DNA of 64,000 nucleotides from an uncultured Planctomycetales bacterium (GCA_964612665.1 CAZTCI010000006.1:13750-77749), one strand, 5' to 3'. Counted from the stretch's first letter, positions 1 to 64,000 are shown. The notes: generated by a model not told the origin, from the letters alone. Numbers and translations are program-made.

Positions 1-15
1 CATAGCGAACCCTAC

Positions 16-2652
16 ATGGCCATGCGGCCGAAATTATTAGACTTGGTTTGGGAACTGGGACAAAATTGTTATTCTGGGACCGCGTGTTCGGAGGCGGAGA
101 AAGAATCGAATGTCGCCGAGCTTTTGCGGAAAATCCGCGACAATTCCGTTGTGCTTCCTTATATGCAGGAACGCGTTGACCGTGTAGTGAGTACATTGGC
201 CGACGCCATTGCCCATGATTTAATGAAAGGAACGGTCCGACAGGATCAACTTTTTACATTGAAACGCGGCATGGATCGGCAGCTGGAGACCATGATCCGC
301 GCTGATATGAAAAAAATAGTTGATACCATGCAAAAGAATTTTGAAACGTTTTTAAAAGAAATCAAAAAGGATACAGAAATCACGCCGGCCTCTGAAGTTC
401 CGCGGAATGTTGTTTCCGTCGGATTTATTAGATCGATTTTCAATAAGATGGTTGAACTTTTTTCGAGTCCTAAGAAAGCTAAAGAATCGCCACCGGCAGA
501 GGTTTATGATCTTTATTTAGTAGGCTACGAAAATTCGGGATGGCTGAATGAAAACCTTAAAAGTTTAATTCAGGCCGTTATGCCACAGATGAAGATTTGG
601 GCTGGTTCGTCGAACAAAGTTATGGCCAATCCCAAAACGCTGGGCATAGGACGGCGCACGAAGGTTATGATTACTACTAAATCCGGGGCGACCTTTCCCA
701 GCTTGGGAATAGTCGATGCCCTGCGAAAACTGACTAATGAAGGTGTTTTTGTAACGACCTCACGGGTTGACTCGCTGGCCAGCGCGGCGATCGGACAGGA
801 ATTTTATCCAGATTCGCCATTTCTCCGGCGGACGTTTGTGACGGGAAATTATTATCCGGCGGAATCGGCGACTATTTCAGAATCTATATTGCTCGCAACT
901 CAAATTAATATGGTTTTGCATTGGGCGAAGCGGATGCGTCAAATTTTTCCGGATGAAAATCCCTGGGGATTCCGATTATCTATGGATGACATCAATCAAC
1001 TTGAACAGTGGCGCGATCAAATGGTCAAAGACAGCGAACGTATAAATGGTTTTGATGTCGATGGAAAATCTGTGCCTCATGAAAAAAATAAGACGAATGA
1101 AGCGCTCGCTAAAAGGGGTAAATATATGGGCTGGCAGATGACCGAAACGCCGGTTGTGAGTTTATTAATGCGCGCTTATGTGTGGTTCGCCTTTGTTTTT
1201 CATGGTCCGCTTCAGTTGGCGTTGGGTTTTCTCGGCGCAGATCTTAACACTATGCCAACTTGGACGGAAGTTTTAGTTCATTCAATTGATGCTTTTATAT
1301 CTTGGGGCATGACGTTTTTTATAACGACAGGAATTTATCGTTCCTTCACCAAACGTCCACGCTGGGCGAGAATGGGGCGCCCTACGATGGTTATCGGCGA
1401 TTTGCCGGTTTTACATCAGACGAGTGAACAATTCGTGACTAAATCAACGTCGTATGCTTTAGGTAATATGACTCCAGAAGTTCATGGCGCGAACGCCGAG
1501 GATCATTTTGCGGCACGTCTGGCGCATCGGGTGACACGCGGTGTGTTTGCTTTTTTTGGTTTGCCTCTTAATAAAGATGCAAAAACGCGTGTCATGGTGA
1601 CCGCGCGGCAGACCAAGGGAATTCGAAACGGCATTTGGGGAAAGTGGATGCAAGGGGGCGCCGAAATCACGACGATCGGCTTAGAACCGTTTCAAGATCC
1701 GGATATTACCGATCATCATATTACAATTGGAGATCAGGACGCGGTTGCCTCAGTTAAAAAAAGCAGTCCCCTTGCTCAGGATTTTTATCATTATTCTTTT
1801 GAGGTGTTTCAGCGGATGCTGGCTTATAAAATTCTTTTTCATGAAATGGCCAGGGGCGCCATGACATTAGAATTTCCCGAGAAAAAGTTCGTCTTTGATT
1901 TTCTGGGAATACACCTTGAATTAACTATAAAACGGAAAGTATTTTGTCGTCTGGGAAATATTGCTTTTACTTTTCCCAGTATTTCGGTTCATACAACCCG
2001 ATCGCCGCAAAAAAATACCGAGGTTATTTATGAAGAACCCGTCAAACTTAACCTCTTTGATACATCCGACAAATCTCCGCAAGGCGGGAGCAGTGGCAAT
2101 GGTGGGGCTGGCGGTGCGCAGGAAGAACATCCTGTCGATATTAGTGTGGAACATCAAGAGGGAGTACGTGTTGATGGTCACAATAGAATCACCCAGCACG
2201 AATCACCGACGGAAGTGATCGTCCATAAAGATTCGGCAATGCTGGCAGAAGAACCGTCGGTTTTAGAGAAATCAACGGCAAACTCAAATTCCACTGAATA
2301 CGGCGGCATTGATATGGACGGCAACAAGATTGATTTGCGTCAGAACGGCAAACCGGTCATTTGGGTTGACCGCAAGCAGCTAGAGACGATTCCATTTCAG
2401 GGTGTGACGCCGGAAATTTTTCAAATGGTTCCGGTGCCGGTCAACCAATTGTATCTTTTGTTAGGCAACGAGGCGCCGCAACATGAAAAAACATTGGCTG
2501 ACAAACCTTTGGCGTTTTTGCGCAGGCAGGATCGCCTTTATGCCTCCCGACGGCGTTGGGATGATAATTGCGTACGGCCAAGTTTGATGGCGCGTGAATT
2601 CAATAAAGAACAACAATCTGATAATGATATTGAAGCAATCGCTCGCGTTTGA
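16..2652 (+). CDS. large hypothetical protein (878 aa) with internal hydrophobic helices and a Gly/Ser-rich low-complexity stretch; frame is open back to window position 1, so the N-terminus may lie upstream
   Basis: Long uninterrupted ORF; no family motif I can recognise; TM-like segments around aa 370-440; GGSSGNGGAGGA low-complexity linker. Confidence 0.45.
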   Translation: MAMRPKLLDLVWELGQNCYSGTACSEAEKESNVAELLRKIRDNSVVLPYMQERVDRVVSTLADAIAHDLMKGTVRQDQLFTLKRGMDRQLETMIRADMKKIVDTMQKNFETFLKEIKKDTEITPASEVPRNVVSVGFIRSIFNKMVELFSSPKKAKESPPAEVYDLYLVGYENSGWLNENLKSLIQAVMPQMKIWAGSSNKVMANPKTLGIGRRTKVMITTKSGATFPSLGIVDALRKLTNEGVFVTTSRVDSLASAAIGQEFYPDSPFLRRTFVTGNYYPAESATISESILLATQINMVLHWAKRMRQIFPDENPWGFRLSMDDINQLEQWRDQMVKDSERINGFDVDGKSVPHEKNKTNEALAKRGKYMGWQMTETPVVSLLMRAYVWFAFVFHGPLQLALGFLGADLNTMPTWTEVLVHSIDAFISWGMTFFITTGIYRSFTKRPRWARMGRPTMVIGDLPVLHQTSEQFVTKSTSYALGNMTPEVHGANAEDHFAARLAHRVTRGVFAFFGLPLNKDAKTRVMVTARQTKGIRNGIWGKWMQGGAEITTIGLEPFQDPDITDHHITIGDQDAVASVKKSSPLAQDFYHYSFEVFQRMLAYKILFHEMARGAMTLEFPEKKFVFDFLGIHLELTIKRKVFCRLGNIAFTFPSISVHTTRSPQKNTEVIYEEPVKLNLFDTSDKSPQGGSSGNGGAGGAQEEHPVDISVEHQEGVRVDGHNRITQHESPTEVIVHKDSAMLAEEPSVLEKSTANSNSTEYGGIDMDGNKIDLRQNGKPVIWVDRKQLETIPFQGVTPEIFQMVPVPVNQLYLLLGNEAPQHEKTLADKPLAFLRRQDRLYASRRRWDDNCVRPSLMAREFNKEQQSDNDIEAIARV

Positions 2653-2680
2653 TTGCTCCTAATGAAAGGAGAATGCAACC

Positions 2681-2977
2681 ATGATGAAACTTAAAAGAAT
2701 TAATCCCGTCTCATTAGCTAAGATGCTCAGTATCATGCATGCCTGCATTGGTTTGTTGATGGCCGTTATTCTCACCGGGTCAGCTTTTGTTCAGGCAGCA
2801 ACAGATACAGACAGCAACTCGACCTTTTCTCTAGGGTGGAGCCTTTTGGCGCTTTTACTTTTGCCGCCTTTAAACGCCGGGCTGGGCTTTTTGACCGGGC
2901 TTTTTATTTCCTGGTTTTATAACCTCACTGTGCGTTACGGTGGCGGAATTCAAGTCGAAATGGAAGAAGCGGTTTAA
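2681..2977 (+). CDS. small integral membrane protein (2-3 TM helices)
   Basis: ORF with RBS-like AGGAG 8 nt upstream; hydrophobic segments; directly downstream of the 878-aa gene. Confidence 0.35.
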   Translation: MMKLKRINPVSLAKMLSIMHACIGLLMAVILTGSAFVQAATDTDSNSTFSLGWSLLALLLLPPLNAGLGFLTGLFISWFYNLTVRYGGGIQVEMEEAV

Positions 2978-3246
2978 AGTTGTTGTTACCTTAATCCCTT
3001 CCTAACTTTTCCCCGACGAGCTTTTTTGCAAAAATAACAGTGACTACAATCAAGTAGCCCATAAAAAGCTATTCTCCTTAAAATTAATTCATAGTATACT
3101 ATTGCCCACTACTGTCCATCCCAGGGCAGTTCCATTCTACGTATTGATTTTATTCGCTCATGCCGTGTGTCAGTGCTTCTTTTGAAGTCAGATTTGTTTT
3201 TCAATTTAAAGAAGTTAACAACCTGAAAGAGAGAAGAGAAACGGCT

Positions 3247-3972
3247 ATGTCCTATCAAATCCTTATCGTTGATGATGACCAAGAATTCCGTGAAGAACTC
3301 GCTGAAGCCTTAAGCCATTACAAAATTATTCAGGCTTCCCATGGCGAAGAAGCTTTAAGGCTCATCAAAAAGCCTCACACAATCGATTTAGTCATCTTAG
3401 ATGTATTTCTTTCCTCTACAAACGGTATTACCATTTTAAATGAAATCAAGAAGATTGCTCCTCAGATCGGCACCATTATTTTAACGGGGCAAAGTTCCAA
3501 GGAAGTTGCGATTGAGGCCCTGCGCGGCCGCGCCGATGATTATATTGAAAAACCATTTGAGATGAATCGGCTCGAAGAATCTATTCAGAAAGTTTTGAAC
3601 ACCGAAGAAGTCAAAGCTATCACGGGAAATGGCCAAGTCGGAAAAATTGAGAAGGCCAAGCGTTTCGTGGAGAGAAATTATGACAAAAAAGTTAATTTAA
3701 CCGATGTGGCCTCGGAACTTTGTTTAAGCCCAAAATATTTGAGCCGGATTTTTAAAGAATCGACGGGTTTAAGTTTTAGTGACTATAAATTAAGAATTAA
3801 AACTCAAAAAGCAGCCGAATGTTTAAAGCAGACAAATTATACGGTCTGTGAGATCGCCGATAAATTCGGCTATAAGAATTTAGAATCATTTATCCGGCTT
3901 TTTAAGAAAAACATGGGCCTTACGCCAACCGTTTACCGCCAGTTGCAAAAAGTAAAAAATCAAAAAACATGA
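3247..3972 (+). CDS. response regulator, receiver domain + AraC/XylS-type HTH output domain
   Basis: N-terminal ILIVDDD...LIKKPHTIDLVILD receiver signature; C-terminal AraC-type HTH (LTDVASELCLSPKYLSRIFKESTGLSFSDY...). Start taken at the internal Met (MSYQILIVDDD), which is preceded by a purine-rich RBS. Confidence 0.8.
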   Translation: MSYQILIVDDDQEFREELAEALSHYKIIQASHGEEALRLIKKPHTIDLVILDVFLSSTNGITILNEIKKIAPQIGTIILTGQSSKEVAIEALRGRADDYIEKPFEMNRLEESIQKVLNTEEVKAITGNGQVGKIEKAKRFVERNYDKKVNLTDVASELCLSPKYLSRIFKESTGLSFSDYKLRIKTQKAAECLKQTNYTVCEIADKFGYKNLESFIRLFKKNMGLTPTVYRQLQKVKNQKT

Positions 3973-6836
3973 AAAATCCCCCATCAACTTCCACAATCTC
4001 TCCAAAACTTTCTTTTCTAAAATTCCCGTCCTCCATTCCTTTAATTATGTTTATGACATTTATTTATTTCGTGGCAGCCCGGTTAAGTTTGCTTCTGGCT
4101 TTTGAAAATACCAATGCCTCACCCGTGTGGCCTCCTTCGGGTATTGCCTTGGCGATGATTTGGATTTTTGGTTATAGGATTTGGCCTGGGATTTTTTTGG
4201 GCGCCTTTTTAGCTAATATGACGGCCTTTTGGGCGCATCATTTCGCTAGTCCCCTTGAGATCATCGTCGTCTCGTCCCTTATCGGTATTGGTAATACGAT
4301 GGAAGCTGTTTTGGGCCGATTTTTGTTAAAAAGATTTATCAGAGATGACAATCCTCTTTATAAAGTTGAAGATGTTTTAAAGTTTTTTCTTGCAGCGGTT
4401 GTGATCTGTTTTGTAAACGCTTTTATTGGGCCCACGGTACTCTGTTTGTCCGGCCGTGTTCCTTGGCAAAATTATCAAACAGTCTGGTTTACGTGGTGGT
4501 TGGGTGATCTTGCAGGTATTCTGACGGTCAGCCCGCTTTTTTTTGTTTTTCAACGTTTTTACAGAAGCGAATGGAAAATACATTATTTGGCCGAAGCCTT
4601 TTTTGTTTTTGCTGTTATGGTGACTGTTAATGTCGGGATTTTTGGCGGAAATTTTTTTAATAATAAATTTAGTTTTCTTTGTGCGTATTTACTTTTGCCG
4701 GTTGTGGTGTGGTCAGCGTATCGTTTTGGTTTGCCGGGAGCCGCTGTTGCTGTTCTTATGACATTGGGAATCGCGATTGCCGGCACGATTAATGGATTAG
4801 GGCCGTTTGCTAATGAGAATCTTAATATTGCGCTTTTATGTTTGTTGGCTTTTATTGGAACGATTTCGATGGCAGGTTTAATTTTGGCGGCTGCTCTTAA
4901 AGAACGTCAACGCATTGAAGAAAAATTACGGCAAAACGAGCGGCGCTTTCGCAGTTTAGTTGAAAATAGTTCCGACATGGTCGCTTTGATCGACCCAGAA
5001 TCAACCATTATCTATGCCAGCAGCTCGACGACAAGAATCTTAGGCTATGAAATCAATGAATACATAGGACGTAAGGCCCTTGATTTTGTTCATCCTGAAG
5101 ATCGAGCAAACATCGCTCAAACAATCGGCCGAATAGCTAGCCAACCGCAGATCGTTCTTTATGCCGCCTGCCGGTATCTTCATAAAGACGGATCGTGGCG
5201 CTGGCTAGAGGGAACGGGTACAAATTTACTTCATGATCCAGCCATTCAGGCAATTGTAGCTAATTATCGGGACATTACCGAAAAAAAGAAAGCAGAAGAA
5301 GATCAATTATATTTCGCCGCTATCGTTGAAAATTCTGAAGACGCTATCTATGGTAAATCTTTAGACGGAGTTATAACGAGCTGGAACAAAGGCGCAGAAA
5401 AAATTTATGGTTATACGTATAGTGAAATTATCGGCAAGTCCGTTGACCTTCTAGTGCCGGCGAATTTGAGAAGTGAATCAAACGAAATTTTATCTCAACT
5501 GAAGCGGGATAAACCCATTCGTCCTCTTGAAACGATGCGCCGCCGAAAAGATGGGCAGTTGATTCATGTCTCCATGCGGATTTCAGCAATCAAAGATCAC
5601 GATGGCAAATTGATTGGCGCTTCAACGATCGCCCGGGACATTACCGAACGCAAGCAAGTCGAACTCGCGCTTAAAGAAAGTGAATCACGTTTCCGCAATA
5701 TGGCGGATACGGCGCCGGTGATGATTTGGATGGCCGGGCCGGATGCGGTCGGTAATTTTTTTAATAAAGCCTGGCTGGATTTTACCGGACAAACAATGGA
5801 ACATGAAATAAGTAAAGGCTGGATTCAATCTGTCCATCCCGATGATAAAGGAAGATGCTTTGATATTTATGTCAATGCTTTGAAAAACCGCGAAAAATTT
5901 ACGCTGGATTACCGTTTGCGCCGGCGGGACGGTCAATATCGGTGGGTCTTAAATATCGGTGTTCCTCGGTTTACTGGAACAAACCAGTTTGACGGCTATA
6001 TCGGTTCTTGTATTGATATTACCGAACGTAAAATGGCTGAGGAAATATTACGGCGCGATGCGAAAGTCCTAAGCGAATTAGTTGAAAAGCGTTCTAGCGA
6101 ATTAATGAAAACTCAGGCGGAACTGAAACACGCCAGCCGTCTTGCTGACATCGGGACTTTGGCGGCCACGGTCGCCCACGAATTAAGAAATCCTTTGGGT
6201 GTTATTCAAATGGCGGCGTTTAACCTTAAAAGAAAGCATCAAGATCTGGCGGAAAACAAGCACTTGGCCAATATCGAAAAGAAAATATGGGAAGGCAATC
6301 AGATCATTAATAACCTTTTAAGTTATTCACGGATTCAGATTCCCCGCTATGAATCGGTCGCTATTTCCAAAATATTAGATGAATGTCTGCAGGCGACTCA
6401 GAACCGTTTTCATGAAGACCATATTATTTTTGAGAGTAAATATGATAGTGAGCATCTCCCGGCCGCGATGGAAGCCGATCCACTACAAATTAAGGAAGTA
6501 TTAAATAATGTTTTAATGAACGCTTGTCAGGCCTTCCCAAGCCGCGAAGGAATTGTTGAGCTTATAGCTGAATCACAGGACGAGGAATTTGTGAAGATCG
6601 TGGTTAAAGACAATGGTATAGGTATCGATAAGGAAGATTTGCAAAAAATTTTTACACCTTTTTTTACCAAAAAGTCCAAAGGCACGGGGCTTGGGTTGAC
6701 TATTTGCAATGAATTGGTTAGTTTGCATAACGGTAAGATGGAAATTACAAGTGAAAAAGGGAGAGGAACTTCTATCGTAATTATACTCCCTGTTAAACGA
6801 GAAAATTCCTATGAAAAAAAAGATTCTTATAATTGA
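3969..6836 (+). CDS. sensor histidine kinase: polytopic membrane N-terminal sensor domain, three PAS domains, HisKA (HELRNPL) and HATPase_c (DNGIGI...GTGLGL)
   Basis: ATGA start/stop overlap with the upstream regulator; H-box VAHELRNPL; N/G1/G2 boxes; repeated PAS cores (RFRSLVENSSDMVALID, IVENSEDAIYGKSLDG, RFRNMADTAPVMIWMAG). Confidence 0.85.
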   Translation: MKNPPSTSTISPKLSFLKFPSSIPLIMFMTFIYFVAARLSLLLAFENTNASPVWPPSGIALAMIWIFGYRIWPGIFLGAFLANMTAFWAHHFASPLEIIVVSSLIGIGNTMEAVLGRFLLKRFIRDDNPLYKVEDVLKFFLAAVVICFVNAFIGPTVLCLSGRVPWQNYQTVWFTWWLGDLAGILTVSPLFFVFQRFYRSEWKIHYLAEAFFVFAVMVTVNVGIFGGNFFNNKFSFLCAYLLLPVVVWSAYRFGLPGAAVAVLMTLGIAIAGTINGLGPFANENLNIALLCLLAFIGTISMAGLILAAALKERQRIEEKLRQNERRFRSLVENSSDMVALIDPESTIIYASSSTTRILGYEINEYIGRKALDFVHPEDRANIAQTIGRIASQPQIVLYAACRYLHKDGSWRWLEGTGTNLLHDPAIQAIVANYRDITEKKKAEEDQLYFAAIVENSEDAIYGKSLDGVITSWNKGAEKIYGYTYSEIIGKSVDLLVPANLRSESNEILSQLKRDKPIRPLETMRRRKDGQLIHVSMRISAIKDHDGKLIGASTIARDITERKQVELALKESESRFRNMADTAPVMIWMAGPDAVGNFFNKAWLDFTGQTMEHEISKGWIQSVHPDDKGRCFDIYVNALKNREKFTLDYRLRRRDGQYRWVLNIGVPRFTGTNQFDGYIGSCIDITERKMAEEILRRDAKVLSELVEKRSSELMKTQAELKHASRLADIGTLAATVAHELRNPLGVIQMAAFNLKRKHQDLAENKHLANIEKKIWEGNQIINNLLSYSRIQIPRYESVAISKILDECLQATQNRFHEDHIIFESKYDSEHLPAAMEADPLQIKEVLNNVLMNACQAFPSREGIVELIAESQDEEFVKIVVKDNGIGIDKEDLQKIFTPFFTKKSKGTGLGLTICNELVSLHNGKMEITSEKGRGTSIVIILPVKRENSYEKKDSYN

Positions 6837-7230
6837 TGATGATGAAGAGTTGTGCGAGGAGCTGGCCGAAGTACTGCAAGATCAGGGATTCCATGTTGAT
6901 GTGGCTAACAACGTTGCCTGCGCCCGTGAACTTTTGGTCGACAGCGGTTATGAAGTTATTATCCTTGATTTAAAGTTGCCTGAAGTGAGCGGCGTTGAAA
7001 TTTTAAAAGAGATTAAAAAATTAAGACCCAGCCAAAAAGTATTAATTTTATCGGGAAAACCTTTAAGCGCCAATATGAGCGATGCCGATGAACCGAATTT
7101 TCAAGAAGACGTTGTTTTATTGACAATGGCCGATGTTGTTTTAAATAAACCGGTACAGGGAGAAGAATTGTTATCAAAAATTATTCAACTTGCCAGCCGG
7201 CCGCGTTCCTTGCGTACCTCAAAAAAGTAG
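6811..7230 (+). CDS. single-domain response regulator (CheY-like receiver only)
   Basis: KKILIIDDDEELCEELAEVL...VIILDLKLPEVSG receiver signature; overlaps the 3' end of the kinase gene. Confidence 0.75.
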   Translation: MKKKILIIDDDEELCEELAEVLQDQGFHVDVANNVACARELLVDSGYEVIILDLKLPEVSGVEILKEIKKLRPSQKVLILSGKPLSANMSDADEPNFQEDVVLLTMADVVLNKPVQGEELLSKIIQLASRPRSLRTSKK

Positions 7231-7561
7231 AAAAAAGTCAGTAAAAAGCGGAACGGGTCTATTGCCGCAGAAGGGTTTTTGTTTTATAGTGCAATTCTTC
7301 TTTGAACATCCAAACTAAGGAGGATCGGCCATGGTTATTCAAACGCTTTTCAAAGAATCTAAAAGAAAAAGGACAATAGTGAATCGATATAACAAAAATT
7401 TTTTCCCGTTGACCCCTTATCCATTTCGATTAAAAATATATTTACCTCCCAAAACCGTCACGGAACCGCAGGACTGTACAGTCTCCATGACCAACCATAG
7501 ATAAAGTCTTTTTAAAAACTGATAAATATTTTAAATAATTTTAAATGGTGAGGAAAATTCT

Positions 7562-7978
7562 ATGAAAAATACTGACAAAACTAAAATTATGATTGTTGAT
7601 GATGATAAGGAATTTCTTGAAGAAGTTGAAGAATTGCTGACCTTAAGCGATTATGAAGTCACCGTCATTTCCGACAGTATGAAGGCTTTGGACATGATTC
7701 CGAAGCTAAAACCGGCGGTCGTTCTTTTAGATCTTAAGATGGCGCCGAAAAGCGGTTTTCAATTGGCCGATGAATTAAAAAATTCATTGGGCTTAAAAGA
7801 AACCATTATTATCGCTATGACTGGGTTTTTTACTGAGAAAGAACACGCTGTTTTAATGAAAATGTGCGGCATTCAGACCTGTATTCTTAAACCAATTAAA
7901 CCTTTGGATTTAATTGCCCGCATTGAATTTGAAATGGCTGGTAACCACGAGACGGTTGAAGTGGCGGCAGAAAATTAG
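7562..7978 (+). CDS. single-domain response regulator (receiver only)
   Basis: KIMIVDDDKEFLEE...VVLLDLKMAPKSG receiver signature; GGAAAATTC-ATG RBS region. Confidence 0.75.
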   Translation: MKNTDKTKIMIVDDDKEFLEEVEELLTLSDYEVTVISDSMKALDMIPKLKPAVVLLDLKMAPKSGFQLADELKNSLGLKETIIIAMTGFFTEKEHAVLMKMCGIQTCILKPIKPLDLIARIEFEMAGNHETVEVAAEN

Positions 7979-8039
7979 AGACCATCTGTGCGCGTTTACC
8001 AGCGTACGGTTTAAACGTTTATAAAAAGTTAATAAAAAA

Positions 8040-8070
8040 GGGAACCAATAAATTAATTGGTTCCCTTTTT
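8040..8070 (+). terminator. rho-independent terminator (GGGAACCAAT..ATTGGTTCCC + T5)
   Basis: Perfect 10-bp inverted repeat followed by TTTTT directly after the receiver gene. Confidence 0.6.
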
Positions 8071-8114
8071 ATGTTATACTCAATTCACAAGTGATTAATT
8101 AGATAGGAGAGTCC

Positions 8115-8501
8115 ATGGGAAATTTTAAATGGGTACTTTTTAGCGTTTTGCTGATAATTCTGTTTATATCAGTGAAGAGCACTAAGGCTGCCGATGATTT
8201 AACAACGCTCGCCAGCCCGGAAGCTAAAAAAGTTCTTAATCAATATATGAGTACTTATACAGGCAGTACTTTGCCCTCCGGTAAGGACAGTGAGGGTTTA
8301 AACATGGCCAACATGATGGGCTGGATTATTTTTGGCAGCGTTGGTTTTGTCGCTTTTATTTATGGCAAAAAGAATGCCAGTTGGAAACCGCTTGTCATTG
8401 GAATTATTTTGATGGTCTATCCGTACTTCACGCCAGGAACACTTCTTCTTTATGGCGTCGGCATAGTGTTATGTCTTGCCTTATATTTCCCTCGAGAATG
8501 A
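8115..8501 (+). CDS. small membrane protein with N-terminal signal/TM and two C-terminal TM helices
   Basis: ORF with GGAGAG RBS; hydrophobic N-terminus and C-terminus. Confidence 0.4.
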   Translation: MGNFKWVLFSVLLIILFISVKSTKAADDLTTLASPEAKKVLNQYMSTYTGSTLPSGKDSEGLNMANMMGWIIFGSVGFVAFIYGKKNASWKPLVIGIILMVYPYFTPGTLLLYGVGIVLCLALYFPRE

Positions 8502-8529
8502 AATAAATTTTCTAATCCAATCATGATTT

Positions 8530-9276
8530 ATGCCAACCAAGAACCCTGCGTTTTTTTCAATTTTAAATTCCTTTTATAAAGGCTTCTTTATTAAAAAGCC
8601 AGTAGGCAATAACTCCTTTACCTTCGAACAGCGGAAGAATAAGCAAATTTTTGTCGCCAATATTATTGAAGGTGACCTCAGTCAATTAGCGGTTGGATCT
8701 GAAATTGCTTTTAGCGAAATTGTCGAAGGTCAACAGCTGAATGTCTGCGGTTTGAAGAATTTTGTTTATTTTGAGAAAAATGGGAAGAATTTTTTTATTT
8801 TTGATAACCACAACCATGCATTCTTTTTCTGGGCCGCGGCTCTGTATGCAAGGGAGTTAAAATACGGATTGCCGCTGGTTCATGTGGATCAGCATAAAGA
8901 CTGGCGAGAGCCCGATGAGTATTTGCCTTGGAAGAATTTGTCTGAAATAGATTTAACCCAGGCGTTTGATTACACTAATCAAATCTTAAATGTCGGTAAT
9001 TTTATCAAGCCCGCAATGATTTTGAAATTTTTTAGTAAGATTGAAATGATCGACAATCGTGCGGCTTTTGACCGGCGATTTTCTGAAGAGGTTGTTTTAG
9101 ATTTAGATATAGATGTTTTTGCCCCGACGCTGAATTATATTCCCTACGACCTTAAAATGACTGCTATAACTCATTATATTAAACAGGCCAAAATTATTTC
9201 TATTGCCACTAGTCCGTTTTTTATGGAACAAAGGGAAGCAGTTCGTATTGTAAAAGACCTGGTAAACAGAATTTAA
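8530..9276 (+). CDS. hypothetical protein (248 aa), His-rich conserved core (NHNHAFFFW...HVDQHKDW)
   Basis: ORF only; no confident family assignment. Confidence 0.4.
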   Translation: MPTKNPAFFSILNSFYKGFFIKKPVGNNSFTFEQRKNKQIFVANIIEGDLSQLAVGSEIAFSEIVEGQQLNVCGLKNFVYFEKNGKNFFIFDNHNHAFFFWAAALYARELKYGLPLVHVDQHKDWREPDEYLPWKNLSEIDLTQAFDYTNQILNVGNFIKPAMILKFFSKIEMIDNRAAFDRRFSEEVVLDLDIDVFAPTLNYIPYDLKMTAITHYIKQAKIISIATSPFFMEQREAVRIVKDLVNRI

Positions 9277-9394
9277 GGCATCAGTTCTTTTGGGTTGTCA
9301 GCTTTACATCCTAAGGAACTTTTGCTATAGTGTTGCACCGCATTAGAAATTGATCTCCTTCCTAGAGGAGATTTTTTATTTTAGGTGAGATGAC

Positions 9395-12109
9395 ATGCCA
9401 ACGCGTAAGAAATTTTATCGTTACTTACCCAATCAAATCAGCTTTATTTCCAAAGAAGCCGCGCAGATCCAAACGATTTACTTTCCTTTGTGCTCGCCTG
9501 ATTCAACAGGACTCAAATCCGCAATCACACCTTTTTTAAGCGGCGACATTAAGACGGACAAAAATCATTATTTAACTAAACCTACCTCACGGGAAGACCT
9601 TAGGCGACCTGTGAGGAATTTTTTTGTTTCTATTAAGGGCAAAGGATTTTTTTCGCTCGCTCAAGTCTGCACAGAAAACAATGCCTCCGTTGAAATGGGC
9701 CCGTTATGGCACAAAGTGACGCGCCGATTTCCTGAGATTGGATTAGAATTAGAAGCACTGAACTTTATCCCCGCCTCCGGTGAAACAGTTGAATTAATGC
9801 GGGTGACCGTTAAAAATATTTCGGCCAAACCGGTTCAATTTACACCGACAGGTGTTATTCCTATTTTTGGCCGGCCGCTTTCTAATAAACATGATCACGA
9901 ACATGTTGCAGCGCTTTTTCACCGGATTAAACAATTACCTCAAGGCATTTGCGTCGCGCCGGTTATGTTGTTTGATGAAAAATCGCATTCGAACCAGCAT
10001 AAGATTTATTATGTTTTTGGCATAAATGGCCGGGGCAAAAATCCGCAGGGGACTTTTCCGACGGTAGATGCCTTTTTCAGCGACAGCGGGAATGATCTGT
10101 GCCCAGAGGCATTGGTCAAAAATCTTAAGCCAAAACTTCTAAGTGATGAAGAGCGGCAAGGCAAAGAAGCCGTGGGCGCGTTGCGTTTTAAAGATGAAGT
10201 CCTTAAAAAAGGTGAAATGCAGACTTATTGGATGGCGATCGGCATTTCCGACGACGAAAATAAGGCCCAAAAGGTTTTTGAACAGTTTAACTCCCAAGAA
10301 AAGTTTGACCGGGCGCTTGAGTATAATAAAAAATTTTGGTTTGAAAAATCTCACGCGATTAAATTTAAAACCGGTGATGCGCAATTTAATCCGTGGCTGC
10401 AATGGATAACGCTTCAGCCGGTTTTGCGGCGGATTTTTGGCTGCTCATTTCTGCCGGATCATGATTATGGCAAGGGCGGAAGAGGATGGCGGGACATTTG
10501 GCAGGATTTATTGTCGCTCATTTTAATCGAACCGAAAACGATTCGCCCGACGCTGATTAATAATTTTGCCGGTGTACGTATTGATGGAACGAACGCCACC
10601 ATCATCGGTTCAATGCTGGGTGAATTTATCGCTGACCGCAATGCGATAACCCGCGTGTGGATGGACCACGGCGTCTGGCCGTTTTTAACAACGTTGCTTT
10701 ATATGAATCAAACCGGCGATTATGAAATTCTTTTTGAAAAAGTGCCTTACTTTCGCGATCCGCAATTATCGCGGACGTTTGAAAAAGACCGTGAGTGGAC
10801 TCCGCAATACGGCCGCCAACTTAAAGACAATAAAGGCCACATTTATAAAGGAACAATTTTAGAGCACCTGCTCATCCAACATCTGGTTCAATTCTTTAAC
10901 GTCGGAGAACATAATATTATCCGTTTGGAAAGCGCAGATTGGAATGATGGATTGGATACGGCCTTTAAGCGCGGCGAAAGTGTGGCGTTTATGTCCTTGT
11001 ATGGCGGTAATCTTTTAACCATCGCTGACTTGCTTGAATTCTTGGCCAAGAATAAAGGCTTTAACACAATTGAAGTGGCCAAAGAAATTTTAATCTTGCT
11101 TGATACACTTGGTTCAAAGCCGTGTAACTATGATTCTATAGATGAAAAGAAGAATTTATTATTCCAAAAATATTTTAAAGCAGTCCAGCCCGAAGTCAGC
11201 GGCGCGAAAACTGCGGTTGCTGTTGATCAACTGGTTTTAGATTTACGCAAGAAAGGCCAATGGATCTTTGAACATATCCGTCGGCATGAAAGAGTGACTG
11301 TTAAAGAAAGTCAAGAGACGTTTAGCTGGTTTAACGGTTATTACGATAATCAAGGCCGCCGAGTTGAAGGCAAGAAAGACAATGGAGTTTGGATGACATT
11401 GACTGGGCAAGTTTTTCCAATCATGAGCGGGCTGGCGGGACGTGAGGAAATTAAGGAAGTCGTTAAGAGCGTTCGAAAATTTCTCCAAGACAAAAAGCTC
11501 GGCGGCTACAGACTTAATACGGATTTTGGAGTCCGTCATTACCTTGATCTCGGCCGCGCCTTTGGCTTTGCTTACGGACATAAAGAAAATGGCGCTTTTT
11601 TTAGCCACATGACGGTCATGTATGCGTACGGATTATATAAGCGAGGATTTGCCCGCGAAGGTTTTGAAGTATTGCGCTCCATTTACAATATGTGCGGCGA
11701 CACGGCCAAAAGTAAAATTTATCCTGGAATACCTGAATATTTCGACGCGACGGGCCGCGGCATGTATCACTATTTAACTGGATCGGCGAGTTGGCTGGTG
11801 TTAACTTATTTAACCCAAGTTTTTGGCGTGCGCGGTGACAATGGCGATTTACTTTTAGCGCCAAAGTTAGTCAAAGAAGAATTTGGCCAAGACAATACCG
11901 TTGAAATCTCTTGTCAATTCGCCTCGAAGCAGCTAACGGTTATCTATGAAAATAAACAAAAGCTAGATTATGGGAATTATCGAATCCAGCAAGTTTTTCT
12001 AAATGATTCACCTCTTAATATTCGTCCAACACCCCAGGGACTTAAAATAGACTGGGAGATTATTGAAAAGACCACTGGTTCCCTAGTTATTAAAGCGATT
12101 TTAGGTTAA
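9395..12109 (+). CDS. large glycoside hydrolase/phosphorylase-like protein with an (alpha/alpha)6-barrel-type catalytic region (GH94/GH65/GH15-clan-like)
   Basis: 904 aa; motifs RLESADWNDGLD and GGRGWRDIWQD resemble the acid/base region of barrel phosphorylases and hydrolases; family-level call only. Confidence 0.45.
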   Translation: MPTRKKFYRYLPNQISFISKEAAQIQTIYFPLCSPDSTGLKSAITPFLSGDIKTDKNHYLTKPTSREDLRRPVRNFFVSIKGKGFFSLAQVCTENNASVEMGPLWHKVTRRFPEIGLELEALNFIPASGETVELMRVTVKNISAKPVQFTPTGVIPIFGRPLSNKHDHEHVAALFHRIKQLPQGICVAPVMLFDEKSHSNQHKIYYVFGINGRGKNPQGTFPTVDAFFSDSGNDLCPEALVKNLKPKLLSDEERQGKEAVGALRFKDEVLKKGEMQTYWMAIGISDDENKAQKVFEQFNSQEKFDRALEYNKKFWFEKSHAIKFKTGDAQFNPWLQWITLQPVLRRIFGCSFLPDHDYGKGGRGWRDIWQDLLSLILIEPKTIRPTLINNFAGVRIDGTNATIIGSMLGEFIADRNAITRVWMDHGVWPFLTTLLYMNQTGDYEILFEKVPYFRDPQLSRTFEKDREWTPQYGRQLKDNKGHIYKGTILEHLLIQHLVQFFNVGEHNIIRLESADWNDGLDTAFKRGESVAFMSLYGGNLLTIADLLEFLAKNKGFNTIEVAKEILILLDTLGSKPCNYDSIDEKKNLLFQKYFKAVQPEVSGAKTAVAVDQLVLDLRKKGQWIFEHIRRHERVTVKESQETFSWFNGYYDNQGRRVEGKKDNGVWMTLTGQVFPIMSGLAGREEIKEVVKSVRKFLQDKKLGGYRLNTDFGVRHYLDLGRAFGFAYGHKENGAFFSHMTVMYAYGLYKRGFAREGFEVLRSIYNMCGDTAKSKIYPGIPEYFDATGRGMYHYLTGSASWLVLTYLTQVFGVRGDNGDLLLAPKLVKEEFGQDNTVEISCQFASKQLTVIYENKQKLDYGNYRIQQVFLNDSPLNIRPTPQGLKIDWEIIEKTTGSLVIKAILG

Positions 12110-12125
12110 ATCTATAAAATAAGTA

Positions 12126-12167
12126 AAAGGGCTTTGCTATGGTAACAGGCAAAGCCCTTTTTTTATT
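12126..12167 (+). terminator. rho-independent terminator (AAAGGGCTTTGC...GCAAAGCCCTTTTTTT)
   Basis: 12-bp inverted repeat + T-run immediately after the 904-aa gene. Confidence 0.65.
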
Positions 12168-12289
12168 GAAATAGCCACTTCGAAAAAAAAAAGATAAATT
12201 ATTTTTTTTCAGCAGGCAGTCATTATAATAAAACTGTTTTGAGATAGCCGTATGCGCCTAATACTGAAGGCTATTCTATCGTTTATAAA

Positions 12290-13550
12290 ATGCACTTACT
12301 TATGGTTAACTTTAAACGAAACATTCTCTTATTTTTTGTCCTGCTTTTATGTTTTGCTGTAACACCTTTTCTTTTCTCCGCGTTTGGCGACGATCAAAAT
12401 GAAGTTGCCGCCACTGATACCAAGAATGCCCCTGCCAATGATGATCTCAAATCACTTCAAGAAAAAGTCACCAGCTTTGAGTCTGCTCTTGGAGAGAAAA
12501 AGAAATTAATCCAGGACATGACGATTGAAAAAGAGGGCCTAAAGAAGGCCGCCGAAGAAGCCTATCGTCAACAAAAAGCATCTCAGGATGAACTTGAGCT
12601 GTTTGTAACAGACGATAAGGAGAAAAAAGGTCTCTTGGCGGAAAAAATAAATATGGCCAAGGCGCCTTTGGAAGTTAAGATTAAAAATCTCGAGGAGCAA
12701 AACCAGATTTTTACAAGCAACATAAAAGATAAAGATCAACAGCTAAGTAATCTTAACAAGACCGTTGATTCTCAATCCAAACAACTGACCGCGGTTATTG
12801 ATGAAAACAGGTCTTTGGAAAAAGAATCGAAAACGCTCAAAGAACAATTGCGCACCGCACAGATTGTCCACGCGAGATGAGGTCAATCATACTCAAGCGG
12901 TTGCTGATGAAAAAATTAAATCACTGACAGAAGAATTAAAAACTAAGAATGATCTAATCGCCGGTTATAAAAGGGACAGTAATGTGACAACCATGAATGA
13001 ACTGCGAGAAAAAATTAAAAATTTAGAAGATAAATCAAGTAAGCAACAAAGTGCTTTTCAAGATAAGGATCGCCAAGCGGATAACCTCGATAAAAATCTT
13101 AAAATGGAATCCAAACAATTAGCCGAACTGTCCGAAGCCAAGCAGTCTTTAGAGAAGGAAATACAAACGTTAAAAGAGAAAGGCCAGCAAACACAAGCTA
13201 CTTTACAAGGACTTCAGAAAGAAGCCAAAATAAATGAAGGTCTTAAAGAAAAAATCGCCAAGCTCGAGGATCAAGTCGCCCAGTGGCAGATCACATCCAG
13301 AAATAATGAATCCCAACTCAAAGATATGACAGTTAAGAATGAGACATTAGAAAAACAGATAAAGGATTTAACCAAAGAGAAATCCGGTCTCGAAGAAAGT
13401 CTAAATAAAAAAGAGAAGACCATTGAAGGGTTAAATCAGAAACAGCAAGCCCTTAATGAAGACCATGACCAGCTTCAGAAACAAATGAATGATCTTAAAG
13501 TTACTTTAGAAAAAAAGAATGCCTTGTTAAAAGATGCGTTGGAGCGCTAG
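12290..13550 (+). CDS. long coiled-coil protein encoded in two overlapping reading frames (12290-12880 and continuing in another frame to 13550). Apparent +1 frameshift near 12878, or two adjacent coiled-coil genes
   Basis: Both ORFs are heptad-repeat, Lys/Glu/Gln-rich with the same composition. Skipping a single T at 12878 would join LRTAQIVHAR to EVNHTQAVADEKIK in frame. Confidence 0.45.
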
Positions 13551-13630
13551 CGAAGCGGCCGAATTCATCGACGGAGAATAAAAGATAGCTGTTTCCCAAA
13601 CAAATTGTTAAAATAATTTATAAAAATTTA

Positions 13631-13662
13631 CCCCAGACATGAATCAAGCTGGGGTTTTTTGT
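13631..13662 (+). terminator. rho-independent terminator (CCCCAG...CTGGGG + T6)
   Basis: Hairpin + TTTTTTG after the coiled-coil gene. Confidence 0.6.
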
Positions 13663-13682
13663 TCATCTTTTGATGAGGATTT

Positions 13683-14651
13683 ATGTCAGCATTACCGTCC
13701 TTATTTATCGAACGCCTGCGGGATATTCTTTCTCAAGAAAAATTTGAGAGTTGTCTTGATACTTTCAACCGGCCGCTGCCTTTGATTGTCCGCATAAATA
13801 CTCTCAAAATTTCAAAAGCCCAGGCGGAAGATTTATTAAGACAACAAAACATTTTTTTTAAAGAAATCTCCTGGTATCAGACGGCGTTGTTCCTTGATAT
13901 GGCCACCCAACGCTGGCAGACAACGGAGTTCAACTGCAATGGATATTTTTATAATCAGGCGTTGTCAAGTTTGCTGCCAGTCATTGTGTTGGACCCAAAA
14001 CCGGGCGAGAAAATTTTAGATATGTGCGCAGCGCCAGGAAGCAAAACAACCCAAATGGCGGCGCATATGGATAATGACGGCGAGATTGTGGCTTTAGAGG
14101 TGATTCGGGAACGGTTTTATAAATTGAAATCGGTATTAGCGCTTATGGGGGCCGAAATCGTCTGGTGTCAACTGATCGATGCCAGACGATTTCGGCCCGG
14201 CGGTTCGGCGGCGGTTCGCCAATCGTATAATACGCCGCTGTTGTTTGATCGCGTTTTACTCGACGTTCCTTGCAGCGCCGAAGGGCGGTTTAAAATTCAC
14301 GAACCGAAGTCGCATGCGTACTGGAGCCTTCGAAAAATTAAAGAAATGGTCCGCAAACAGCGCGGTCTTTTAATGACCGCCAGCCGTTTAGTCAAACCAG
14401 GCGGCCATATGGTTTATTCCACATGTACGTTTGCGCCGGAAGAAAATGAAGGGATCATTGATTGGTTTTTTAAGAAAACAGGCAGCCAGTTTGAGCTTTT
14501 ACCTGTGGAATTACCTCAGATTCCAAGCTGTCCGGCAATTACACAATGGCAAGGTAAAGATTTTCATCCCGACGTCAAAAATTGTTTTCGTGTTTTACCT
14601 AACGAATTAATGGAAGGATTTTTTATAGCCAAGTTGGTTAGATTGAATTAA
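13683..14651 (+). CDS. rRNA (cytosine-C5)-methyltransferase of the NOL1/NOP2/Sun (RsmB/RsmF) family
   Basis: SAM-binding motif DMCAAPGSKT; catalytic motifs DVPCSAEG and TCT (YSTCT) with the two conserved cysteines. Confidence 0.8.
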   Translation: MSALPSLFIERLRDILSQEKFESCLDTFNRPLPLIVRINTLKISKAQAEDLLRQQNIFFKEISWYQTALFLDMATQRWQTTEFNCNGYFYNQALSSLLPVIVLDPKPGEKILDMCAAPGSKTTQMAAHMDNDGEIVALEVIRERFYKLKSVLALMGAEIVWCQLIDARRFRPGGSAAVRQSYNTPLLFDRVLLDVPCSAEGRFKIHEPKSHAYWSLRKIKEMVRKQRGLLMTASRLVKPGGHMVYSTCTFAPEENEGIIDWFFKKTGSQFELLPVELPQIPSCPAITQWQGKDFHPDVKNCFRVLPNELMEGFFIAKLVRLN

Positions 14652-14652
14652 G

Positions 14653-14726
14653 GTGTCAGGTCTTAGGTTTTAGGTGCTTAGGGACACGTTTTCTGAAACC
14701 TAAACCCGACACCTAAAACCTAAATA
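14653..14726 (+). terminator. extended palindromic hairpin (GGTGTCAGGTCTTAGGTTTTAGGTG / CACCTAAAACCTAAA...GACACC), probably a bidirectional terminator
   Basis: About 25-nt inverted repeat arms between convergent or tandem genes. Confidence 0.4.
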
Positions 14727-14727
14727 T

Positions 14728-16092
14728 ATGAATACAATTACACTATTTCTAATGTTAGTCAGTCTAGTAATCCTAGATCTGCGGTTTTCCCGTCGGATAA
14801 ACCGGGGTTTTTATGACCGCATTTGGGGGTCGTGGGCTTGGTTATGGGTTATTGGATTAATCTTGGCCATTAGTTTCATTGATATTCAGTCCGAAGAAGC
14901 ATGGCGTTGGAACTCCTATTATGTAAGTTCCATTGTGATTTTGATTCTTACCCTTTTATTGTATCTATTAAGGCGTAGGCGTTTTAAAAAGCTAGTTTTG
15001 ACCGAAGGGGGTGAAGCCGTAACAAACTTTTCTGAAGGACTGGCCCCGCGGCTTCGTCTTATTTGGGATTCAACCGGTGTTCTTTTGACTTGGATTTGGT
15101 GTGTTATCATTTTTACAATTGGGTTGCATAAACTATTACCGTACTTGCGGGTTTTTAATTCTGATCTAGGTGAAATTATTTTAAGTGTGGCATTTGCTTC
15201 GTTTCTGATGCTGGGTTTAATTTGGCGTGCAACCCGAAATTATCCGGAAGGTTTTTTAAATATTCTTGGACTGATCGTTAAGGGAAAATCTTTTTTGAAA
15301 TTAGTTATGGTGCCGGCTTTTTTAGGTGCGGGGTTGGCGTTTTTTTCAGCGTGGATTATTTTGACACGTAAATCAACGCCGATGACACCGCTTAATGAAG
15401 TTCTAAGCGAAACGCATTCGGCGGGTTTATTAGTTGGGTTTATTTTTATGGCCATTGTGATGGCGCCTTTTTTTGAGGAAATTATTTTTCGGGGATATTT
15501 TTTCTACGTGTTGCGGCGATTTAAAGGAGATGTTTTTGCCGTCGTGATCGTAGCATTGATTTTTTCTTCAATGCACGTCGGACAATATTGGGGTGATTGG
15601 TTAGCGATTGGCGTGGTTACTCTGTTAGGTTTTGTCCTCACGTTTATCCGGCTATGGAGCGAATCAACGGTAGCCAGTATTGTTATTCATTATTTATATA
15701 ATACGGGTGTGACCATCATTCCAATTGTCTTTCTTGTCTTTTCCAATCCTGCTTACTTCCAATATCAAAGCCAATACGAACAGCTGACATTTTCCAAAAA
15801 AGAAGAACTCCTTTCGCAAAGCATCCATAAGATGCCGCAATTCTCTGAAGCCTATAATGATTTAGCCTGGCTATACGCAGAGGAAGGGCGTAGCCTTGAA
15901 AAAGGTTTAGATTTAATTAACAAGGGATTGCAATTAGATCCGGAGCGCGACGATTTTTGGGACACAAAAGCTGAACTTCTACATAAACTAGGCCGAAACG
16001 AAGAGGCCCGCGGCATTCTCAAACGTCTTGTGAAAGAAAATCCAGACGACAAAGAATTTAAGAAGCATTTAGAGGAAATAAAAAAATTTTGA
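14728..16092 (+). CDS. CPBP-family (CAAX-type) intramembrane metalloprotease with a C-terminal TPR-like soluble domain
   Basis: Polytopic; motif EEIIFRGY and downstream FSSMH / HxxxN-like motifs typical of Abi/CPBP proteases; C-terminal TPR-like repeats (AYNDLAWLYAEEG...). Confidence 0.65.
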   Translation: MNTITLFLMLVSLVILDLRFSRRINRGFYDRIWGSWAWLWVIGLILAISFIDIQSEEAWRWNSYYVSSIVILILTLLLYLLRRRRFKKLVLTEGGEAVTNFSEGLAPRLRLIWDSTGVLLTWIWCVIIFTIGLHKLLPYLRVFNSDLGEIILSVAFASFLMLGLIWRATRNYPEGFLNILGLIVKGKSFLKLVMVPAFLGAGLAFFSAWIILTRKSTPMTPLNEVLSETHSAGLLVGFIFMAIVMAPFFEEIIFRGYFFYVLRRFKGDVFAVVIVALIFSSMHVGQYWGDWLAIGVVTLLGFVLTFIRLWSESTVASIVIHYLYNTGVTIIPIVFLVFSNPAYFQYQSQYEQLTFSKKEELLSQSIHKMPQFSEAYNDLAWLYAEEGRSLEKGLDLINKGLQLDPERDDFWDTKAELLHKLGRNEEARGILKRLVKENPDDKEFKKHLEEIKKF

Positions 16093-16275
16093 AACAGCCA
16101 GCGTTATAACTCTTTTAACAGGAAAAGACCGAATTTTTTAGAAAGCTGGTATAATACCCGCGACCATTTTTATATATTTGAGCCCTCGGGAGTTTTTCTC
16201 ATCGAAGGATGAGGCTCGATGTGAAAACTCCCCGATGATTCATATATTTAGTTTTTATTTGAGAAGAAGAAAATA

Positions 16276-17469
16276 ATGCTGTTGAAGCGTTTGCTTGTAA
16301 TATTGATTGTCTGTGGAGTTATGATTTCCTCGTCGTCAGCGTTTGCTCAGGAGAATGTATCTAATCCCCCAGACAAAGACATGGTAACCGTCAAGGTCGC
16401 CTTAAAATACCTGGATCCGGGCCAAGCGGCCAATAGGTTAACTTCTTATAAAAGTGATGAGGGAGAGATTCTCATCGATGAACAAGCGAATACCCTTATC
16501 TTGGTTGATACTCCTGAGTCCGTGGATAAATTAGAAAAGAAACTACGGACACTTGATGTCCCTCAAGAAGACAACGTTGGTTATCAAACGATCAAAGAAA
16601 TCGCATTCAAAATTCCAGAAGCCATTACTACAAACGCTGGAAAATTTAGTTTTAGCAATTCTTATCGTTTGAATGTCAGCGCTGAGAATTCCGCTTCTAT
16701 GCAAAAGGTTTGGGATATCATCGAAGACCGTATTCCTAAGATCACCATCGAGGCGAAGATGGTGGAAGTGACGTTAAACCCCGAATTTAAAGATGGTGTT
16801 GATTGGAAAGCGATTGTCAGTAATACTCACCGCCTTGAAAATGGTCCAACTGACGGATCAACGGCGGACAATAAAGAAACAAAATTAGTTATTGGCGCCA
16901 TTTCACCTGATGATTATAAGGTTCTTTGGGAAGCCTTGGGCACAATCGGAAAGACAAAAGTCTTGGATGAGAAAACGAGAATCATTCTTAATAATCAACC
17001 AGTTGGATTATGGTTTGGCACCGCCGGTTCTCTTAAGCCCAATGCGGGGGAATCTTTAGCCCTTATCGATAATCAAGACATACCTTTGGGTGATCTCAAA
17101 ATTAAATTGTTATTACAGCCCTCCATTGATGAGACGCGGGGGATCAGGTTCAGTATCAATCCTCAGATTAATCCCGACGAGATCATTAGCGATAAAGATC
17201 CTAGCTCCGAAAATTTTCTCAGCACTCAAGCTCTTACAATCCGAGATGGCATGACTATTATTATCGGCGGCATTATTAAAGAAGAAGAAACCAAAAATGT
17301 TCAGAAGCTGCCTTTTTTTAGCGAACTCCCTTTTGTTGGCGCGCAATTTGTAAAAGAAAACAAAACAACCCGCCGTATTGAGCGGGCCATTTTCCTGACC
17401 GCCCATCTTGATGGCGAGTATGCGGTAAATTCATTGGCTAGTAAGAATGTAGAAGCGGCGGTTCCTTAA
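16276..17469 (+). CDS. secretin-family outer-membrane protein (short GspD/PilQ/CpaC-like)
   Basis: Signal peptide; C-terminal secretin signature IIIGGIIKEE...KLPFFSELPFVGAQF resembling the consensus V.L.GGL....K.P.LGDIP.LG.LF. Confidence 0.5.
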   Translation: MLLKRLLVILIVCGVMISSSSAFAQENVSNPPDKDMVTVKVALKYLDPGQAANRLTSYKSDEGEILIDEQANTLILVDTPESVDKLEKKLRTLDVPQEDNVGYQTIKEIAFKIPEAITTNAGKFSFSNSYRLNVSAENSASMQKVWDIIEDRIPKITIEAKMVEVTLNPEFKDGVDWKAIVSNTHRLENGPTDGSTADNKETKLVIGAISPDDYKVLWEALGTIGKTKVLDEKTRIILNNQPVGLWFGTAGSLKPNAGESLALIDNQDIPLGDLKIKLLLQPSIDETRGIRFSINPQINPDEIISDKDPSSENFLSTQALTIRDGMTIIIGGIIKEEETKNVQKLPFFSELPFVGAQFVKENKTTRRIERAIFLTAHLDGEYAVNSLASKNVEAAVP

Positions 17470-17477
17470 GAATTTTT

Positions 17478-18530
17478 ATGCGCTTATTGCAAAAACAAAA
17501 TAAAATTTCTTGGAATAGAAAGAAATTTCTAATTTGTATTGTGCTTGTGATGATGTCGGGCTGCGCCCGCGTGCAACCTGTTACGGAACAAGAAGAGGAT
17601 TTACAAGTCTTATGTGACCGCAATACGGTTGAGTGGCAGCTGGACAGTGTTTCTCAAGTGGTAACGCTGCGGAAAGGTTCAAATCATGCCAAGGCGCTGG
17701 TAGGCAGTGACGTCGTCGTGATTGGTGACCAAAAGATTACGCTGAGTGCGCCGTTACGACGCGTTAAAGGCGTGATTGTGGTTCCTATGGATTTCAAACG
17801 TAAAGTCATCGATGCGCTTATGACGAGAAATGAATATGTTGGCGCGGTCAAGAAATTCAAGGAAATCATCGTTGATCCCGGGCACGGCGGTAAAGACCCC
17901 GGTGCCAGATCTAAATTTGGGACGGAAGAAAAAACAATCGTTTTAGATATCGGCAAACGGCTTAAGCGGGATTTGGAAGACAAAGGTTTTAGAGTGATCA
18001 TGACGCGTTCGACGGACGATTTTATTTCTTTGGAGCGACGTACCGAAATCGCCAGTCAATCGAAGGCGGATCTTTTCGTCAGCATTCATGCGAATTCGAG
18101 TAAGTCCAAAGGGGCTAAAGGCGTTGAGATTTATTACCTGCGCGAACTTGATGCCGTCGAGAAAAAGGAAGAACAGATGCGGCAGAACCAAAAAATTTTG
18201 TTTAAACAATATGCGATGAATCAAGATTCCCCAGCTTTAGGAAATATCGTTGCCGATATGATGTATTCTTATAAAAGGGAAGAATCCGAAAGATTAGCCA
18301 TCTATTTAAATAGAAGGATCGCCTCATCGACGAGCCGGGAAAGCCGCGGCAGTAAAGCCGCCGGCTTTTTTGTTTTAAGGAACACGATGATCCCGGCAGT
18401 TTTAGTTGAAGTTGGGTTTTTGACGAATCCCAGTGAAGAACGTTCACTTAAAACCATTGAATACCGGCAAAAGATCGCTGACAGTTTGGCCCAAAGCATC
18501 GAGGAATACACCAATGACCAACAGCCGTAA
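17478..18530 (+). CDS. N-acetylmuramoyl-L-alanine amidase (Amidase_3, AmiC-like) lipoprotein with an N-terminal AMIN-like domain
   Basis: Lipobox MMSGCA; DPGHGGKDPGA and SIHANS Zn-ligand motifs; E in VEVGFLTN. Confidence 0.8.
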   Translation: MRLLQKQNKISWNRKKFLICIVLVMMSGCARVQPVTEQEEDLQVLCDRNTVEWQLDSVSQVVTLRKGSNHAKALVGSDVVVIGDQKITLSAPLRRVKGVIVVPMDFKRKVIDALMTRNEYVGAVKKFKEIIVDPGHGGKDPGARSKFGTEEKTIVLDIGKRLKRDLEDKGFRVIMTRSTDDFISLERRTEIASQSKADLFVSIHANSSKSKGAKGVEIYYLRELDAVEKKEEQMRQNQKILFKQYAMNQDSPALGNIVADMMYSYKREESERLAIYLNRRIASSTSRESRGSKAAGFFVLRNTMIPAVLVEVGFLTNPSEERSLKTIEYRQKIADSLAQSIEEYTNDQQP

Positions 18531-19326
18531 TCACCCGATCGGCGTTTTTGATTCGGGTTTGGGCGGATTAACCGTCGTCAAAGAAATTGTGCGTCAGCTT
18601 CCATTTGAAGATGTCGTGTATTTTGGCGATACGGCACGCGTGCCTTACGGGACCAAATCTAAAGAATCGATTGTACGTTTTTCGAAAGAAAACGTTGCAA
18701 TCTTATTAAAGCATAAAGTAAAAATTGTGGTTGTTGCCTGCAACACATCATCAAGTTTAGCGCTCACCGAATTAAGACAGTCGTTTCCTGATCTTCCAAT
18801 TGTTGGCGTCATTAAACCTGGCGCCCGCAAGGCCGTTGAAACCACGCGCAATGAGCGGGTCGGTATTATCGCGACTTCAGCGACGATCAAAAGCGGTGAA
18901 TATACCCGCGAGATTAAAGTTCTGAATCCCGAGATCAAAGTCGCAGCGCAGGCGTGTCCTTTGTTTGTTCCCTTGGTTGAAGAAGGCTGGACCGATAAAA
19001 AAGTAACCGTTAAAGTCGCTGAAGAATATTTAGAACAAATTAAAAAAACAAATATTGATACATTAATTTTAGGTTGCACACATTATCCGCTTTTGAAACA
19101 GATTTTGCGTCAAGTGATGGGCCGCGGTGTTATGCTGGTTGACTCCGCCCAGGAAGTTGCCCTAGAGGTCAAGAAATTGTTAGAATACACCCAGCAAAAT
19201 TCGGTTAAGAATAAAAAGTCCCGTCAGACTTTTCTGGTCAGCGATGAACCGAAACATTTTAGTAAACTCGCCCGTCGGTTTTTAGGGTTTTCGATTAAAG
19301 ACGTTATGAGGTGTGATCATGTTTGA
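18514..19326 (+). CDS. murI: glutamate racemase
   Basis: IGVFDSGLGGLTV, VVACNTSS and LGCTHYP motifs with the two catalytic Cys. Start placed at the internal Met after the amidase stop; the longer ORF overlaps the amidase. Confidence 0.9.
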   Translation: MTNSRNHPIGVFDSGLGGLTVVKEIVRQLPFEDVVYFGDTARVPYGTKSKESIVRFSKENVAILLKHKVKIVVVACNTSSSLALTELRQSFPDLPIVGVIKPGARKAVETTRNERVGIIATSATIKSGEYTREIKVLNPEIKVAAQACPLFVPLVEEGWTDKKVTVKVAEEYLEQIKKTNIDTLILGCTHYPLLKQILRQVMGRGVMLVDSAQEVALEVKKLLEYTQQNSVKNKKSRQTFLVSDEPKHFSKLARRFLGFSIKDVMRCDHV

Positions 19327-19681
19327 AGTCAAGGTCAGAGGCGATTTCGCGGCCGCTCATATCCTTCGCGGTTATGAAGGCAACTGTAAAAATCTGCACG
19401 GTCATACCTGGAAAGTTGAAGTGACAATTCCAAGCCCGACATTAGATTCAATTGGGATGGTCATGGATTTTAAAGTCGTTAAAAAGAAATTAAAAGAACT
19501 GCTCGACCGCCTCGACCATATTTATCTAAATGGTCTACCCGCCTTCCAAGAAATCAATCCCACGACGGAAAATCTGGCCAAATACATTTTTGAAGAGTTT
19601 TCAAAAGAATGCCAGCCTTTGGTTATTAAACAAGTGCAGGTTTGGGAATCGGATTTGTGCAGCGTAGTTTATTATTTATAA
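19313..19681 (+). CDS. queD: 6-carboxy-5,6,7,8-tetrahydropterin synthase
   Basis: CxxxHGH motif (CKNLHGHTW); size 122 aa; context with queC, queE and queF. Confidence 0.85.
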   Translation: MIMFEVKVRGDFAAAHILRGYEGNCKNLHGHTWKVEVTIPSPTLDSIGMVMDFKVVKKKLKELLDRLDHIYLNGLPAFQEINPTTENLAKYIFEEFSKECQPLVIKQVQVWESDLCSVVYYL

Positions 19682-19836
19682 TGAGTGTTAAAGATTATAA
19701 AGGGTTCATCGAAACAATAGAAATTCTCACCGATAAAAAAGCCATTGCCCGCATTAAAAAAGCCAAGAAAGAAATTAAAGAAGGTAAGACTATCTCTCTA
19801 GAGGCATTCAAAAGAAAATTGAGCACTTATAAATAA
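19681..19836 (+). CDS. small (51 aa) antitoxin-like protein (RelB/Phd-type C-terminal motif ...ILTDKKAIARIKKAKKEIKEGKTISLEAF) with no adjacent toxin gene
   Basis: ATG overlaps the queD stop (TAATGA); sequence pattern typical of small type II antitoxins; orphan. Confidence 0.3.
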   Translation: MSVKDYKGFIETIEILTDKKAIARIKKAKKEIKEGKTISLEAFKRKLSTYK

Positions 19837-19882
19837 TATTAGCAGCAGCTTATTTAAAGTATAGGAAAGAAATTTATCGGCA

Positions 19883-20566
19883 ATGAAAAAAGCTATTGTG
19901 CTGCTTTCGGGTGGGTTAGACTCAACGACAACTTTATTTTATGCCGTTAATAACGGATTTAAATGCGCGTGCATAATCTTTGATTACGGACAAAGACACC
20001 GCAAAGAAATCAGCTACGCACAAAAGATTGCCCGACGGGCAGGTTGCGATTATACTTTAGTGAAAATTTCTATGCCCTGGAAAGGCTCAGCGCTGCTTGA
20101 CCGCCGGATTCATTTGCCTAAGAATCGGGCGCTTAATACAACAGAGATTCCAGTGACATATGTCCCGGCACGTAATATTGTATTCTTAAGTTTTGCCGCG
20201 TCGTACGCGGAAGCGATCGGCGCACGGACCATTTTTATCGGCGCGAATGCGATTGATTATTCTGGATATCCGGATTGCCGGCCAGAATTTCTAAAAGCGT
20301 ATGAAGTTGTTTTAAAAAAAGGATTAAAAAGCGGTGTCGAAGGAAAACCCATTAGGATTCAAGCGCCGCTTATTCGTAAAACAAAGGCGCAGATTATCAC
20401 ATTAGGTTTGAAATTGAAAGTTCCTTACGCATTGACTTGGTCATGTTACGGCGGTGGAAAGAAACCCTGCGGCTCGTGTGATAGCTGTCGGCTGCGGCAA
20501 AAGGGATTTGAGACTCTCGACGTAAAAGATCCGTTATTAGCCATACACAGTAGGTTTTCATTTTAA
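19883..20566 (+). CDS. queC: 7-cyano-7-deazaguanine synthase
   Basis: PP-loop LLSGGLDSTT; C-terminal Zn cluster CYGGGKKPCGSCDSC. Confidence 0.9.
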   Translation: MKKAIVLLSGGLDSTTTLFYAVNNGFKCACIIFDYGQRHRKEISYAQKIARRAGCDYTLVKISMPWKGSALLDRRIHLPKNRALNTTEIPVTYVPARNIVFLSFAASYAEAIGARTIFIGANAIDYSGYPDCRPEFLKAYEVVLKKGLKSGVEGKPIRIQAPLIRKTKAQIITLGLKLKVPYALTWSCYGGGKKPCGSCDSCRLRQKGFETLDVKDPLLAIHSRFSF

Positions 20567-20570
20567 CTTT

Positions 20571-21260
20571 ATGAAAGCTAAAATCTCCGAAATATTTCAA
20601 TCAATCCAAGGCGAAGGCCAATACGCCGGCGTGCGGCAGGTGTTTGTGCGGTTTTTTGGATGCCACATGCATTGCGTGTGGTGCGATACGCCGGATTCGA
20701 TTGGCGATGGAAAGAAAGAGTACCGCGAATATTCGTTAGAGAAATTAGCTCAAGAAGTCCGCGGGCTCGCCGCCGGGTGCCATTCGGTCAGTTTAACCGG
20801 CGGTGAGCCGCTTTTGCAGGCGGATTTTGTCAGAGAATTTATTCCTTATATTAGAGAAACTAGATTGGGCGTCTATCTGGAGACAAGCGGCGTGCTTTAT
20901 CAGGAATTGGCCAAAGTGATCGATAGTGTTGATATTATTGCGATGGATATCAAACTTCCCAGCTCAACGCAGTGCCGGGCGTTTTGGAAGGAGCACGAAG
21001 AATTCTTAAGAATTGCCCGATGGAAGAATCTCTTTATCAAGGCGGTTGTTTCCGGAGAAACATCATTGGACGATTTGAGACGGGCGATTCATTTGGTTAA
21101 AACAGCTGATCCGGATCTCATTTTTTATCTTCAGCCGAATCACTTCCAAGTTCAAAATGGCGCTCTAACAAATTGTTTGAAATTTCAGGCGGAATTTCAA
21201 AAAGATTTAAAAGGCTTAAGGATTCTGCCGCAAGTGCATAAATTTATCAACCTGCGTTAA
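20571..21260 (+). CDS. queE: 7-carboxy-7-deazaguanine synthase (radical SAM)
   Basis: CHMHCVWCDT (Cx3Cx2C-type cluster); size and position in the que cluster. Confidence 0.8.
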   Translation: MKAKISEIFQSIQGEGQYAGVRQVFVRFFGCHMHCVWCDTPDSIGDGKKEYREYSLEKLAQEVRGLAAGCHSVSLTGGEPLLQADFVREFIPYIRETRLGVYLETSGVLYQELAKVIDSVDIIAMDIKLPSSTQCRAFWKEHEEFLRIARWKNLFIKAVVSGETSLDDLRRAIHLVKTADPDLIFYLQPNHFQVQNGALTNCLKFQAEFQKDLKGLRILPQVHKFINLR

Positions 21261-21275
21261 TTCCCGAGGAAAAAA

Positions 21276-21701
21276 ATGGTTCAAAAGAAAAAAAGTTATG
21301 AAGGTTTGCAAAGTCATATCCGCAGTTTAAAAACTCCAAAGATCGATACCTGGCGCAACCAATATCCGGACCGGGAATATTCAATTCATTTGAGCACATC
21401 GGAATTTACATGCATTTGTCCCAAAACCGGTTTGCCGGATTTTGCGGCGATCAACATCACGTACAGCCCGCAAAAACTCTGTTTGGAACTTAAATCATTC
21501 AAATACTATCTACTTTCTTACCGCAGCGTCGGAATCTTCCACGAACATTTCGTGAATAAAATTTTGGATGATATTGTTAAAGCCGCCAATCCGCGCTGGG
21601 CGAAAGTCGAAGCAGTCGTCAATTCGCGTGGCGGCATTCAAACAACCGTAATGGCGGAATATAAAAAAGAAAATTACTGGCCTTTTCTCTCCCAAAGATA
21701 A
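21276..21701 (+). CDS. queF: NADPH-dependent 7-cyano-7-deazaguanine reductase (unimodular type)
   Basis: QueF motif E(L)KSFKYYL; catalytic Cys in CICPKTGLPDF. Confidence 0.85.
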   Translation: MVQKKKSYEGLQSHIRSLKTPKIDTWRNQYPDREYSIHLSTSEFTCICPKTGLPDFAAINITYSPQKLCLELKSFKYYLLSYRSVGIFHEHFVNKILDDIVKAANPRWAKVEAVVNSRGGIQTTVMAEYKKENYWPFLSQR

Positions 21702-21779
21702 GGTTGTTCTATCATTGTCAGATAGAAAAGGCCTAGTACTAGACTTTTGCAATGCAAAAGTCAGTAGAAAGGATTTCCT

Positions 21780-22496
21780 ATGATCAGACTCGACGGCCGG
21801 ACGCCGGATAAACTTAGAAAGATCAAAGTGACACAAAATTATACCAAATACGCCGAAGGATCTTGTTTGATTGAATTCGGTGGTACAAAAGTGATTTGCA
21901 CGGCGAGTGTTGAAGAAAATGTTCCGCCGTTTTTGCGTAATTCCGGAACCGGCTGGGTCACCGCGGAATACGGCATGCTGCCGCGTTCCTGCGATACGCG
22001 CATCGCGCGTGAAAAGACCTCCGGCCGCACTTATGAAATTCAACGTTTAATCGGCCGGGCGCTGCGCGGTGTTATTGATACAACTAAACTCGGCGAGCGC
22101 ACAATCAAGATTGACTGCGATGTTATTCAAGGCGACGGCGGCACGCGCACAGCGTCTATTACCGGTGGTTTTATCGCACTGGGCGACGCCATTCTTAAAT
22201 TAAAAAAACAAGGGATGATCACTGACATACCGTTGACCGATTACGTCGCCGCCATCAGCGTCGGAATTTATCAAGGAACACTGCTTTTAGATTTGAATTA
22301 TCAGGAAGACTCCAAGGCAGACATGGACATGAATGTGGTGATGGTTGGCCGTGGTGAATTTGTTGAAATTCAAGGAACCGCTGAGCACAACCCATTTTCT
22401 AAAAAGCAAGTCGACGCGCTCTTGAAGCTGGCGGAAAAAGGGATTAAGAAATTATTTCAGATTCAGAAGAATGCTTTGCCGGAGTTGAAGATATAA
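21780..22496 (+). CDS. rph: ribonuclease PH
   Basis: [11 protein letters not shown]...[18 protein letters not shown]; 238 aa. Confidence 0.9.
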
Positions 22497-22590
22497 TTTG
22501 AATGAAATGGAGGATAGAAGGGAGAAGTACGTCTAATTTTCTCTTATCAATCCTCCGTTTTACTTTATAGATAAACAAGAAAGGACCAAC

Positions 22591-23196
22591 ATGACAGAAC
22601 TGCTGGTTGCGACCCGCAACAAAAAGAAATTGGAAGAAATAAAATATCTGCTCCGCGACTTGGATTTAAGAATTACTTCTCTCGCCGATTATCCTGACCT
22701 TCCTGAAATAGAAGAAGACGGCAAAACCTTCGCCCAAAACGCGATTAAAAAAGCAGCGACGATTGCGTTGGCTACAAGAAAATTAACCATGGGTGAAGAT
22801 TCAGGATTGGAAGTTAAAGCGCTTAAAAACCAGCCCGGCGTTTATTCGGCGCGTTTCTCTGGACAAGGCGCAACCGATAAAAAAAATAATTCCAAGCTTT
22901 TGAAAATGCTAAACGGCGTTCCTTTAAAGAAACGCACCGCGCGGTACCGCTGTTTTGTGGCCTTGGCCGACGGGCATGAATTGATTAGTGTGGTTAATGG
23001 GAGCTGCAGTGGTTTGATCGATGTTAAGCGCCGTGGGGAAAACGGATTCGGTTATGATCCGCTTTTTTTAATTCCGAAATATAAGAAAACATTTGGTGAA
23101 CTACCCGCTGAAGTGAAAGCTAAAATGAGCCACCGTTACCGGGCTTTGAAAAAGTTCCGCGACGTTATTTTAAAATATCTTTCGCGCCCTCGCTGA
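22591..23196 (+). CDS. rdgB: non-canonical purine NTP pyrophosphatase (Ham1/RdgB)
   Basis: ATRNKKKLEEI, SGLEV, GFGYDPLF motifs; conserved rph-rdgB gene pair. Confidence 0.85.
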   Translation: MTELLVATRNKKKLEEIKYLLRDLDLRITSLADYPDLPEIEEDGKTFAQNAIKKAATIALATRKLTMGEDSGLEVKALKNQPGVYSARFSGQGATDKKNNSKLLKMLNGVPLKKRTARYRCFVALADGHELISVVNGSCSGLIDVKRRGENGFGYDPLFLIPKYKKTFGELPAEVKAKMSHRYRALKKFRDVILKYLSRPR

Positions 23197-26100
23197 CGCC
23201 TTGAAGGAAAAGTTCTAAACCTTTTTCAATGGTTTTCTTCGGCGAGATAACTTTGGTAAACTGCGGATTCTTGACGGTGCCGGAAAGTTTGAAATCAAAA
23301 ATGGATCCCATGATACCGGCAACACGCGTCATCATAGTTTTATAAGCGAGCTCACTGCCTTCGACCTTCGCTTGATCATTAAATTGCGCGTTAAACGTAA
23401 AATCAAGGTTCCCTTCGAATCCCACCGCGCCGTGTCCTGAAATATTCATAGGATCACTTTTAATCATTAAATTATCTGTCCACGCTTGTCCTGCACGGAA
23501 AATCAAATCTGCGCTGATTTCATTAATGAGAATATTTTCAAAATCCGACGTGAAAATAAATTTTCCTAACCCTTGCAGAAGATTTAATTCCCAAAGTTTG
23601 CCGTCATTCATGAGAACCGTTCCCGTGCCTTCCATTTTCATCCACTGCGTTAACGGTCCATCCAAATGCGCCGAAGCTGAGAGAAAACCGGAAACATCCT
23701 TATCCTTCCAGATCGTGTCGCTTTTAACTTTGGCTAAATTGGTTTTGCTTAAATCCGCATCCACATGATAGGGGAATGTTTGTTTGCTTAAATCCATTGT
23801 CCCGTCGAGTTTTAATTGCCCTTCGTAAACACCCGCCGTCAAATGACATTGTTTAATCTTCTGATCCGCGAGCTCGAGATTTAAATTGATATCGTTGAGA
23901 TGATATCCGTATAAAGCAAGTTCAGGGATCGTGGCGGTTGATTTCGTTTCTAAATGACGAAAATCCGTCGGTGAACCTTTTAAACGGCCCTGCCAATTTA
24001 CGATACCATTGATTTTTAAAGCGTCGAGCTGTTCTTTTAACGCGGGATCGATGACCGCTAAATCTTTTAAGTTAAACGCCAATTTCCCGCTGACATCCAT
24101 CTGCGGTGAAGTGTTGTCTTTAATTGTCACATCACCGGCCAAATCGAATGTTGATTGGGAATACGTTCCTTTAAGCGAATCAATTTTAAGCACCGGCGTT
24201 TGAAAAGAACCTTGCGCCGTCAGATTCGCTTTACGGCTTTCACTGACGATCGTAGTGTTGATCTGCGGAGCGTTTAAATTCTTAAGCTGGCCGTTTAAAA
24301 CAAAATCATCTTTTTGGAAAACACCTTTCAAATCTTTCCAGCTGATCGCTTGGGGTGTATAACGGATTTCTCCGGCAATATTCGTAATCGCCACCGGCAA
24401 CGCTTCCCCTTGCAGGCTGGCGTTGCTTAACTGAGCCACAGCCTGAACATCTGCTTTGTCAAAGGCCGCCGGGCTTCCTTTAAACTGCACATTTAATTTC
24501 ACGTCACCCGACGGTGTTATTCTTATTTTAGAAAGCATATCTTTGGGAATTAATTTAAGCGCTTGTTCCAATTTAAAAGAATCCGTCGACGCCTGAATGT
24601 CTAAAACCGGTGATTGAAAATTATTGACCGCTCCCGCCACCTTTAATGGAATGTCCTGGGTCGTTAAGCTCACATCCTCCAAGCCCAAACTATCCGTTTT
24701 AAAATTGATTTTACCTTTTATGTCTTTAATTTCCTGCACGACGGGTAAACTGCTGATAAGCGCAACATTGGGGAAAAGCGTTCCTTCATAAGAAAGAGCC
24801 GGCGAGCTGGCGGGATTATATGTTAAATCTAAACTGGCTTGAGGATTGCCGACGACAGTTTTATCGGCCATGGCTAAGTTAGCTTCATCGATCCTTAAAT
24901 CACTTTTGACGTGGATGATTTTGTCGTTAATGTCTAATGCGGTATTTGATGCGGTTATGTTCCCTTGCAGATGCTCACTGGCACTGGGTTTGATGTCCGC
25001 TTTTTTAATTTGAATGGCGCTGGTTAGATGGATAGCTTTGCCTTTGATCGTAAGCTCAGTATTGTTGGCGTCGATATCACCGGTGAGCGATTGGATTCCA
25101 TTCAACGCAGCTTGTGTGCCATCTAAACTTAAATTTCCTTTAATGCCTATGGTATTGTCAGCGAACTCCAGAATAAAAGGGGAAGCGGTAAACTGAGTTT
25201 GGATCTTTTGCGTTTTATCCAGCGTGACCAGAAAGTCAGCAATTTTTAGATTAGCAGAACCGCCCATTTTTCCGTCGATAAATTTAAAAGCGCCATCGGT
25301 CAAAGTCATTTGACTGCTAGTTAGCGTTCTTTGTTCGGGCAAAGAAATTGCAGCGTTCGTTAACATCAAAGCGCCTTGAGCTTGAAGTGTATGGTTGTCA
25401 GTCAAACTGCCGTTGATATTATCGGCTTTTAGGTTTCCTTGGATTTTTGTTGTGGGATTAAGAGTGATATCAGCATTCTGCAAAGTGAACGACGCCGCAA
25501 CATCGGTTTCTTTTTGAGGGACAATAACAACGGCGAGGTTGGGGAGTTTAAGTTGGCCGCGGAATTCTTGATCTGCCCCAACTTTAAGGTCAGCGTCTTT
25601 AATTTCACAATCACCTTGAATACTAAATTTCTCGCCGGTGCGGTTAAATGTCAGATGGGCCTCTTTTAAAAAACCGCTCGCCAAATGAAATTGATCGTTC
25701 TTCAAATACAAAGAAAGATATTCGCTTAAAGTTATATTACTCAATTCAAGATTCGCGTTAATCAATTGCAAACTCAAATCACTGTCGCCTTCTAAACTGA
25801 TTTGCGAGTCGTTTTTGGGAAGAACACCGTCCAGATTGAATTTAATTCCTTTTTGCAGAGATAAATTAATTTTGACATCGAGATTTTCAAGCGTCTCAGC
25901 GTAAGCGGGCTGGGTTGTTTTATCTAATAAATTAACTTCGCCGTCATTGATTGTGATTCCGCCCAGAAGAAAATTGGAAGGGGCGCCTGGTGTTTTTGAA
26001 GGAGGAGTGCTCGAAGGCGTTTGTTTTTGGAGCAAGTCACTAAAATTCCATTCATTCGCTGAAATACGGGTCAAATAAAGACTGGGGTGGTTTAATGTTA

Positions 26101-26410
26101 CCGACGGAATTATTATTTTCTTCTCAAAGATAAGCGGATGATAAACAATTGTTAGAGAAAGTTCATTGATATGGATAAAAGGTTTATCAGGAGCGTCTTT
26201 TTGGGCGACATTGACATTAGTTAAGACAATACCTTTAAGAGGGGAGAAGGTAATGGCATCAAAGCTCACTTCCCGTTTAAAAAATTCTTGGGCTTTTTGA
26301 GCCACGATACCTTTGAGCTGAACCGGCAAGAAAAATTTATTAAGGTAAATAATGCCAATCGTCACCAACATGACGATCGCAAGCAGGATAAAGAAAATCT
26401 TTTTTCGCAT
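23165..26410 (-). CDS. very large (1081 aa) AsmA/TamB-like envelope protein (N-terminal membrane anchor, long repetitive beta-rich region)
   Basis: Single N-terminal TM (KIFFILLAIVMLVTIGIIYL); repetitive LTxxNxxI.L-type beta-strand repeats; size. Confidence 0.55.
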   Translation of the reverse strand: MRKKIFFILLAIVMLVTIGIIYLNKFFLPVQLKGIVAQKAQEFFKREVSFDAITFSPLKGIVLTNVNVAQKDAPDKPFIHINELSLTIVYHPLIFEKKIIIPSVTLNHPSLYLTRISANEWNFSDLLQKQTPSSTPPSKTPGAPSNFLLGGITINDGEVNLLDKTTQPAYAETLENLDVKINLSLQKGIKFNLDGVLPKNDSQISLEGDSDLSLQLINANLELSNITLSEYLSLYLKNDQFHLASGFLKEAHLTFNRTGEKFSIQGDCEIKDADLKVGADQEFRGQLKLPNLAVVIVPQKETDVAASFTLQNADITLNPTTKIQGNLKADNINGSLTDNHTLQAQGALMLTNAAISLPEQRTLTSSQMTLTDGAFKFIDGKMGGSANLKIADFLVTLDKTQKIQTQFTASPFILEFADNTIGIKGNLSLDGTQAALNGIQSLTGDIDANNTELTIKGKAIHLTSAIQIKKADIKPSASEHLQGNITASNTALDINDKIIHVKSDLRIDEANLAMADKTVVGNPQASLDLTYNPASSPALSYEGTLFPNVALISSLPVVQEIKDIKGKINFKTDSLGLEDVSLTTQDIPLKVAGAVNNFQSPVLDIQASTDSFKLEQALKLIPKDMLSKIRITPSGDVKLNVQFKGSPAAFDKADVQAVAQLSNASLQGEALPVAITNIAGEIRYTPQAISWKDLKGVFQKDDFVLNGQLKNLNAPQINTTIVSESRKANLTAQGSFQTPVLKIDSLKGTYSQSTFDLAGDVTIKDNTSPQMDVSGKLAFNLKDLAVIDPALKEQLDALKINGIVNWQGRLKGSPTDFRHLETKSTATIPELALYGYHLNDINLNLELADQKIKQCHLTAGVYEGQLKLDGTMDLSKQTFPYHVDADLSKTNLAKVKSDTIWKDKDVSGFLSASAHLDGPLTQWMKMEGTGTVLMNDGKLWELNLLQGLGKFIFTSDFENILINEISADLIFRAGQAWTDNLMIKSDPMNISGHGAVGFEGNLDFTFNAQFNDQAKVEGSELAYKTMMTRVAGIMGSIFDFKLSGTVKNPQFTKVISPKKTIEKGLELFLQGVSEGAKDILK

Positions 26411-26535
26411 AGGAAGCTATTATAACTAAACCATTGCCAAACTTCAAATTGCCATAAAAGAATCTTAATGCTATACTGTGCGCCTGCTTGATCAGCACGG
26501 TAATTTGCACCGGCATTAGCTGTAAAATTTTTTTA

Positions 26536-26612
26536 CGGGGAGTAGCGCAGCTGGCTAGCGCGTCTGCTTTGGGAGCAGAAGGTCCCGGGTTCAAATCCCG
26601 GCTCCCCGACCA
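26536..26612 (+). tRNA. tRNA-Pro (anticodon TGG), CCA encoded
   Basis: Cloverleaf folded by hand: acceptor CGGGGAG/CTCCCCG, anticodon loop TTTGGGA, T-loop TTCAAAT. Confidence 0.9.
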
Positions 26613-26786
26613 CGTAAAAACTTGACTTCGTTAAGTTCACGTGGTTTTTAGTATTGAAACTTGAAGGTCAAGTTTTTACGGAAGGAACGTGGGCCCGAAG
26701 GGACTTTACGTCCCCGTCGAAATTTCGTCAAGTTCGCACGGTCGTTTAATAACGATAGTTGCGTAAAATTTAAACTACTGATCAGC

Positions 26787-28199
26787 ATGAAATCTAAATT
26801 TCGATTCCTTATTTACTTAATCTTCCCCGCCATTTCTTTTTTTTCCCAAGCCCACTCCTTCGCCGACGACCCCACCCCCAAATGGAAACTATATCAAAAT
26901 AAACGACTAGGCTTCGCCCTCAAATATCCGCAGGACTGGCAGGCGATGGAGAACCGCGCGCAGATTTATAAAAAACCAACCGTTGATATATTAACGAATG
27001 TTTGTTTTGCTCCGATAATCCGCGATAAACTAACGTGTAAAGCTGAATTATATGTGACCTCCCGCGTCAGCGATCTTGCCGACTGGCGGGGCGGTAACTT
27101 TTTAGGATATGATAAAGCTGATTTGCATCTCGACCAGCCCAGCCCCGTTCTTCAAGACCAAACTAAAACCACCCGCATCGACGTGACAGCCAATGACCAA
27201 TACTTAAGTCATATTTTTTTTGAAGCTGATCATGTCGGCTATTTATTTGTCATGCGGGATTATGATAAGGATGATTACGATTACCAGACATTCCTCAATC
27301 TCGTTTCATCTTTTGTTTTGTTCGACATGAATGTTGCCGACCCCGATGGTATTCAAACTCAGCCTTTTAGTGATTTTTTAAATCTAACGCAAGATCAACT
27401 GCGTAATTTGCATATCAAATTAACTTACCTTGGACCGCAAGATAAACCGATTTCAACCCGAATCGTGAGCGCGGATAATGCTGTTGATGTTAAAGAATTC
27501 ATGCAGTACCGGCGCTACGGCCTTTCTTATCAGAACGATGATCTGGCGATTCAAATGTTGTCCGCAACCCCAGCTCAATTGCATGGTATTTTAGAAGAAT
27601 TAAATTCCATTAAAGACTTGATGACCGATAAAGTGGCGCGCGTTCCGTTTTTGTCGGTTGCTTTTCTAAGCCGCGATCCCGAGGGCGTCGAGGATGATAA
27701 ATTTTTTGAAGCCATTTTAAGCCAAGCTCAAGCCGAGCAGTTTTATTCTGCTTTAGCAAAAATTTTCGAAGCCAAGCAGGCGCAGGAGATGAAAAGTTTT
27801 TTTAGAACCTGGGGGTGTTCGCTCGACATTTTACCGACAAGCGTACCGGAGGATGTGACGAATAAAGTCGAAATCGTTCAAAGCGGTGTCCGGCTCAATA
27901 AGACGACGGGTTTGTTTGAACAGACGTTAACACTTAAAAATAAATCCGACGCCGCGCTCATCGCGCCGATCGCGCTCGTTTTAGATTTTGAAGGCCACAC
28001 GCGCCTCACGCAAAGTAACGATGTCACCTGCCAAGTGAAACCCGCTGGGAAAGAAATTCTAGAAATTCCGCTCCCGTCGGGCGAACAAGGAAGCTTTTTC
28101 CCGCAGGAAGAATTAGAAATCACGCTTCAATTCCTTACACAAGACGGCGAACCGATCCGTTATAAAACTAAAGTGCTATCCGGTCCTGGCGAAAGGTAA
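26787..28199 (+). CDS. secreted hypothetical protein (signal peptide MKSKFRFLIYLIFPAISFFSQAHSFA)
   Basis: Start moved to the internal Met that precedes a signal peptide; no family motif recognised. Confidence 0.45.
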   Translation: MKSKFRFLIYLIFPAISFFSQAHSFADDPTPKWKLYQNKRLGFALKYPQDWQAMENRAQIYKKPTVDILTNVCFAPIIRDKLTCKAELYVTSRVSDLADWRGGNFLGYDKADLHLDQPSPVLQDQTKTTRIDVTANDQYLSHIFFEADHVGYLFVMRDYDKDDYDYQTFLNLVSSFVLFDMNVADPDGIQTQPFSDFLNLTQDQLRNLHIKLTYLGPQDKPISTRIVSADNAVDVKEFMQYRRYGLSYQNDDLAIQMLSATPAQLHGILEELNSIKDLMTDKVARVPFLSVAFLSRDPEGVEDDKFFEAILSQAQAEQFYSALAKIFEAKQAQEMKSFFRTWGCSLDILPTSVPEDVTNKVEIVQSGVRLNKTTGLFEQTLTLKNKSDAALIAPIALVLDFEGHTRLTQSNDVTCQVKPAGKEILEIPLPSGEQGSFFPQEELEITLQFLTQDGEPIRYKTKVLSGPGER

Positions 28200-28205
28200 T
28201 CAACT

Positions 28206-28430
28206 TTGCAAGACATCTTTCTCTGTGCCACATTTATTGTTTTTTTGGTGTTAATCGGATTTAAAGAGGGATGGTTTAAGCCGTTGAAAATTTTAGCCAT
28301 TTATTTTGGAGTTGCATTTTTCTTGTCTCTTGTTTGGCGATTTTATCAACGTGATGTTATTGTTTTGGCAGTTTTCGATATCTACTTAATACTTTATTCA
28401 TTAAATGCTGGCTATATATCCAAATTCTAA
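28206..28430 (+). CDS. small 2-TM membrane protein
   Basis: ORF only. Confidence 0.3.
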   Translation: MQDIFLCATFIVFLVLIGFKEGWFKPLKILAIYFGVAFFLSLVWRFYQRDVIVLAVFDIYLILYSLNAGYISKF

Positions 28431-28485
28431 CGTTGCCGTGTTATTACAATACTGCTTTTTCCAAATTTCATAATAAAAACAAACC

Positions 28486-30735
28486 ATGAAACGCGATCAC
28501 ACAAAACTCATTTGCGAAATCGGCGAACTGAGCGGTCTTTTTGCGGACAGTCCGAGTCTCGAAACTTTTTTGCAAAGTATCGTCGAAATGACTGCCGAGC
28601 ATATGAATTCACCGGTCTGTTCAATCTATTTGTATTATGAAGATATCAACGAGCTCGTTTTGAAAGCCACGATTGGTCTTAAGCGCGAGTCGGTCGGGCA
28701 TGTCAAAATGAAATTGGGAGAAGGGTTAACTGGATTGGCATTGCAAGAACTTCGGCCGATTTGCGAACGTAACGCGAGCAAAAATCCGCACTTTAAATAT
28801 TTCCCGGGAATCGGCGAAGAGAAGTATGAATCCTTTCTGGCAGTTCCCATTATACGCGGCCCGACGCGCATCGGCGTCGTGGTTATTCAGAATTATCAAA
28901 AAGATTATTTTACCGACGAAGACAGCAAAGTTTTTCGCGCGATCACTTCTCAACTTGCCACCACAATTGAAACCGCCAAGTTCCTCATGAGCTTAGATGA
29001 GAAGTCCCGCAAGCCAAAAACTGTCTCGCCAGCGACTTCACTTAAAATGGTCAAAGGCCGGGTCGGCTCGCCCGGTTTTATTTTTAATGAAGTGTTGGTT
29101 GTTAACAAAGATTATGCGTCGCTGGTTGTTTCGATGAGCCGGGCGAGTAAATTTACTTTGGATGATTTTAACCGCGCGGTTGCTTTGACTGAAGAACAGC
29201 TGGAAAATCTTCAGCACGACATTGAAAAACGTCTTGCTGATGTCGCTTCACTGATTTTTACCGCCCAGATTTTGATGTTAAAGGATAAAGCTTTTATTGA
29301 AACAATGGTGGATTTAATCAAGCGCGGGATTAATCCGCCTTTGGCCATCATGCAGGTCGTGGATGATTACGTACAGAAATTTAAGAAAATGACCGATCCT
29401 TATTTGCGTGACAAGATGCAGGACATCCGGGACATTGGTTTAAGGCTGATTAAAAATGTGGCAGGCGTCGGTGAAAATCCGAGTGATCTAGAAGGTCGGA
29501 TTGTGGTCGCTGAAGAGCTTTTTCCGTCGGAAGCGCTAAAATTGTCTTCACAGAAAGTCGGCGGCGTTATTCTTTTAAGCGGTGGTGTCTCGTCACACTT
29601 ATCAATCCTGGCGCGTTCATTAGGAATTCCTTTAGTCATCGCTGAAGCTTATGAGCTTTTAAACCTTCCGGCGCGCACGAAAATCCTCATGGATGCCGAG
29701 CAAGGAAATATCTACATTAATCCGACGCCCGACATCATTAAAACATTTAAAGACCGCGAAGAGTTGCGTAGCAGTCTAAATAAAATCAAAGATTCTGTAA
29801 CGCCAACGACACACACCAAAGATGGCACACGGGTTAAGCTTTTGTCTAACATTAATCTTTTAGGCGATATCAAAGCCGCGAATGAATTTAAATCCGAAGG
29901 CATTGGTCTTTACCGCACGGAGTTTCCTTTTATCGTGCGCAATGATTTCCCGTCGGAGGAAGAGCAGTATTTTATTTATAAGAAGCTGGTCGATAGTATG
30001 CTGGGAAAGGAAATCACTTTCCGTACACTCGACATCGGCGGGGATAAAGTCCTTTCTTATTACACGCATGGCAAAGAGGAGAACCCGTTTTTAGGGATGC
30101 GTTCGATCCGCTTTTCGTTAAGGCACAAAGATATTTTCAGCCAGCAGCTGCGCGCGATTCTTCGCGCCGGGCACAAAGCGGATTTGAAAATTATGTTTCC
30201 GATGATTTCTTCGCTCGATGAATTTACCGAGGCCAAAGAACTTGTGTTACAGGCCGTCGAGGATTTGACGAACGAGAGGATCCTTTGTCATCATGAACCG
30301 CAGATTGGGATGATGGTTGAACTGCCGGCGGTTTTAGAAATTATGGAAGATCTGGCGCAGGTCGCGGATTTCTTTTCCATCGGAACCAATGATTTTATTC
30401 AGTACATGCTGGCCGTTGACCGCACAAATGAAAAAGTCGCTGATCTTTATCTGCCGCATCATCCGTCGATTTTACGTGCGTTTCGACGCATTGTGGCCAT
30501 TGCGAATCAATATAAGAAAGATGTTTCCGTTTGCGGCGATATGGCCCACGATGAAAGATATATTTCCTATTTTCTGGGGATTGGCGTGCGCGCCATTAGT
30601 TTGGATCCCCGGCATCATTCCAAAATTCAAAAAGTCATCGCCGGCGTCGAGCTGAAAAAAGCCAAAAAAGAAGTCGAAAATATTCTTTCCAAGAATACAA
30701 TCAAAGGGATCGCGGCGATTGTGAATCAGGAATAA
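28486..30735 (+). CDS. ptsP: phosphoenolpyruvate-protein phosphotransferase with an N-terminal GAF domain (EI-Ntr)
   Basis: Phospho-His region GGVSSHLSILARSLGIP; PEP-binding IGTNDFIQY; catalytic Cys in VCGDMA; about 170-aa GAF-like N-terminus. Confidence 0.85.
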   Translation: MKRDHTKLICEIGELSGLFADSPSLETFLQSIVEMTAEHMNSPVCSIYLYYEDINELVLKATIGLKRESVGHVKMKLGEGLTGLALQELRPICERNASKNPHFKYFPGIGEEKYESFLAVPIIRGPTRIGVVVIQNYQKDYFTDEDSKVFRAITSQLATTIETAKFLMSLDEKSRKPKTVSPATSLKMVKGRVGSPGFIFNEVLVVNKDYASLVVSMSRASKFTLDDFNRAVALTEEQLENLQHDIEKRLADVASLIFTAQILMLKDKAFIETMVDLIKRGINPPLAIMQVVDDYVQKFKKMTDPYLRDKMQDIRDIGLRLIKNVAGVGENPSDLEGRIVVAEELFPSEALKLSSQKVGGVILLSGGVSSHLSILARSLGIPLVIAEAYELLNLPARTKILMDAEQGNIYINPTPDIIKTFKDREELRSSLNKIKDSVTPTTHTKDGTRVKLLSNINLLGDIKAANEFKSEGIGLYRTEFPFIVRNDFPSEEEQYFIYKKLVDSMLGKEITFRTLDIGGDKVLSYYTHGKEENPFLGMRSIRFSLRHKDIFSQQLRAILRAGHKADLKIMFPMISSLDEFTEAKELVLQAVEDLTNERILCHHEPQIGMMVELPAVLEIMEDLAQVADFFSIGTNDFIQYMLAVDRTNEKVADLYLPHHPSILRAFRRIVAIANQYKKDVSVCGDMAHDERYISYFLGIGVRAISLDPRHHSKIQKVIAGVELKKAKKEVENILSKNTIKGIAAIVNQE

Positions 30736-30917
30736 TGTAATTCTTTCCAACTTTGTAACGTTTTATCGGTTAAGGTAACGAAGCCCGTTTCGTTTAAGGG
30801 GCTAAGGTTAAGTTATAAACTCCATTTTATATATAAATGTTTAGTCGTTTTTTTCACACATTGCCATTACCTTTACCGAAACTGGCCTCGTCACCTTAAC
30901 CGTTATCGAAATACTTT

Positions 30918-32552
30918 ATGTCGTTAACGATCAAGCACACTTCATTTTTAAAGCTGGCCAGGCTTTTTATTTTTGTCTTTTTTTTAATATTCCTCGCCTT
31001 AAGTTTTACCCAAAAAATTAAACTCATTACCGCGGATTTGGGCCGCCATCTTAAAAACGGCGAACTGTTTTTTAAGCTCGGCGGTCCGATTCATACTAAT
31101 TTTTATTCCTACACCCAGCCTGATTATCCCGTCGTCAACCATCATTGGCTGACGGGTGTTATTTTCTTCTTAATCCAAAAAGTTGTAGGGTTTGAAGGGC
31201 TTTCGGTTTTTTATACGCTTTTATTTCTGGCGACAGTCCTTTTATTCTTTGACATCGCCCGGCGGCTTTCGAATTTTTCATGGGCGATTTTTATTTCAAT
31301 TCTGGCCGTGCCCCTCATTACGAGCCGTCAGGAAATTCGTCCGGAGGGATTCAGCTGTTTGTTCATGGGTATTTTTTTCTATTTGTTATTTCGGTTCAGG
31401 CGCGGTGAAATTAATTCTAAAGCTTTATGGATTCTGCCGCTGTTACAAATTATTTGGGTGAATTGTCATATCTTATTTTTTCTCGGGCCGTTTTTGATCG
31501 CCGCGTTTCTTTTTGATGAATGGGCGAACGGCAACGATCATGAAAAGCTTAAAAGATATTTTTTTCTTGGTTTGGTGACCGGCGCGGTTTGTTTAATTAA
31601 TCCCTACGGCTGGCGCGGGGCGTTAACCCCATTGACTATTTTTCAGGATTACGGTTACCGGCTCGCGGAGAATCAGTCGGTCATTTTTATGCAGCAGCGT
31701 TTTCCGACGGAGTTTTTATACGCGCACTTCGAAGGTTTATTTGTGTTATTGATTTTGGGATTCATCGTTATGGCGTTGGCTAAAAATTTTAGAGAAAATT
31801 GTTTATGGCTGGTTCTTATGGGATTTTTTTCAGTTTTGGCTTGGAAGTCAATCCGGAGTCTGGCGATGTTTGGATTTTTCTTTATTCCCTTTATGGCTCA
31901 GCAAAGTTTTACGTTTGTCGGAAAATATCTTGGGGCAAAAAAGGAGGCCACAGATAAAGTTATTCTTGCTATGTGTTCTTTGATTTTACTTCACGCAACA
32001 GTTTCTAAAAACGCTTATTACTCGCTTTATCAAAAACTTCACGTGCCTATTTTGTATCCCGACGTGGCGCAAAAGAATGACTGGCTTATTGAACTTCTCA
32101 AGGAACCTCAGCAATTGACCGGAATTATTCCCGGGCTCAATCGTTCCGCCCAATTTTTTAAAGCCAACAAACTCAAAGGCCCCATCTTTAACAATTATGA
32201 TATCGGCGGCTATTTAATTTATCATCTCTATCCTCAGGAAAAAGTTTTCGTGGATAACCGGCCGGAAGCGTACACGGTCGCATTTTTCAAAGACATGTAT
32301 GTTCCGATGCAAGAAAACAGCGATGTTTGGGACAAAATGGATGACCGTTATCAGTTTAACGTTATTTATTTTTACCGTCATGATTTGACGCCCTGGGCGC
32401 AGAATTTTTTAATTAACCGTGTCCGCGATCCCAAGTGGGCGCCGATTTTTGTCGACGGGTACACAATTATTCTCATTAAGCGCACAGAACAAAACGCTGA
32501 TATTATTCAAGCCTACGAGTTGCCTCAATCGATATTTGGCGTGGGACATTAG
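30918..32552 (+). CDS. polytopic membrane protein, possible GT-C-fold glycosyltransferase (about 11 TM helices + C-terminal soluble domain)
   Basis: Hydrophobicity pattern; sits immediately upstream of a GT2 polyprenyl-phosphate sugar synthase-like gene. Confidence 0.35.
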   Translation: MSLTIKHTSFLKLARLFIFVFFLIFLALSFTQKIKLITADLGRHLKNGELFFKLGGPIHTNFYSYTQPDYPVVNHHWLTGVIFFLIQKVVGFEGLSVFYTLLFLATVLLFFDIARRLSNFSWAIFISILAVPLITSRQEIRPEGFSCLFMGIFFYLLFRFRRGEINSKALWILPLLQIIWVNCHILFFLGPFLIAAFLFDEWANGNDHEKLKRYFFLGLVTGAVCLINPYGWRGALTPLTIFQDYGYRLAENQSVIFMQQRFPTEFLYAHFEGLFVLLILGFIVMALAKNFRENCLWLVLMGFFSVLAWKSIRSLAMFGFFFIPFMAQQSFTFVGKYLGAKKEATDKVILAMCSLILLHATVSKNAYYSLYQKLHVPILYPDVAQKNDWLIELLKEPQQLTGIIPGLNRSAQFFKANKLKGPIFNNYDIGGYLIYHLYPQEKVFVDNRPEAYTVAFFKDMYVPMQENSDVWDKMDDRYQFNVIYFYRHDLTPWAQNFLINRVRDPKWAPIFVDGYTIILIKRTEQNADIIQAYELPQSIFGVGH

Positions 32553-32650
32553 CGTCGTTCGTCGTTCGTTTTTCGTGGAATTCGTCTTTTTTGTTTCAAA
32601 TTAAAAGAACGAATTCCTCGAAGACAAACAAACGAACGGCGAACTCCATA
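32553..32650 (+). terminator. long imperfect palindrome (CGTTCGTTT...GGAATTCGTCTTTT / AAAAGAACGAATTCC...AAACGAACG), likely an intergenic hairpin or terminator
   Basis: Inverted repeat arms of about 30 nt read directly from the sequence. Confidence 0.35.
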
Positions 32651-33372
32651 TGAAAGAATATAAAAAACTAACCATAATAATTCCCACCTACAACGAACAC
32701 AAAACCATCGCAGAACTTGTTCAATATGTCGAACAGGTTCAATACCCGATCGATTATGAAATTATTATTGTTGACGACGCTTCAATTCACCGGCGGGATG
32801 ACATTAATTTGTATTTGAACAAAGAACATAATCCGCCCAGCCGGCTTAAAGTTTTTAAAAACGAAGTTAATCAAGGCAAAGGATATTCCATCCGTAAAGG
32901 GATTCAGCATGCGAGCGGTGATATTATTATCGTTCAAGATGCTGACACGGAATATGACCCGCGAGAGATCCCACGATTATTAGAGCCGATTCTTAAACAA
33001 CAGACCAGGATTGTTTACGGCAGCCGTTTTTTAAATTCTTTTTGGCCTAAAGACATGCGGCCTTTAAGCTGGATGGCTAACCGGGTTTTGACTTGGCTCA
33101 CCAATGTTTTGTTTGGATTAAAACTGACGGACATGGAAACCTGCTATAAAGCGTTTGTCACCGATTTGCTCCGAGAACTGCCTTTGACGGCGGACCGTTT
33201 TACGTTTGAACCAGAAGTGACCGCCTTATTGGCTCAAAGGAAGGTCGCTATCAAAGAATTACCGATTTCCTATCGCGGCCGCAGCCGCAAAGAAGGTAAA
33301 AAAATCCGCGCCAAGGACTTTCTTGCCGCCGTAGGCGTGCTTATTCAAGAGAAATACGGGAAAAGAATTTGA
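32650..33372 (+). CDS. family 2 glycosyltransferase (dolichyl/polyprenyl-phosphate sugar synthase-like)
   Basis: IIIVDDAS and VQDADTEYDP (DxD) motifs; about 240 aa. Confidence 0.8.
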   Translation: MKEYKKLTIIIPTYNEHKTIAELVQYVEQVQYPIDYEIIIVDDASIHRRDDINLYLNKEHNPPSRLKVFKNEVNQGKGYSIRKGIQHASGDIIIVQDADTEYDPREIPRLLEPILKQQTRIVYGSRFLNSFWPKDMRPLSWMANRVLTWLTNVLFGLKLTDMETCYKAFVTDLLRELPLTADRFTFEPEVTALLAQRKVAIKELPISYRGRSRKEGKKIRAKDFLAAVGVLIQEKYGKRI

Positions 33373-33448
33373 CAAACGTTGACTACCCGATATTATATAG
33401 TTTATACATAATTTTCCTTCAAGCCCCTCATGAAAAGAGGGGCTTTTT

Positions 33449-35458
33449 TTGAGGAAACAAGGGCGCTTTTGTTTTGAGCCCTATGTCGCTTTTATGGGAT
33501 TACGTAAAACACTTAAAACTTTAGTTATCGGCAAGGCCAAAGATCCGCAAGACCGCGGTGTCTTTCACCGTCTTTCCTTAATAGCCTTTTTCGCCTGGGT
33601 TGGATTGGGCGCTGACGGTTTATCTTCCTCATGTTACGGGCCGGAAGAAGCATTCCTGGCTTTAAAAGATCACATCTTTTTAGGTTTATTTGTCGCTATC
33701 CTAACGGCCATCACCGTTATGGTGATCAGCGCGAGTTATTCTCAAATCATTGAACTGTTTCCGACCGGCGGAGGCGGTTACTTGGTTGCGAGTAAACTTT
33801 TAAACCCGACGTTAGGGATGATTTCAGGCTGCGCGCTTTTGATCGATTATGTTTTAACGATCGCCATCTCCATTGCGAGCGGCGCGGACGCGCTGTTTAG
33901 TTTTCTTCCCGAAGACCTGCATCGTTTTCATTTGGCGTTTGCGCTTGTCGGTGTTTTTTTGTTGATGGTTTTAAATATGCGCGGCGTCAAAGAATCGGTT
34001 GTCCCGCTGACTCCTATCTTTTTAACCTTCGTTTTGACCCACATCTTTGTTATCGGTTACGCACTCCTAACGCATCTGTCTGATATCCCACAAATCACTC
34101 ATTCCAGTTTGCATGAAATTAAAATGACCCAAATGGAGGTGGGATGGTTTGGTGTCATATTCATTATTTTACGGGCCTATAGTTTGGGCGCTGGAACTTT
34201 TACTGGAATTGAAGCCGTCAGTAATGGATTGAACATTTTGCGGGAGCCTCGGGTTGAGACGGGAAAGAGGACCATGCGTTATATGTCGTGGTCGTTGGCA
34301 ATCACCGTCGCGGGATTGATGGTCGCGTATCTGCTCTTGAATGTTCAGCACGAACCGCACAAGACGCTCAACGCCGTTCTTTTTGAACAACTGACCGCGA
34401 GCTGGCATCCTTTTTGGGGAAATATATTTCTTCTTGTAACTTTATTTGCCGAGGCTATGCTGCTTTTTGTTGCGGCTCAAACCGGATTTTTAGGTGGTCC
34501 AAGTGTTTTGGCCAACATGGCGCTGGATCGTTGGATGCCGGCTAAGTTTGTTCACTTGAGTGACCGGCTCGTGACTCAAAACGGCGTTATTTTGATGGGT
34601 GTGGCGGCTTTGGCCACTGTTGGCGCAACGCACGGTTCGGTTCATTTGCTTGTGGTTTTGTACTCGATTAATGTATTTATCACATTTTGCTTGTCGCAGG
34701 CCGGCATGGTGCGCCACTGGTGGGAAGTGCGGCGGGAAGAAAAATTCTGGCAAAAAAGAATTTTGATTAACGGCTTTGGACTTTTTTTGACCACGTTTAT
34801 TCTGCTGACCGTTATTATTTTGAAATTTCACGACGGCGGCTGGATTACGTTATTAATGACGGGCTTTCTGGTTCTACTGGCGATTGCGATCAAGCGGCAT
34901 TACCGGTATACGCTTAAAATGCTGCGCCGTTTAAATGCGCTTGTTGAAACGGCCTCGAGTGTGATTCCCGAAAGCAGTGTCCCGTCGGCAAATTTCGATC
35001 CCAACGCCAAGACCGCGGTCATTTTAGTCAATGGGTTTAATGGGTTGGGATTGCACACGCTGATGGGCGTTATTCGTTATTTTGGAAAAGAATTTAGGAA
35101 TTTTGTTTTCATTCAGGTGGGAACGATTGATGCGGGCAATTTTAGAGGAACGGAAGAAGTTGACCGCTTGCGCGCTTCGGTTCAAAAGGATTTGGACCGT
35201 TATGTGGCTTTTATGAATAAAAACGGTTATTTTTCGGAAGCATTTTTATCGATCGGCACCGATGTGATCCAGGAAATCGAAGATCTTGCGCAAAAAGTCA
35301 TCGAACATTATCCGAGCGCGGTATTTTTCGGCGGGCAGCTGGTTTTTCCGGAAGACACGATCATGACCCGCTGGCTGCATAACTACACAGTCTTTTCGAT
35401 CCAAAGAAGATTCTATCAAAAAGGCCTCTTGTTTATGATCCTGCCGATCCGCGTTTGA
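33449..35458 (+). CDS. APC-superfamily transporter (12 TM) with a large C-terminal cytoplasmic domain
   Basis: Hydrophobicity pattern and a G-rich motif (PTGGGGYLV) typical of APC-fold TM1; substrate unknown. Confidence 0.55.
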   Translation: MRKQGRFCFEPYVAFMGLRKTLKTLVIGKAKDPQDRGVFHRLSLIAFFAWVGLGADGLSSSCYGPEEAFLALKDHIFLGLFVAILTAITVMVISASYSQIIELFPTGGGGYLVASKLLNPTLGMISGCALLIDYVLTIAISIASGADALFSFLPEDLHRFHLAFALVGVFLLMVLNMRGVKESVVPLTPIFLTFVLTHIFVIGYALLTHLSDIPQITHSSLHEIKMTQMEVGWFGVIFIILRAYSLGAGTFTGIEAVSNGLNILREPRVETGKRTMRYMSWSLAITVAGLMVAYLLLNVQHEPHKTLNAVLFEQLTASWHPFWGNIFLLVTLFAEAMLLFVAAQTGFLGGPSVLANMALDRWMPAKFVHLSDRLVTQNGVILMGVAALATVGATHGSVHLLVVLYSINVFITFCLSQAGMVRHWWEVRREEKFWQKRILINGFGLFLTTFILLTVIILKFHDGGWITLLMTGFLVLLAIAIKRHYRYTLKMLRRLNALVETASSVIPESSVPSANFDPNAKTAVILVNGFNGLGLHTLMGVIRYFGKEFRNFVFIQVGTIDAGNFRGTEEVDRLRASVQKDLDRYVAFMNKNGYFSEAFLSIGTDVIQEIEDLAQKVIEHYPSAVFFGGQLVFPEDTIMTRWLHNYTVFSIQRRFYQKGLLFMILPIRV

Positions 35459-35461
35459 AAT

Positions 35462-35785
35462 ATGACGAAACTTAGACAAGCACAAGTTTTTTATCAAAAT
35501 GAATTAGCTGGATTTCTTCGAGAGACGCCAGATGGATATTTTTTTCAATATGACAAAGAATTTTTGAAGAAAAATATTCCAATTTCGATATCTTTACCTC
35601 CTCGAGAACAACCCTATCAGTCGAAAGAATTGTTTCCTTTTTTTAAAGGACTTTTGCCAGAAGGATGGTATCTAGATATCGTCAGTGCGACTCAAAAGGT
35701 TGACAGCAAAGATTCATTCGGCGTTTTGCTTTCAACGACGAGTGTGGATACAATCGGTGCTGTTACTGTTCGAAAGACAGGATAA
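35462..35785 (+). CDS. HipS-like protein (equivalent to the HipA N-terminal subdomain)
   Basis: Conserved LLPEGW motif of the HipA N-terminal (couple_hipA) region; 107 aa; followed 8 nt later by the kinase gene. Confidence 0.6.
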   Translation: MTKLRQAQVFYQNELAGFLRETPDGYFFQYDKEFLKKNIPISISLPPREQPYQSKELFPFFKGLLPEGWYLDIVSATQKVDSKDSFGVLLSTTSVDTIGAVTVRKTG

Positions 35786-35792
35786 TTTTAAA

Positions 35793-36653
35793 ATGGATGA
35801 TAATTTTTTTAAGAAAATGTTTAATACGTCTCAATGCCCCACGATAGATTTCGGGTTACAAGACATGTCTTTAAAAGCACAAAAATTAACGGGAAAATTA
35901 TCTATTTCAGGAGTGCAGCCGAAATTATCAGTCAAGCTCGATCAAAAAACCAATTCGTTAATTCCAGTTGCTGAAGGCGGAGAATATATTTTAAAACCAC
36001 AAATCGCCGCCTTTCCGCATATTCCGGAGAATGAGCAATGTTGTATGTATATTGCATCTGAATTTAAGATTGATGTCCCGCTGCATTGTTTGCTTCCTTT
36101 GAAGGATGGGAGCTTGGCGTATATTGTCAAAAGATTTGATCGCAAGTCAGGCGTAAAAATACACCAAGAAGATTTCTCTCAAATACTGGAAATTGAAAAC
36201 AAATATGCAGGTTCGGTTGAGCAAATAGCGCGCAAGTTGAAAGAAATCTCAACAGCGCCGGAAAATGACGTACAATTATTTTTTGAGAGGGTTGTTTTTA
36301 ATTTCATTGTCGGAAATGGCGATGCGCATTTAAAAAATTATTCTATTTACTATAAGGATAAAGAGAATATTCGACTAACCCCTGCTTATGATATCATTTG
36401 TTCAAAATTAGTGATTCCGGATGAGGAAGATTCTGCTTTAACGATTAATGGTAAGAAAAATAAATTAAACAGAAACAATTTTGAAAAGTTCGCGGATTAT
36501 CTGAACATTCCGATTGAAGTCCGCTATGAGAAATTCACAAAAAAATTGAAATTAATGACGACAATTATTAAGGATTCAAAAATTAAGACTAACAGTCAGA
36601 AGAAATTTGTTGATATCATAAAAGAACGTTTGGATCGTTTAGCTTTAACTTGA
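35793..36653 (+). CDS. HipT/HipA-like serine/threonine kinase toxin (kinase core only)
   Basis: Gly-rich loop LSISGVQPKLSV (compare HipA VAGAQEKT) and catalytic motif GNGDAHLKNYSI (compare HipA GNTDRHLKNFS); start at the Met after the HipS-like stop. Confidence 0.7.
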   Translation: MDDNFFKKMFNTSQCPTIDFGLQDMSLKAQKLTGKLSISGVQPKLSVKLDQKTNSLIPVAEGGEYILKPQIAAFPHIPENEQCCMYIASEFKIDVPLHCLLPLKDGSLAYIVKRFDRKSGVKIHQEDFSQILEIENKYAGSVEQIARKLKEISTAPENDVQLFFERVVFNFIVGNGDAHLKNYSIYYKDKENIRLTPAYDIICSKLVIPDEEDSALTINGKKNKLNRNNFEKFADYLNIPIEVRYEKFTKKLKLMTTIIKDSKIKTNSQKKFVDIIKERLDRLALT

Positions 36654-36684
36654 AGAAAAAAATTTCTTGAAAAAACACTCGTTT

Positions 36685-36758
36685 GTCCCTGTAGCTCAGA
36701 TGGATAGAGCAACAGCCTTCTAAGCTGTGGGTCGCCCGTTCGACTCGGGCCAGGGACG
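36685..36758 (+). tRNA. tRNA-Arg (anticodon TCT)
   Basis: Acceptor GTCCCTG/CAGGGAC; anticodon loop CTTCTAA; T-loop TTCGACT; no encoded CCA. Confidence 0.85.
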
Positions 36759-36840
36759 CCTAATTTACGAAAAGACAGTCCCGCTTTTTCTAATAGTTAA
36801 TGCTGTGAGCGGGGATCCCGCCTACCACAATTAATAGAGA

Positions 36841-36960
36841 AGTCGGGAGCTTCTAAGTTGTGGGTCGTCCGTTCTCCCAACGGTTTCTAAAAAATTTAAG
36901 GTAGTCGGGACCCCGCTTCCATAATACTTCATTAGAAACGGCGGGGGGTTCGGGCCAGGC
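36841..36960 (+). repeat. degenerate partial copies of the tRNA-Arg 3' half (anticodon-to-T-arm about 26/30 nt identity, then a second fragment resembling the T-arm/acceptor end)
   Basis: AGTCGGGAGCTTCTAAGTTGTGGGTCGTCCGTTCTCCCAACGG versus tRNA ACAGCCTTCTAAGCTGTGGGTCGCCCGTTCGACTCGGGC; second unit ...GGTTCGGGCCAGG. Confidence 0.45.
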
Positions 36961-37038
36961 GCGTTTTTTTTCGCAGCAACTGGTTTTCGCAAAGACAAAT
37001 TCCGTTAACTTTAAAAAGATTTTTTTAAAAAAAACCGC

Positions 37039-38166
37039 ATGCGCATTTTGACTCGCATAGTGATGGGATTGGTTATCGTTGTGCTGATCACCGCAGCCGT
37101 GGGGTATTTTTTTATTCAACTCCAGGGCCGCGAATTGGTTGTCCGCAGTTTATCGCAAGTTTTCGACCGGCCTGTCATCGTTGAGGACATCCATTTTTTA
37201 TTTCCTTTCGGAGTCAGAATTAAAGACCTCACCGTCGAAGACACGCTTAAAGTCAAAGATGTGAAAATCCAAATGGGCTTGCCGGATTTCTGGCATCAGC
37301 GTTTAAACTTTTTTTATGTTAATTTGATCGAACCGCAGGCCGTTGTCGAGCGGACAGCAGATTCTAAAATTGTTTGGGGAAAGATTGGCGAAGTTAAAAG
37401 CGATGACCAATCTAACCAACCCCAAACTCCGTCGGGCATTTCGACAGATGCCACTAAACAATCAGTGTCAGTCAACAAGAATCTCCAGATGGCGGTCGTT
37501 ATTAAATTTTTCTCCGTTGAAAAAGGACAAATCCAGTTTCGAGATTTGGCGCATGACCATAATTTTTCAATCGATTTTCAGGACGTTGGCTTAAAAGCGA
37601 GGGATGTGTCTTTCCCTGAAACAGCAGACACGACCCATTTTGATTTGACGGCCGTCATGTTTAAAACTGATTTGCCGTTCACCGGAAGCCGCGTTGAAAG
37701 CCAAGGGTGGTTTAATTTAGGGAAGAAGGACATGGATGCGGACTTGAAAGTTTTTGAACCGGATGTAAAAAACAGCTTATCGGCGCGGCTACAAGCAAAA
37801 CATAATGATATGATGGTGGATGGTAAAGTGTATTTTAAGAATGTAAGACTAAATTGGAAAGCAGATGAATCCATTTCCAATAAATCTATTGCCGATTTAC
37901 TTGTTTCATCTCTTCGGGCAACCGGTTTTGAAATGGCTGCCAACTTCCATTTTAAAACTAAGATGGATGATTTCCAAGTTGACGCTGTATCATTCTCTGG
38001 AAATCTTGGGTATCAAGGTACCAAAGAGCGAGGTGATGACAAAAAAACTATCGGCGAACATTTGGAAGAGTTAGGCATAAAAGTTTATCAGCAAACCTTG
38101 GAGCAACGGCAGCCGGCTAATACAGGCAATTCAGCCACACCCGTTGAACAAAAATCGGCGCCGTAA
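37039..38166 (+). CDS. membrane-anchored protein with an AsmA-like N-terminal region
   Basis: N-terminal TM then AsmA-type N-terminal segment; 375 aa; weak assignment. Confidence 0.4.
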   Translation: MRILTRIVMGLVIVVLITAAVGYFFIQLQGRELVVRSLSQVFDRPVIVEDIHFLFPFGVRIKDLTVEDTLKVKDVKIQMGLPDFWHQRLNFFYVNLIEPQAVVERTADSKIVWGKIGEVKSDDQSNQPQTPSGISTDATKQSVSVNKNLQMAVVIKFFSVEKGQIQFRDLAHDHNFSIDFQDVGLKARDVSFPETADTTHFDLTAVMFKTDLPFTGSRVESQGWFNLGKKDMDADLKVFEPDVKNSLSARLQAKHNDMMVDGKVYFKNVRLNWKADESISNKSIADLLVSSLRATGFEMAANFHFKTKMDDFQVDAVSFSGNLGYQGTKERGDDKKTIGEHLEELGIKVYQQTLEQRQPANTGNSATPVEQKSAP

Positions 38167-38392
38167 AATTTATAGAAGCGTAATACGGGCGAGAAAAAAT
38201 TGTAGCGTAAAAATAATTTTTGGTTTATGCTTGGGGACGCCGTGAGGAAGTTTGGTGTTTGTTCTGTGATAGCGTGGAGCGAAGCGACACGAAATAAAAA
38301 GAATTTGTAGATGGTGGATGCCCTGGCCCGGTGAAACTTCGACGAAGCCAGGACGTCTCACCACTTTTCTGGAACAGAAATAGAGGTATGTG

Positions 38393-38469
38393 GTGGATGT
38401 AGCTCAGTTGGTTAGAGCACAAGATTGTGGATCTTGGGGTCGCCGGTTCAAATCCGGTCATCCACCCCA
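38393..38469 (+). tRNA. tRNA-His (anticodon GTG) with encoded G-1 and CCA
   Basis: Acceptor GTGGATG/CATCCAC with extra 5' G pairing with discriminator C; anticodon loop TTGTGGA. Confidence 0.9.
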
Positions 38470-38504
38470 GTATATGAAATTGCGGAATCGCAATTCAGAT
38501 AAGA

Positions 38505-38539
38505 AAAGCCATGATTGCCCAGCGCAGTCATGGCTTTTT
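38505..38539 (+). terminator. rho-independent terminator after tRNA-His (AAAGCCATGA...TCATGGCTTT + T-run)
   Basis: 10-bp inverted repeat followed by TTTTTG. Confidence 0.55.
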
Positions 38540-38845
38540 GCATGGCCTAACGTTACAAATGGTTAGGCGATTATTGTTTTAGAGTTTCGATTGTTCTATT
38601 CCAGCCATCCTTCATCAGAGCAAAACCTCGTCGGAAAGATCTCAAATTAGCCCAAAACACGCCTTTTTATCTGCATTTTTAAAGTTGGACATTTAACTTC
38701 GACTTAGGCGGCATCCGGATTATTGGCCTAATTTGTTAAATTTTTGAGTATTGAGTTAAATGAAATTGCTGGATTTTTGGAATTATTGCCGATTATGTAA
38801 ATCAGTTAAATGAGAAATAAAAAAATCGGAAAGTTTTAAAAGGAC

Positions 38846-39193
38846 TTGGCTGGGTTGACAAAAACAAGTTTACTTGCTAACGTAATCACTATGTTGAGAA
38901 GAAAAACAAACAAGTTTGCGCTCGGTTTGTTAATATTTGCCCTCCTTGGATTTTTATCCATATCGATCGGCGGTGAATTACTCCATAATCGTATTCACCA
39001 TCACAGCAATCAAGCCTCCCACGATCAATGTTCCATATATTTGCTTCAAACCCAGGTTTTAATTTCCATTATTGGTCTTGTTGTTGCCTTACTTTTTAAG
39101 CCAGTTCCATATTCTGTAGAAACCTGCCAAAGCGTTTTCTCTCATTCTTTTGTAAACCTCCCCAACCTCCGCGCTCCACCGGTTCAAGTCTAA
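38846..39193 (+). CDS. hypothetical membrane protein (115 aa)
   Basis: ORF only; weak start context. Confidence 0.25.
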   Translation: MAGLTKTSLLANVITMLRRKTNKFALGLLIFALLGFLSISIGGELLHNRIHHHSNQASHDQCSIYLLQTQVLISIIGLVVALLFKPVPYSVETCQSVFSHSFVNLPNLRAPPVQV

Positions 39194-39295
39194 TTCTTTT
39201 AATTCGTAGTTCATTTCTCTACAAGTTTATACAACTATTTATGGCTGGTAGTTTCTAAAATTATTTCCAGCATCCATTCAAATTTAGGAGGAATT

Positions 39296-40693
39296 ATGAG
39301 AAGAATACCAATTCTCATTTTAGTTTTGATCGGTTGGTGTCTGCCTATCAATCCGGCATCTGCCGATGAGATCGGTGATTTGAAAAATCAGATTAAGGAA
39401 CTCACAGGAATAGTTAAAGATTTAAAGTCCACGGTTGAATCGCAACAACAAGAAATCAATTCGCTAAAGTCTGCTTCTACGACAAGAACTGCGCCACAAC
39501 CGTTGGCGACAGCTCCATCAACTGAAACGCAGGAACAAATCCAATCGTTAAATGAAAAAGTGGATAGCGTCATCGAAGCACAGAAGAAGACCCTTCCGAG
39601 TGAGTTTAACCCTTCGATTGGTTTGGTAGGGGAGACTGTGTTTTCGACGAGCAATCGCAATTCGGATGAAACAGGTAATGAGCGTCCCGGTCAGGTTGAT
39701 ATCAATCAACGATCCATTGAGTTAAATTTAGCGGCTTCCGTTGATCCTTTTGCTAAGGGTTATGCGGTTATCAACGCTTCAGCTGATGCTACGACAGGTG
39801 AGGCAACGGCAACGGTTGAAGAAGCGGCACTTGAAACAACTTCGCTGCCGTGGAATTTGACATTAAAAGGCGGACGATTTTTTGGTGAGTTTGGACGATT
39901 GGCTTATATCCATGACCATGAACTGCCTTTTGTTAATCGACCACTTGCGCTTGATCAATATATTGGAGGGGAATCTCAGACAGACGGCGTGCAACTCAGT
40001 TGGTTACTACCGACGGAGCATTATATCAATCTAACTGTTGGTACGGGTAATCATTTTGGGGATCCGCTTAATGATGTGGGGGCATCCCGCAATTTTCAAG
40101 AGCTTAATTATTTTGGGCGTCTTTCCACTTATTTTGATTTACCCAACGAATGGCAGTTCGAGACGGGAGTCTCTGGCTTGATTAATCCAAGAACGGACAG
40201 CCGGGGAGATATGATTACACTTGCTGACGGCACAACACTCACCGAACGTCGGCGGTATCTCGGCGGAGCGGACTTTGCCTTAAAGTGGGTGCCTCTCCAA
40301 GACAATCAATTTAAAGGTTTCACTTGGGGCAATGAAGTTCTTTTCAGTGACAATCATTACCTTCATGATCCAGATGCGACACCAAATACTGGTGATGAAT
40401 TTAATAAAGCCATCGGTTCGGTGGGTGCTTACTCTTATATAGCCTACAAAATGAACCGGCAATGGACAGCTGGATTTTTATTTGACACTGTTCAGAATCA
40501 AACAAATAAGCATGATCAAACATATGCGTATTCACCATATTTAACGTATGCGCTCAGTCATTGGAATCAACTGCGATTGCAATACACGCACACAGACCGC
40601 GATCCGGCGTCAGGTCTAAAAGATGACGATGCTGTGTATCTTCAATGGACGTGGATTATCGGTTCGCATTCTCATGGTTGGCAACAACGATAA
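39296..40693 (+). CDS. secreted outer-membrane porin-like protein (signal peptide, about 90-aa coiled coil, then beta-rich region)
   Basis: GGAGG RBS; signal peptide ending PASA; alternating-hydrophobic beta-strand pattern; sits immediately upstream of znuA. Confidence 0.45.
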   Translation: MRRIPILILVLIGWCLPINPASADEIGDLKNQIKELTGIVKDLKSTVESQQQEINSLKSASTTRTAPQPLATAPSTETQEQIQSLNEKVDSVIEAQKKTLPSEFNPSIGLVGETVFSTSNRNSDETGNERPGQVDINQRSIELNLAASVDPFAKGYAVINASADATTGEATATVEEAALETTSLPWNLTLKGGRFFGEFGRLAYIHDHELPFVNRPLALDQYIGGESQTDGVQLSWLLPTEHYINLTVGTGNHFGDPLNDVGASRNFQELNYFGRLSTYFDLPNEWQFETGVSGLINPRTDSRGDMITLADGTTLTERRRYLGGADFALKWVPLQDNQFKGFTWGNEVLFSDNHYLHDPDATPNTGDEFNKAIGSVGAYSYIAYKMNRQWTAGFLFDTVQNQTNKHDQTYAYSPYLTYALSHWNQLRLQYTHTDRDPASGLKDDDAVYLQWTWIIGSHSHGWQQR

Positions 40694-40737
40694 TGGTTCG
40701 ACTTCGCTCACCATTTTTTTTAGAAAGGATTAAAAAT

Positions 40738-41652
40738 ATGAAGAAATCAATCTTATTATCTTTAGCCTTAATTGTGTTGGGTCTCTCGACACAGTCGGCT
40801 TATGCGGCCACAGTTCGTGTGGTTGCGACCATGACCGATCTGGCTGATTTAACGCGCAATATCGGTGGCGATAAAGTTGATGTCTACAGTCTCGCCACCG
40901 GAGTTGAAGATACGCATGGCGTTCCGATGAAGCCGAGTTTTGTCCCAAAGTTAAATCGGGCGGACCTGGTTGTGTTGGTTGGCCTAGATGCGGAACACGC
41001 GTTCCTGCCCGCTTTATTAGAAGCCAGCCGGAATCCACGTATTCAGAAAGGAAGTATAGGATACGTTGACTGCTCAAAAGGAATAACGCCCATCGACGTT
41101 CCTAAATCGACAGACCATTCAGAGGGCGATGTCCATCCTTACGGGAATCCGCATTATATGCTCGATCCTGTTTTGGCCAAGACGGCTATTGAAAATATTT
41201 ATAATGCGTTAGTTTCTGTTGATCCAAATGATCGAGAGGAGTTTACACGTAATCGTGATGCCTACTTGGCTAAACTCAACGCCAAGATCGCTGAATGGCA
41301 AAGTAAAGCACAGGTTCTTAAAGGTGTTAAGTTTGTTTCTTATCACGAACATTGGCCTTATTTCGCCGAACGTTTTTGCATGAGTTATTTCGGCACGATT
41401 GAACTCAAGCCAGGAATAGACCCGACGCCGCGGCATATCGAGGAATTGGTCTCAGCCATGAAGTCAGAACATGTTCCGATTGTCGTCCGTGAGCAAGAAT
41501 TTCCTGAGAAAGTTCCCGCGCTGATCGCCGCGCAGACCGGGGCAACGATGATCACCATGCCCATCATGCCGAAGGCATTGCCGAACACAGATACTTATAT
41601 CGACATGATGGATTACATTATCAATAAAATGATCGAAGCAAAAGGCAAGTAA
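40738..41652 (+). CDS. znuA: metal (zinc/manganese) ABC transporter substrate-binding protein, TroA/ZnuA family
   Basis: Signal peptide; His/Asp-rich metal-binding region (DHSEGDVHPYGNPHYMLDP) typical of cluster A-I SBPs; start placed at the internal Met with the signal peptide. Confidence 0.8.
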   Translation: MKKSILLSLALIVLGLSTQSAYAATVRVVATMTDLADLTRNIGGDKVDVYSLATGVEDTHGVPMKPSFVPKLNRADLVVLVGLDAEHAFLPALLEASRNPRIQKGSIGYVDCSKGITPIDVPKSTDHSEGDVHPYGNPHYMLDPVLAKTAIENIYNALVSVDPNDREEFTRNRDAYLAKLNAKIAEWQSKAQVLKGVKFVSYHEHWPYFAERFCMSYFGTIELKPGIDPTPRHIEELVSAMKSEHVPIVVREQEFPEKVPALIAAQTGATMITMPIMPKALPNTDTYIDMMDYIINKMIEAKGK

Positions 41653-41657
41653 AGGAT

Positions 41658-42374
41658 ATGCATCAGCCATTGATCACTTTGGATAACTTGAGCATCGGCT
41701 ATAACAATCAGCCGGTGCTATCCGGCATTTCGCTTTCGATTGATCAATCGAGTTTCACGACCATTCTCGGAACAAATGGGTCAGGGAAATCCACTCTGCT
41801 TAAAACTTTGCTCGGCATTCAACCGCCTCTTGCGGGAACCGTTCGTGTATCTGCAAACGGTGACCGGCTGATAATATTCGGTTATGTGCCGCAGGCTGTC
41901 GGACTGGATTCCCTGTACCCATTGACGGGATTCGATGTCGCGCTCATGGGCGTGTACCGGCGGGTGGGGCCGGGCCGGTTTGTTCCACCCTCCGAACGTT
42001 CTTTTGTTAAGGAATGTTTGTGTGCGACGGCCTCCGAAGAATTCGCCCACAAACGTTTTAGTGAACTCTCCGGCGGACAGAAACAACGCGTCTTGATCGC
42101 ACGGGCGTTAGCCACAAAGCCGGATATCCTCGTCTTGGATGAACCAACCGCCGGGGTTGACGCGGCCGCAACGCATACGCTGTTGGAGTTTATTTCACAA
42201 ATTCATCAAGAACGCCAGTTGACGATTTTATTAGTGACTCATGACTTGGCCATCGTACGCAAACGTTCACAATACGTTATCTGGTTGCACGATGGCAAAG
42301 TCCTTTCAGGCACCGTTCAAGAATTACTTACGCCAGAACGTATGACAGAAATCTTTGAAACGGAGATCAGTTAA
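41658..42374 (+). CDS. znuC: metal ABC transporter ATP-binding protein
   Basis: Walker A GTNGSGKST, signature LSGGQKQR, Walker B ILVLDEP. Confidence 0.85.
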   Translation: MHQPLITLDNLSIGYNNQPVLSGISLSIDQSSFTTILGTNGSGKSTLLKTLLGIQPPLAGTVRVSANGDRLIIFGYVPQAVGLDSLYPLTGFDVALMGVYRRVGPGRFVPPSERSFVKECLCATASEEFAHKRFSELSGGQKQRVLIARALATKPDILVLDEPTAGVDAAATHTLLEFISQIHQERQLTILLVTHDLAIVRKRSQYVIWLHDGKVLSGTVQELLTPERMTEIFETEIS

Positions 42375-43243
42375 TGGATGCGCTTCATCAAATTTGTTCA
42401 TTCGATTTTTTGTTACGCAATTCCGTTTATACGAGTGTCCTGATCGGGTTCGCCTGTCCTTTGATCGGTGTATTTCTTGTTCTGCGGCGGTTGGTTTTTA
42501 TGGGTGTGGCCTTGCCGCAAATCTCCTCGACGGGCGTCGCCGTATTCTTGTCACTGCCTTTGTGGTTGAATTTTCAAGTGACACAACAGAATCAACACGC
42601 ATTGGCGTTTTTTGGTTCTATTTTATTTTCACTCACAGCAATCCTTGTCTTGGCATTTCTGGAACGACGTGGGGGAGGCCTTCCCGAAGGCAGACTGGGG
42701 ACGCTATACATTGTAGCAACCGCGCTCAGCATTTTACTGTTATCCAAAAACCGCTTTGGTGAAGTCGGCTGGCTGGATCTTTTAAAAGGCGACGTGATCA
42801 CAATTTCCAACATGGATTTGATCATGACGGCGGTTGTGTTGTTTCTGGTTTTGACGGTGTTTAGTTTCTTTAATAAAGAATTATTATTAGTGTCTTATGA
42901 CCGGGTGTTGGCAATCACCCTCGGGAAAAACGTTATTTTGTGGGACGCGCTTCTTTACTTATTAATCGGACTGACAGTGTCGATCTCCGTACTAAGCGTC
43001 GGGCCTTTGATTGCTTTTGGATTTTTATTGATTCCCGCATTGACGGCACATTTATTTGCACGGAATATGCGCCAGTTTATGATTTTTGCTTCATTGTTGG
43101 GAGGAGCGGCCGCTTTTATAGGGTTTTGGCTGGCTTATCAATGGGATCTTCCCGTCGGACCAACGGATGTCGTTTTACTGGGAATGGTATATGCATCCGC
43201 ATTTGTCATTCACAAGCTCATTGCTTTGAAATCGAAGAAATAA
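42374..43243 (+). CDS. znuB: metal ABC transporter permease (ABC-3 family)
   Basis: 8-TM permease; start overlaps the znuC stop. Confidence 0.8.
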   Translation: MDALHQICSFDFLLRNSVYTSVLIGFACPLIGVFLVLRRLVFMGVALPQISSTGVAVFLSLPLWLNFQVTQQNQHALAFFGSILFSLTAILVLAFLERRGGGLPEGRLGTLYIVATALSILLLSKNRFGEVGWLDLLKGDVITISNMDLIMTAVVLFLVLTVFSFFNKELLLVSYDRVLAITLGKNVILWDALLYLLIGLTVSISVLSVGPLIAFGFLLIPALTAHLFARNMRQFMIFASLLGGAAAFIGFWLAYQWDLPVGPTDVVLLGMVYASAFVIHKLIALKSKK

Positions 43244-43281
43244 AATTATATAAAATGAAGAATCTATGCTAAAGTTTTTTC

Positions 43282-43638
43282 ATGCGCAAGATAGTTTTAT
43301 CGATCACTGCATTATTGTTTCTTATCTGGATTCTTCCTCTAGGGATTTTTATCAAACCTTCCCAAGAAAAATTAGCCTGTAACGGTCAGCGTGCGATTTG
43401 TTTGTGTTCTCATCTGATGGCAAAACAGTTAGCCAAGACCACCGGCAAGCCTATTTATAAGGGCGGTGGGACAACAGAACAAAAAGAGCACAGCGCCCCC
43501 GGTGGATCAAGTCATTATTTTTCTGTGGCACAAAAGAAGAATCAAATTAACAAACATTTTTCTTTTTATCATCAGCAACAATCCTGCCTTTACTCTCTCC
43601 TTGTTGCCCGTTCAATCGATCACGTCCCAAAAGCATAG
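43282..43638 (+). CDS. small Cys-containing membrane/secreted protein (CNGQRAICLCSH)
   Basis: ORF only; N-terminal TM. Confidence 0.3.
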   Translation: MRKIVLSITALLFLIWILPLGIFIKPSQEKLACNGQRAICLCSHLMAKQLAKTTGKPIYKGGGTTEQKEHSAPGGSSHYFSVAQKKNQINKHFSFYHQQQSCLYSLLVARSIDHVPKA

Positions 43639-43690
43639 TCCTTCTTGTTCTTCATCCTGAGAACTTTCCTAACATTTTCTAAAAGAGGGA

Positions 43691-44632
43691 GTGTCTATGC
43701 TTAAATCTATTCGTATTATTTTATTTTTAGTCTTTTTCTTAACCTCGGCCAAAATAATCTGGGCTTGTGAAATATGTGGTTGTGCCTTAAGCCGTCCTGA
43801 TCAACAGATGAACAATAAGCCGTGGTTTGTGGAATACGTTTTTGAACAGCAAAACTGGCATAAAAGAGATGTCAGTTATGCGTTTGATTTGGGACAGAAT
43901 GGCCATGATACCCATGACAAAACGACAGAAGATTTCCATCATTATCTCCTTGGCGCTCATGTCGGTGAAAAGATTTTAATTACAGCCGAAATTCCTTACG
44001 TTGTCCGTCGGGCCTTAAATGTTGAAGACCCTGATCATTTGGGAGATCATCAACGCTCACAAGGATGGGGAGACCTGCAGGCAACAGGAGAATACGATTT
44101 TGTCAAAAAACATAATCAAACAATCGGTTTATTAACGGGGGTAAAATTTCCAACCGGAACCACCAAAGAGAAAAATACCGAAGGCGAACAATTTGAGCCC
44201 GAGATGCAGCCGGGCAGCGGCTCTTACGATTATCTTTGGGGAGGAGTTTACCATCAAATTTGGAATCAGTGGATGCTTTCGGCCAATGCTGTTTATACAC
44301 TGAAGACAACGGGCGCGGCTGATTTTCGTTTCGGGAATTCGTTTTCAACAACGGCAGATTTGGATTATTTAATCAATCCATTAAGCCAGAAAGTCAGGAT
44401 CAAACCCGGGGTTCAAATGAATTATACACACGAAGCTCGTCAGATTGATCACGGAGAAAAGGTGGAAGATAGCGGAGCCGATACAATATTCTTGGGGCCC
44501 ATTTTAAGTCTTGATCTGAGTAAAAATTCTACAATATTCAGCTCTTTTCAAAGTCCGATCTATCAGCATACGGGTGGCGTTCATCAAGAGTTGAATTGGA
44601 CATGGACAGTCGGAGGAAAAGTCAGCTGGTAA
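43691..44632 (+). CDS. secreted His/Asp-rich protein, probable small outer-membrane beta-barrel (C-terminal ...KVSW)
   Basis: Signal peptide followed by a CEICGC motif; multiple His-rich patches; C-terminal aromatic residue. Confidence 0.4.
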   Translation: MSMLKSIRIILFLVFFLTSAKIIWACEICGCALSRPDQQMNNKPWFVEYVFEQQNWHKRDVSYAFDLGQNGHDTHDKTTEDFHHYLLGAHVGEKILITAEIPYVVRRALNVEDPDHLGDHQRSQGWGDLQATGEYDFVKKHNQTIGLLTGVKFPTGTTKEKNTEGEQFEPEMQPGSGSYDYLWGGVYHQIWNQWMLSANAVYTLKTTGAADFRFGNSFSTTADLDYLINPLSQKVRIKPGVQMNYTHEARQIDHGEKVEDSGADTIFLGPILSLDLSKNSTIFSSFQSPIYQHTGGVHQELNWTWTVGGKVSW

Positions 44633-44645
44633 CGTATCCATCAAC

Positions 44646-45038
44646 TCAACCAATGTTTTTCCAAAGAGTGATTTGTTGATCCCAGTCGGACTCAGCAATG
44701 ATAGGACGGATGTCTTGGACGGTGATCCGTTTGATTTTGTCTGAATTATCGAGAAGTATTTCGTTTTGAATGGCAGGAGCGAGGTTAAGCAGACTCACGA
44801 TTTGACTTAAACGGGATTTGGTCAGGTTAAGCCACTGTGCGACTTGTTTAAAGTCTTTGGCCTTTCCGTCGCTAATGAGCTGTTCCACTTGATAGGCGAG
44901 GATGAGGCTTTGACGCAGACGCGGTTCATTACGGATTGATTTGCGCTTATTTTTAAGGCGAACATTCTTCAATTGTATAAGCGGTACATTGAAATCAAAC
45001 TGAAGCGGCAGGCTCATCTGGCTCCTTTTTCGGATCAA
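44646..45038 (-). CDS. small ParB/KorB-like HTH domain protein
   Basis: ...LTKSRLSQIVSLLNLAPAIQNEIL matches the ParB HTH signature (GKSRSxVxNxLRLLxLPxxVQ); overlaps the 3' end of the recombinase gene. Confidence 0.5.
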   Translation of the reverse strand: MIRKRSQMSLPLQFDFNVPLIQLKNVRLKNKRKSIRNEPRLRQSLILAYQVEQLISDGKAKDFKQVAQWLNLTKSRLSQIVSLLNLAPAIQNEILLDNSDKIKRITVQDIRPIIAESDWDQQITLWKNIG

Positions 45039-46377
45039 AGTTCATCCCGCATAAAAGTTTGATACCCGCTTCATTGAATACGAGACTCAAATTTTGCGTC
45101 GGCGCGTCATAGTCTATTCGTTTTAGCAATGTTCTAAGGAATCGCCCTTTCTCCTCGGGAAATAATTGATCCCACAAAGGCGAATTGATCAAAAAGACCT
45201 GTTTAAGTTTTGCCATCGTGACGGGCTGTGCTTTTGGATCAATTTGGTTGACCGCATTTAGGATTTCTTTCAAAGCGCCGTCATTATTGAGGACTGTTTT
45301 GATCAACTCGATGACTTTGTTCTCGGTATGCTCCGCGCTTAACAGGCGCGTCGGGCAGGAGTGATAGCCGCGTTTTTGGGCTTTGGAACACAAATAGTAA
45401 TGGTATTTGCGGCCCCTTTTGAGAGTATAAATGGAAAACATGGAACAATCACAGCTTTTGCAACGTAAAAGACGGCTGAGCAAACTACTGACGGGCTTTT
45501 TGTGAGGAATGTGTATTTCGCGCCTATTATTTTCAAGGATGGCTTGGGCTTTTTGGAATGTCTCAAGCGAAATAACCGCTTCGTGCTGGCCGTCGTAAAG
45601 TTCGTTTTGGTATTTGACCTTTCCGGCGTACAGAACGTTCCTAATAATAAGTTGAACGCCGCTATTGGTAAATTGTATCCCGCCGAATTTTGAACCTTTG
45701 GCCGACGTGAACTGCTTGGTTTTGTATTCCTTTTCATTGAGAATTCTGGCCACTTTATGAAGCGATTGTATTTCTAAATAAAGGTCGAAAGTCTCTTTAA
45801 CTATTTTAGCCTCGTTTGGGTTCAGGACGAGTTTGTGATTTTTGGTGTCCAGATCATAACCTAATGGAGGACGGCCGCCGATAAAACGGCCTTTCTTTTT
45901 GGCGGCGCCCATTTTGTCGCGTGTGCGTTCGCTGATAATTTCACGTTCGAATTGAGCGAAGGACAAAAGAATGTTGAGCGTCAAACGGCCCATGGATGAA
46001 TTGGTATTAAAGTGCTGGGTGACGGAAACAAAAGTTACGTGGTTTTGTTCGAAGAATTCCAGAAGCTGGGTAAAATCAAGCAGGGAACGAGAAAGACGGT
46101 CAACTTTGTAGACGACAACACAGTTGATGTTGCCTTCCTTAATATTATCGATCAAACGCTGAAGGGCGGGACGATCAGTATTGGCCCCGGTGAATCCGCC
46201 GTCATCGTAACGTTGGGGATAAACTTCCCAGTTATGTGATTTCTGGCTTTGGATGTAGCTTTCGGCCGACTCGCGCTGGGCGTCCAGCGAACTGAATTCC
46301 TGCGCCAGCCCTTCAGCGGTTGATACGCGCGTATAAATCGCGCACAGGATTTTTTGTTTTGGTTTTTCTTCTTCCAT
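44995..46377 (-). CDS. large serine recombinase (resolvase catalytic domain + recombinase domain + zinc-ribbon/coiled-coil)
   Basis: N-terminal YTRVST catalytic Ser region; recombinase domain; Cys cluster CKSCDCSM...YYLCSKAQKRGYHSCP. Confidence 0.85.
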   Translation of the reverse strand: MEEEKPKQKILCAIYTRVSTAEGLAQEFSSLDAQRESAESYIQSQKSHNWEVYPQRYDDGGFTGANTDRPALQRLIDNIKEGNINCVVVYKVDRLSRSLLDFTQLLEFFEQNHVTFVSVTQHFNTNSSMGRLTLNILLSFAQFEREIISERTRDKMGAAKKKGRFIGGRPPLGYDLDTKNHKLVLNPNEAKIVKETFDLYLEIQSLHKVARILNEKEYKTKQFTSAKGSKFGGIQFTNSGVQLIIRNVLYAGKVKYQNELYDGQHEAVISLETFQKAQAILENNRREIHIPHKKPVSSLLSRLLRCKSCDCSMFSIYTLKRGRKYHYYLCSKAQKRGYHSCPTRLLSAEHTENKVIELIKTVLNNDGALKEILNAVNQIDPKAQPVTMAKLKQVFLINSPLWDQLFPEEKGRFLRTLLKRIDYDAPTQNLSLVFNEAGIKLLCGMNFDPKKEPDEPAASV

Positions 46378-46381
46378 AAAA

Positions 46382-46843
46382 CTATTCCGTTAATCCGAAA
46401 AACAAAAATCCGTTCCATGTCATTCCGGTAATCTCATTGGCTATTCCGGAAAGCGAACGGTATACCTTGCCTTTGTACTCGAAGCCTTTGTCCAAAACTT
46501 TGACCTCGAGCTTCTTCCCTTTATATACCTTGGCAATAACGGTGCCGGGAATGGGCAAGCGCGGATCTCTGCGGGATCTGACGATGCCTTTCGAAGGCTT
46601 CGCGCTGTTGTTGACCGGATCGTGTTTGCGAATAAGCGACTCGGCCTTGTCCTTGGCGGCCTGACTTAATCCGCCGTGTTTCAATTCCTGCAGTTTGAAG
46701 ATGATCCTTTTGACAAGAAACGTCCTGTTGGAAGGAACCACCTTTTTGTCCCCGTAGAGTTTTTGGTATTTTTCTTTCAACTCCTTCATCGGCTTATTAT
46801 TCAAAGCCAACGCCTCTTTTAAAAACTCCTCTTGGTTGGTCAT
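46382..46843 (-). CDS. DUF2924-like protein commonly paired with serine recombinases
   Basis: C-terminal ...YKGKKLEVKVLDKGFEYKGKVYRSLSGIANEITGMTWNGFLFFG pattern; positioned immediately upstream of the recombinase in the same operon. Confidence 0.5.
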   Translation of the reverse strand: MTNQEEFLKEALALNNKPMKELKEKYQKLYGDKKVVPSNRTFLVKRIIFKLQELKHGGLSQAAKDKAESLIRKHDPVNNSAKPSKGIVRSRRDPRLPIPGTVIAKVYKGKKLEVKVLDKGFEYKGKVYRSLSGIANEITGMTWNGFLFFGLTE

Positions 46844-46885
46844 TTCACAGCCTCCTTTCGTTACTCATATATAGGCATACAATCT

Positions 46886-46945
46886 GGCACATAGCAAGGT
46901 GATAAAAGAGCCATTCTCCGTCGGTGGATGCCTTGCTATGTGGCC
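46886..46945. promoter_or_regulatory. 13/14-bp inverted repeat (GGCACATAGCAAGG ... CCTTGCTATGTGGCC) in the divergent promoter region between the recombinase operon and the cargo operon
   Basis: Read directly; arms separated by about 31 nt. Confidence 0.35.
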
Positions 46946-46977
46946 AAAGCTATGGATGTATTGTGATGAGGAGGTGA

Positions 46978-47268
46978 TTGCCGATGGCAATCGTTATAAA
47001 GGAAGCCGATGATGAGTTGGGCGTAGAAGAGAAATTGATCGCTTTAAAAATTCTGCTGGTGATTTATTTGCACGATAAGCGATATCTTGAGGCTTTGGAT
47101 GATATAGAGGAGCTTCTGGCAGATTCAGAGATGCAAGAACACAGAGAATATTTGATTTTAAAACAGTGTGAAGTTAGAAATATCATGGCAGAGTTATCAA
47201 ATAATCGGAGGCCAAGATTTTGGAGAAGGTGTGCAGGATTTTTAATTGATTTATCTTTCCTTTTGTAG
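46978..47268 (+). CDS. hypothetical acidic small protein (96 aa)
   Basis: GAGGAGG RBS; followed by a terminator. Confidence 0.4.
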   Translation: MPMAIVIKEADDELGVEEKLIALKILLVIYLHDKRYLEALDDIEELLADSEMQEHREYLILKQCEVRNIMAELSNNRRPRFWRRCAGFLIDLSFLL

Positions 47269-47336
47269 TATAAAAAACGAAAAGAGTTGAATGATAGTCC
47301 CGCGTTGAAGGGGGAACCTGGACTTTAAAAAAGTAA

Positions 47337-47376
47337 AACCTTCGTTGGGCGCAGAATGCCTAGCGAAGGTTTTTTA
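47337..47376 (+). terminator. rho-independent terminator (AACCTTCG...CGAAGGTT + T6)
   Basis: Inverted repeat and T-run. Confidence 0.6.
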
Positions 47377-47466
47377 TTTGTTCCGTAGCCTTTCAAAAAG
47401 TTTGGAAATCTAAATGATCTTTGTTACAATATGTAACAATTTAGACAATAATAATAAGGGTCTAAC

Positions 47467-47655
47467 ATGGTAACAAAAGATGTTTTAACTGTAGAAGAAC
47501 TCGCTGAACATTTGCGCATTCATCCATATACGGCCAGACGCTTAGCCCGGGCAGGGAAACTCCCGGGCTTTAAAGTTGGTGGGCAGTGGAGGTTTGATAT
47601 CAATCAAATAAACGCTTCTTTTAATTATCCTTCAAAGAAGAAAAAGAAATCTTAA
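47467..47655 (+). CDS. excisionase-family (MerR-like) HTH DNA-binding protein
   Basis: LTVEELAEHLRIHPYTARRLARAGKLPGFKVGGQWRF matches the excisionase-family HTH. Confidence 0.6.
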   Translation: MVTKDVLTVEELAEHLRIHPYTARRLARAGKLPGFKVGGQWRFDINQINASFNYPSKKKKKS

Positions 47656-47665
47656 AGAGATAAAA

Positions 47666-50600
47666 ATGGCTTTCAATGAAAATACCAGAGTAAAAATTCC
47701 GGCAATTTTGCATTTATGCAGGTTGGGATTTCAATATCTTTCGTTAGCTAATGCCAAGTGGGATATCAACACCAATATCTTCCCAGATATTTTCTCTACG
47801 AGTATTAAATCGATTAATTCCGATAAAGATTTGAATGACAACGATATTAAAAAAGCGCTTGAAGATATTTCCTTGTGCCTAGACAACGAAGATTTAGGAG
47901 AAGAGTTTCATAAATGCCTTATCGCAACATCAGGAATCAAGCTGATTGATTTTAACGATTTTAATAAGAATAGTTTTCATGTCGTTACAGAGCTCACATA
48001 TAAGAATGGTGATGATGAGTTTAGACCGGACATAACACTTTTAATAAACGGAATGCCGCTGGCGTTTATTGAAGTCAAGAAGCCCAATAATCATGAGGGC
48101 ATACTGGCAGAGAGGGAACGGATCAACACAAGATTTAAAAACAAAAAATTCAGAAAATTTATCAACATTTTGCAGGTATTGGTCTTTTCCAACAACATGG
48201 AATATGACCACGATTCGATCGAGCCCATTCAGGGAACTTTTTACGCTTCGCCTTCCTATGGCGATGCAATTTTCAACTGCTTTAGAGAAGAAGATCCAGA
48301 GCCCATTTGTTCACTTAAAGCGGAAGATGATGCGATCGAGAATTTTATTCTGAAGGACAACAATCTCTCTGCGATTAAACATTCCCCAGAATTTATCACG
48401 AACAAATCAATAAACGCTCCTACCAACAGAATTATTTCTTCGCTATTCTGTCGTGAACGATTTTCGCTGCTTTTGAAATATTGCATTGCGTATGTGCAAG
48501 AATCAAAAGGAATAGAGAAGCACATTATGCGCTATCCGCAGTTGTTCGCCATGAGGGCGATTGCGCATAAAATCGACAAGGGAACAAAGAAGGGGATTAT
48601 TTGGCATACGCAAGGAAGTGGCAAGACAGCATTATCGTACTATAACGTCCATTTTTTGACTGATTACTTCCAGAAAAAAGGCGTTGTGCCTAAGTTTTAT
48701 TTTATAGTGGATCGTCTTGATTTGATGATTCAGGCAAAACGTGAGTTTACGATTAGAGGATTGACAGTTTCAACAGTAAATTCGAAAGAGGAGCTATTAA
48801 ATCATTTCAGGTTAAAGCAGGCTATTCATAATTTGTCCGGCAAAAGGGAGATCACCGTTGTCAATATTCAAAAATTTAAAGATGACTCAGATGTTTTGCG
48901 TGCGAATGATTACGATTTAAATATCCAGCGCGTATATTTTCTTGATGAAGTCCATCGAAGCTACAACCCAACCGGCAGTTTCTTGGCAAACCTTTTTAGT
49001 TCAGACAGAAACGCAATATTAATTGGTTTAACCGGAACCCCACTTATTTTATCTGATCGGCGGTCACGAGATATTTTTGGGGATTATATCCATAAATATT
49101 ATTACAATGCCTCTATTGCTGATGGGTATACATTGCGTTTGATACGAGAGGGAATTGAAACAAATTACAAGATTCAATTGGAGCAAGCGCTCAGACAGGT
49201 TGAGATTTTAAAAGGTGATGCGGATCGGCGTGTTGTTTATGCTCATGAGAAATTTGTTGAGCCAATGCTGGATTACATTATTCAAGATTTTATTAAAAGT
49301 AGGATTCGTTTCGGTGATCATTCCATTGGAGCTATGGTTGTTTGTGATAGTGCGGATCAGGCAAGAGAGTTATTTGATATATTCGTTGGTAAGTATAACC
49401 CCGAACAAGGAACAATAAATCCAGACCGTTCCATCCGAGTCGAAGATCCAACCACAGAATATAGCTCTTATCAAAAAACGCATGGTCATCTTGTCAGCTC
49501 TTTAATTTTGCATGATGTGGGATCAACCGATGACCGCAAACAAGAGATAGATGACTTTAAAGACGGAAAGATCGACATTCTGTTTGTATATAACATGCTT
49601 CTTACGGGTTTTGATGCTAAGCGTTTAAAGAAGCTTTATTTGGGACGCATTATAAAAGACCACAACTTATTGCAAACCCTAACACGCGTTAATCGTCCAT
49701 ATAAGAAATTTAGATATGGGTATGTGGTTGACTTTGCCGATATCCGTAAAGAATTTGAGGTGACCAACAAAGCCTATTTTGACGAATTGCAGGCCGAACT
49801 AGGCGATGAAATAAAGACGTATTCCAATCTTTTTAAATCGAAAGAAGAAATCGAGAAAGAGATCGCCGATATTAAAGAAAAACTTTTTCATTATGATTTG
49901 GTCAATGCCGAAATATTTTCGCAACAAATCAGCCAAATTGAAGACCGCAAGAAGGTATTGGAGATCAAGAAGGCCTTGGAAAACGCTCGAAACCTTTACA
50001 ATGTGATCCGTCTTTTTGGTCACGTTGAACTTCTTGAGAAGGTTGATTTTAAGAAATTAAATCAGCTTTATAACGAAACAGCCCGGCACCTTGATTTGCT
50101 TAACTTAAAGGAAACTGTCCAAAATAGCGTTGATACAACTAATTTGCTGAATGTGGCTTTAGAGAACGTAATTTTTATGTTCCGAAAAGTTTCCGAAGAA
50201 GAAATGGTCATTGCTGATCAACTTAAAGATATGCTTCGCAAGACACGTGAAGCATTAGGCAATAATTTTGACAAGAAAGCCCCGGAGTTTGTATTTCTAT
50301 ACGATGAATTAAAGCGTTTGTTTGATAAGAAGAATTTGGACGAAATATCCCAAGAGGAGATGAAGCAAAACATTGCTTCTTTACAGCAGATATATGACAA
50401 GGTAACGGAGCTTAATCGCCAGAACAATCTTCTTAAAGCAAAATATGAGAACGATGAGAAGTATGCCCGTGTTCATAAGAGGATTTTGGAGAAAGGGTCA
50501 ATTGCAAAACAGGAGAGCGAGATTTGCGGTGCTTTATTAAATATAAAGAAGCAGGCTGATGAAAAGATTCTCAGTAATACCCGAATTTTAGATAACGAAA

Positions 50601-50743
50601 GCTATTTTAACGGCATGCTTTTTCCAATGACAATAAACGGGTTTGAGAGCATTGATATTGAGCTTGATCCGGATTCAGCTGATTTTATCAATGCTTGTGT
50701 GGCCAAAGAATATATGAATGAGTATGAAGGGGCAGGGATCTAA
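47666..50743 (+). CDS. hsdR: type I restriction enzyme R subunit
   Basis: N-terminal PD-(D/E)xK nuclease core (PDITLLINGMPLAFIEVKKPN); helicase motif I GIIWHTQGSGKT; DEAH-like FLDEVHRS; 1025 aa. Confidence 0.85.
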   Translation: MAFNENTRVKIPAILHLCRLGFQYLSLANAKWDINTNIFPDIFSTSIKSINSDKDLNDNDIKKALEDISLCLDNEDLGEEFHKCLIATSGIKLIDFNDFNKNSFHVVTELTYKNGDDEFRPDITLLINGMPLAFIEVKKPNNHEGILAERERINTRFKNKKFRKFINILQVLVFSNNMEYDHDSIEPIQGTFYASPSYGDAIFNCFREEDPEPICSLKAEDDAIENFILKDNNLSAIKHSPEFITNKSINAPTNRIISSLFCRERFSLLLKYCIAYVQESKGIEKHIMRYPQLFAMRAIAHKIDKGTKKGIIWHTQGSGKTALSYYNVHFLTDYFQKKGVVPKFYFIVDRLDLMIQAKREFTIRGLTVSTVNSKEELLNHFRLKQAIHNLSGKREITVVNIQKFKDDSDVLRANDYDLNIQRVYFLDEVHRSYNPTGSFLANLFSSDRNAILIGLTGTPLILSDRRSRDIFGDYIHKYYYNASIADGYTLRLIREGIETNYKIQLEQALRQVEILKGDADRRVVYAHEKFVEPMLDYIIQDFIKSRIRFGDHSIGAMVVCDSADQARELFDIFVGKYNPEQGTINPDRSIRVEDPTTEYSSYQKTHGHLVSSLILHDVGSTDDRKQEIDDFKDGKIDILFVYNMLLTGFDAKRLKKLYLGRIIKDHNLLQTLTRVNRPYKKFRYGYVVDFADIRKEFEVTNKAYFDELQAELGDEIKTYSNLFKSKEEIEKEIADIKEKLFHYDLVNAEIFSQQISQIEDRKKVLEIKKALENARNLYNVIRLFGHVELLEKVDFKKLNQLYNETARHLDLLNLKETVQNSVDTTNLLNVALENVIFMFRKVSEEEMVIADQLKDMLRKTREALGNNFDKKAPEFVFLYDELKRLFDKKNLDEISQEEMKQNIASLQQIYDKVTELNRQNNLLKAKYENDEKYARVHKRILEKGSIAKQESEICGALLNIKKQADEKILSNTRILDNESYFNGMLFPMTINGFESIDIELDPDSADFINACVAKEYMNEYEGAGI

Positions 50744-52365
50744 TGACACAAGATATTATTTCAAAAACCAAATCCTTAATTGACGGACTAAAAGGCACGT
50801 GCGCCAATTATGGTCTTGGTAATGATGGCAACGAATACAAGATCATTACGCAGGCATTTCTTTATAAGTTTATGAATGATAAGTTTAGCTATGAGGTCAA
50901 AGAGATTGAACCAAAGCTAAAGACCTCCGCGAATTGGGAACAGGAAGTTGCAAAATATTCTGATAAACAATATGACATGCTTCTTAAACGGATGGGTCCT
51001 GACAGTGCCAAGTTAAAAAGAGAGCATTTCTTATCTAATTTGCATAACAAACAAAATACTGAAGAATTTGCAAAACTTTTTGATGATACCTTGCGCGATA
51101 TAGCTATTTTTAATAATGAAATTTTTTCTGTCAAAACAGGCCGGGGAGCCAAGGTCACGTTGTTCGATGAATTAAGTAATTACATCACGGATAGTTCAAA
51201 ACGTGATGATTTTTGCCGCGCTATTGTCAATCAGCTCGTAAATTTTAGTTTTGAAAAGATTTTCTGTCAGAAGTTTGATTTCTTCTCGACGATATTTGAA
51301 TACCTAATTAAGGATTACAATAAAGATGGGGGAGGTAAATATGCGGAATACTATACCCCCCACGCTGTTGCAGAGATTATGGCTTCCATTTTGGTGGATA
51401 AGCAGGTCAAAAATGTCACCTGTTATGATCCTTCGGCGGGCTCGGGTCAATTGCTTATGAATCTTGCTCATGTGATAGGGGAGGATCGTTGCACGATTTA
51501 TTCGCAGGATATTTCACAGAAGTCATCCAGTATGTTGCGTTTGAATCTGATTTTAAATAATCTTGTCCACTCCATTCAGAATATCATTCAAGAAAACACA
51601 TTGCTTAATCCGTATCATAAGGTTGAAGACAAGTTGATGACGTTTGACTATATTGTTTCAAATCCGCCATTTAAGTTAGATTTTAGTGATTGGCGCAATG
51701 ATTTGGATACCAAGCAAAACCATAGTCGTTTTTTTGCCGGGATACCGAATATTCCCAATAAAGATAAAGACAAAATGGCTATTTATTTGCTCTTTATCCA
51801 GCATATTATCTTTTCACTTTCTTCTAAAGGGAAGGCTGCCATCGTTGTTCCCACAGGTTTCCTGACGGCTCAAAGTGGCATCGAGAAAAAGATTCGTGAG
51901 AAGTTGGTGGAAGAAAAGATGTTGCGTGGAGTGGTTTCAATGCCGAGCAATATTTTTGCGACTACCGGCACAAATGTTTCCATTTTATTTTTGGATAAAG
52001 CTAACACTAAGGGCGACATCGTTTTGATGGATGCTTCTAAACTAGGCGCCACGGTTAAGGAGGGCAAGAATCAAAAGACCCTGCTATCGGAAGAGGAAGA
52101 GAATCGCATTATTTCGATTTTTAATCAACATAAAGCTTCAGACGATTTTTCTGTAGTTGTGAGCTATGAGCAGATTAAAGAAAAGAATTATTCTTTCAGT
52201 GCCGGCCAGTATTTTGACATAAAGATTGAGTATGTTGATCTTACGCCTAAGCAGTTTGCCGCTAAAATGGACGGTTTCAAGCAGAATATCGATTCACTTT
52301 TTGTCCAAAGCGGAGCGTTGGAGAAAGTGATCAAAAAGCAATTAGATAAATTGAAACATGGATAA
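50743..52365 (+). CDS. hsdM: type I R-M N6-adenine DNA methyltransferase subunit
   Basis: Motif I DPSAGSGQLL; motif IV IVSNPPF; start overlaps the hsdR stop. Confidence 0.85.
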   Translation: MTQDIISKTKSLIDGLKGTCANYGLGNDGNEYKIITQAFLYKFMNDKFSYEVKEIEPKLKTSANWEQEVAKYSDKQYDMLLKRMGPDSAKLKREHFLSNLHNKQNTEEFAKLFDDTLRDIAIFNNEIFSVKTGRGAKVTLFDELSNYITDSSKRDDFCRAIVNQLVNFSFEKIFCQKFDFFSTIFEYLIKDYNKDGGGKYAEYYTPHAVAEIMASILVDKQVKNVTCYDPSAGSGQLLMNLAHVIGEDRCTIYSQDISQKSSSMLRLNLILNNLVHSIQNIIQENTLLNPYHKVEDKLMTFDYIVSNPPFKLDFSDWRNDLDTKQNHSRFFAGIPNIPNKDKDKMAIYLLFIQHIIFSLSSKGKAAIVVPTGFLTAQSGIEKKIREKLVEEKMLRGVVSMPSNIFATTGTNVSILFLDKANTKGDIVLMDASKLGATVKEGKNQKTLLSEEEENRIISIFNQHKASDDFSVVVSYEQIKEKNYSFSAGQYFDIKIEYVDLTPKQFAAKMDGFKQNIDSLFVQSGALEKVIKKQLDKLKHG

Positions 52366-53563
52366 GTTAAGAAAATATAAATTTAACGAACTATACACAA
52401 TGAGTTCCGGGATTTCTTCTAAACCTGAACAAGCTGGACACGGTTGCCCTTTCGTGTCTTTTAGTACTGTATTTAATAACTATTTTTTGCCAGATGCCTT
52501 GAATGAATTAATGGATACATCTGAGCAGGAACAAGAAAAGTATTCAATTCAAAAAGGCGACATTTTATTAACACGAACAAGTGAAACTATTGATGAGCTT
52601 GGGATGAGTTGCGTTGCCTTGAAAGATTACCCAAGAGCAACATTTAGTGGTTTTGTGAAAAGACTGCGCCCAACGCAAAAAGATATTACCTATGAGAAAT
52701 ACATGGGGTTTTATCTGCGTAATAAATTTTTTAGAAAGATAATGACTAACAACGCATTTATAACTCTGCGCGCCAGTCTGAATGAGGCAATTTTTTCTTA
52801 CATTAATCTTTACCTTCCAGATTATCAGACCCAAGTAAAGATTGGCGACTTTTTGCATCTTCTGAATAAGAAAATTGATCTCAATCAGCGCATCAATGCT
52901 GAGTTAGAGTCAATGGCAAAGACTTTGTATGATTATTGGTTTGTGCAGTTTGATTTTCCAGATAAAAACGGAAAACCATATAGGTCTAGCGGTGGAAAAA
53001 TGGTTTGGAATGAAGATTTGAAGAGGGATATCCCGTTTGGGTGGGAGGTTGGAAATTTAGAATTAGAATTTGAAGTAAAAAAAGGAGATCTAATCACCGA
53101 GAAAACAAAGGAAATCGGAACTGTGAAGGTTATTGCTGGCGGTATAGATTTTGCTTATTATCATTCAATATCAAATCGTGAGGAGAATACTATAACGGTT
53201 AGCGGTTCTGGAGCTAATGCAGGTTATGTAAACTTCTGGAGAGAGAAAATTTATGCGTCAGACTGTACGACAGTCAGGGGCAAATCTGATATTGAAACAA
53301 TTATTGCTTTTTATTATCTAAAATTAATCCAAAATCAAATTTACAGATATTCTCAAGGTTCAGCTCAACCTCACGTATATCCCACAGATATAAAGAAATT
53401 ACCTTACGTTTATGCTCCAAGAGAAATTTGTGGCTTAATTGAGCCGCTAGTAATCCCCTTAAATCAAAAAATTACAAATAATCTAATTGAAAATCAAGAA
53501 CTCGCGGAACTACGCGATTGGCTTCTCCCTATGCTCATGAACGGACAGGTTAAGGTGGCTTAA
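52358..53563 (+). CDS. hsdS: type I R-M specificity subunit (two target-recognition domains)
   Basis: Size, position overlapping the hsdM end, duplicated TRD-plus-conserved-helix architecture. Confidence 0.7.
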   Translation: MDKLRKYKFNELYTMSSGISSKPEQAGHGCPFVSFSTVFNNYFLPDALNELMDTSEQEQEKYSIQKGDILLTRTSETIDELGMSCVALKDYPRATFSGFVKRLRPTQKDITYEKYMGFYLRNKFFRKIMTNNAFITLRASLNEAIFSYINLYLPDYQTQVKIGDFLHLLNKKIDLNQRINAELESMAKTLYDYWFVQFDFPDKNGKPYRSSGGKMVWNEDLKRDIPFGWEVGNLELEFEVKKGDLITEKTKEIGTVKVIAGGIDFAYYHSISNREENTITVSGSGANAGYVNFWREKIYASDCTTVRGKSDIETIIAFYYLKLIQNQIYRYSQGSAQPHVYPTDIKKLPYVYAPREICGLIEPLVIPLNQKITNNLIENQELAELRDWLLPMLMNGQVKVA

Positions 53564-53604
53564 AGAGATTGTATATAATTTAGGACGGGTAATGGCTAGG
53601 ATTT

Positions 53605-54792
53605 ATGAATAGAAGCATTAGAAAATCGATAAGCGTCAACGAGATTGACTATCTACTGAAATTAAACGAAGTTCCCGAAGACAAATGCGCGCATTTAAAG
53701 CCTGCCCTATTTGAAGATCCCCGTTCTGAAAGAGTGTTTCTTTTAAAAGAAGAGATCAAAACCCTAGATGATTTAAGAACCGTTGTTAGTGGAATTGTAG
53801 AAAACCAGATAATCATTGAGTCAATTGTAAATGGTTTCGCTGTTTTTGATGATTTAAAAATCCCCGAAGGGATTAAGGATGCATTCTTGGGCACGGATAA
53901 AATTGCATTCTTTATAGGTGCGGGTGTTTCAAGATTATTGGGTATTCCATTGTGGGAAGCTTTGGCCAAAGATGTGATTTCCTATCTTAATGATAAGAAT
54001 TTGATCAATAAAGCGGAAGCGGATTACCTTAAGAATGATGTTGCTTCTCCTAGGCAGATTATTTCGATATTCCATCAGATTGTAAAAGATAAGAATGAAA
54101 GGGAGGCATTTTATAAAGATAAGTTAAAAAGGGACGATAAAGATCATGAGAATCCATATGAGGTGCTTTTTAAGTTTGAAAATGCAATTGCAAAACCTAT
54201 AACAAAAATTACTACAAATATTGATTCAGAATGGCAAAGCCTTTTGAAGGCGAAAGAAGATGATAGGTTGAGGGATAAAGATGAACAAGGAACAATAAAA
54301 AATCCTAAGGTTTTATTTGAGGGAATCATCGACAACGGATTTAAAAAAGGAATCAGGATAAATGACAGGGTTTTGTACCATATTCATGGAAGTTTCGACA
54401 ATTTTGATGAAGCGGTATTAACCACAGAAAACTATGTTAATTGTTATAACGATGAAGAAGGTTTGAAAGGTTTTTTAAGCGACGTTTTCAGGTCACACAC
54501 TGTTATTTTTTTTGGATCGGGTATGCAAGAATTTGAAATTCTGGTCCATTGTTTAGAACATTCTTCATCACAGCATTATGCATTAGTTGGAACAGGTCTA
54601 GGGCAAGAGAATTTATTTAGAATTAAGAAGGCATATTTTTCTAATATTAAAGTAAAAGCAATTCCGTATTATTTAGATTTTCAAGGCTATGAAAGATTAA
54701 CTATTCTTTTGAATTCATGGATAAAGGAAATCACGCTATTAAAAAGTCAGCAATTTTATGAAGGTATTCAAAGGATAGATGAGGTTTTATGA
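53605..54792 (+). CDS. SIR2-like (SIR2_2-type) protein, predicted NAD+-consuming effector
   Basis: Rossmann motif FFIGAGVSRLLGIPLWEAL; ITTNID (compare the TTNYD catalytic Asn motif); YHIHGSF...VLTTENY (catalytic His, HGS...T..Y); stop overlaps the start of the next gene (ATGA). Confidence 0.6.
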   Translation: MNRSIRKSISVNEIDYLLKLNEVPEDKCAHLKPALFEDPRSERVFLLKEEIKTLDDLRTVVSGIVENQIIIESIVNGFAVFDDLKIPEGIKDAFLGTDKIAFFIGAGVSRLLGIPLWEALAKDVISYLNDKNLINKAEADYLKNDVASPRQIISIFHQIVKDKNEREAFYKDKLKRDDKDHENPYEVLFKFENAIAKPITKITTNIDSEWQSLLKAKEDDRLRDKDEQGTIKNPKVLFEGIIDNGFKKGIRINDRVLYHIHGSFDNFDEAVLTTENYVNCYNDEEGLKGFLSDVFRSHTVIFFGSGMQEFEILVHCLEHSSSQHYALVGTGLGQENLFRIKKAYFSNIKVKAIPYYLDFQGYERLTILLNSWIKEITLLKSQQFYEGIQRIDEVL

Positions 54793-57700
54793 GTTTAGGT
54801 GATAAAGAAAAGGCTGTCATTGCCCAGATTGAAACTGATCAAAGTCAGAAGAATTATTTTTTTCAGAAAGTGAAAGACGTAAAATGGTTTTACTATCTGA
54901 AAGAAAGAAATTATTTTTCTCCAAATTCGATTCCCTATACAACAGATAATCGGGCAATGTTTTGGATTGTGCTGGATTATTTAGAGCGCGTTTCAGAACA
55001 GCTTGGTACAAACCCTGAATTTGGCAAAGAATTATTGGATATCATCAATGATGTCCTTATTCATTCGAGTCAAAGGAAAGTCAATAATTACCATATCTGG
55101 TGGTTTTTTGTAAAAATCCTTAACAATATTCCAAATTCAACTATAAGTAAATTTTTGCCGATTGATGATAAAAATATAAAGGGTGTAGTTAAACCCGGGT
55201 TCTTATCTTTATTAAATGATCTTTTGGACCCCTCACAAAGTAGTGAATTGGCCATTAGTGATGTTAGTGAAAAATTGCTTCCTAAGTTCTTGAGTGATGC
55301 TGCAATGACGCCTTATGCAGAGGCAATTATTGATTGCATTACTAGAATAAAAGCCAAAGGAGTTGTTAATTCTTTCACTAAAGAGGATGAGGTTGTTTTA
55401 GTTTGGAATGAATATTGGATTCTAAAAGCGTTTAATCAATACGCTAAATTGATAGGTACCAATTGTTCTAATGCTGCAATTTATTCCATTGCAGATCACC
55501 TTAAATCTGCGCTTCAATTTACGAGGAAAAGTTTTTACGTTAATTTAGAAATAGATAATTCTGAATATCAGATAAAAGTCGAAAGAGTTAAGAAAGAAGA
55601 CCCTAATCCGTTTGAGTTAAGATTTGAAGACCGTGTTTTTGTAGGTTCCTTTTTGCAGTACGGAGAAGATCAACTTAAAGGAATTGATGTTGAGAAGGAT
55701 TTTTGGTCTTTACATAAAATAGAACCTTCAAATGTTATCACTTCTGCGTTCACTTTCACCGCAGAAGACAAAAATAATTTTATTAAAAGAATTGAAGAGA
55801 ATTTACCGAAAGATATCAATTGGAAATCATCAGTTCATTATGAAAAGAGAATTAATGGTTTATTCGGAGGTATACATGAGGATTACTCAAGCGTTTGGTG
55901 TAAATCCTTATCAGATGGCCCGGAACATACCTCCGGTGCTGAAGAAGTATTAACGGTCGCTTTGAGGGATTCTTTAATAGGTAAGTGTGAAAATGATCCT
56001 GTGAATGCTAGATTGATTTTAAAAGATTTTCTTACATTAAAATATCCATTCCCAATTTTTAAGAAGTGCGCGTTGGTCTGCATGAATAAATTTTGGAATA
56101 ATTTCCAAGATTTTCTAATCGTATTTTTAAATGGACTTCCAAGTACCGCCCATTCTTCAAATTATGAGTCTGAATTTTATGATATCTTGAAAAATCATAA
56201 TCCTGAATTTACTCAAGAGATCAATGAAAGAGTCTTAAGTTTTATTAATGATGTGCCTGAACATTATGAGGATGAAGGGGAAGAAGCCAAAGCTCTTTGG
56301 AAATATAGATGGCTATCACCTCTTAAGGATAATCCGTTCTTTGCGGCTGCTTATAAGGAAAATGTGGTTAAGGCAAATTTAAAGGAAGACGTTCCTTTTA
56401 TTCCTGAACGATCATCCATGAGAGGTGGGTTTGTTAAACATGTTTCTCCGCTAACGGTTGAAGAGATAATGATACTTTTGGCTGAGAATAAATTGGTAGG
56501 CTATTTGAAAGAATATATAGGCGCTGATGAGTGGAGCGGATCATTTGAAGGTAAACCAGATAAGGAAGGGTTAAAAGAAACGCTTCGACAGGCAGTAAAG
56601 GAAAACCCTGAAAAATTCTGTGAAGCGCTTTCATTATTTAAAGACACTCATTATGAGTACGTAAATCAAATACTGTGGGGATTAAAGGACGTATGGAATG
56701 AAGGTAGGTACATAGGATGGGATAAGATTTTTGATTTTAGCTTAGACTATCTTAATAGAGGTAGCTTTACCGATGAAGCTAAACAAGCACAAGGTGAAGA
56801 TTATATCAAGGGTAGGCATCTATGGATAATTGACATAATTAGTGATTTGATTGAATCAGGATCAAGGAATGATGAAAAAGCCTTTGACCCTAAATTCTTT
56901 CCGAAAGTTTATCCATTATATGACCGCATGTATATGCTTGTTGAAGGTGGAAAGAATAATGATACGCAAAGAGATGCAGTGAATTATGCGATTAATACCT
57001 CTTTAGGCCATGTCACGGAGTCATTTATTATTTTCTCATTAAGGGTTGCCCGGGCAGAGAAGAAGGTGGAGGATAATTGGGGTCAGGGCAAGTATGAGCG
57101 ATTTATACAAAAGGGAGTTGAGGCCTATACCTTTTTAGGTAGATTTTTACCTCAATTTAATTTTTTAGATAAGGGATATACTAAAGCTAAGATTGATGAA
57201 CTGGCAAAGAGAAATCCTGATGATGCTGAATGGCTGGGCTTTATAGAGGGATATCTAACAGGTTCTGATCTTTATCTAGATCTTTATAAGTCAATGAGAG
57301 CGCATTATCTTAAAGTCATTGATCATAAAATGACCAACGAAAGAATTGATAATCAGATGGTAAGGCATTTGACATTAGGATATTTAAATGGAATTGAGGG
57401 GCTAGAGGACGAAGATAGTTTGTTTAAAAAAATGCTTGCTGATGCTTCAACCCAAGATAAGCGAAATAGATGGGAAGAAGCTGTAAGCTGTATGTGGTCA
57501 ATTTCTGAAAGATCATTAAGGGATGATTTGAAAAAGAAAGAGCCTAAAAAAGAATTTAAGAATAAAGTTTTGGAATTTTGGAGTTGGTTAAATGGGCCAA
57601 GCTGTTTTGCAAAAGAAAAGCTCGGTAATGACTATAATTCATTCCTTGGCAAATTGCTGCGTTTTACAATCTTCTTGGACAAGATTGATACGAACTCTGA

Positions 57701-58004
57701 AAATTGGTTATTGAATTCAGTGTCTCATGTCGAGCAATATGACACATTCTTTATTGAGTATTTAACTAAATTCAAAGATGATCAAAGTGTAAAGAGTATA
57801 GGTAATATTTATTTAAAACTTCTTGAGGCCACTACGCCCATTTACAAGGAAGAAGATATTAAAACGATTATTGAAAGGTTATATGAACTTGGCAAAAAAG
57901 ATGCGGATGTTAAAAAAGTAACCGATTCGATTGTTACCATTTACGGAAAGCGGAATGCCCATTTTCTGAAGCCACTCTGGTCAAAATACAATAATAAAAG
58001 TTAA
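54789..58004 (+). CDS. 1071-aa alpha-helical protein with no recognisable domain, translationally coupled to the SIR2-like gene
   Basis: Long ORF, AT-rich codon usage matching the island; helix-rich Lys/Glu/Asn/Tyr/Trp-rich sequence; no Walker A, nuclease or TM motif found by eye. Confidence 0.55.
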   Translation: MSLGDKEKAVIAQIETDQSQKNYFFQKVKDVKWFYYLKERNYFSPNSIPYTTDNRAMFWIVLDYLERVSEQLGTNPEFGKELLDIINDVLIHSSQRKVNNYHIWWFFVKILNNIPNSTISKFLPIDDKNIKGVVKPGFLSLLNDLLDPSQSSELAISDVSEKLLPKFLSDAAMTPYAEAIIDCITRIKAKGVVNSFTKEDEVVLVWNEYWILKAFNQYAKLIGTNCSNAAIYSIADHLKSALQFTRKSFYVNLEIDNSEYQIKVERVKKEDPNPFELRFEDRVFVGSFLQYGEDQLKGIDVEKDFWSLHKIEPSNVITSAFTFTAEDKNNFIKRIEENLPKDINWKSSVHYEKRINGLFGGIHEDYSSVWCKSLSDGPEHTSGAEEVLTVALRDSLIGKCENDPVNARLILKDFLTLKYPFPIFKKCALVCMNKFWNNFQDFLIVFLNGLPSTAHSSNYESEFYDILKNHNPEFTQEINERVLSFINDVPEHYEDEGEEAKALWKYRWLSPLKDNPFFAAAYKENVVKANLKEDVPFIPERSSMRGGFVKHVSPLTVEEIMILLAENKLVGYLKEYIGADEWSGSFEGKPDKEGLKETLRQAVKENPEKFCEALSLFKDTHYEYVNQILWGLKDVWNEGRYIGWDKIFDFSLDYLNRGSFTDEAKQAQGEDYIKGRHLWIIDIISDLIESGSRNDEKAFDPKFFPKVYPLYDRMYMLVEGGKNNDTQRDAVNYAINTSLGHVTESFIIFSLRVARAEKKVEDNWGQGKYERFIQKGVEAYTFLGRFLPQFNFLDKGYTKAKIDELAKRNPDDAEWLGFIEGYLTGSDLYLDLYKSMRAHYLKVIDHKMTNERIDNQMVRHLTLGYLNGIEGLEDEDSLFKKMLADASTQDKRNRWEEAVSCMWSISERSLRDDLKKKEPKKEFKNKVLEFWSWLNGPSCFAKEKLGNDYNSFLGKLLRFTIFLDKIDTNSENWLLNSVSHVEQYDTFFIEYLTKFKDDQSVKSIGNIYLKLLEATTPIYKEEDIKTIIERLYELGKKDADVKKVTDSIVTIYGKRNAHFLKPLWSKYNNKS

Positions 58005-58256
58005 GGGCGTTCACTAAAGCGATCACGCGCTACTTTTAATATATGTCCTTTTTCCTAAAAACTATGAAGAACGTCAGAGAGGCAGTTATTTATGATTTTA
58101 AGAGGTAACGGTTAAGTAACGATTAGGTAGCGATTAACAAAATAAAACTGATTTTAAATTAAACAAACTCATTTCCATGATAATATAAAATAATTCGATC
58201 TTATAAATTGGGAGAGTTGTTATTGAGCATTATTATTTATAATAAAATTTTATCAA

Positions 58257-58299
58257 ACCCCGTTGGGAATTTATAGAGCCCGTCGGGGTTTTGCTTTTT
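58257..58299 (+). terminator. terminator-like hairpin (CCCCG...CGGGG + TTTTGCTTTTTT)
   Basis: Read directly, downstream of the 1071-aa gene. Confidence 0.45.
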
Positions 58300-58362
58300 T
58301 AGAGGAACAACGTTAAGTCAGTCATAAGTGTAAAAATATCAGAAAAATACAGGGAGGAATAA

Positions 58363-58914
58363 ATGGACGCTCCATTTGGAAAAATGCTAAAGATCACAAG
58401 TATCGATTCAAAAACATTAATCGCAGAAGATAAATGGAAAATGGGTTTTTTGGGTAATGCTCCCATCGGATGGGAAGTGGGAGACAGAATAAGGCTTTCA
58501 GAAGCTACCAAGCTGGGCGGGAAACCCGGTTCAACAGACGCGTCAACATCACGTGTTCAAGTAGAAAATTTAGATAAAAAGAGTGCTGCAATCACTATGT
58601 ATTTTGAAGGCGCTACCACAATGGAAAAGTCTTTCAAATCTTCGGAACTACAACCATCTCTGCAAAAGAACATCCGTTTAGACAGGGAGGCTTACATAAA
58701 GAAGATTCTTTCCGGCAATATCATAATTGTCGAAGATTCGGAAGGCCGTCAAACTAAGTGGCAGATCGATATGTTAACAGCATCCAGCAACCGCGTTCAG
58801 TGGTATGAAGGAGATACTGTGGTTATTACAAAGGCAGTTACTCCCAAGAGGGTCAAGATTATAAATAAAGACCGGAATCAAGAGCTCGGCGCTATATTTA
58901 TTTCAGAAGAATAA
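58363..58914 (+). CDS. hypothetical protein (183 aa)
   Basis: Strong GGGAGG RBS; no motif recognised. Confidence 0.4.
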   Translation: MDAPFGKMLKITSIDSKTLIAEDKWKMGFLGNAPIGWEVGDRIRLSEATKLGGKPGSTDASTSRVQVENLDKKSAAITMYFEGATTMEKSFKSSELQPSLQKNIRLDREAYIKKILSGNIIIVEDSEGRQTKWQIDMLTASSNRVQWYEGDTVVITKAVTPKRVKIINKDRNQELGAIFISEE

Positions 58915-58915
58915 A

Positions 58916-60175
58916 ATGAAAATTCAAAAAGTAAAAATTAATCAAATTAATCCCGCTGCATATAATCCTCGTAAAGATTTGCAGCCCGGCGATGCCGAAT
59001 ATGAACAGCTTAAGAAAAGCATCAACACATTTGGTTATGTGGAACCATTGGTCTGGAATGAACGCACAGGGAATCTCGTCGGAGGCCACCAGCGGTTTAA
59101 GATTCTGCTCGAACAAGGCGCAAAGGAAGTCGAAGTCAGCGTCGTTGATCTGGATGATGAGAAGGAAAAATCACTCAATCTGGCCTTAAATAAGATTCAG
59201 GGCAAATGGGATATTGAAAAACTCGGAGAACTTCTGGAAGAATTGACCAAGAATCCCGACTTTGACAACCTGCTGACCGGTTTTGATCTGCCGGAAATAA
59301 GCCAGATATTCGATCAATTGGAGCAAATCAGGCAGGATAAATTCGATTTTGAGCGCGAAGTCAAGAAGATCAAGAACCCAAAAACTAAGCGGGGTGACCT
59401 TATCGAGCTTGGAGAGCATCGTATTTTATGCGGCGATTGCTCAAATCCGGAAGACATAGCAAATCTTTTTGGCAAAGAAAAGGCCGGGTTGATCCACACC
59501 GACCCGCCCTATAATGTCAATTACTACGGAGGCAACCGTCCAAGCGCCAAAGCGCGTCCCAAGAGTTCCAAACAATGGGACAGAATTTACAGCGATGACA
59601 TGACGCAGGAAGAATATGAAGCGTGGCTTAAGAAAGTTTTGACCAATGGTGCAAAATTTATTGATGAAGGCGCGGCCATTTACATATGGAACGGACACCG
59701 GCAATTTGGCCCGATGTATTTGATGCTTCTTGAAATGGGTTTTCACATCGGATGTGTAATCACATGGGCAAAGGAAAGATTCGCCATCACCTACGGGAAC
59801 TATCATCAGCAGACGGAATTCTGTTTATACGGCTGGAAGGAAAAGAACGGCGGGCATAAATGGTACGGCCCCAATAATGAATCGACCTTGTGGCAGGTCA
59901 GCCGCGATAACACCGGAGACTATATTCATCCGACGCAAAAGCCAATTGCGCTTGCCCATCGAGCCATTAAAAACAGTTCAAAACGAGGCGATATTGTTCT
60001 GGATATGTTTTTGGGATCGGGAACGACCCTCGTGGCTGCCGAAACTTTAAAAAGAAGATGCTTTGGAACTGAAATCGATCCGTCTTACTGCGATGGAATT
60101 GTTCTACGCTATGCTGAATTCGCCGGGAAAAATAAGATTTCTAAAGAAGTGTTATCCAAATATGGAATTGAATAA
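58916..60175 (+). CDS. ParB-like nuclease domain fused to a DNA (N6-adenine/N4-cytosine) methyltransferase, phage-type
   Basis: N-terminal ParB-like region (KVKINQINPAAYNPRK, GGHQR); MTase motif IV DPPY before motif I FLGSGTT (beta-class order). Confidence 0.8.
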   Translation: MKIQKVKINQINPAAYNPRKDLQPGDAEYEQLKKSINTFGYVEPLVWNERTGNLVGGHQRFKILLEQGAKEVEVSVVDLDDEKEKSLNLALNKIQGKWDIEKLGELLEELTKNPDFDNLLTGFDLPEISQIFDQLEQIRQDKFDFEREVKKIKNPKTKRGDLIELGEHRILCGDCSNPEDIANLFGKEKAGLIHTDPPYNVNYYGGNRPSAKARPKSSKQWDRIYSDDMTQEEYEAWLKKVLTNGAKFIDEGAAIYIWNGHRQFGPMYLMLLEMGFHIGCVITWAKERFAITYGNYHQQTEFCLYGWKEKNGGHKWYGPNNESTLWQVSRDNTGDYIHPTQKPIALAHRAIKNSSKRGDIVLDMFLGSGTTLVAAETLKRRCFGTEIDPSYCDGIVLRYAEFAGKNKISKEVLSKYGIE

Positions 60176-60190
60176 TGGAGGCAACAATTC

Positions 60191-60877
60191 ATGCCTGATA
60201 AAGAAGAACCTTTAGAAGAATCGCAATTGCCCGCGTTTCAAATTATTAAACAGATTAAAGAAGGAATCGTTGATCCTAAAAAGTTACCTCCGGATATACG
60301 TCAGGCATGTGTCGAGTGTTTGCTCATGCAATTTATGTCAATTCCTAAGATAGCACTTTTGATGAACGTAGATGATCGTACAATTCAGCGCGACAAGAAA
60401 GCGATTGATCAAAGAAATTCTCAAAAGCCATCGATAGATTACTCTTTGGAATTGATTGCCGAATTGAAACGAAAATCCGATGCAACACAAGAACAATTAA
60501 TGGAGTTGACGAGAGACAAGGATGGTTCTGTTCAAGAAAAAGGTCAAGCCTTGTTTTATTTGGGAAAACTTCTTCATGAACAAATAAAGTTGATGCAGAG
60601 TTTAGGATATCTGCCCGTACAACCGTTGAAAATTGAACAGACCATAAGTCAAGAAAGTGGCCGGGACGTTACTCAGTTAAAAATAGAATTGGCTGAAGCC
60701 GAAAAAGTGGCGAATGAAAGAGGTCGGGCCGATGATCCTGCCATTGCCGGATTGATAAAAGCTATCAAGCAGGAAATCGCCATCGCCGAAGCCAATAACA
60801 ATATGGATGAGTTAAAGAAACTCATTAGCCCGCCGCCAAAGGATGAAGGAACGTCTCATGATTCAGGCGGCCAATAA
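60191..60877 (+). CDS. putative terminase small subunit / HTH DNA-binding protein
   Basis: HTH-like segment IPKIALLMNVDDRTIQRD; position directly upstream of the large terminase. Confidence 0.4.
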   Translation: MPDKEEPLEESQLPAFQIIKQIKEGIVDPKKLPPDIRQACVECLLMQFMSIPKIALLMNVDDRTIQRDKKAIDQRNSQKPSIDYSLELIAELKRKSDATQEQLMELTRDKDGSVQEKGQALFYLGKLLHEQIKLMQSLGYLPVQPLKIEQTISQESGRDVTQLKIELAEAEKVANERGRADDPAIAGLIKAIKQEIAIAEANNNMDELKKLISPPPKDEGTSHDSGGQ

Positions 60878-62537
60878 ATTAAAACTTCTTCGCAGAGAAT
60901 TAGGCCGCAAATCCATCCTTGATTTTGCCAAGTTTTATTTTCCTCATTACATGACGACCAAGTCGTGTTCCTTTCATGAGGAAATTTCCCGTTTTCTGAT
61001 GGATATTTCGGAGACACATAGCGATGGGCGTCTTGCCGTTGCCGCGCCTCGTGGACATGCCAAGAGCACGGTGGTGAGTTTTTTCTATGTGATGTGGTCG
61101 ATTTGTTATGAAAAAGAGAAATTCATTTTGATTCTTTCGGCCACAGCCAAACAAGCGCAGACATTATTGGCGGATATTTCAAAAGCGTTGGAAACCAATT
61201 CGAAATTACTGGATGATTTCTCGGATGTTTTCAATGAAAAAGGCGGTGTTAAATCAAAATGGACGCAGGATGAGATCGCCACCAAAAACGGTATTAAGGT
61301 AATGGCTTTGGGTTCGGAGCAGGATTTGCGCGGTCTCAAAAAATATCAGGATAGGCCAACGCTTATCGTTCTCGATGACGTCGACAGCACAAAAAATACG
61401 TACAACACACCGGTCAGAGAGAAGCTGATGAATTGGTTTACGCGAGACCTTCTCAAAGCAGGCGCAAAAGATTTTAATATGGTCGCTGTGGGAACGCTTC
61501 TTCATCCCGAAGCCCTATTAAGCAGACTTACAAAACAAGAAGAATTTCCGGATTGGAATAAACGGATTTACAAGGCAGTCATCCGGTTTTCCGAACGCAA
61601 AGATCTGTGGCAAAAATGGAGCAACATTCTTTTTAGTAGAGATGTTTTTGATGATGAGGCTGGATTAAAGGCCGCCGACAAATTTTTTGAGGCGCATAAA
61701 CAAGAAATGCTCGAAGGAACAAAAGTTCTGTGGCCGGAAATTGAAGATTATTACAAGCTGATGAAGATTAGAGAAATCGAGGGCACATACAGCTTCGATT
61801 CCGAGAAACAAAACGATCCCACCAATGCCAAAGATTCACGTTATGATCCCGATAAATTTTATTATTGGGACGATGAATTTAGTAGTGTCGAACAACTTCT
61901 TGCTTCTTTCGGAAGCGAATACAGCATCATTGCCGCCTGCGATCCCAGCGTGGGCGTCGTTAATACCAAAGCCGATCATTCCGCCATCATCGTTCTAGCC
62001 AAGCATAAGGGCAAACTTTACGTCATTGATGCCGACATTACGCAACGGCCACAGGACGATTTGGTTCAATCCATCATTAACTACTGTAAAATTCGCAGGC
62101 CGATGGAGAAATTTATCATTGAATCAAATTTGTTTCCCGAACTGTTGGTCAAATATATTCTGGAACGGGCTGGGCAGGAAAACGTGCCTGCTCCTCTGAA
62201 GGAAACACGCAATACTAAAAACAAAGAGTTGAGAATTTTCGGAATGGAAACGTATATCACAACCGGAATAATTTTATTTTCGAAACGCCATCAAACCTTG
62301 CTGGATCAATTGAAATATTTTCCCCGCGATTCTCATGACGACGGCCCCGATGCTTTGGAGATGGCTTTAAGAGGAGCTGAATTAAACAACGTGACTTTTA
62401 TGGATTTGACGGAAAAGAAAGATAAACGTGGGCGGCCTGAAAGCCATCCGGATTTTGGGCATCCTTCCGTTATTGATGACACAATGGACGAGGATGATGA
62501 GGGAGAAGGAAAAATAAGAGGATATCGTTTGGATTAA
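60843..62537 (+). CDS. phage terminase large subunit (ATPase + RNase H-like nuclease)
   Basis: Walker A-like AAPRGHAKST, Walker B LIVLDDVD, nuclease Asp motifs IAACDPS and DDGPDALEMAL. Confidence 0.75.
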   Translation: MKERLMIQAANKLKLLRRELGRKSILDFAKFYFPHYMTTKSCSFHEEISRFLMDISETHSDGRLAVAAPRGHAKSTVVSFFYVMWSICYEKEKFILILSATAKQAQTLLADISKALETNSKLLDDFSDVFNEKGGVKSKWTQDEIATKNGIKVMALGSEQDLRGLKKYQDRPTLIVLDDVDSTKNTYNTPVREKLMNWFTRDLLKAGAKDFNMVAVGTLLHPEALLSRLTKQEEFPDWNKRIYKAVIRFSERKDLWQKWSNILFSRDVFDDEAGLKAADKFFEAHKQEMLEGTKVLWPEIEDYYKLMKIREIEGTYSFDSEKQNDPTNAKDSRYDPDKFYYWDDEFSSVEQLLASFGSEYSIIAACDPSVGVVNTKADHSAIIVLAKHKGKLYVIDADITQRPQDDLVQSIINYCKIRRPMEKFIIESNLFPELLVKYILERAGQENVPAPLKETRNTKNKELRIFGMETYITTGIILFSKRHQTLLDQLKYFPRDSHDDGPDALEMALRGAELNNVTFMDLTEKKDKRGRPESHPDFGHPSVIDDTMDEDDEGEGKIRGYRLD

Positions 62538-62700
62538 AGGGTGACATTTTCCAACAGGCCAAAGTAGGGGTGACAAAGGTGGTGACATATATAAAATATT
62601 GGTATTAAATGACTTATATATTATACGTCGCAGTTAAGTGGTGACAAAAAACGACAAATTTCGACAAAAATTTGTCTGCATAAGGCAGAGAAGAGTACGG
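62538..62700. repeat. cluster of four direct GGTGACA repeats plus a GACAAATTT/AAATTTGTC palindrome in the intergenic region between the terminase gene and the recombinase gene
   Basis: GGTGACA at about 62540, 62569, 62582, 62639; palindrome about 62655-62680. Confidence 0.4.
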
Positions 62701-62771
62701 AAACGATCTTGTATAACTGAGGCAGATTTGGTAATATAATGATCCAATTGTGGATATTCTGGGTGAGGGTT

Positions 62772-64000
62772 TCAGAGGCGTCGCCGAACCTCTGGGATAC
62801 CCCCACCCCAGATAGGACATGAGGCCCCTTTGGCGAATACGTTGAAGGGGCTTCTGTATGTTGGCGTTATAGTTACGTCATTTATGACGTAGTTCGAGGC
62901 TATGGTTTTTAAGATTTCAGACTTATCGTGAGGATTTGAGCTAAGATATTGAGGATACAACGAGTTACAGAGTTCGAGGGTTTTAATTCCGTCTTCATAA
63001 AAGTTCGGATTTATTCGTTCAGATTGTCGCATTTGGCTTTTTAAATCCACTAAATTATTTTCCAATTCTGTTTTTTTCTGCTTAAAAGCTTCATCGGCGA
63101 TTTCGTTATCAAGTCGCATATCAAAGAGTCGATTTAATCGACTACTCACCTTCGAATGTTCTTCCTGCAAAGTATTAATCTTTTTTTCGAGAAGCAGAGT
63201 AGATTCTGAAGAGAACTCTTTCAGATGTCGCTTAAACATCGTGACAATTTCATCGGGAATAGTGATTCTGCGGACAGAATCAGCAAAGAGATCAGCTAGT
63301 CCTGATTCCGTAAAATACCCCACGCATTCTTCACGGCGTCCTTTTGAGTAGGAACAATGATAATAAACATATCGTTCTTTTTTTATTTCTCCAAGAACCT
63401 TGCATCCACAGTTACCACATGATGCTAAATTAGCAAAGGCAAAACCTCTTCTTTGAATGGTCGGTTGAACTCGGTCTTTTCCGTGGAGCACAGCCTGAAC
63501 TTGGTCAAAGAGAGCTTTTGAAATGATTGGCTCATGAGTTCCTTGGTAAGACCTATCTTTGATTCGAAATACACCATAATAAAATGAATGGTGTAATACA
63601 CGATGCAAAGCACTTTTAGAATATGGATTACCTTTTTTGCTACGCAATCCTTCGCGATAAAGAAGCTCATTGAGCATTTTAATCGAGTAATTTCCCGTAG
63701 CCATAAGGCTAAAAGCCTTTTGGATGTATGGAGCTCTTTCTTTATCAATCTCAACAGAACGAGTAAGAGGGTTATTCAGATATCCGATAGGGGCAAGGGT
63801 AGGGTACTCGCCCTGCGCCGCTTTCTGCTCTAGCCCAATACGTGTTTTTTCAGAAACCTTTTTAGAGCCCATTTTCGCTAAGGCAACTTCGATATCAAAT
63901 ATAAAAAGCTCATCAGCAGAGGAAGTTTTATTGTAAATCTTATTTGAGCGGGCGAAGTGAATAGTTTTTCCATAATGATTGATAAGTAGGGATATTTCCA
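62772..64000 (-). CDS. large serine recombinase, N-terminus beyond the window end
   Basis: Recombinase domain + Cys cluster (CGNCGCKV...YYHCSYSKGRREEC) + coiled-coil. Hand translation upstream of the first Met remains open to position 64000 and reads like the end of a resolvase domain. Confidence 0.75.
   Translation of the reverse strand, partial: EISLLINHYGKTIHFARSNKIYNKTSSADELFIFDIEVALAKMGSKKVSEKTRIGLEQKAAQGEYPTLAPIGYLNNPLTRSVEIDKERAPYIQKAFSLMATGNYSIKMLNELLYREGLRSKKGNPYSKSALHRVLHHSFYYGVFRIKDRSYQGTHEPIISKALFDQVQAVLHGKDRVQPTIQRRGFAFANLASCGNCGCKVLGEIKKERYVYYHCSYSKGRREECVGYFTESGLADLFADSVRRITIPDEIVTMFKRHLKEFSSESTLLLEKKINTLQEEHSKVSSRLNRLFDMRLDNEIADEAFKQKKTELENNLVDLKSQMRQSERINPNFYEDGIKTLELCNSLYPQYLSSNPHDKSEILKTIASNYVINDVTITPTYRSPFNVFAKGASCPIWGGGIPEVRRRL

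Follow-up and report, generated by a model that had tools for sequence, protein, structure and literature searches.

A probable two-gene form of the anti-phage system DSR1 beside type I restriction-modification genes in an uncultured Planctomycetales bacterium

Gene content of the locus and its island

Two adjacent open reading frames (ORFs) on the plus strand, encoding a SIR2 protein of 395 amino acids (aa) and a putative sensor protein of 1071 aa, were found directly 3' of a set of type I restriction-modification (R-M) genes in a 64,000-nucleotide stretch of DNA from an uncultured Planctomycetales bacterium, referred to below as the window. The features are listed with their coordinates in the window, their strand, and the evidence for each.

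44995-46843, minus strand: left island edge, with a large serine recombinase (44995-46377) and a DUF2924 protein (46382-46843) (Pfam)
47666-53563, plus strand: type I R-M genes hsdR (47666-50743), hsdM (50743-52365), and hsdS (52358-53563) (Pfam)
53605-54792, plus strand: SIR2 effector gene, 395 aa, ATG start (ORF; Pfam SIR2_2; PADLOC Dsr1; AF2)
53605-53859, plus strand: N-terminal 85-aa extension of SIR2, a small alpha/beta domain (AF2 and conservation)
54217-54219, plus strand: codon of the catalytic Asn205 in KITTNID (invariant in 35 sequences)
54385-54387, plus strand: codon of the catalytic His261 in HIHGS (invariant in 35 sequences)
54789-54792, plus strand: ATGA stop/start overlap of the effector and sensor genes (sequence)
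54789-58004, plus strand: sensor gene, 1071 aa, ATG start (ORF; PADLOC Dsr1; BLASTP; AF2)
55518-55877, plus strand: beta-rich insertion of ~120 aa, sensor residues ~244-363 (BLASTP gap; AF2)
58274-58293, plus strand: terminator-like hairpin and T tract, 270 nt 3' of the sensor stop codon (consensus scan only)
58916-62537, plus strand: phage-derived genes right of the pair, namely, a ParB-N6/N4 DNA methyltransferase (58916-60175), a 228-aa ORF, and a large terminase subunit (60843-62537) (PHROGs; Pfam)

The ATGA overlap of the two ORFs, already reported in the initial annotation, is present at 54789-54792, and from this arrangement the effector and sensor genes are predicted to be translationally coupled; Shine-Dalgarno-like sequences lie 5' of both starts (AGGA for the SIR2 gene and GAGG for the sensor gene). 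The hsdS gene ends 41 nt 5' of the SIR2 gene on the same strand, in agreement with the position immediately 3' of hsdRMS that had been claimed for the pair. A consensus scan found terminator-like hairpins only 5' of hsdR (47335-47373) and 3' of the sensor gene (58274-58293), and hsdRMS and the pair possibly constitute one transcription unit. Because a promoter scan gave sites no more numerous than chance, this operon proposal draws on gene spacing and the two hairpins.

The claimed AT-rich setting is borne out by a drop in GC content over the pair (0.33 to 0.35, versus 0.41 to 0.45 in the flanks), and the claimed recombinase-bounded island is borne out by serine recombinases at 44995-46377 and 62772-63872 (Pfam). 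Chromosomal ZnuABC genes adjoin the left island edge, to its left, and the genes right of the pair gave PHROGs matches to phrog_498 (E value, 5e-127) and phrog_38 (E value, 1e-100). No att-like direct repeats bounding the island were found within the window, and the right island end may lie beyond it. A downstream 183-aa ORF has no homologue beside other pairs and is therefore not a third component. The module is carried on a low-GC integrated element with phage-derived genes and is probably co-transcribed with the type I R-M genes.

The SIR2 and sensor proteins

All three SIR2 hallmarks attributed earlier to the 395-aa protein are found in its translation: FFIGAGVSRLLGIPLW at residues 102 to 117, KITTNID (N205), and HIHGS...TTENY (H261). 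Pfam SIR2_2 matches this protein with an E value of 8e-13 and a score exceeding the gathering score. The Asn and His proposed beforehand to be catalytic are invariant in 35 sequences, and in a profile search of PDB sequences Asn205 was aligned to the ITTNYD motif of DSR2, the Asn of which we take to be N133, and His261 was aligned to the His in the VHGD segment of DSR2, namely, H171 of the H171A PDB entries. The AF2 model of the protein (pLDDT, 89.2) has its best folds in the SIR2 domains of DSR2, ThsA, and KomC, that of DSR2 being the closest solved fold (Foldseek E value, 1e-10). The 395-aa protein is a defense-type SIR2 with catalytic Asn and His and is a predicted NADase. Its 85-aa N-terminal domain, which has no Pfam match and folds confidently (AF2 pLDDT, 82 to 94), is kept at 100% coverage in ~40 clusters of 391 to 415 aa and is absent from the ~300-aa SIR2 partners at other loci; it is specific to the ~395-aa SIR2 class.

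The 1071-aa sensor was modeled by AF2 with a mean pLDDT of 88.7. It had been described as entirely alpha-helical, but the model contains beta strands at residues 128-135, 187-204, 248-290, and 315-324. The absence of ATPase, nuclease, TIR, and transmembrane signatures, also claimed earlier, is consistent with zero Pfam matches. No PHROG match was obtained for the sensor, no match was found among PDB sequences with either the sensor alone or a 65-sequence sensor profile, and tblastn found no homologue in phage genomes. Fold searches with the sensor model returned generic HEAT/ARM solenoids only, from a PDB fold library that probably predates the release of the SeAvs7 entries 9N00, 9N01, and 9YIX.

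Relationship to DSR1 and other SIR2 systems

DSR1 (defense-associated sirtuin 1) is reportedly a system of Gao et al. (2020) and Garb et al. (2022). Both proteins of the pair match the PADLOC Dsr1 model PDLC04166, the SIR2 protein over profile positions 11 to 300 (E value, 6.5e-48) and the sensor over positions 515 to 1225 (E value, 1.7e-94), the latter contradicting the claim that the 1071-aa partner is unmatched by known families. A second PADLOC Dsr1 model matches weakly (E value, 4e-5), and the fused homologues P0101, P0201, and P0223 match PDLC04166 end to end. In BLASTP alignments with the fused 1274-aa DSR1 P0101, SIR2 residues 76 to 395 correspond to residues 10 to 306, sensor residues 7 to 243 correspond to residues 314 to 549, and sensor residues 364 to 1068 correspond to residues 559 to 1266 (E values for the sensor, 9e-92 and 7e-32). 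The gene boundary, as placed by these alignments, falls in a linker of ~8 residues C-terminal to the SIR2 domain in P0101. The junction of P0101 recurs in P0201 and also in a Bacillus plasmid "SIR2 family protein" of 1324 aa, within which sensor residues 8 to 1068 align, and 99% of the sensor query was covered by Bacillus fused SIR2 proteins in tblastn. Almost the whole sensor is collinear with both fused DSR1 and TIR-fused proteins, at 25 to 35% identity. On account of the collinear alignment with fused DSR1 proteins, we read the pair as DSR1 split at the effector-sensor linker, and it is likely a two-gene (split) form of this anti-phage system.

The pair and DSR1 thus have in common the SIR2 effector family with its catalytic Asn and His, a sensor family that aligns collinearly almost from end to end, the order effector then sensor, and the match of both proteins to the PADLOC Dsr1 model. 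Whereas DSR1 is one polypeptide, the pair consists of two genes with an ATGA overlap, and it adds the 85-aa SIR2 N-terminal domain and the ~120-aa sensor insertion, at which the P0101 alignment breaks (P0101 residue 549 to 559). The insertion, which holds the strands at 248-290 and 315-324, is not present in canonical fused DSR1; it occurs in 166 of 228 relatives, TIR-fused and SIR2-fused forms among them.

DSR2 follows the same general logic, with a SIR2 NADase domain and a large helical sensor that recognizes a phage structural protein. Its middle and C-terminal domains bind the tail tube protein. In contrast to the pair, DSR2 is a single polypeptide, and domains of its middle and C-terminal types were not found here: PADLOC Dsr2 did not match the pair at E values up to 1, and the DSR2 C-terminal domain was not among the matches listed for the sensor fold searches. 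Other two-gene systems, namely, SIR2-HerA (Nezha), SIR2-pAgo (SPARSA), and Thoeris ThsA-ThsB, also place a SIR2 NADase beside a separate sensing or regulating protein. Unlike in these systems, the partner here is without a HerA ATPase, Argonaute, TIR, or SLOG domain and corresponds to a detached DSR1 sensor. With respect to Nezha, the partner has no ATPase or other Pfam domain and no PADLOC HerA match; with respect to Thoeris, only the SIR2 part of the PADLOC ThsA models matches, weakly (E value, 1.8e-10), and neither a SLOG domain nor a TIR gene was detected within the locus (Pfam). No NTPase domain of the Avs5 or SIR2-STAND kind was found in either protein (Pfam and PADLOC).

The Dsr1 sensor is common to Avs7, a STAND NTPase with a bilobed Dsr1-type TPR sensor; the two sensors are homologous and both recognize the phage major capsid protein, which triggers EcDsr1 (PMC12803255, PMC13581612). 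The pair resembles Avs7 in the exchange of effectors on one scaffold and differs from it in having no STAND NTPase domain, and the sensor profile gave no match among PDB sequences that would indicate homology of this sensor to Avs7. In the methods of the 2026 Nature study of the Avs7/Dsr1 sensor, "split proteins" are treated via adjacent sequences, and the main text searched is without a description of split forms (PMC13581612); split forms had therefore been noticed earlier. Our search of the literature on two-gene DSR systems and on SIR2 with hsdS found nothing relevant. The pair represents a known defense system in a variant that is common but has been little described; it is not a new system.

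It has been reported that DSR1 depletes NAD+ on phage infection and that the fused form, encoded by one gene, is active in heterologous hosts (10.1101/2021.12.14.472415). The pair is best read as having a predicted anti-phage role by NAD depletion. The first gene would encode the SIR2 NADase effector and the second the remainder of DSR1, with an N-terminal helical lobe and a large Dsr1-type alpha-solenoid sensor. By analogy with published fused DSR1, the two proteins would form a non-covalent complex, in which SIR2 is probably docked on the sensor by its C-terminal helix and IDEVL tail, the stretch that continues into the sensor in fused forms. The sensor would probably bind a conserved phage structural protein, which for E. 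coli Dsr1 is the major capsid protein, and this binding is predicted to switch on SIR2, so that NAD+ would be hydrolyzed and phage replication halted. Because the link of this pair to E. coli Dsr1 is indirect, running via PADLOC models, the trigger could differ from that of EcDsr1, and the ~120-aa beta insertion adds to this doubt.

Conservation of the split, effector exchange, and alternative readings

An upstream SIR2 gene was found at every sensor-only locus examined that has an intact sensor N-terminus and upstream flank (~26 non-redundant loci). In the GTDB subset this was the case for 23 of 23 such loci, a count in which L042 was left unclassified, and metagenomic sensor-only loci with an upstream SIR2 gene reach down to 26% identity. 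Sensor-only proteins account for 167 of the 228 full-length relatives, the remainder carrying a fused SIR2 domain, TIR domain, or uncharacterized domain of ~165 aa. The effector and sensor genes overlap by 4 nt in 10 of 29 loci, most of the others overlapping or being separated by a gap of ≤13 nt. The split and its tight coupling are conserved across many lineages, and split DSR1-type loci occur for the most part in uncultured lineages, for example, Omnitrophota.

SIR2 genes have been swapped between related sensors, and the weak correlation of SIR2 with sensor identities (r = 0.30) fits effector swapping and lends no support to a co-evolving interface; effectors are exchanged as modules on this sensor. 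The ~165-aa domain, which is His/Arg rich and N-terminal in sister proteins of 1205 to 1245 aa, showed no relationship to the TIR domain in a comparison by hhalign.

DSR1 is thus widespread as a two-gene system, and activation can therefore presumably cross a non-covalent sensor-SIR2 interface. Split DSR1 reveals no new class of immunity; it is a natural system for the study of how Dsr1/Avs7-type sensors switch on effectors, for instance with mixed sensor-effector sets or titrated components, and it calls for caution in pipelines whose annotation assumes DSR1 to be one gene. Further outcomes of the census are effector swapping on a conserved sensor, an uncharacterized candidate effector domain, and repeated linkage to type I R-M systems. 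Specific to this clade are the ~120-aa beta insertion, the 85-aa SIR2 N-terminal domain, SIR2 swapping, and repeated siting directly 3' of type I R-M operons. In a broader interpretation, which we consider rather unlikely, the split clade would be a trans-acting platform in which one conserved sensor, bearing the beta-rich insertion, activates interchangeable effectors, whether fused or encoded apart (SIR2 of several lineages, TIR, and the ~165-aa domain). It would have been recruited repeatedly 3' of type I R-M as a co-expressed second layer, perhaps triggered by something besides the major capsid protein or responsive to anti-restriction activity.

Type I R-M genes are the immediate 5' neighbors, on the same strand, at 12 other loci (a raw count), and the R-M systems beside DSR1-type modules represent four or more unrelated HsdM lineages, with differing gene orders and DSR1-type variants; in L001 and L007 there is a stop/start overlap with hsdS. 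Together with the 41-nt spacing from hsdS and the placement of the two hairpins, these observations would fit a module functionally coupled to type I R-M instead of an autonomous DSR1, with a second-line or guard function, co-expressed with hsdRMS, that perhaps responds to interference by phages with restriction. However, at many loci the pair occurs without any R-M system (L003, L005, L008, and L050), a lone fused DSR1 gene is active in heterologous hosts, and clustering is a general habit of defense genes; such coupling is improbable in our judgment.

The split-DSR1 reading also replaces that of the initial annotation, a candidate novel SIR2 system with a helical partner unrelated to described sensors. 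The lack of Pfam, PHROG, and PDB sequence matches for the partner and the generic solenoid folds agree with that proposal, but a match of the 1071-aa protein to a known family, named beforehand as refuting it, was found (PDLC04166). The strength of the sensor match, the collinearity with fused DSR1 and TIR-fused proteins, and the occurrence of fused SIR2 members in the same clade leave it highly improbable, and we take an unrelated new system to be already refuted by the family matches. Our data support other parts of the proposal, among them the defense-island context by type I R-M and the translational coupling of SIR2 to a partner that is large and non-enzymatic.

SIR2 domains also catalyze deacylation, and the 395-aa protein might accordingly be a housekeeping or regulatory sirtuin, a protein deacylase with a scaffold partner, instead of an immune NADase. 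This is very unlikely, given its membership in SIR2_2, its nearest sequences and folds among the defense NADases DSR2, ThsA, and KomC, its patchy, horizontally transferred distribution, the low GC content, and the mobile-element and R-M context.

That a single DSR1 gene was broken here by a frameshift, as a pseudogene or an assembly error, is hardly credible: the ORFs do occupy neighboring frames and overlap by 4 nt exactly at the domain linker, and the related locus L035 has its sensor broken into three ORFs, but both ORFs here are full length, with Shine-Dalgarno-like sequences and intact conserved residues, sensor-only forms predominate among the relatives (167 of 228), and the split recurs in ~26 non-redundant loci of many phyla, which have differing junctions, each with its own sensor start codon, and are not near-identical copies of one assembly, so that the conservation data contradict it.

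Assignment of the two-gene module to DSR1

ORF calls bore out the two genes as first annotated, with ATG starts, a stop/start overlap (ATGA, 54789-54792), and an SD-like sequence 5' of each. GC content is 0.33 to 0.35 over the pair versus 0.41 to 0.45 in the flanks.

53605-54792, + strand: SIR2 gene (effector), 395 aa, ATG start
53605-53859: N-terminal 85-aa domain of SIR2 (residues 1 to 85), small alpha/beta, confidently predicted
54789-58004, + strand: partner gene (sensor), 1,071 aa, ATG start
55518-55877: beta-rich insertion of ~120 aa (sensor residues ~244 to 363), missing from P0101 and canonical fused DSR1

The initial annotation had taken the pair for a candidate novel NAD-depleting antiphage system. 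Homology lends good support to a role in defense and to NADase activity, but the claim of novelty is not supported, and on sequence homology the pair is a split DSR1 to which its clade has added features of its own. A single PADLOC model, Dsr1 PDLC04166 (1,227 positions), is matched by both proteins, residues 85 to 394 of the SIR2 protein corresponding to profile positions 11 to 300 (E value, 6.5e-48) and residues 334 to 1068 of the sensor to positions 515 to 1225 (E value, 1.7e-94). As a fused reference we used P0101 (1,274 aa), a homologue from the protein search that spans PDLC04166 end to end. In the alignment, P0101 residues 10 to 306 correspond to SIR2 residues 76 to 395, residues 314 to 549 to sensor residues 7 to 243, and residues 559 to 1266 to sensor residues 364 to 1068; these alignment ends place the gene boundary in a linker of ~8 residues right after the SIR2 domain. 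Also collinear with the pair are P0201, a fused protein of the insertion-bearing clade (PADLOC Dsr1 E value, 2e-252), and a 1,324-aa "SIR2 family protein" of Bacillus cereus-group plasmids (99% query coverage; PADLOC Dsr1 E value, 2.6e-143). Pfam and PADLOC searches found no DSR2, HerA, ThsA-SLOG, TIR, or STAND features in either protein.

The 395-aa protein passes the gathering score of Pfam SIR2_2 (E value, 8e-13), and the motifs originally named (GAGVS...GIPLW, KITTNID, and HIHGS...TTENY) are all present in its translation. N205 and H261 are invariant across 35 aligned SIR2 partners, and a profile search against PDB sequences aligned them to the Asn of the DSR2 ITTNYD motif and the His (H171) of its VHGD motif. 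The AlphaFold2 model (pLDDT, 89.2; pTM, 0.84) matches the folds of the SIR2 domains of DSR2, ThsA, KomC, and FAM118B. The 85-aa N-terminal domain, for which no family match was found, is kept in ~40 clusters of ~395-aa proteins and is specific to that class; SIR2 partners of ~300 aa at other loci lack it. The C terminus is a long helix (residues 357 to 394), with a low-confidence tail carrying a conserved IDEVL motif, and since this segment leads straight into the sensor in fused proteins, it is a plausible candidate docking element.

The sensor, previously described as entirely alpha-helical, is mostly helical in its AlphaFold2 model (mean pLDDT, 88.7), yet it contains beta strands at residues 128 to 135, 187 to 204, 248 to 290, and 315 to 324. 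The ~120-aa insertion coincides with the beta-rich portion of this model, is found in 166 of 228 relatives, and returned no family match; as a clade-specific element it could alter trigger specificity. The sensor had no PDB sequence matches, and its fold-search matches were generic solenoids.

DSR1 depletes NAD+ during infection (10.1101/2021.12.14.472415). The Dsr1 sensor is shared with Avs7, and Escherichia coli Dsr1, which is triggered by a phage major capsid protein, loses both toxicity and defense when its effector is mutated (PMC12803255, PMC13581612). By homology to fused DSR1, the mechanism of the pair is most likely one in which sensor and SIR2 would join in a non-covalent complex, the sensor would capture a phage structural protein, and SIR2 would then be activated to hydrolyze NAD+. 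The window pair is tied only indirectly to E. coli Dsr1 and Avs7, given the absence of PDB sequence matches and the generic fold matches of its sensor. Split forms had come to notice earlier: the methods of the Avs7/Dsr1 sensor paper (PMC13581612) mention split proteins, dealt with through analysis of adjacent sequences, though the main text, as far as searched, gives no description of them. The main value of the pair is as a natural in-trans DSR1 for mechanistic work, to which effector swapping, the ~165-aa domain described below, and the restriction-modification (R-M) linkage add.

Recurrence of the split and exchange of effectors

A SIR2_2 gene lies directly upstream of sensor homologues of 52%, 44%, 36%, and 26% identity in unrelated contexts. 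In the GTDB scan, a SIR2 ORF directly precedes the sensor in all 23 sensor-only loci with an intact sensor N terminus and upstream flank (L042 was left unclassified), and six further loci carry a fused N-terminal domain other than SIR2. The ATGA overlap recurs in 10 of 29 loci, most of the others having an overlap or a gap of ≤13 nt. A second, insertion-free clade nearer to canonical DSR1, represented by protein P0110 and locus L050, is likewise split. The hosts are mostly Omnitrophota metagenome-assembled genomes (MAGs), the source of the nearest relatives of both window proteins, and otherwise include Patescibacteria, Thermodesulfobacteriota, Nitrospinota, Bacillota, Pseudomonadota, and others. 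A frameshift or assembly artifact is ruled out because the split and its tight junctions recur across relatives and diverse hosts. In one MAG locus (L035, 648-3844), the sensor homologue is broken up over three consecutive ORFs behind a truncated SIR2 ORF, apparently the decayed remains of another such two-gene system.

When 1.84 billion representatives were searched with a profile, 3,824 relatives were returned at E values up to 1e-3. Sensor-only proteins account for 167 of the 228 full-length close relatives; the fusions carry an uncharacterized ~165-aa domain (31 proteins), TIR (19), SIR2 (8), or other extensions (3). Pairwise identities of sensors and their SIR2 partners are weakly correlated (r = 0.30, reached in 11 of 2,000 permutations), and between the window and L001 the sensors are 52% identical and the SIR2 proteins, of different length classes, 27%. 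Judged from this weak correlation, the L001 mismatch, and the TIR and ~165-aa-domain fusions, the family shows one conserved sensor with exchangeable effectors, in line with published effector exchange among Avs7/Dsr1-type sensors.

The helical ~165-aa domain replaces SIR2 at the N terminus (residues 1 to 165) of sister proteins of 1,205 to 1,245 aa, namely, P0013, P0016, P0060, and ~28 other clusters, and at loci L007, L012, L014, L018, and L025. It carries the motifs HaAREIDGGLRD, HkkSILf, and hkyAHRxGaWK and has no Pfam or PADLOC matches; its assignment as a TIR domain was rejected by hhalign. We regard it as a candidate uncharacterized effector domain.

Type I R-M linkage and the surrounding island

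The placement of the pair just 3' of a type I R-M system held: it begins 41 nt after hsdS, and the system is complete (47666-53563). The block from hsdR to the sensor is flanked by terminator-like hairpins and is compatible with a five-gene operon; the number of sites in a promoter scan did not exceed chance. In 12 other loci (L001, L007, L011, L012, L014, L015, L017, L022, L023, L031, L033, and L036), a DSR1-type module, split or fused, is immediately preceded by type I R-M genes on its own strand, often with overlapping stop and start codons. The HsdM proteins of R-M-linked loci fall into four or more unrelated lineages, and within one lineage (74 to 88% HsdM identity) the downstream module varies, being a split SIR2 in L001 and a fused ~165-aa domain in L007. 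The linkage is thus recurrent and not one inherited block, which hints at either a cargo slot filled repeatedly or a functional pairing. In L001 (9238-12238) and L002 (5624-8624), the split DSR1 has hsdRMS on its 5' side and both a GmrSD-family (type IV restriction) gene and one with a MauJ domain on its 3' side, forming a compact multisystem defense cluster.

The island contains, in order, a large serine recombinase, a DUF2924 protein, hsdRMS, the pair, and the following genes.

58916-60175: phage-type ParB-N6/N4 DNA methyltransferase (phrog_498; E value, 5e-127), just right of the pair
60843-62537: phage large terminase subunit (phrog_38; E value, 1e-100), right of the pair
62772-63872, minus strand: recombinase ORF, 366 aa, with Recombinase and zinc-ribbon domains and without the resolvase catalytic domain

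Because the terminase and the phage-type methyltransferase adjoin the pair, the island resembles the remains of a prophage, or an integrative element of phage origin, more than a plain defense island. A ParB-methyltransferase also adjoins the split DSR1 of L050 and L041. Within the window the island ends, on its right side, with the 366-aa ORF, which is probably a second serine recombinase that has been truncated or has decayed.

Left of ~44.6 kb the sequence is chromosomal, with ZnuABC, a histidine kinase, PtsP, and tRNAs. Five large chromosomal ORFs of 544 to 1,081 aa (16-2652, 9395-12109, 23165-26410 on the minus strand, 30918-32552, and 33449-35458) had no NCBIfam matches at E values up to 1e-10, consistent with a poorly characterized lineage. 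A protein with a HipA-like kinase C-terminal domain (35685-36653; HipA_C E value, 1e-50), right before tRNA-Arg (36685-36760), may be a toxin-antitoxin remnant; it has no bearing on the DSR1 pair.
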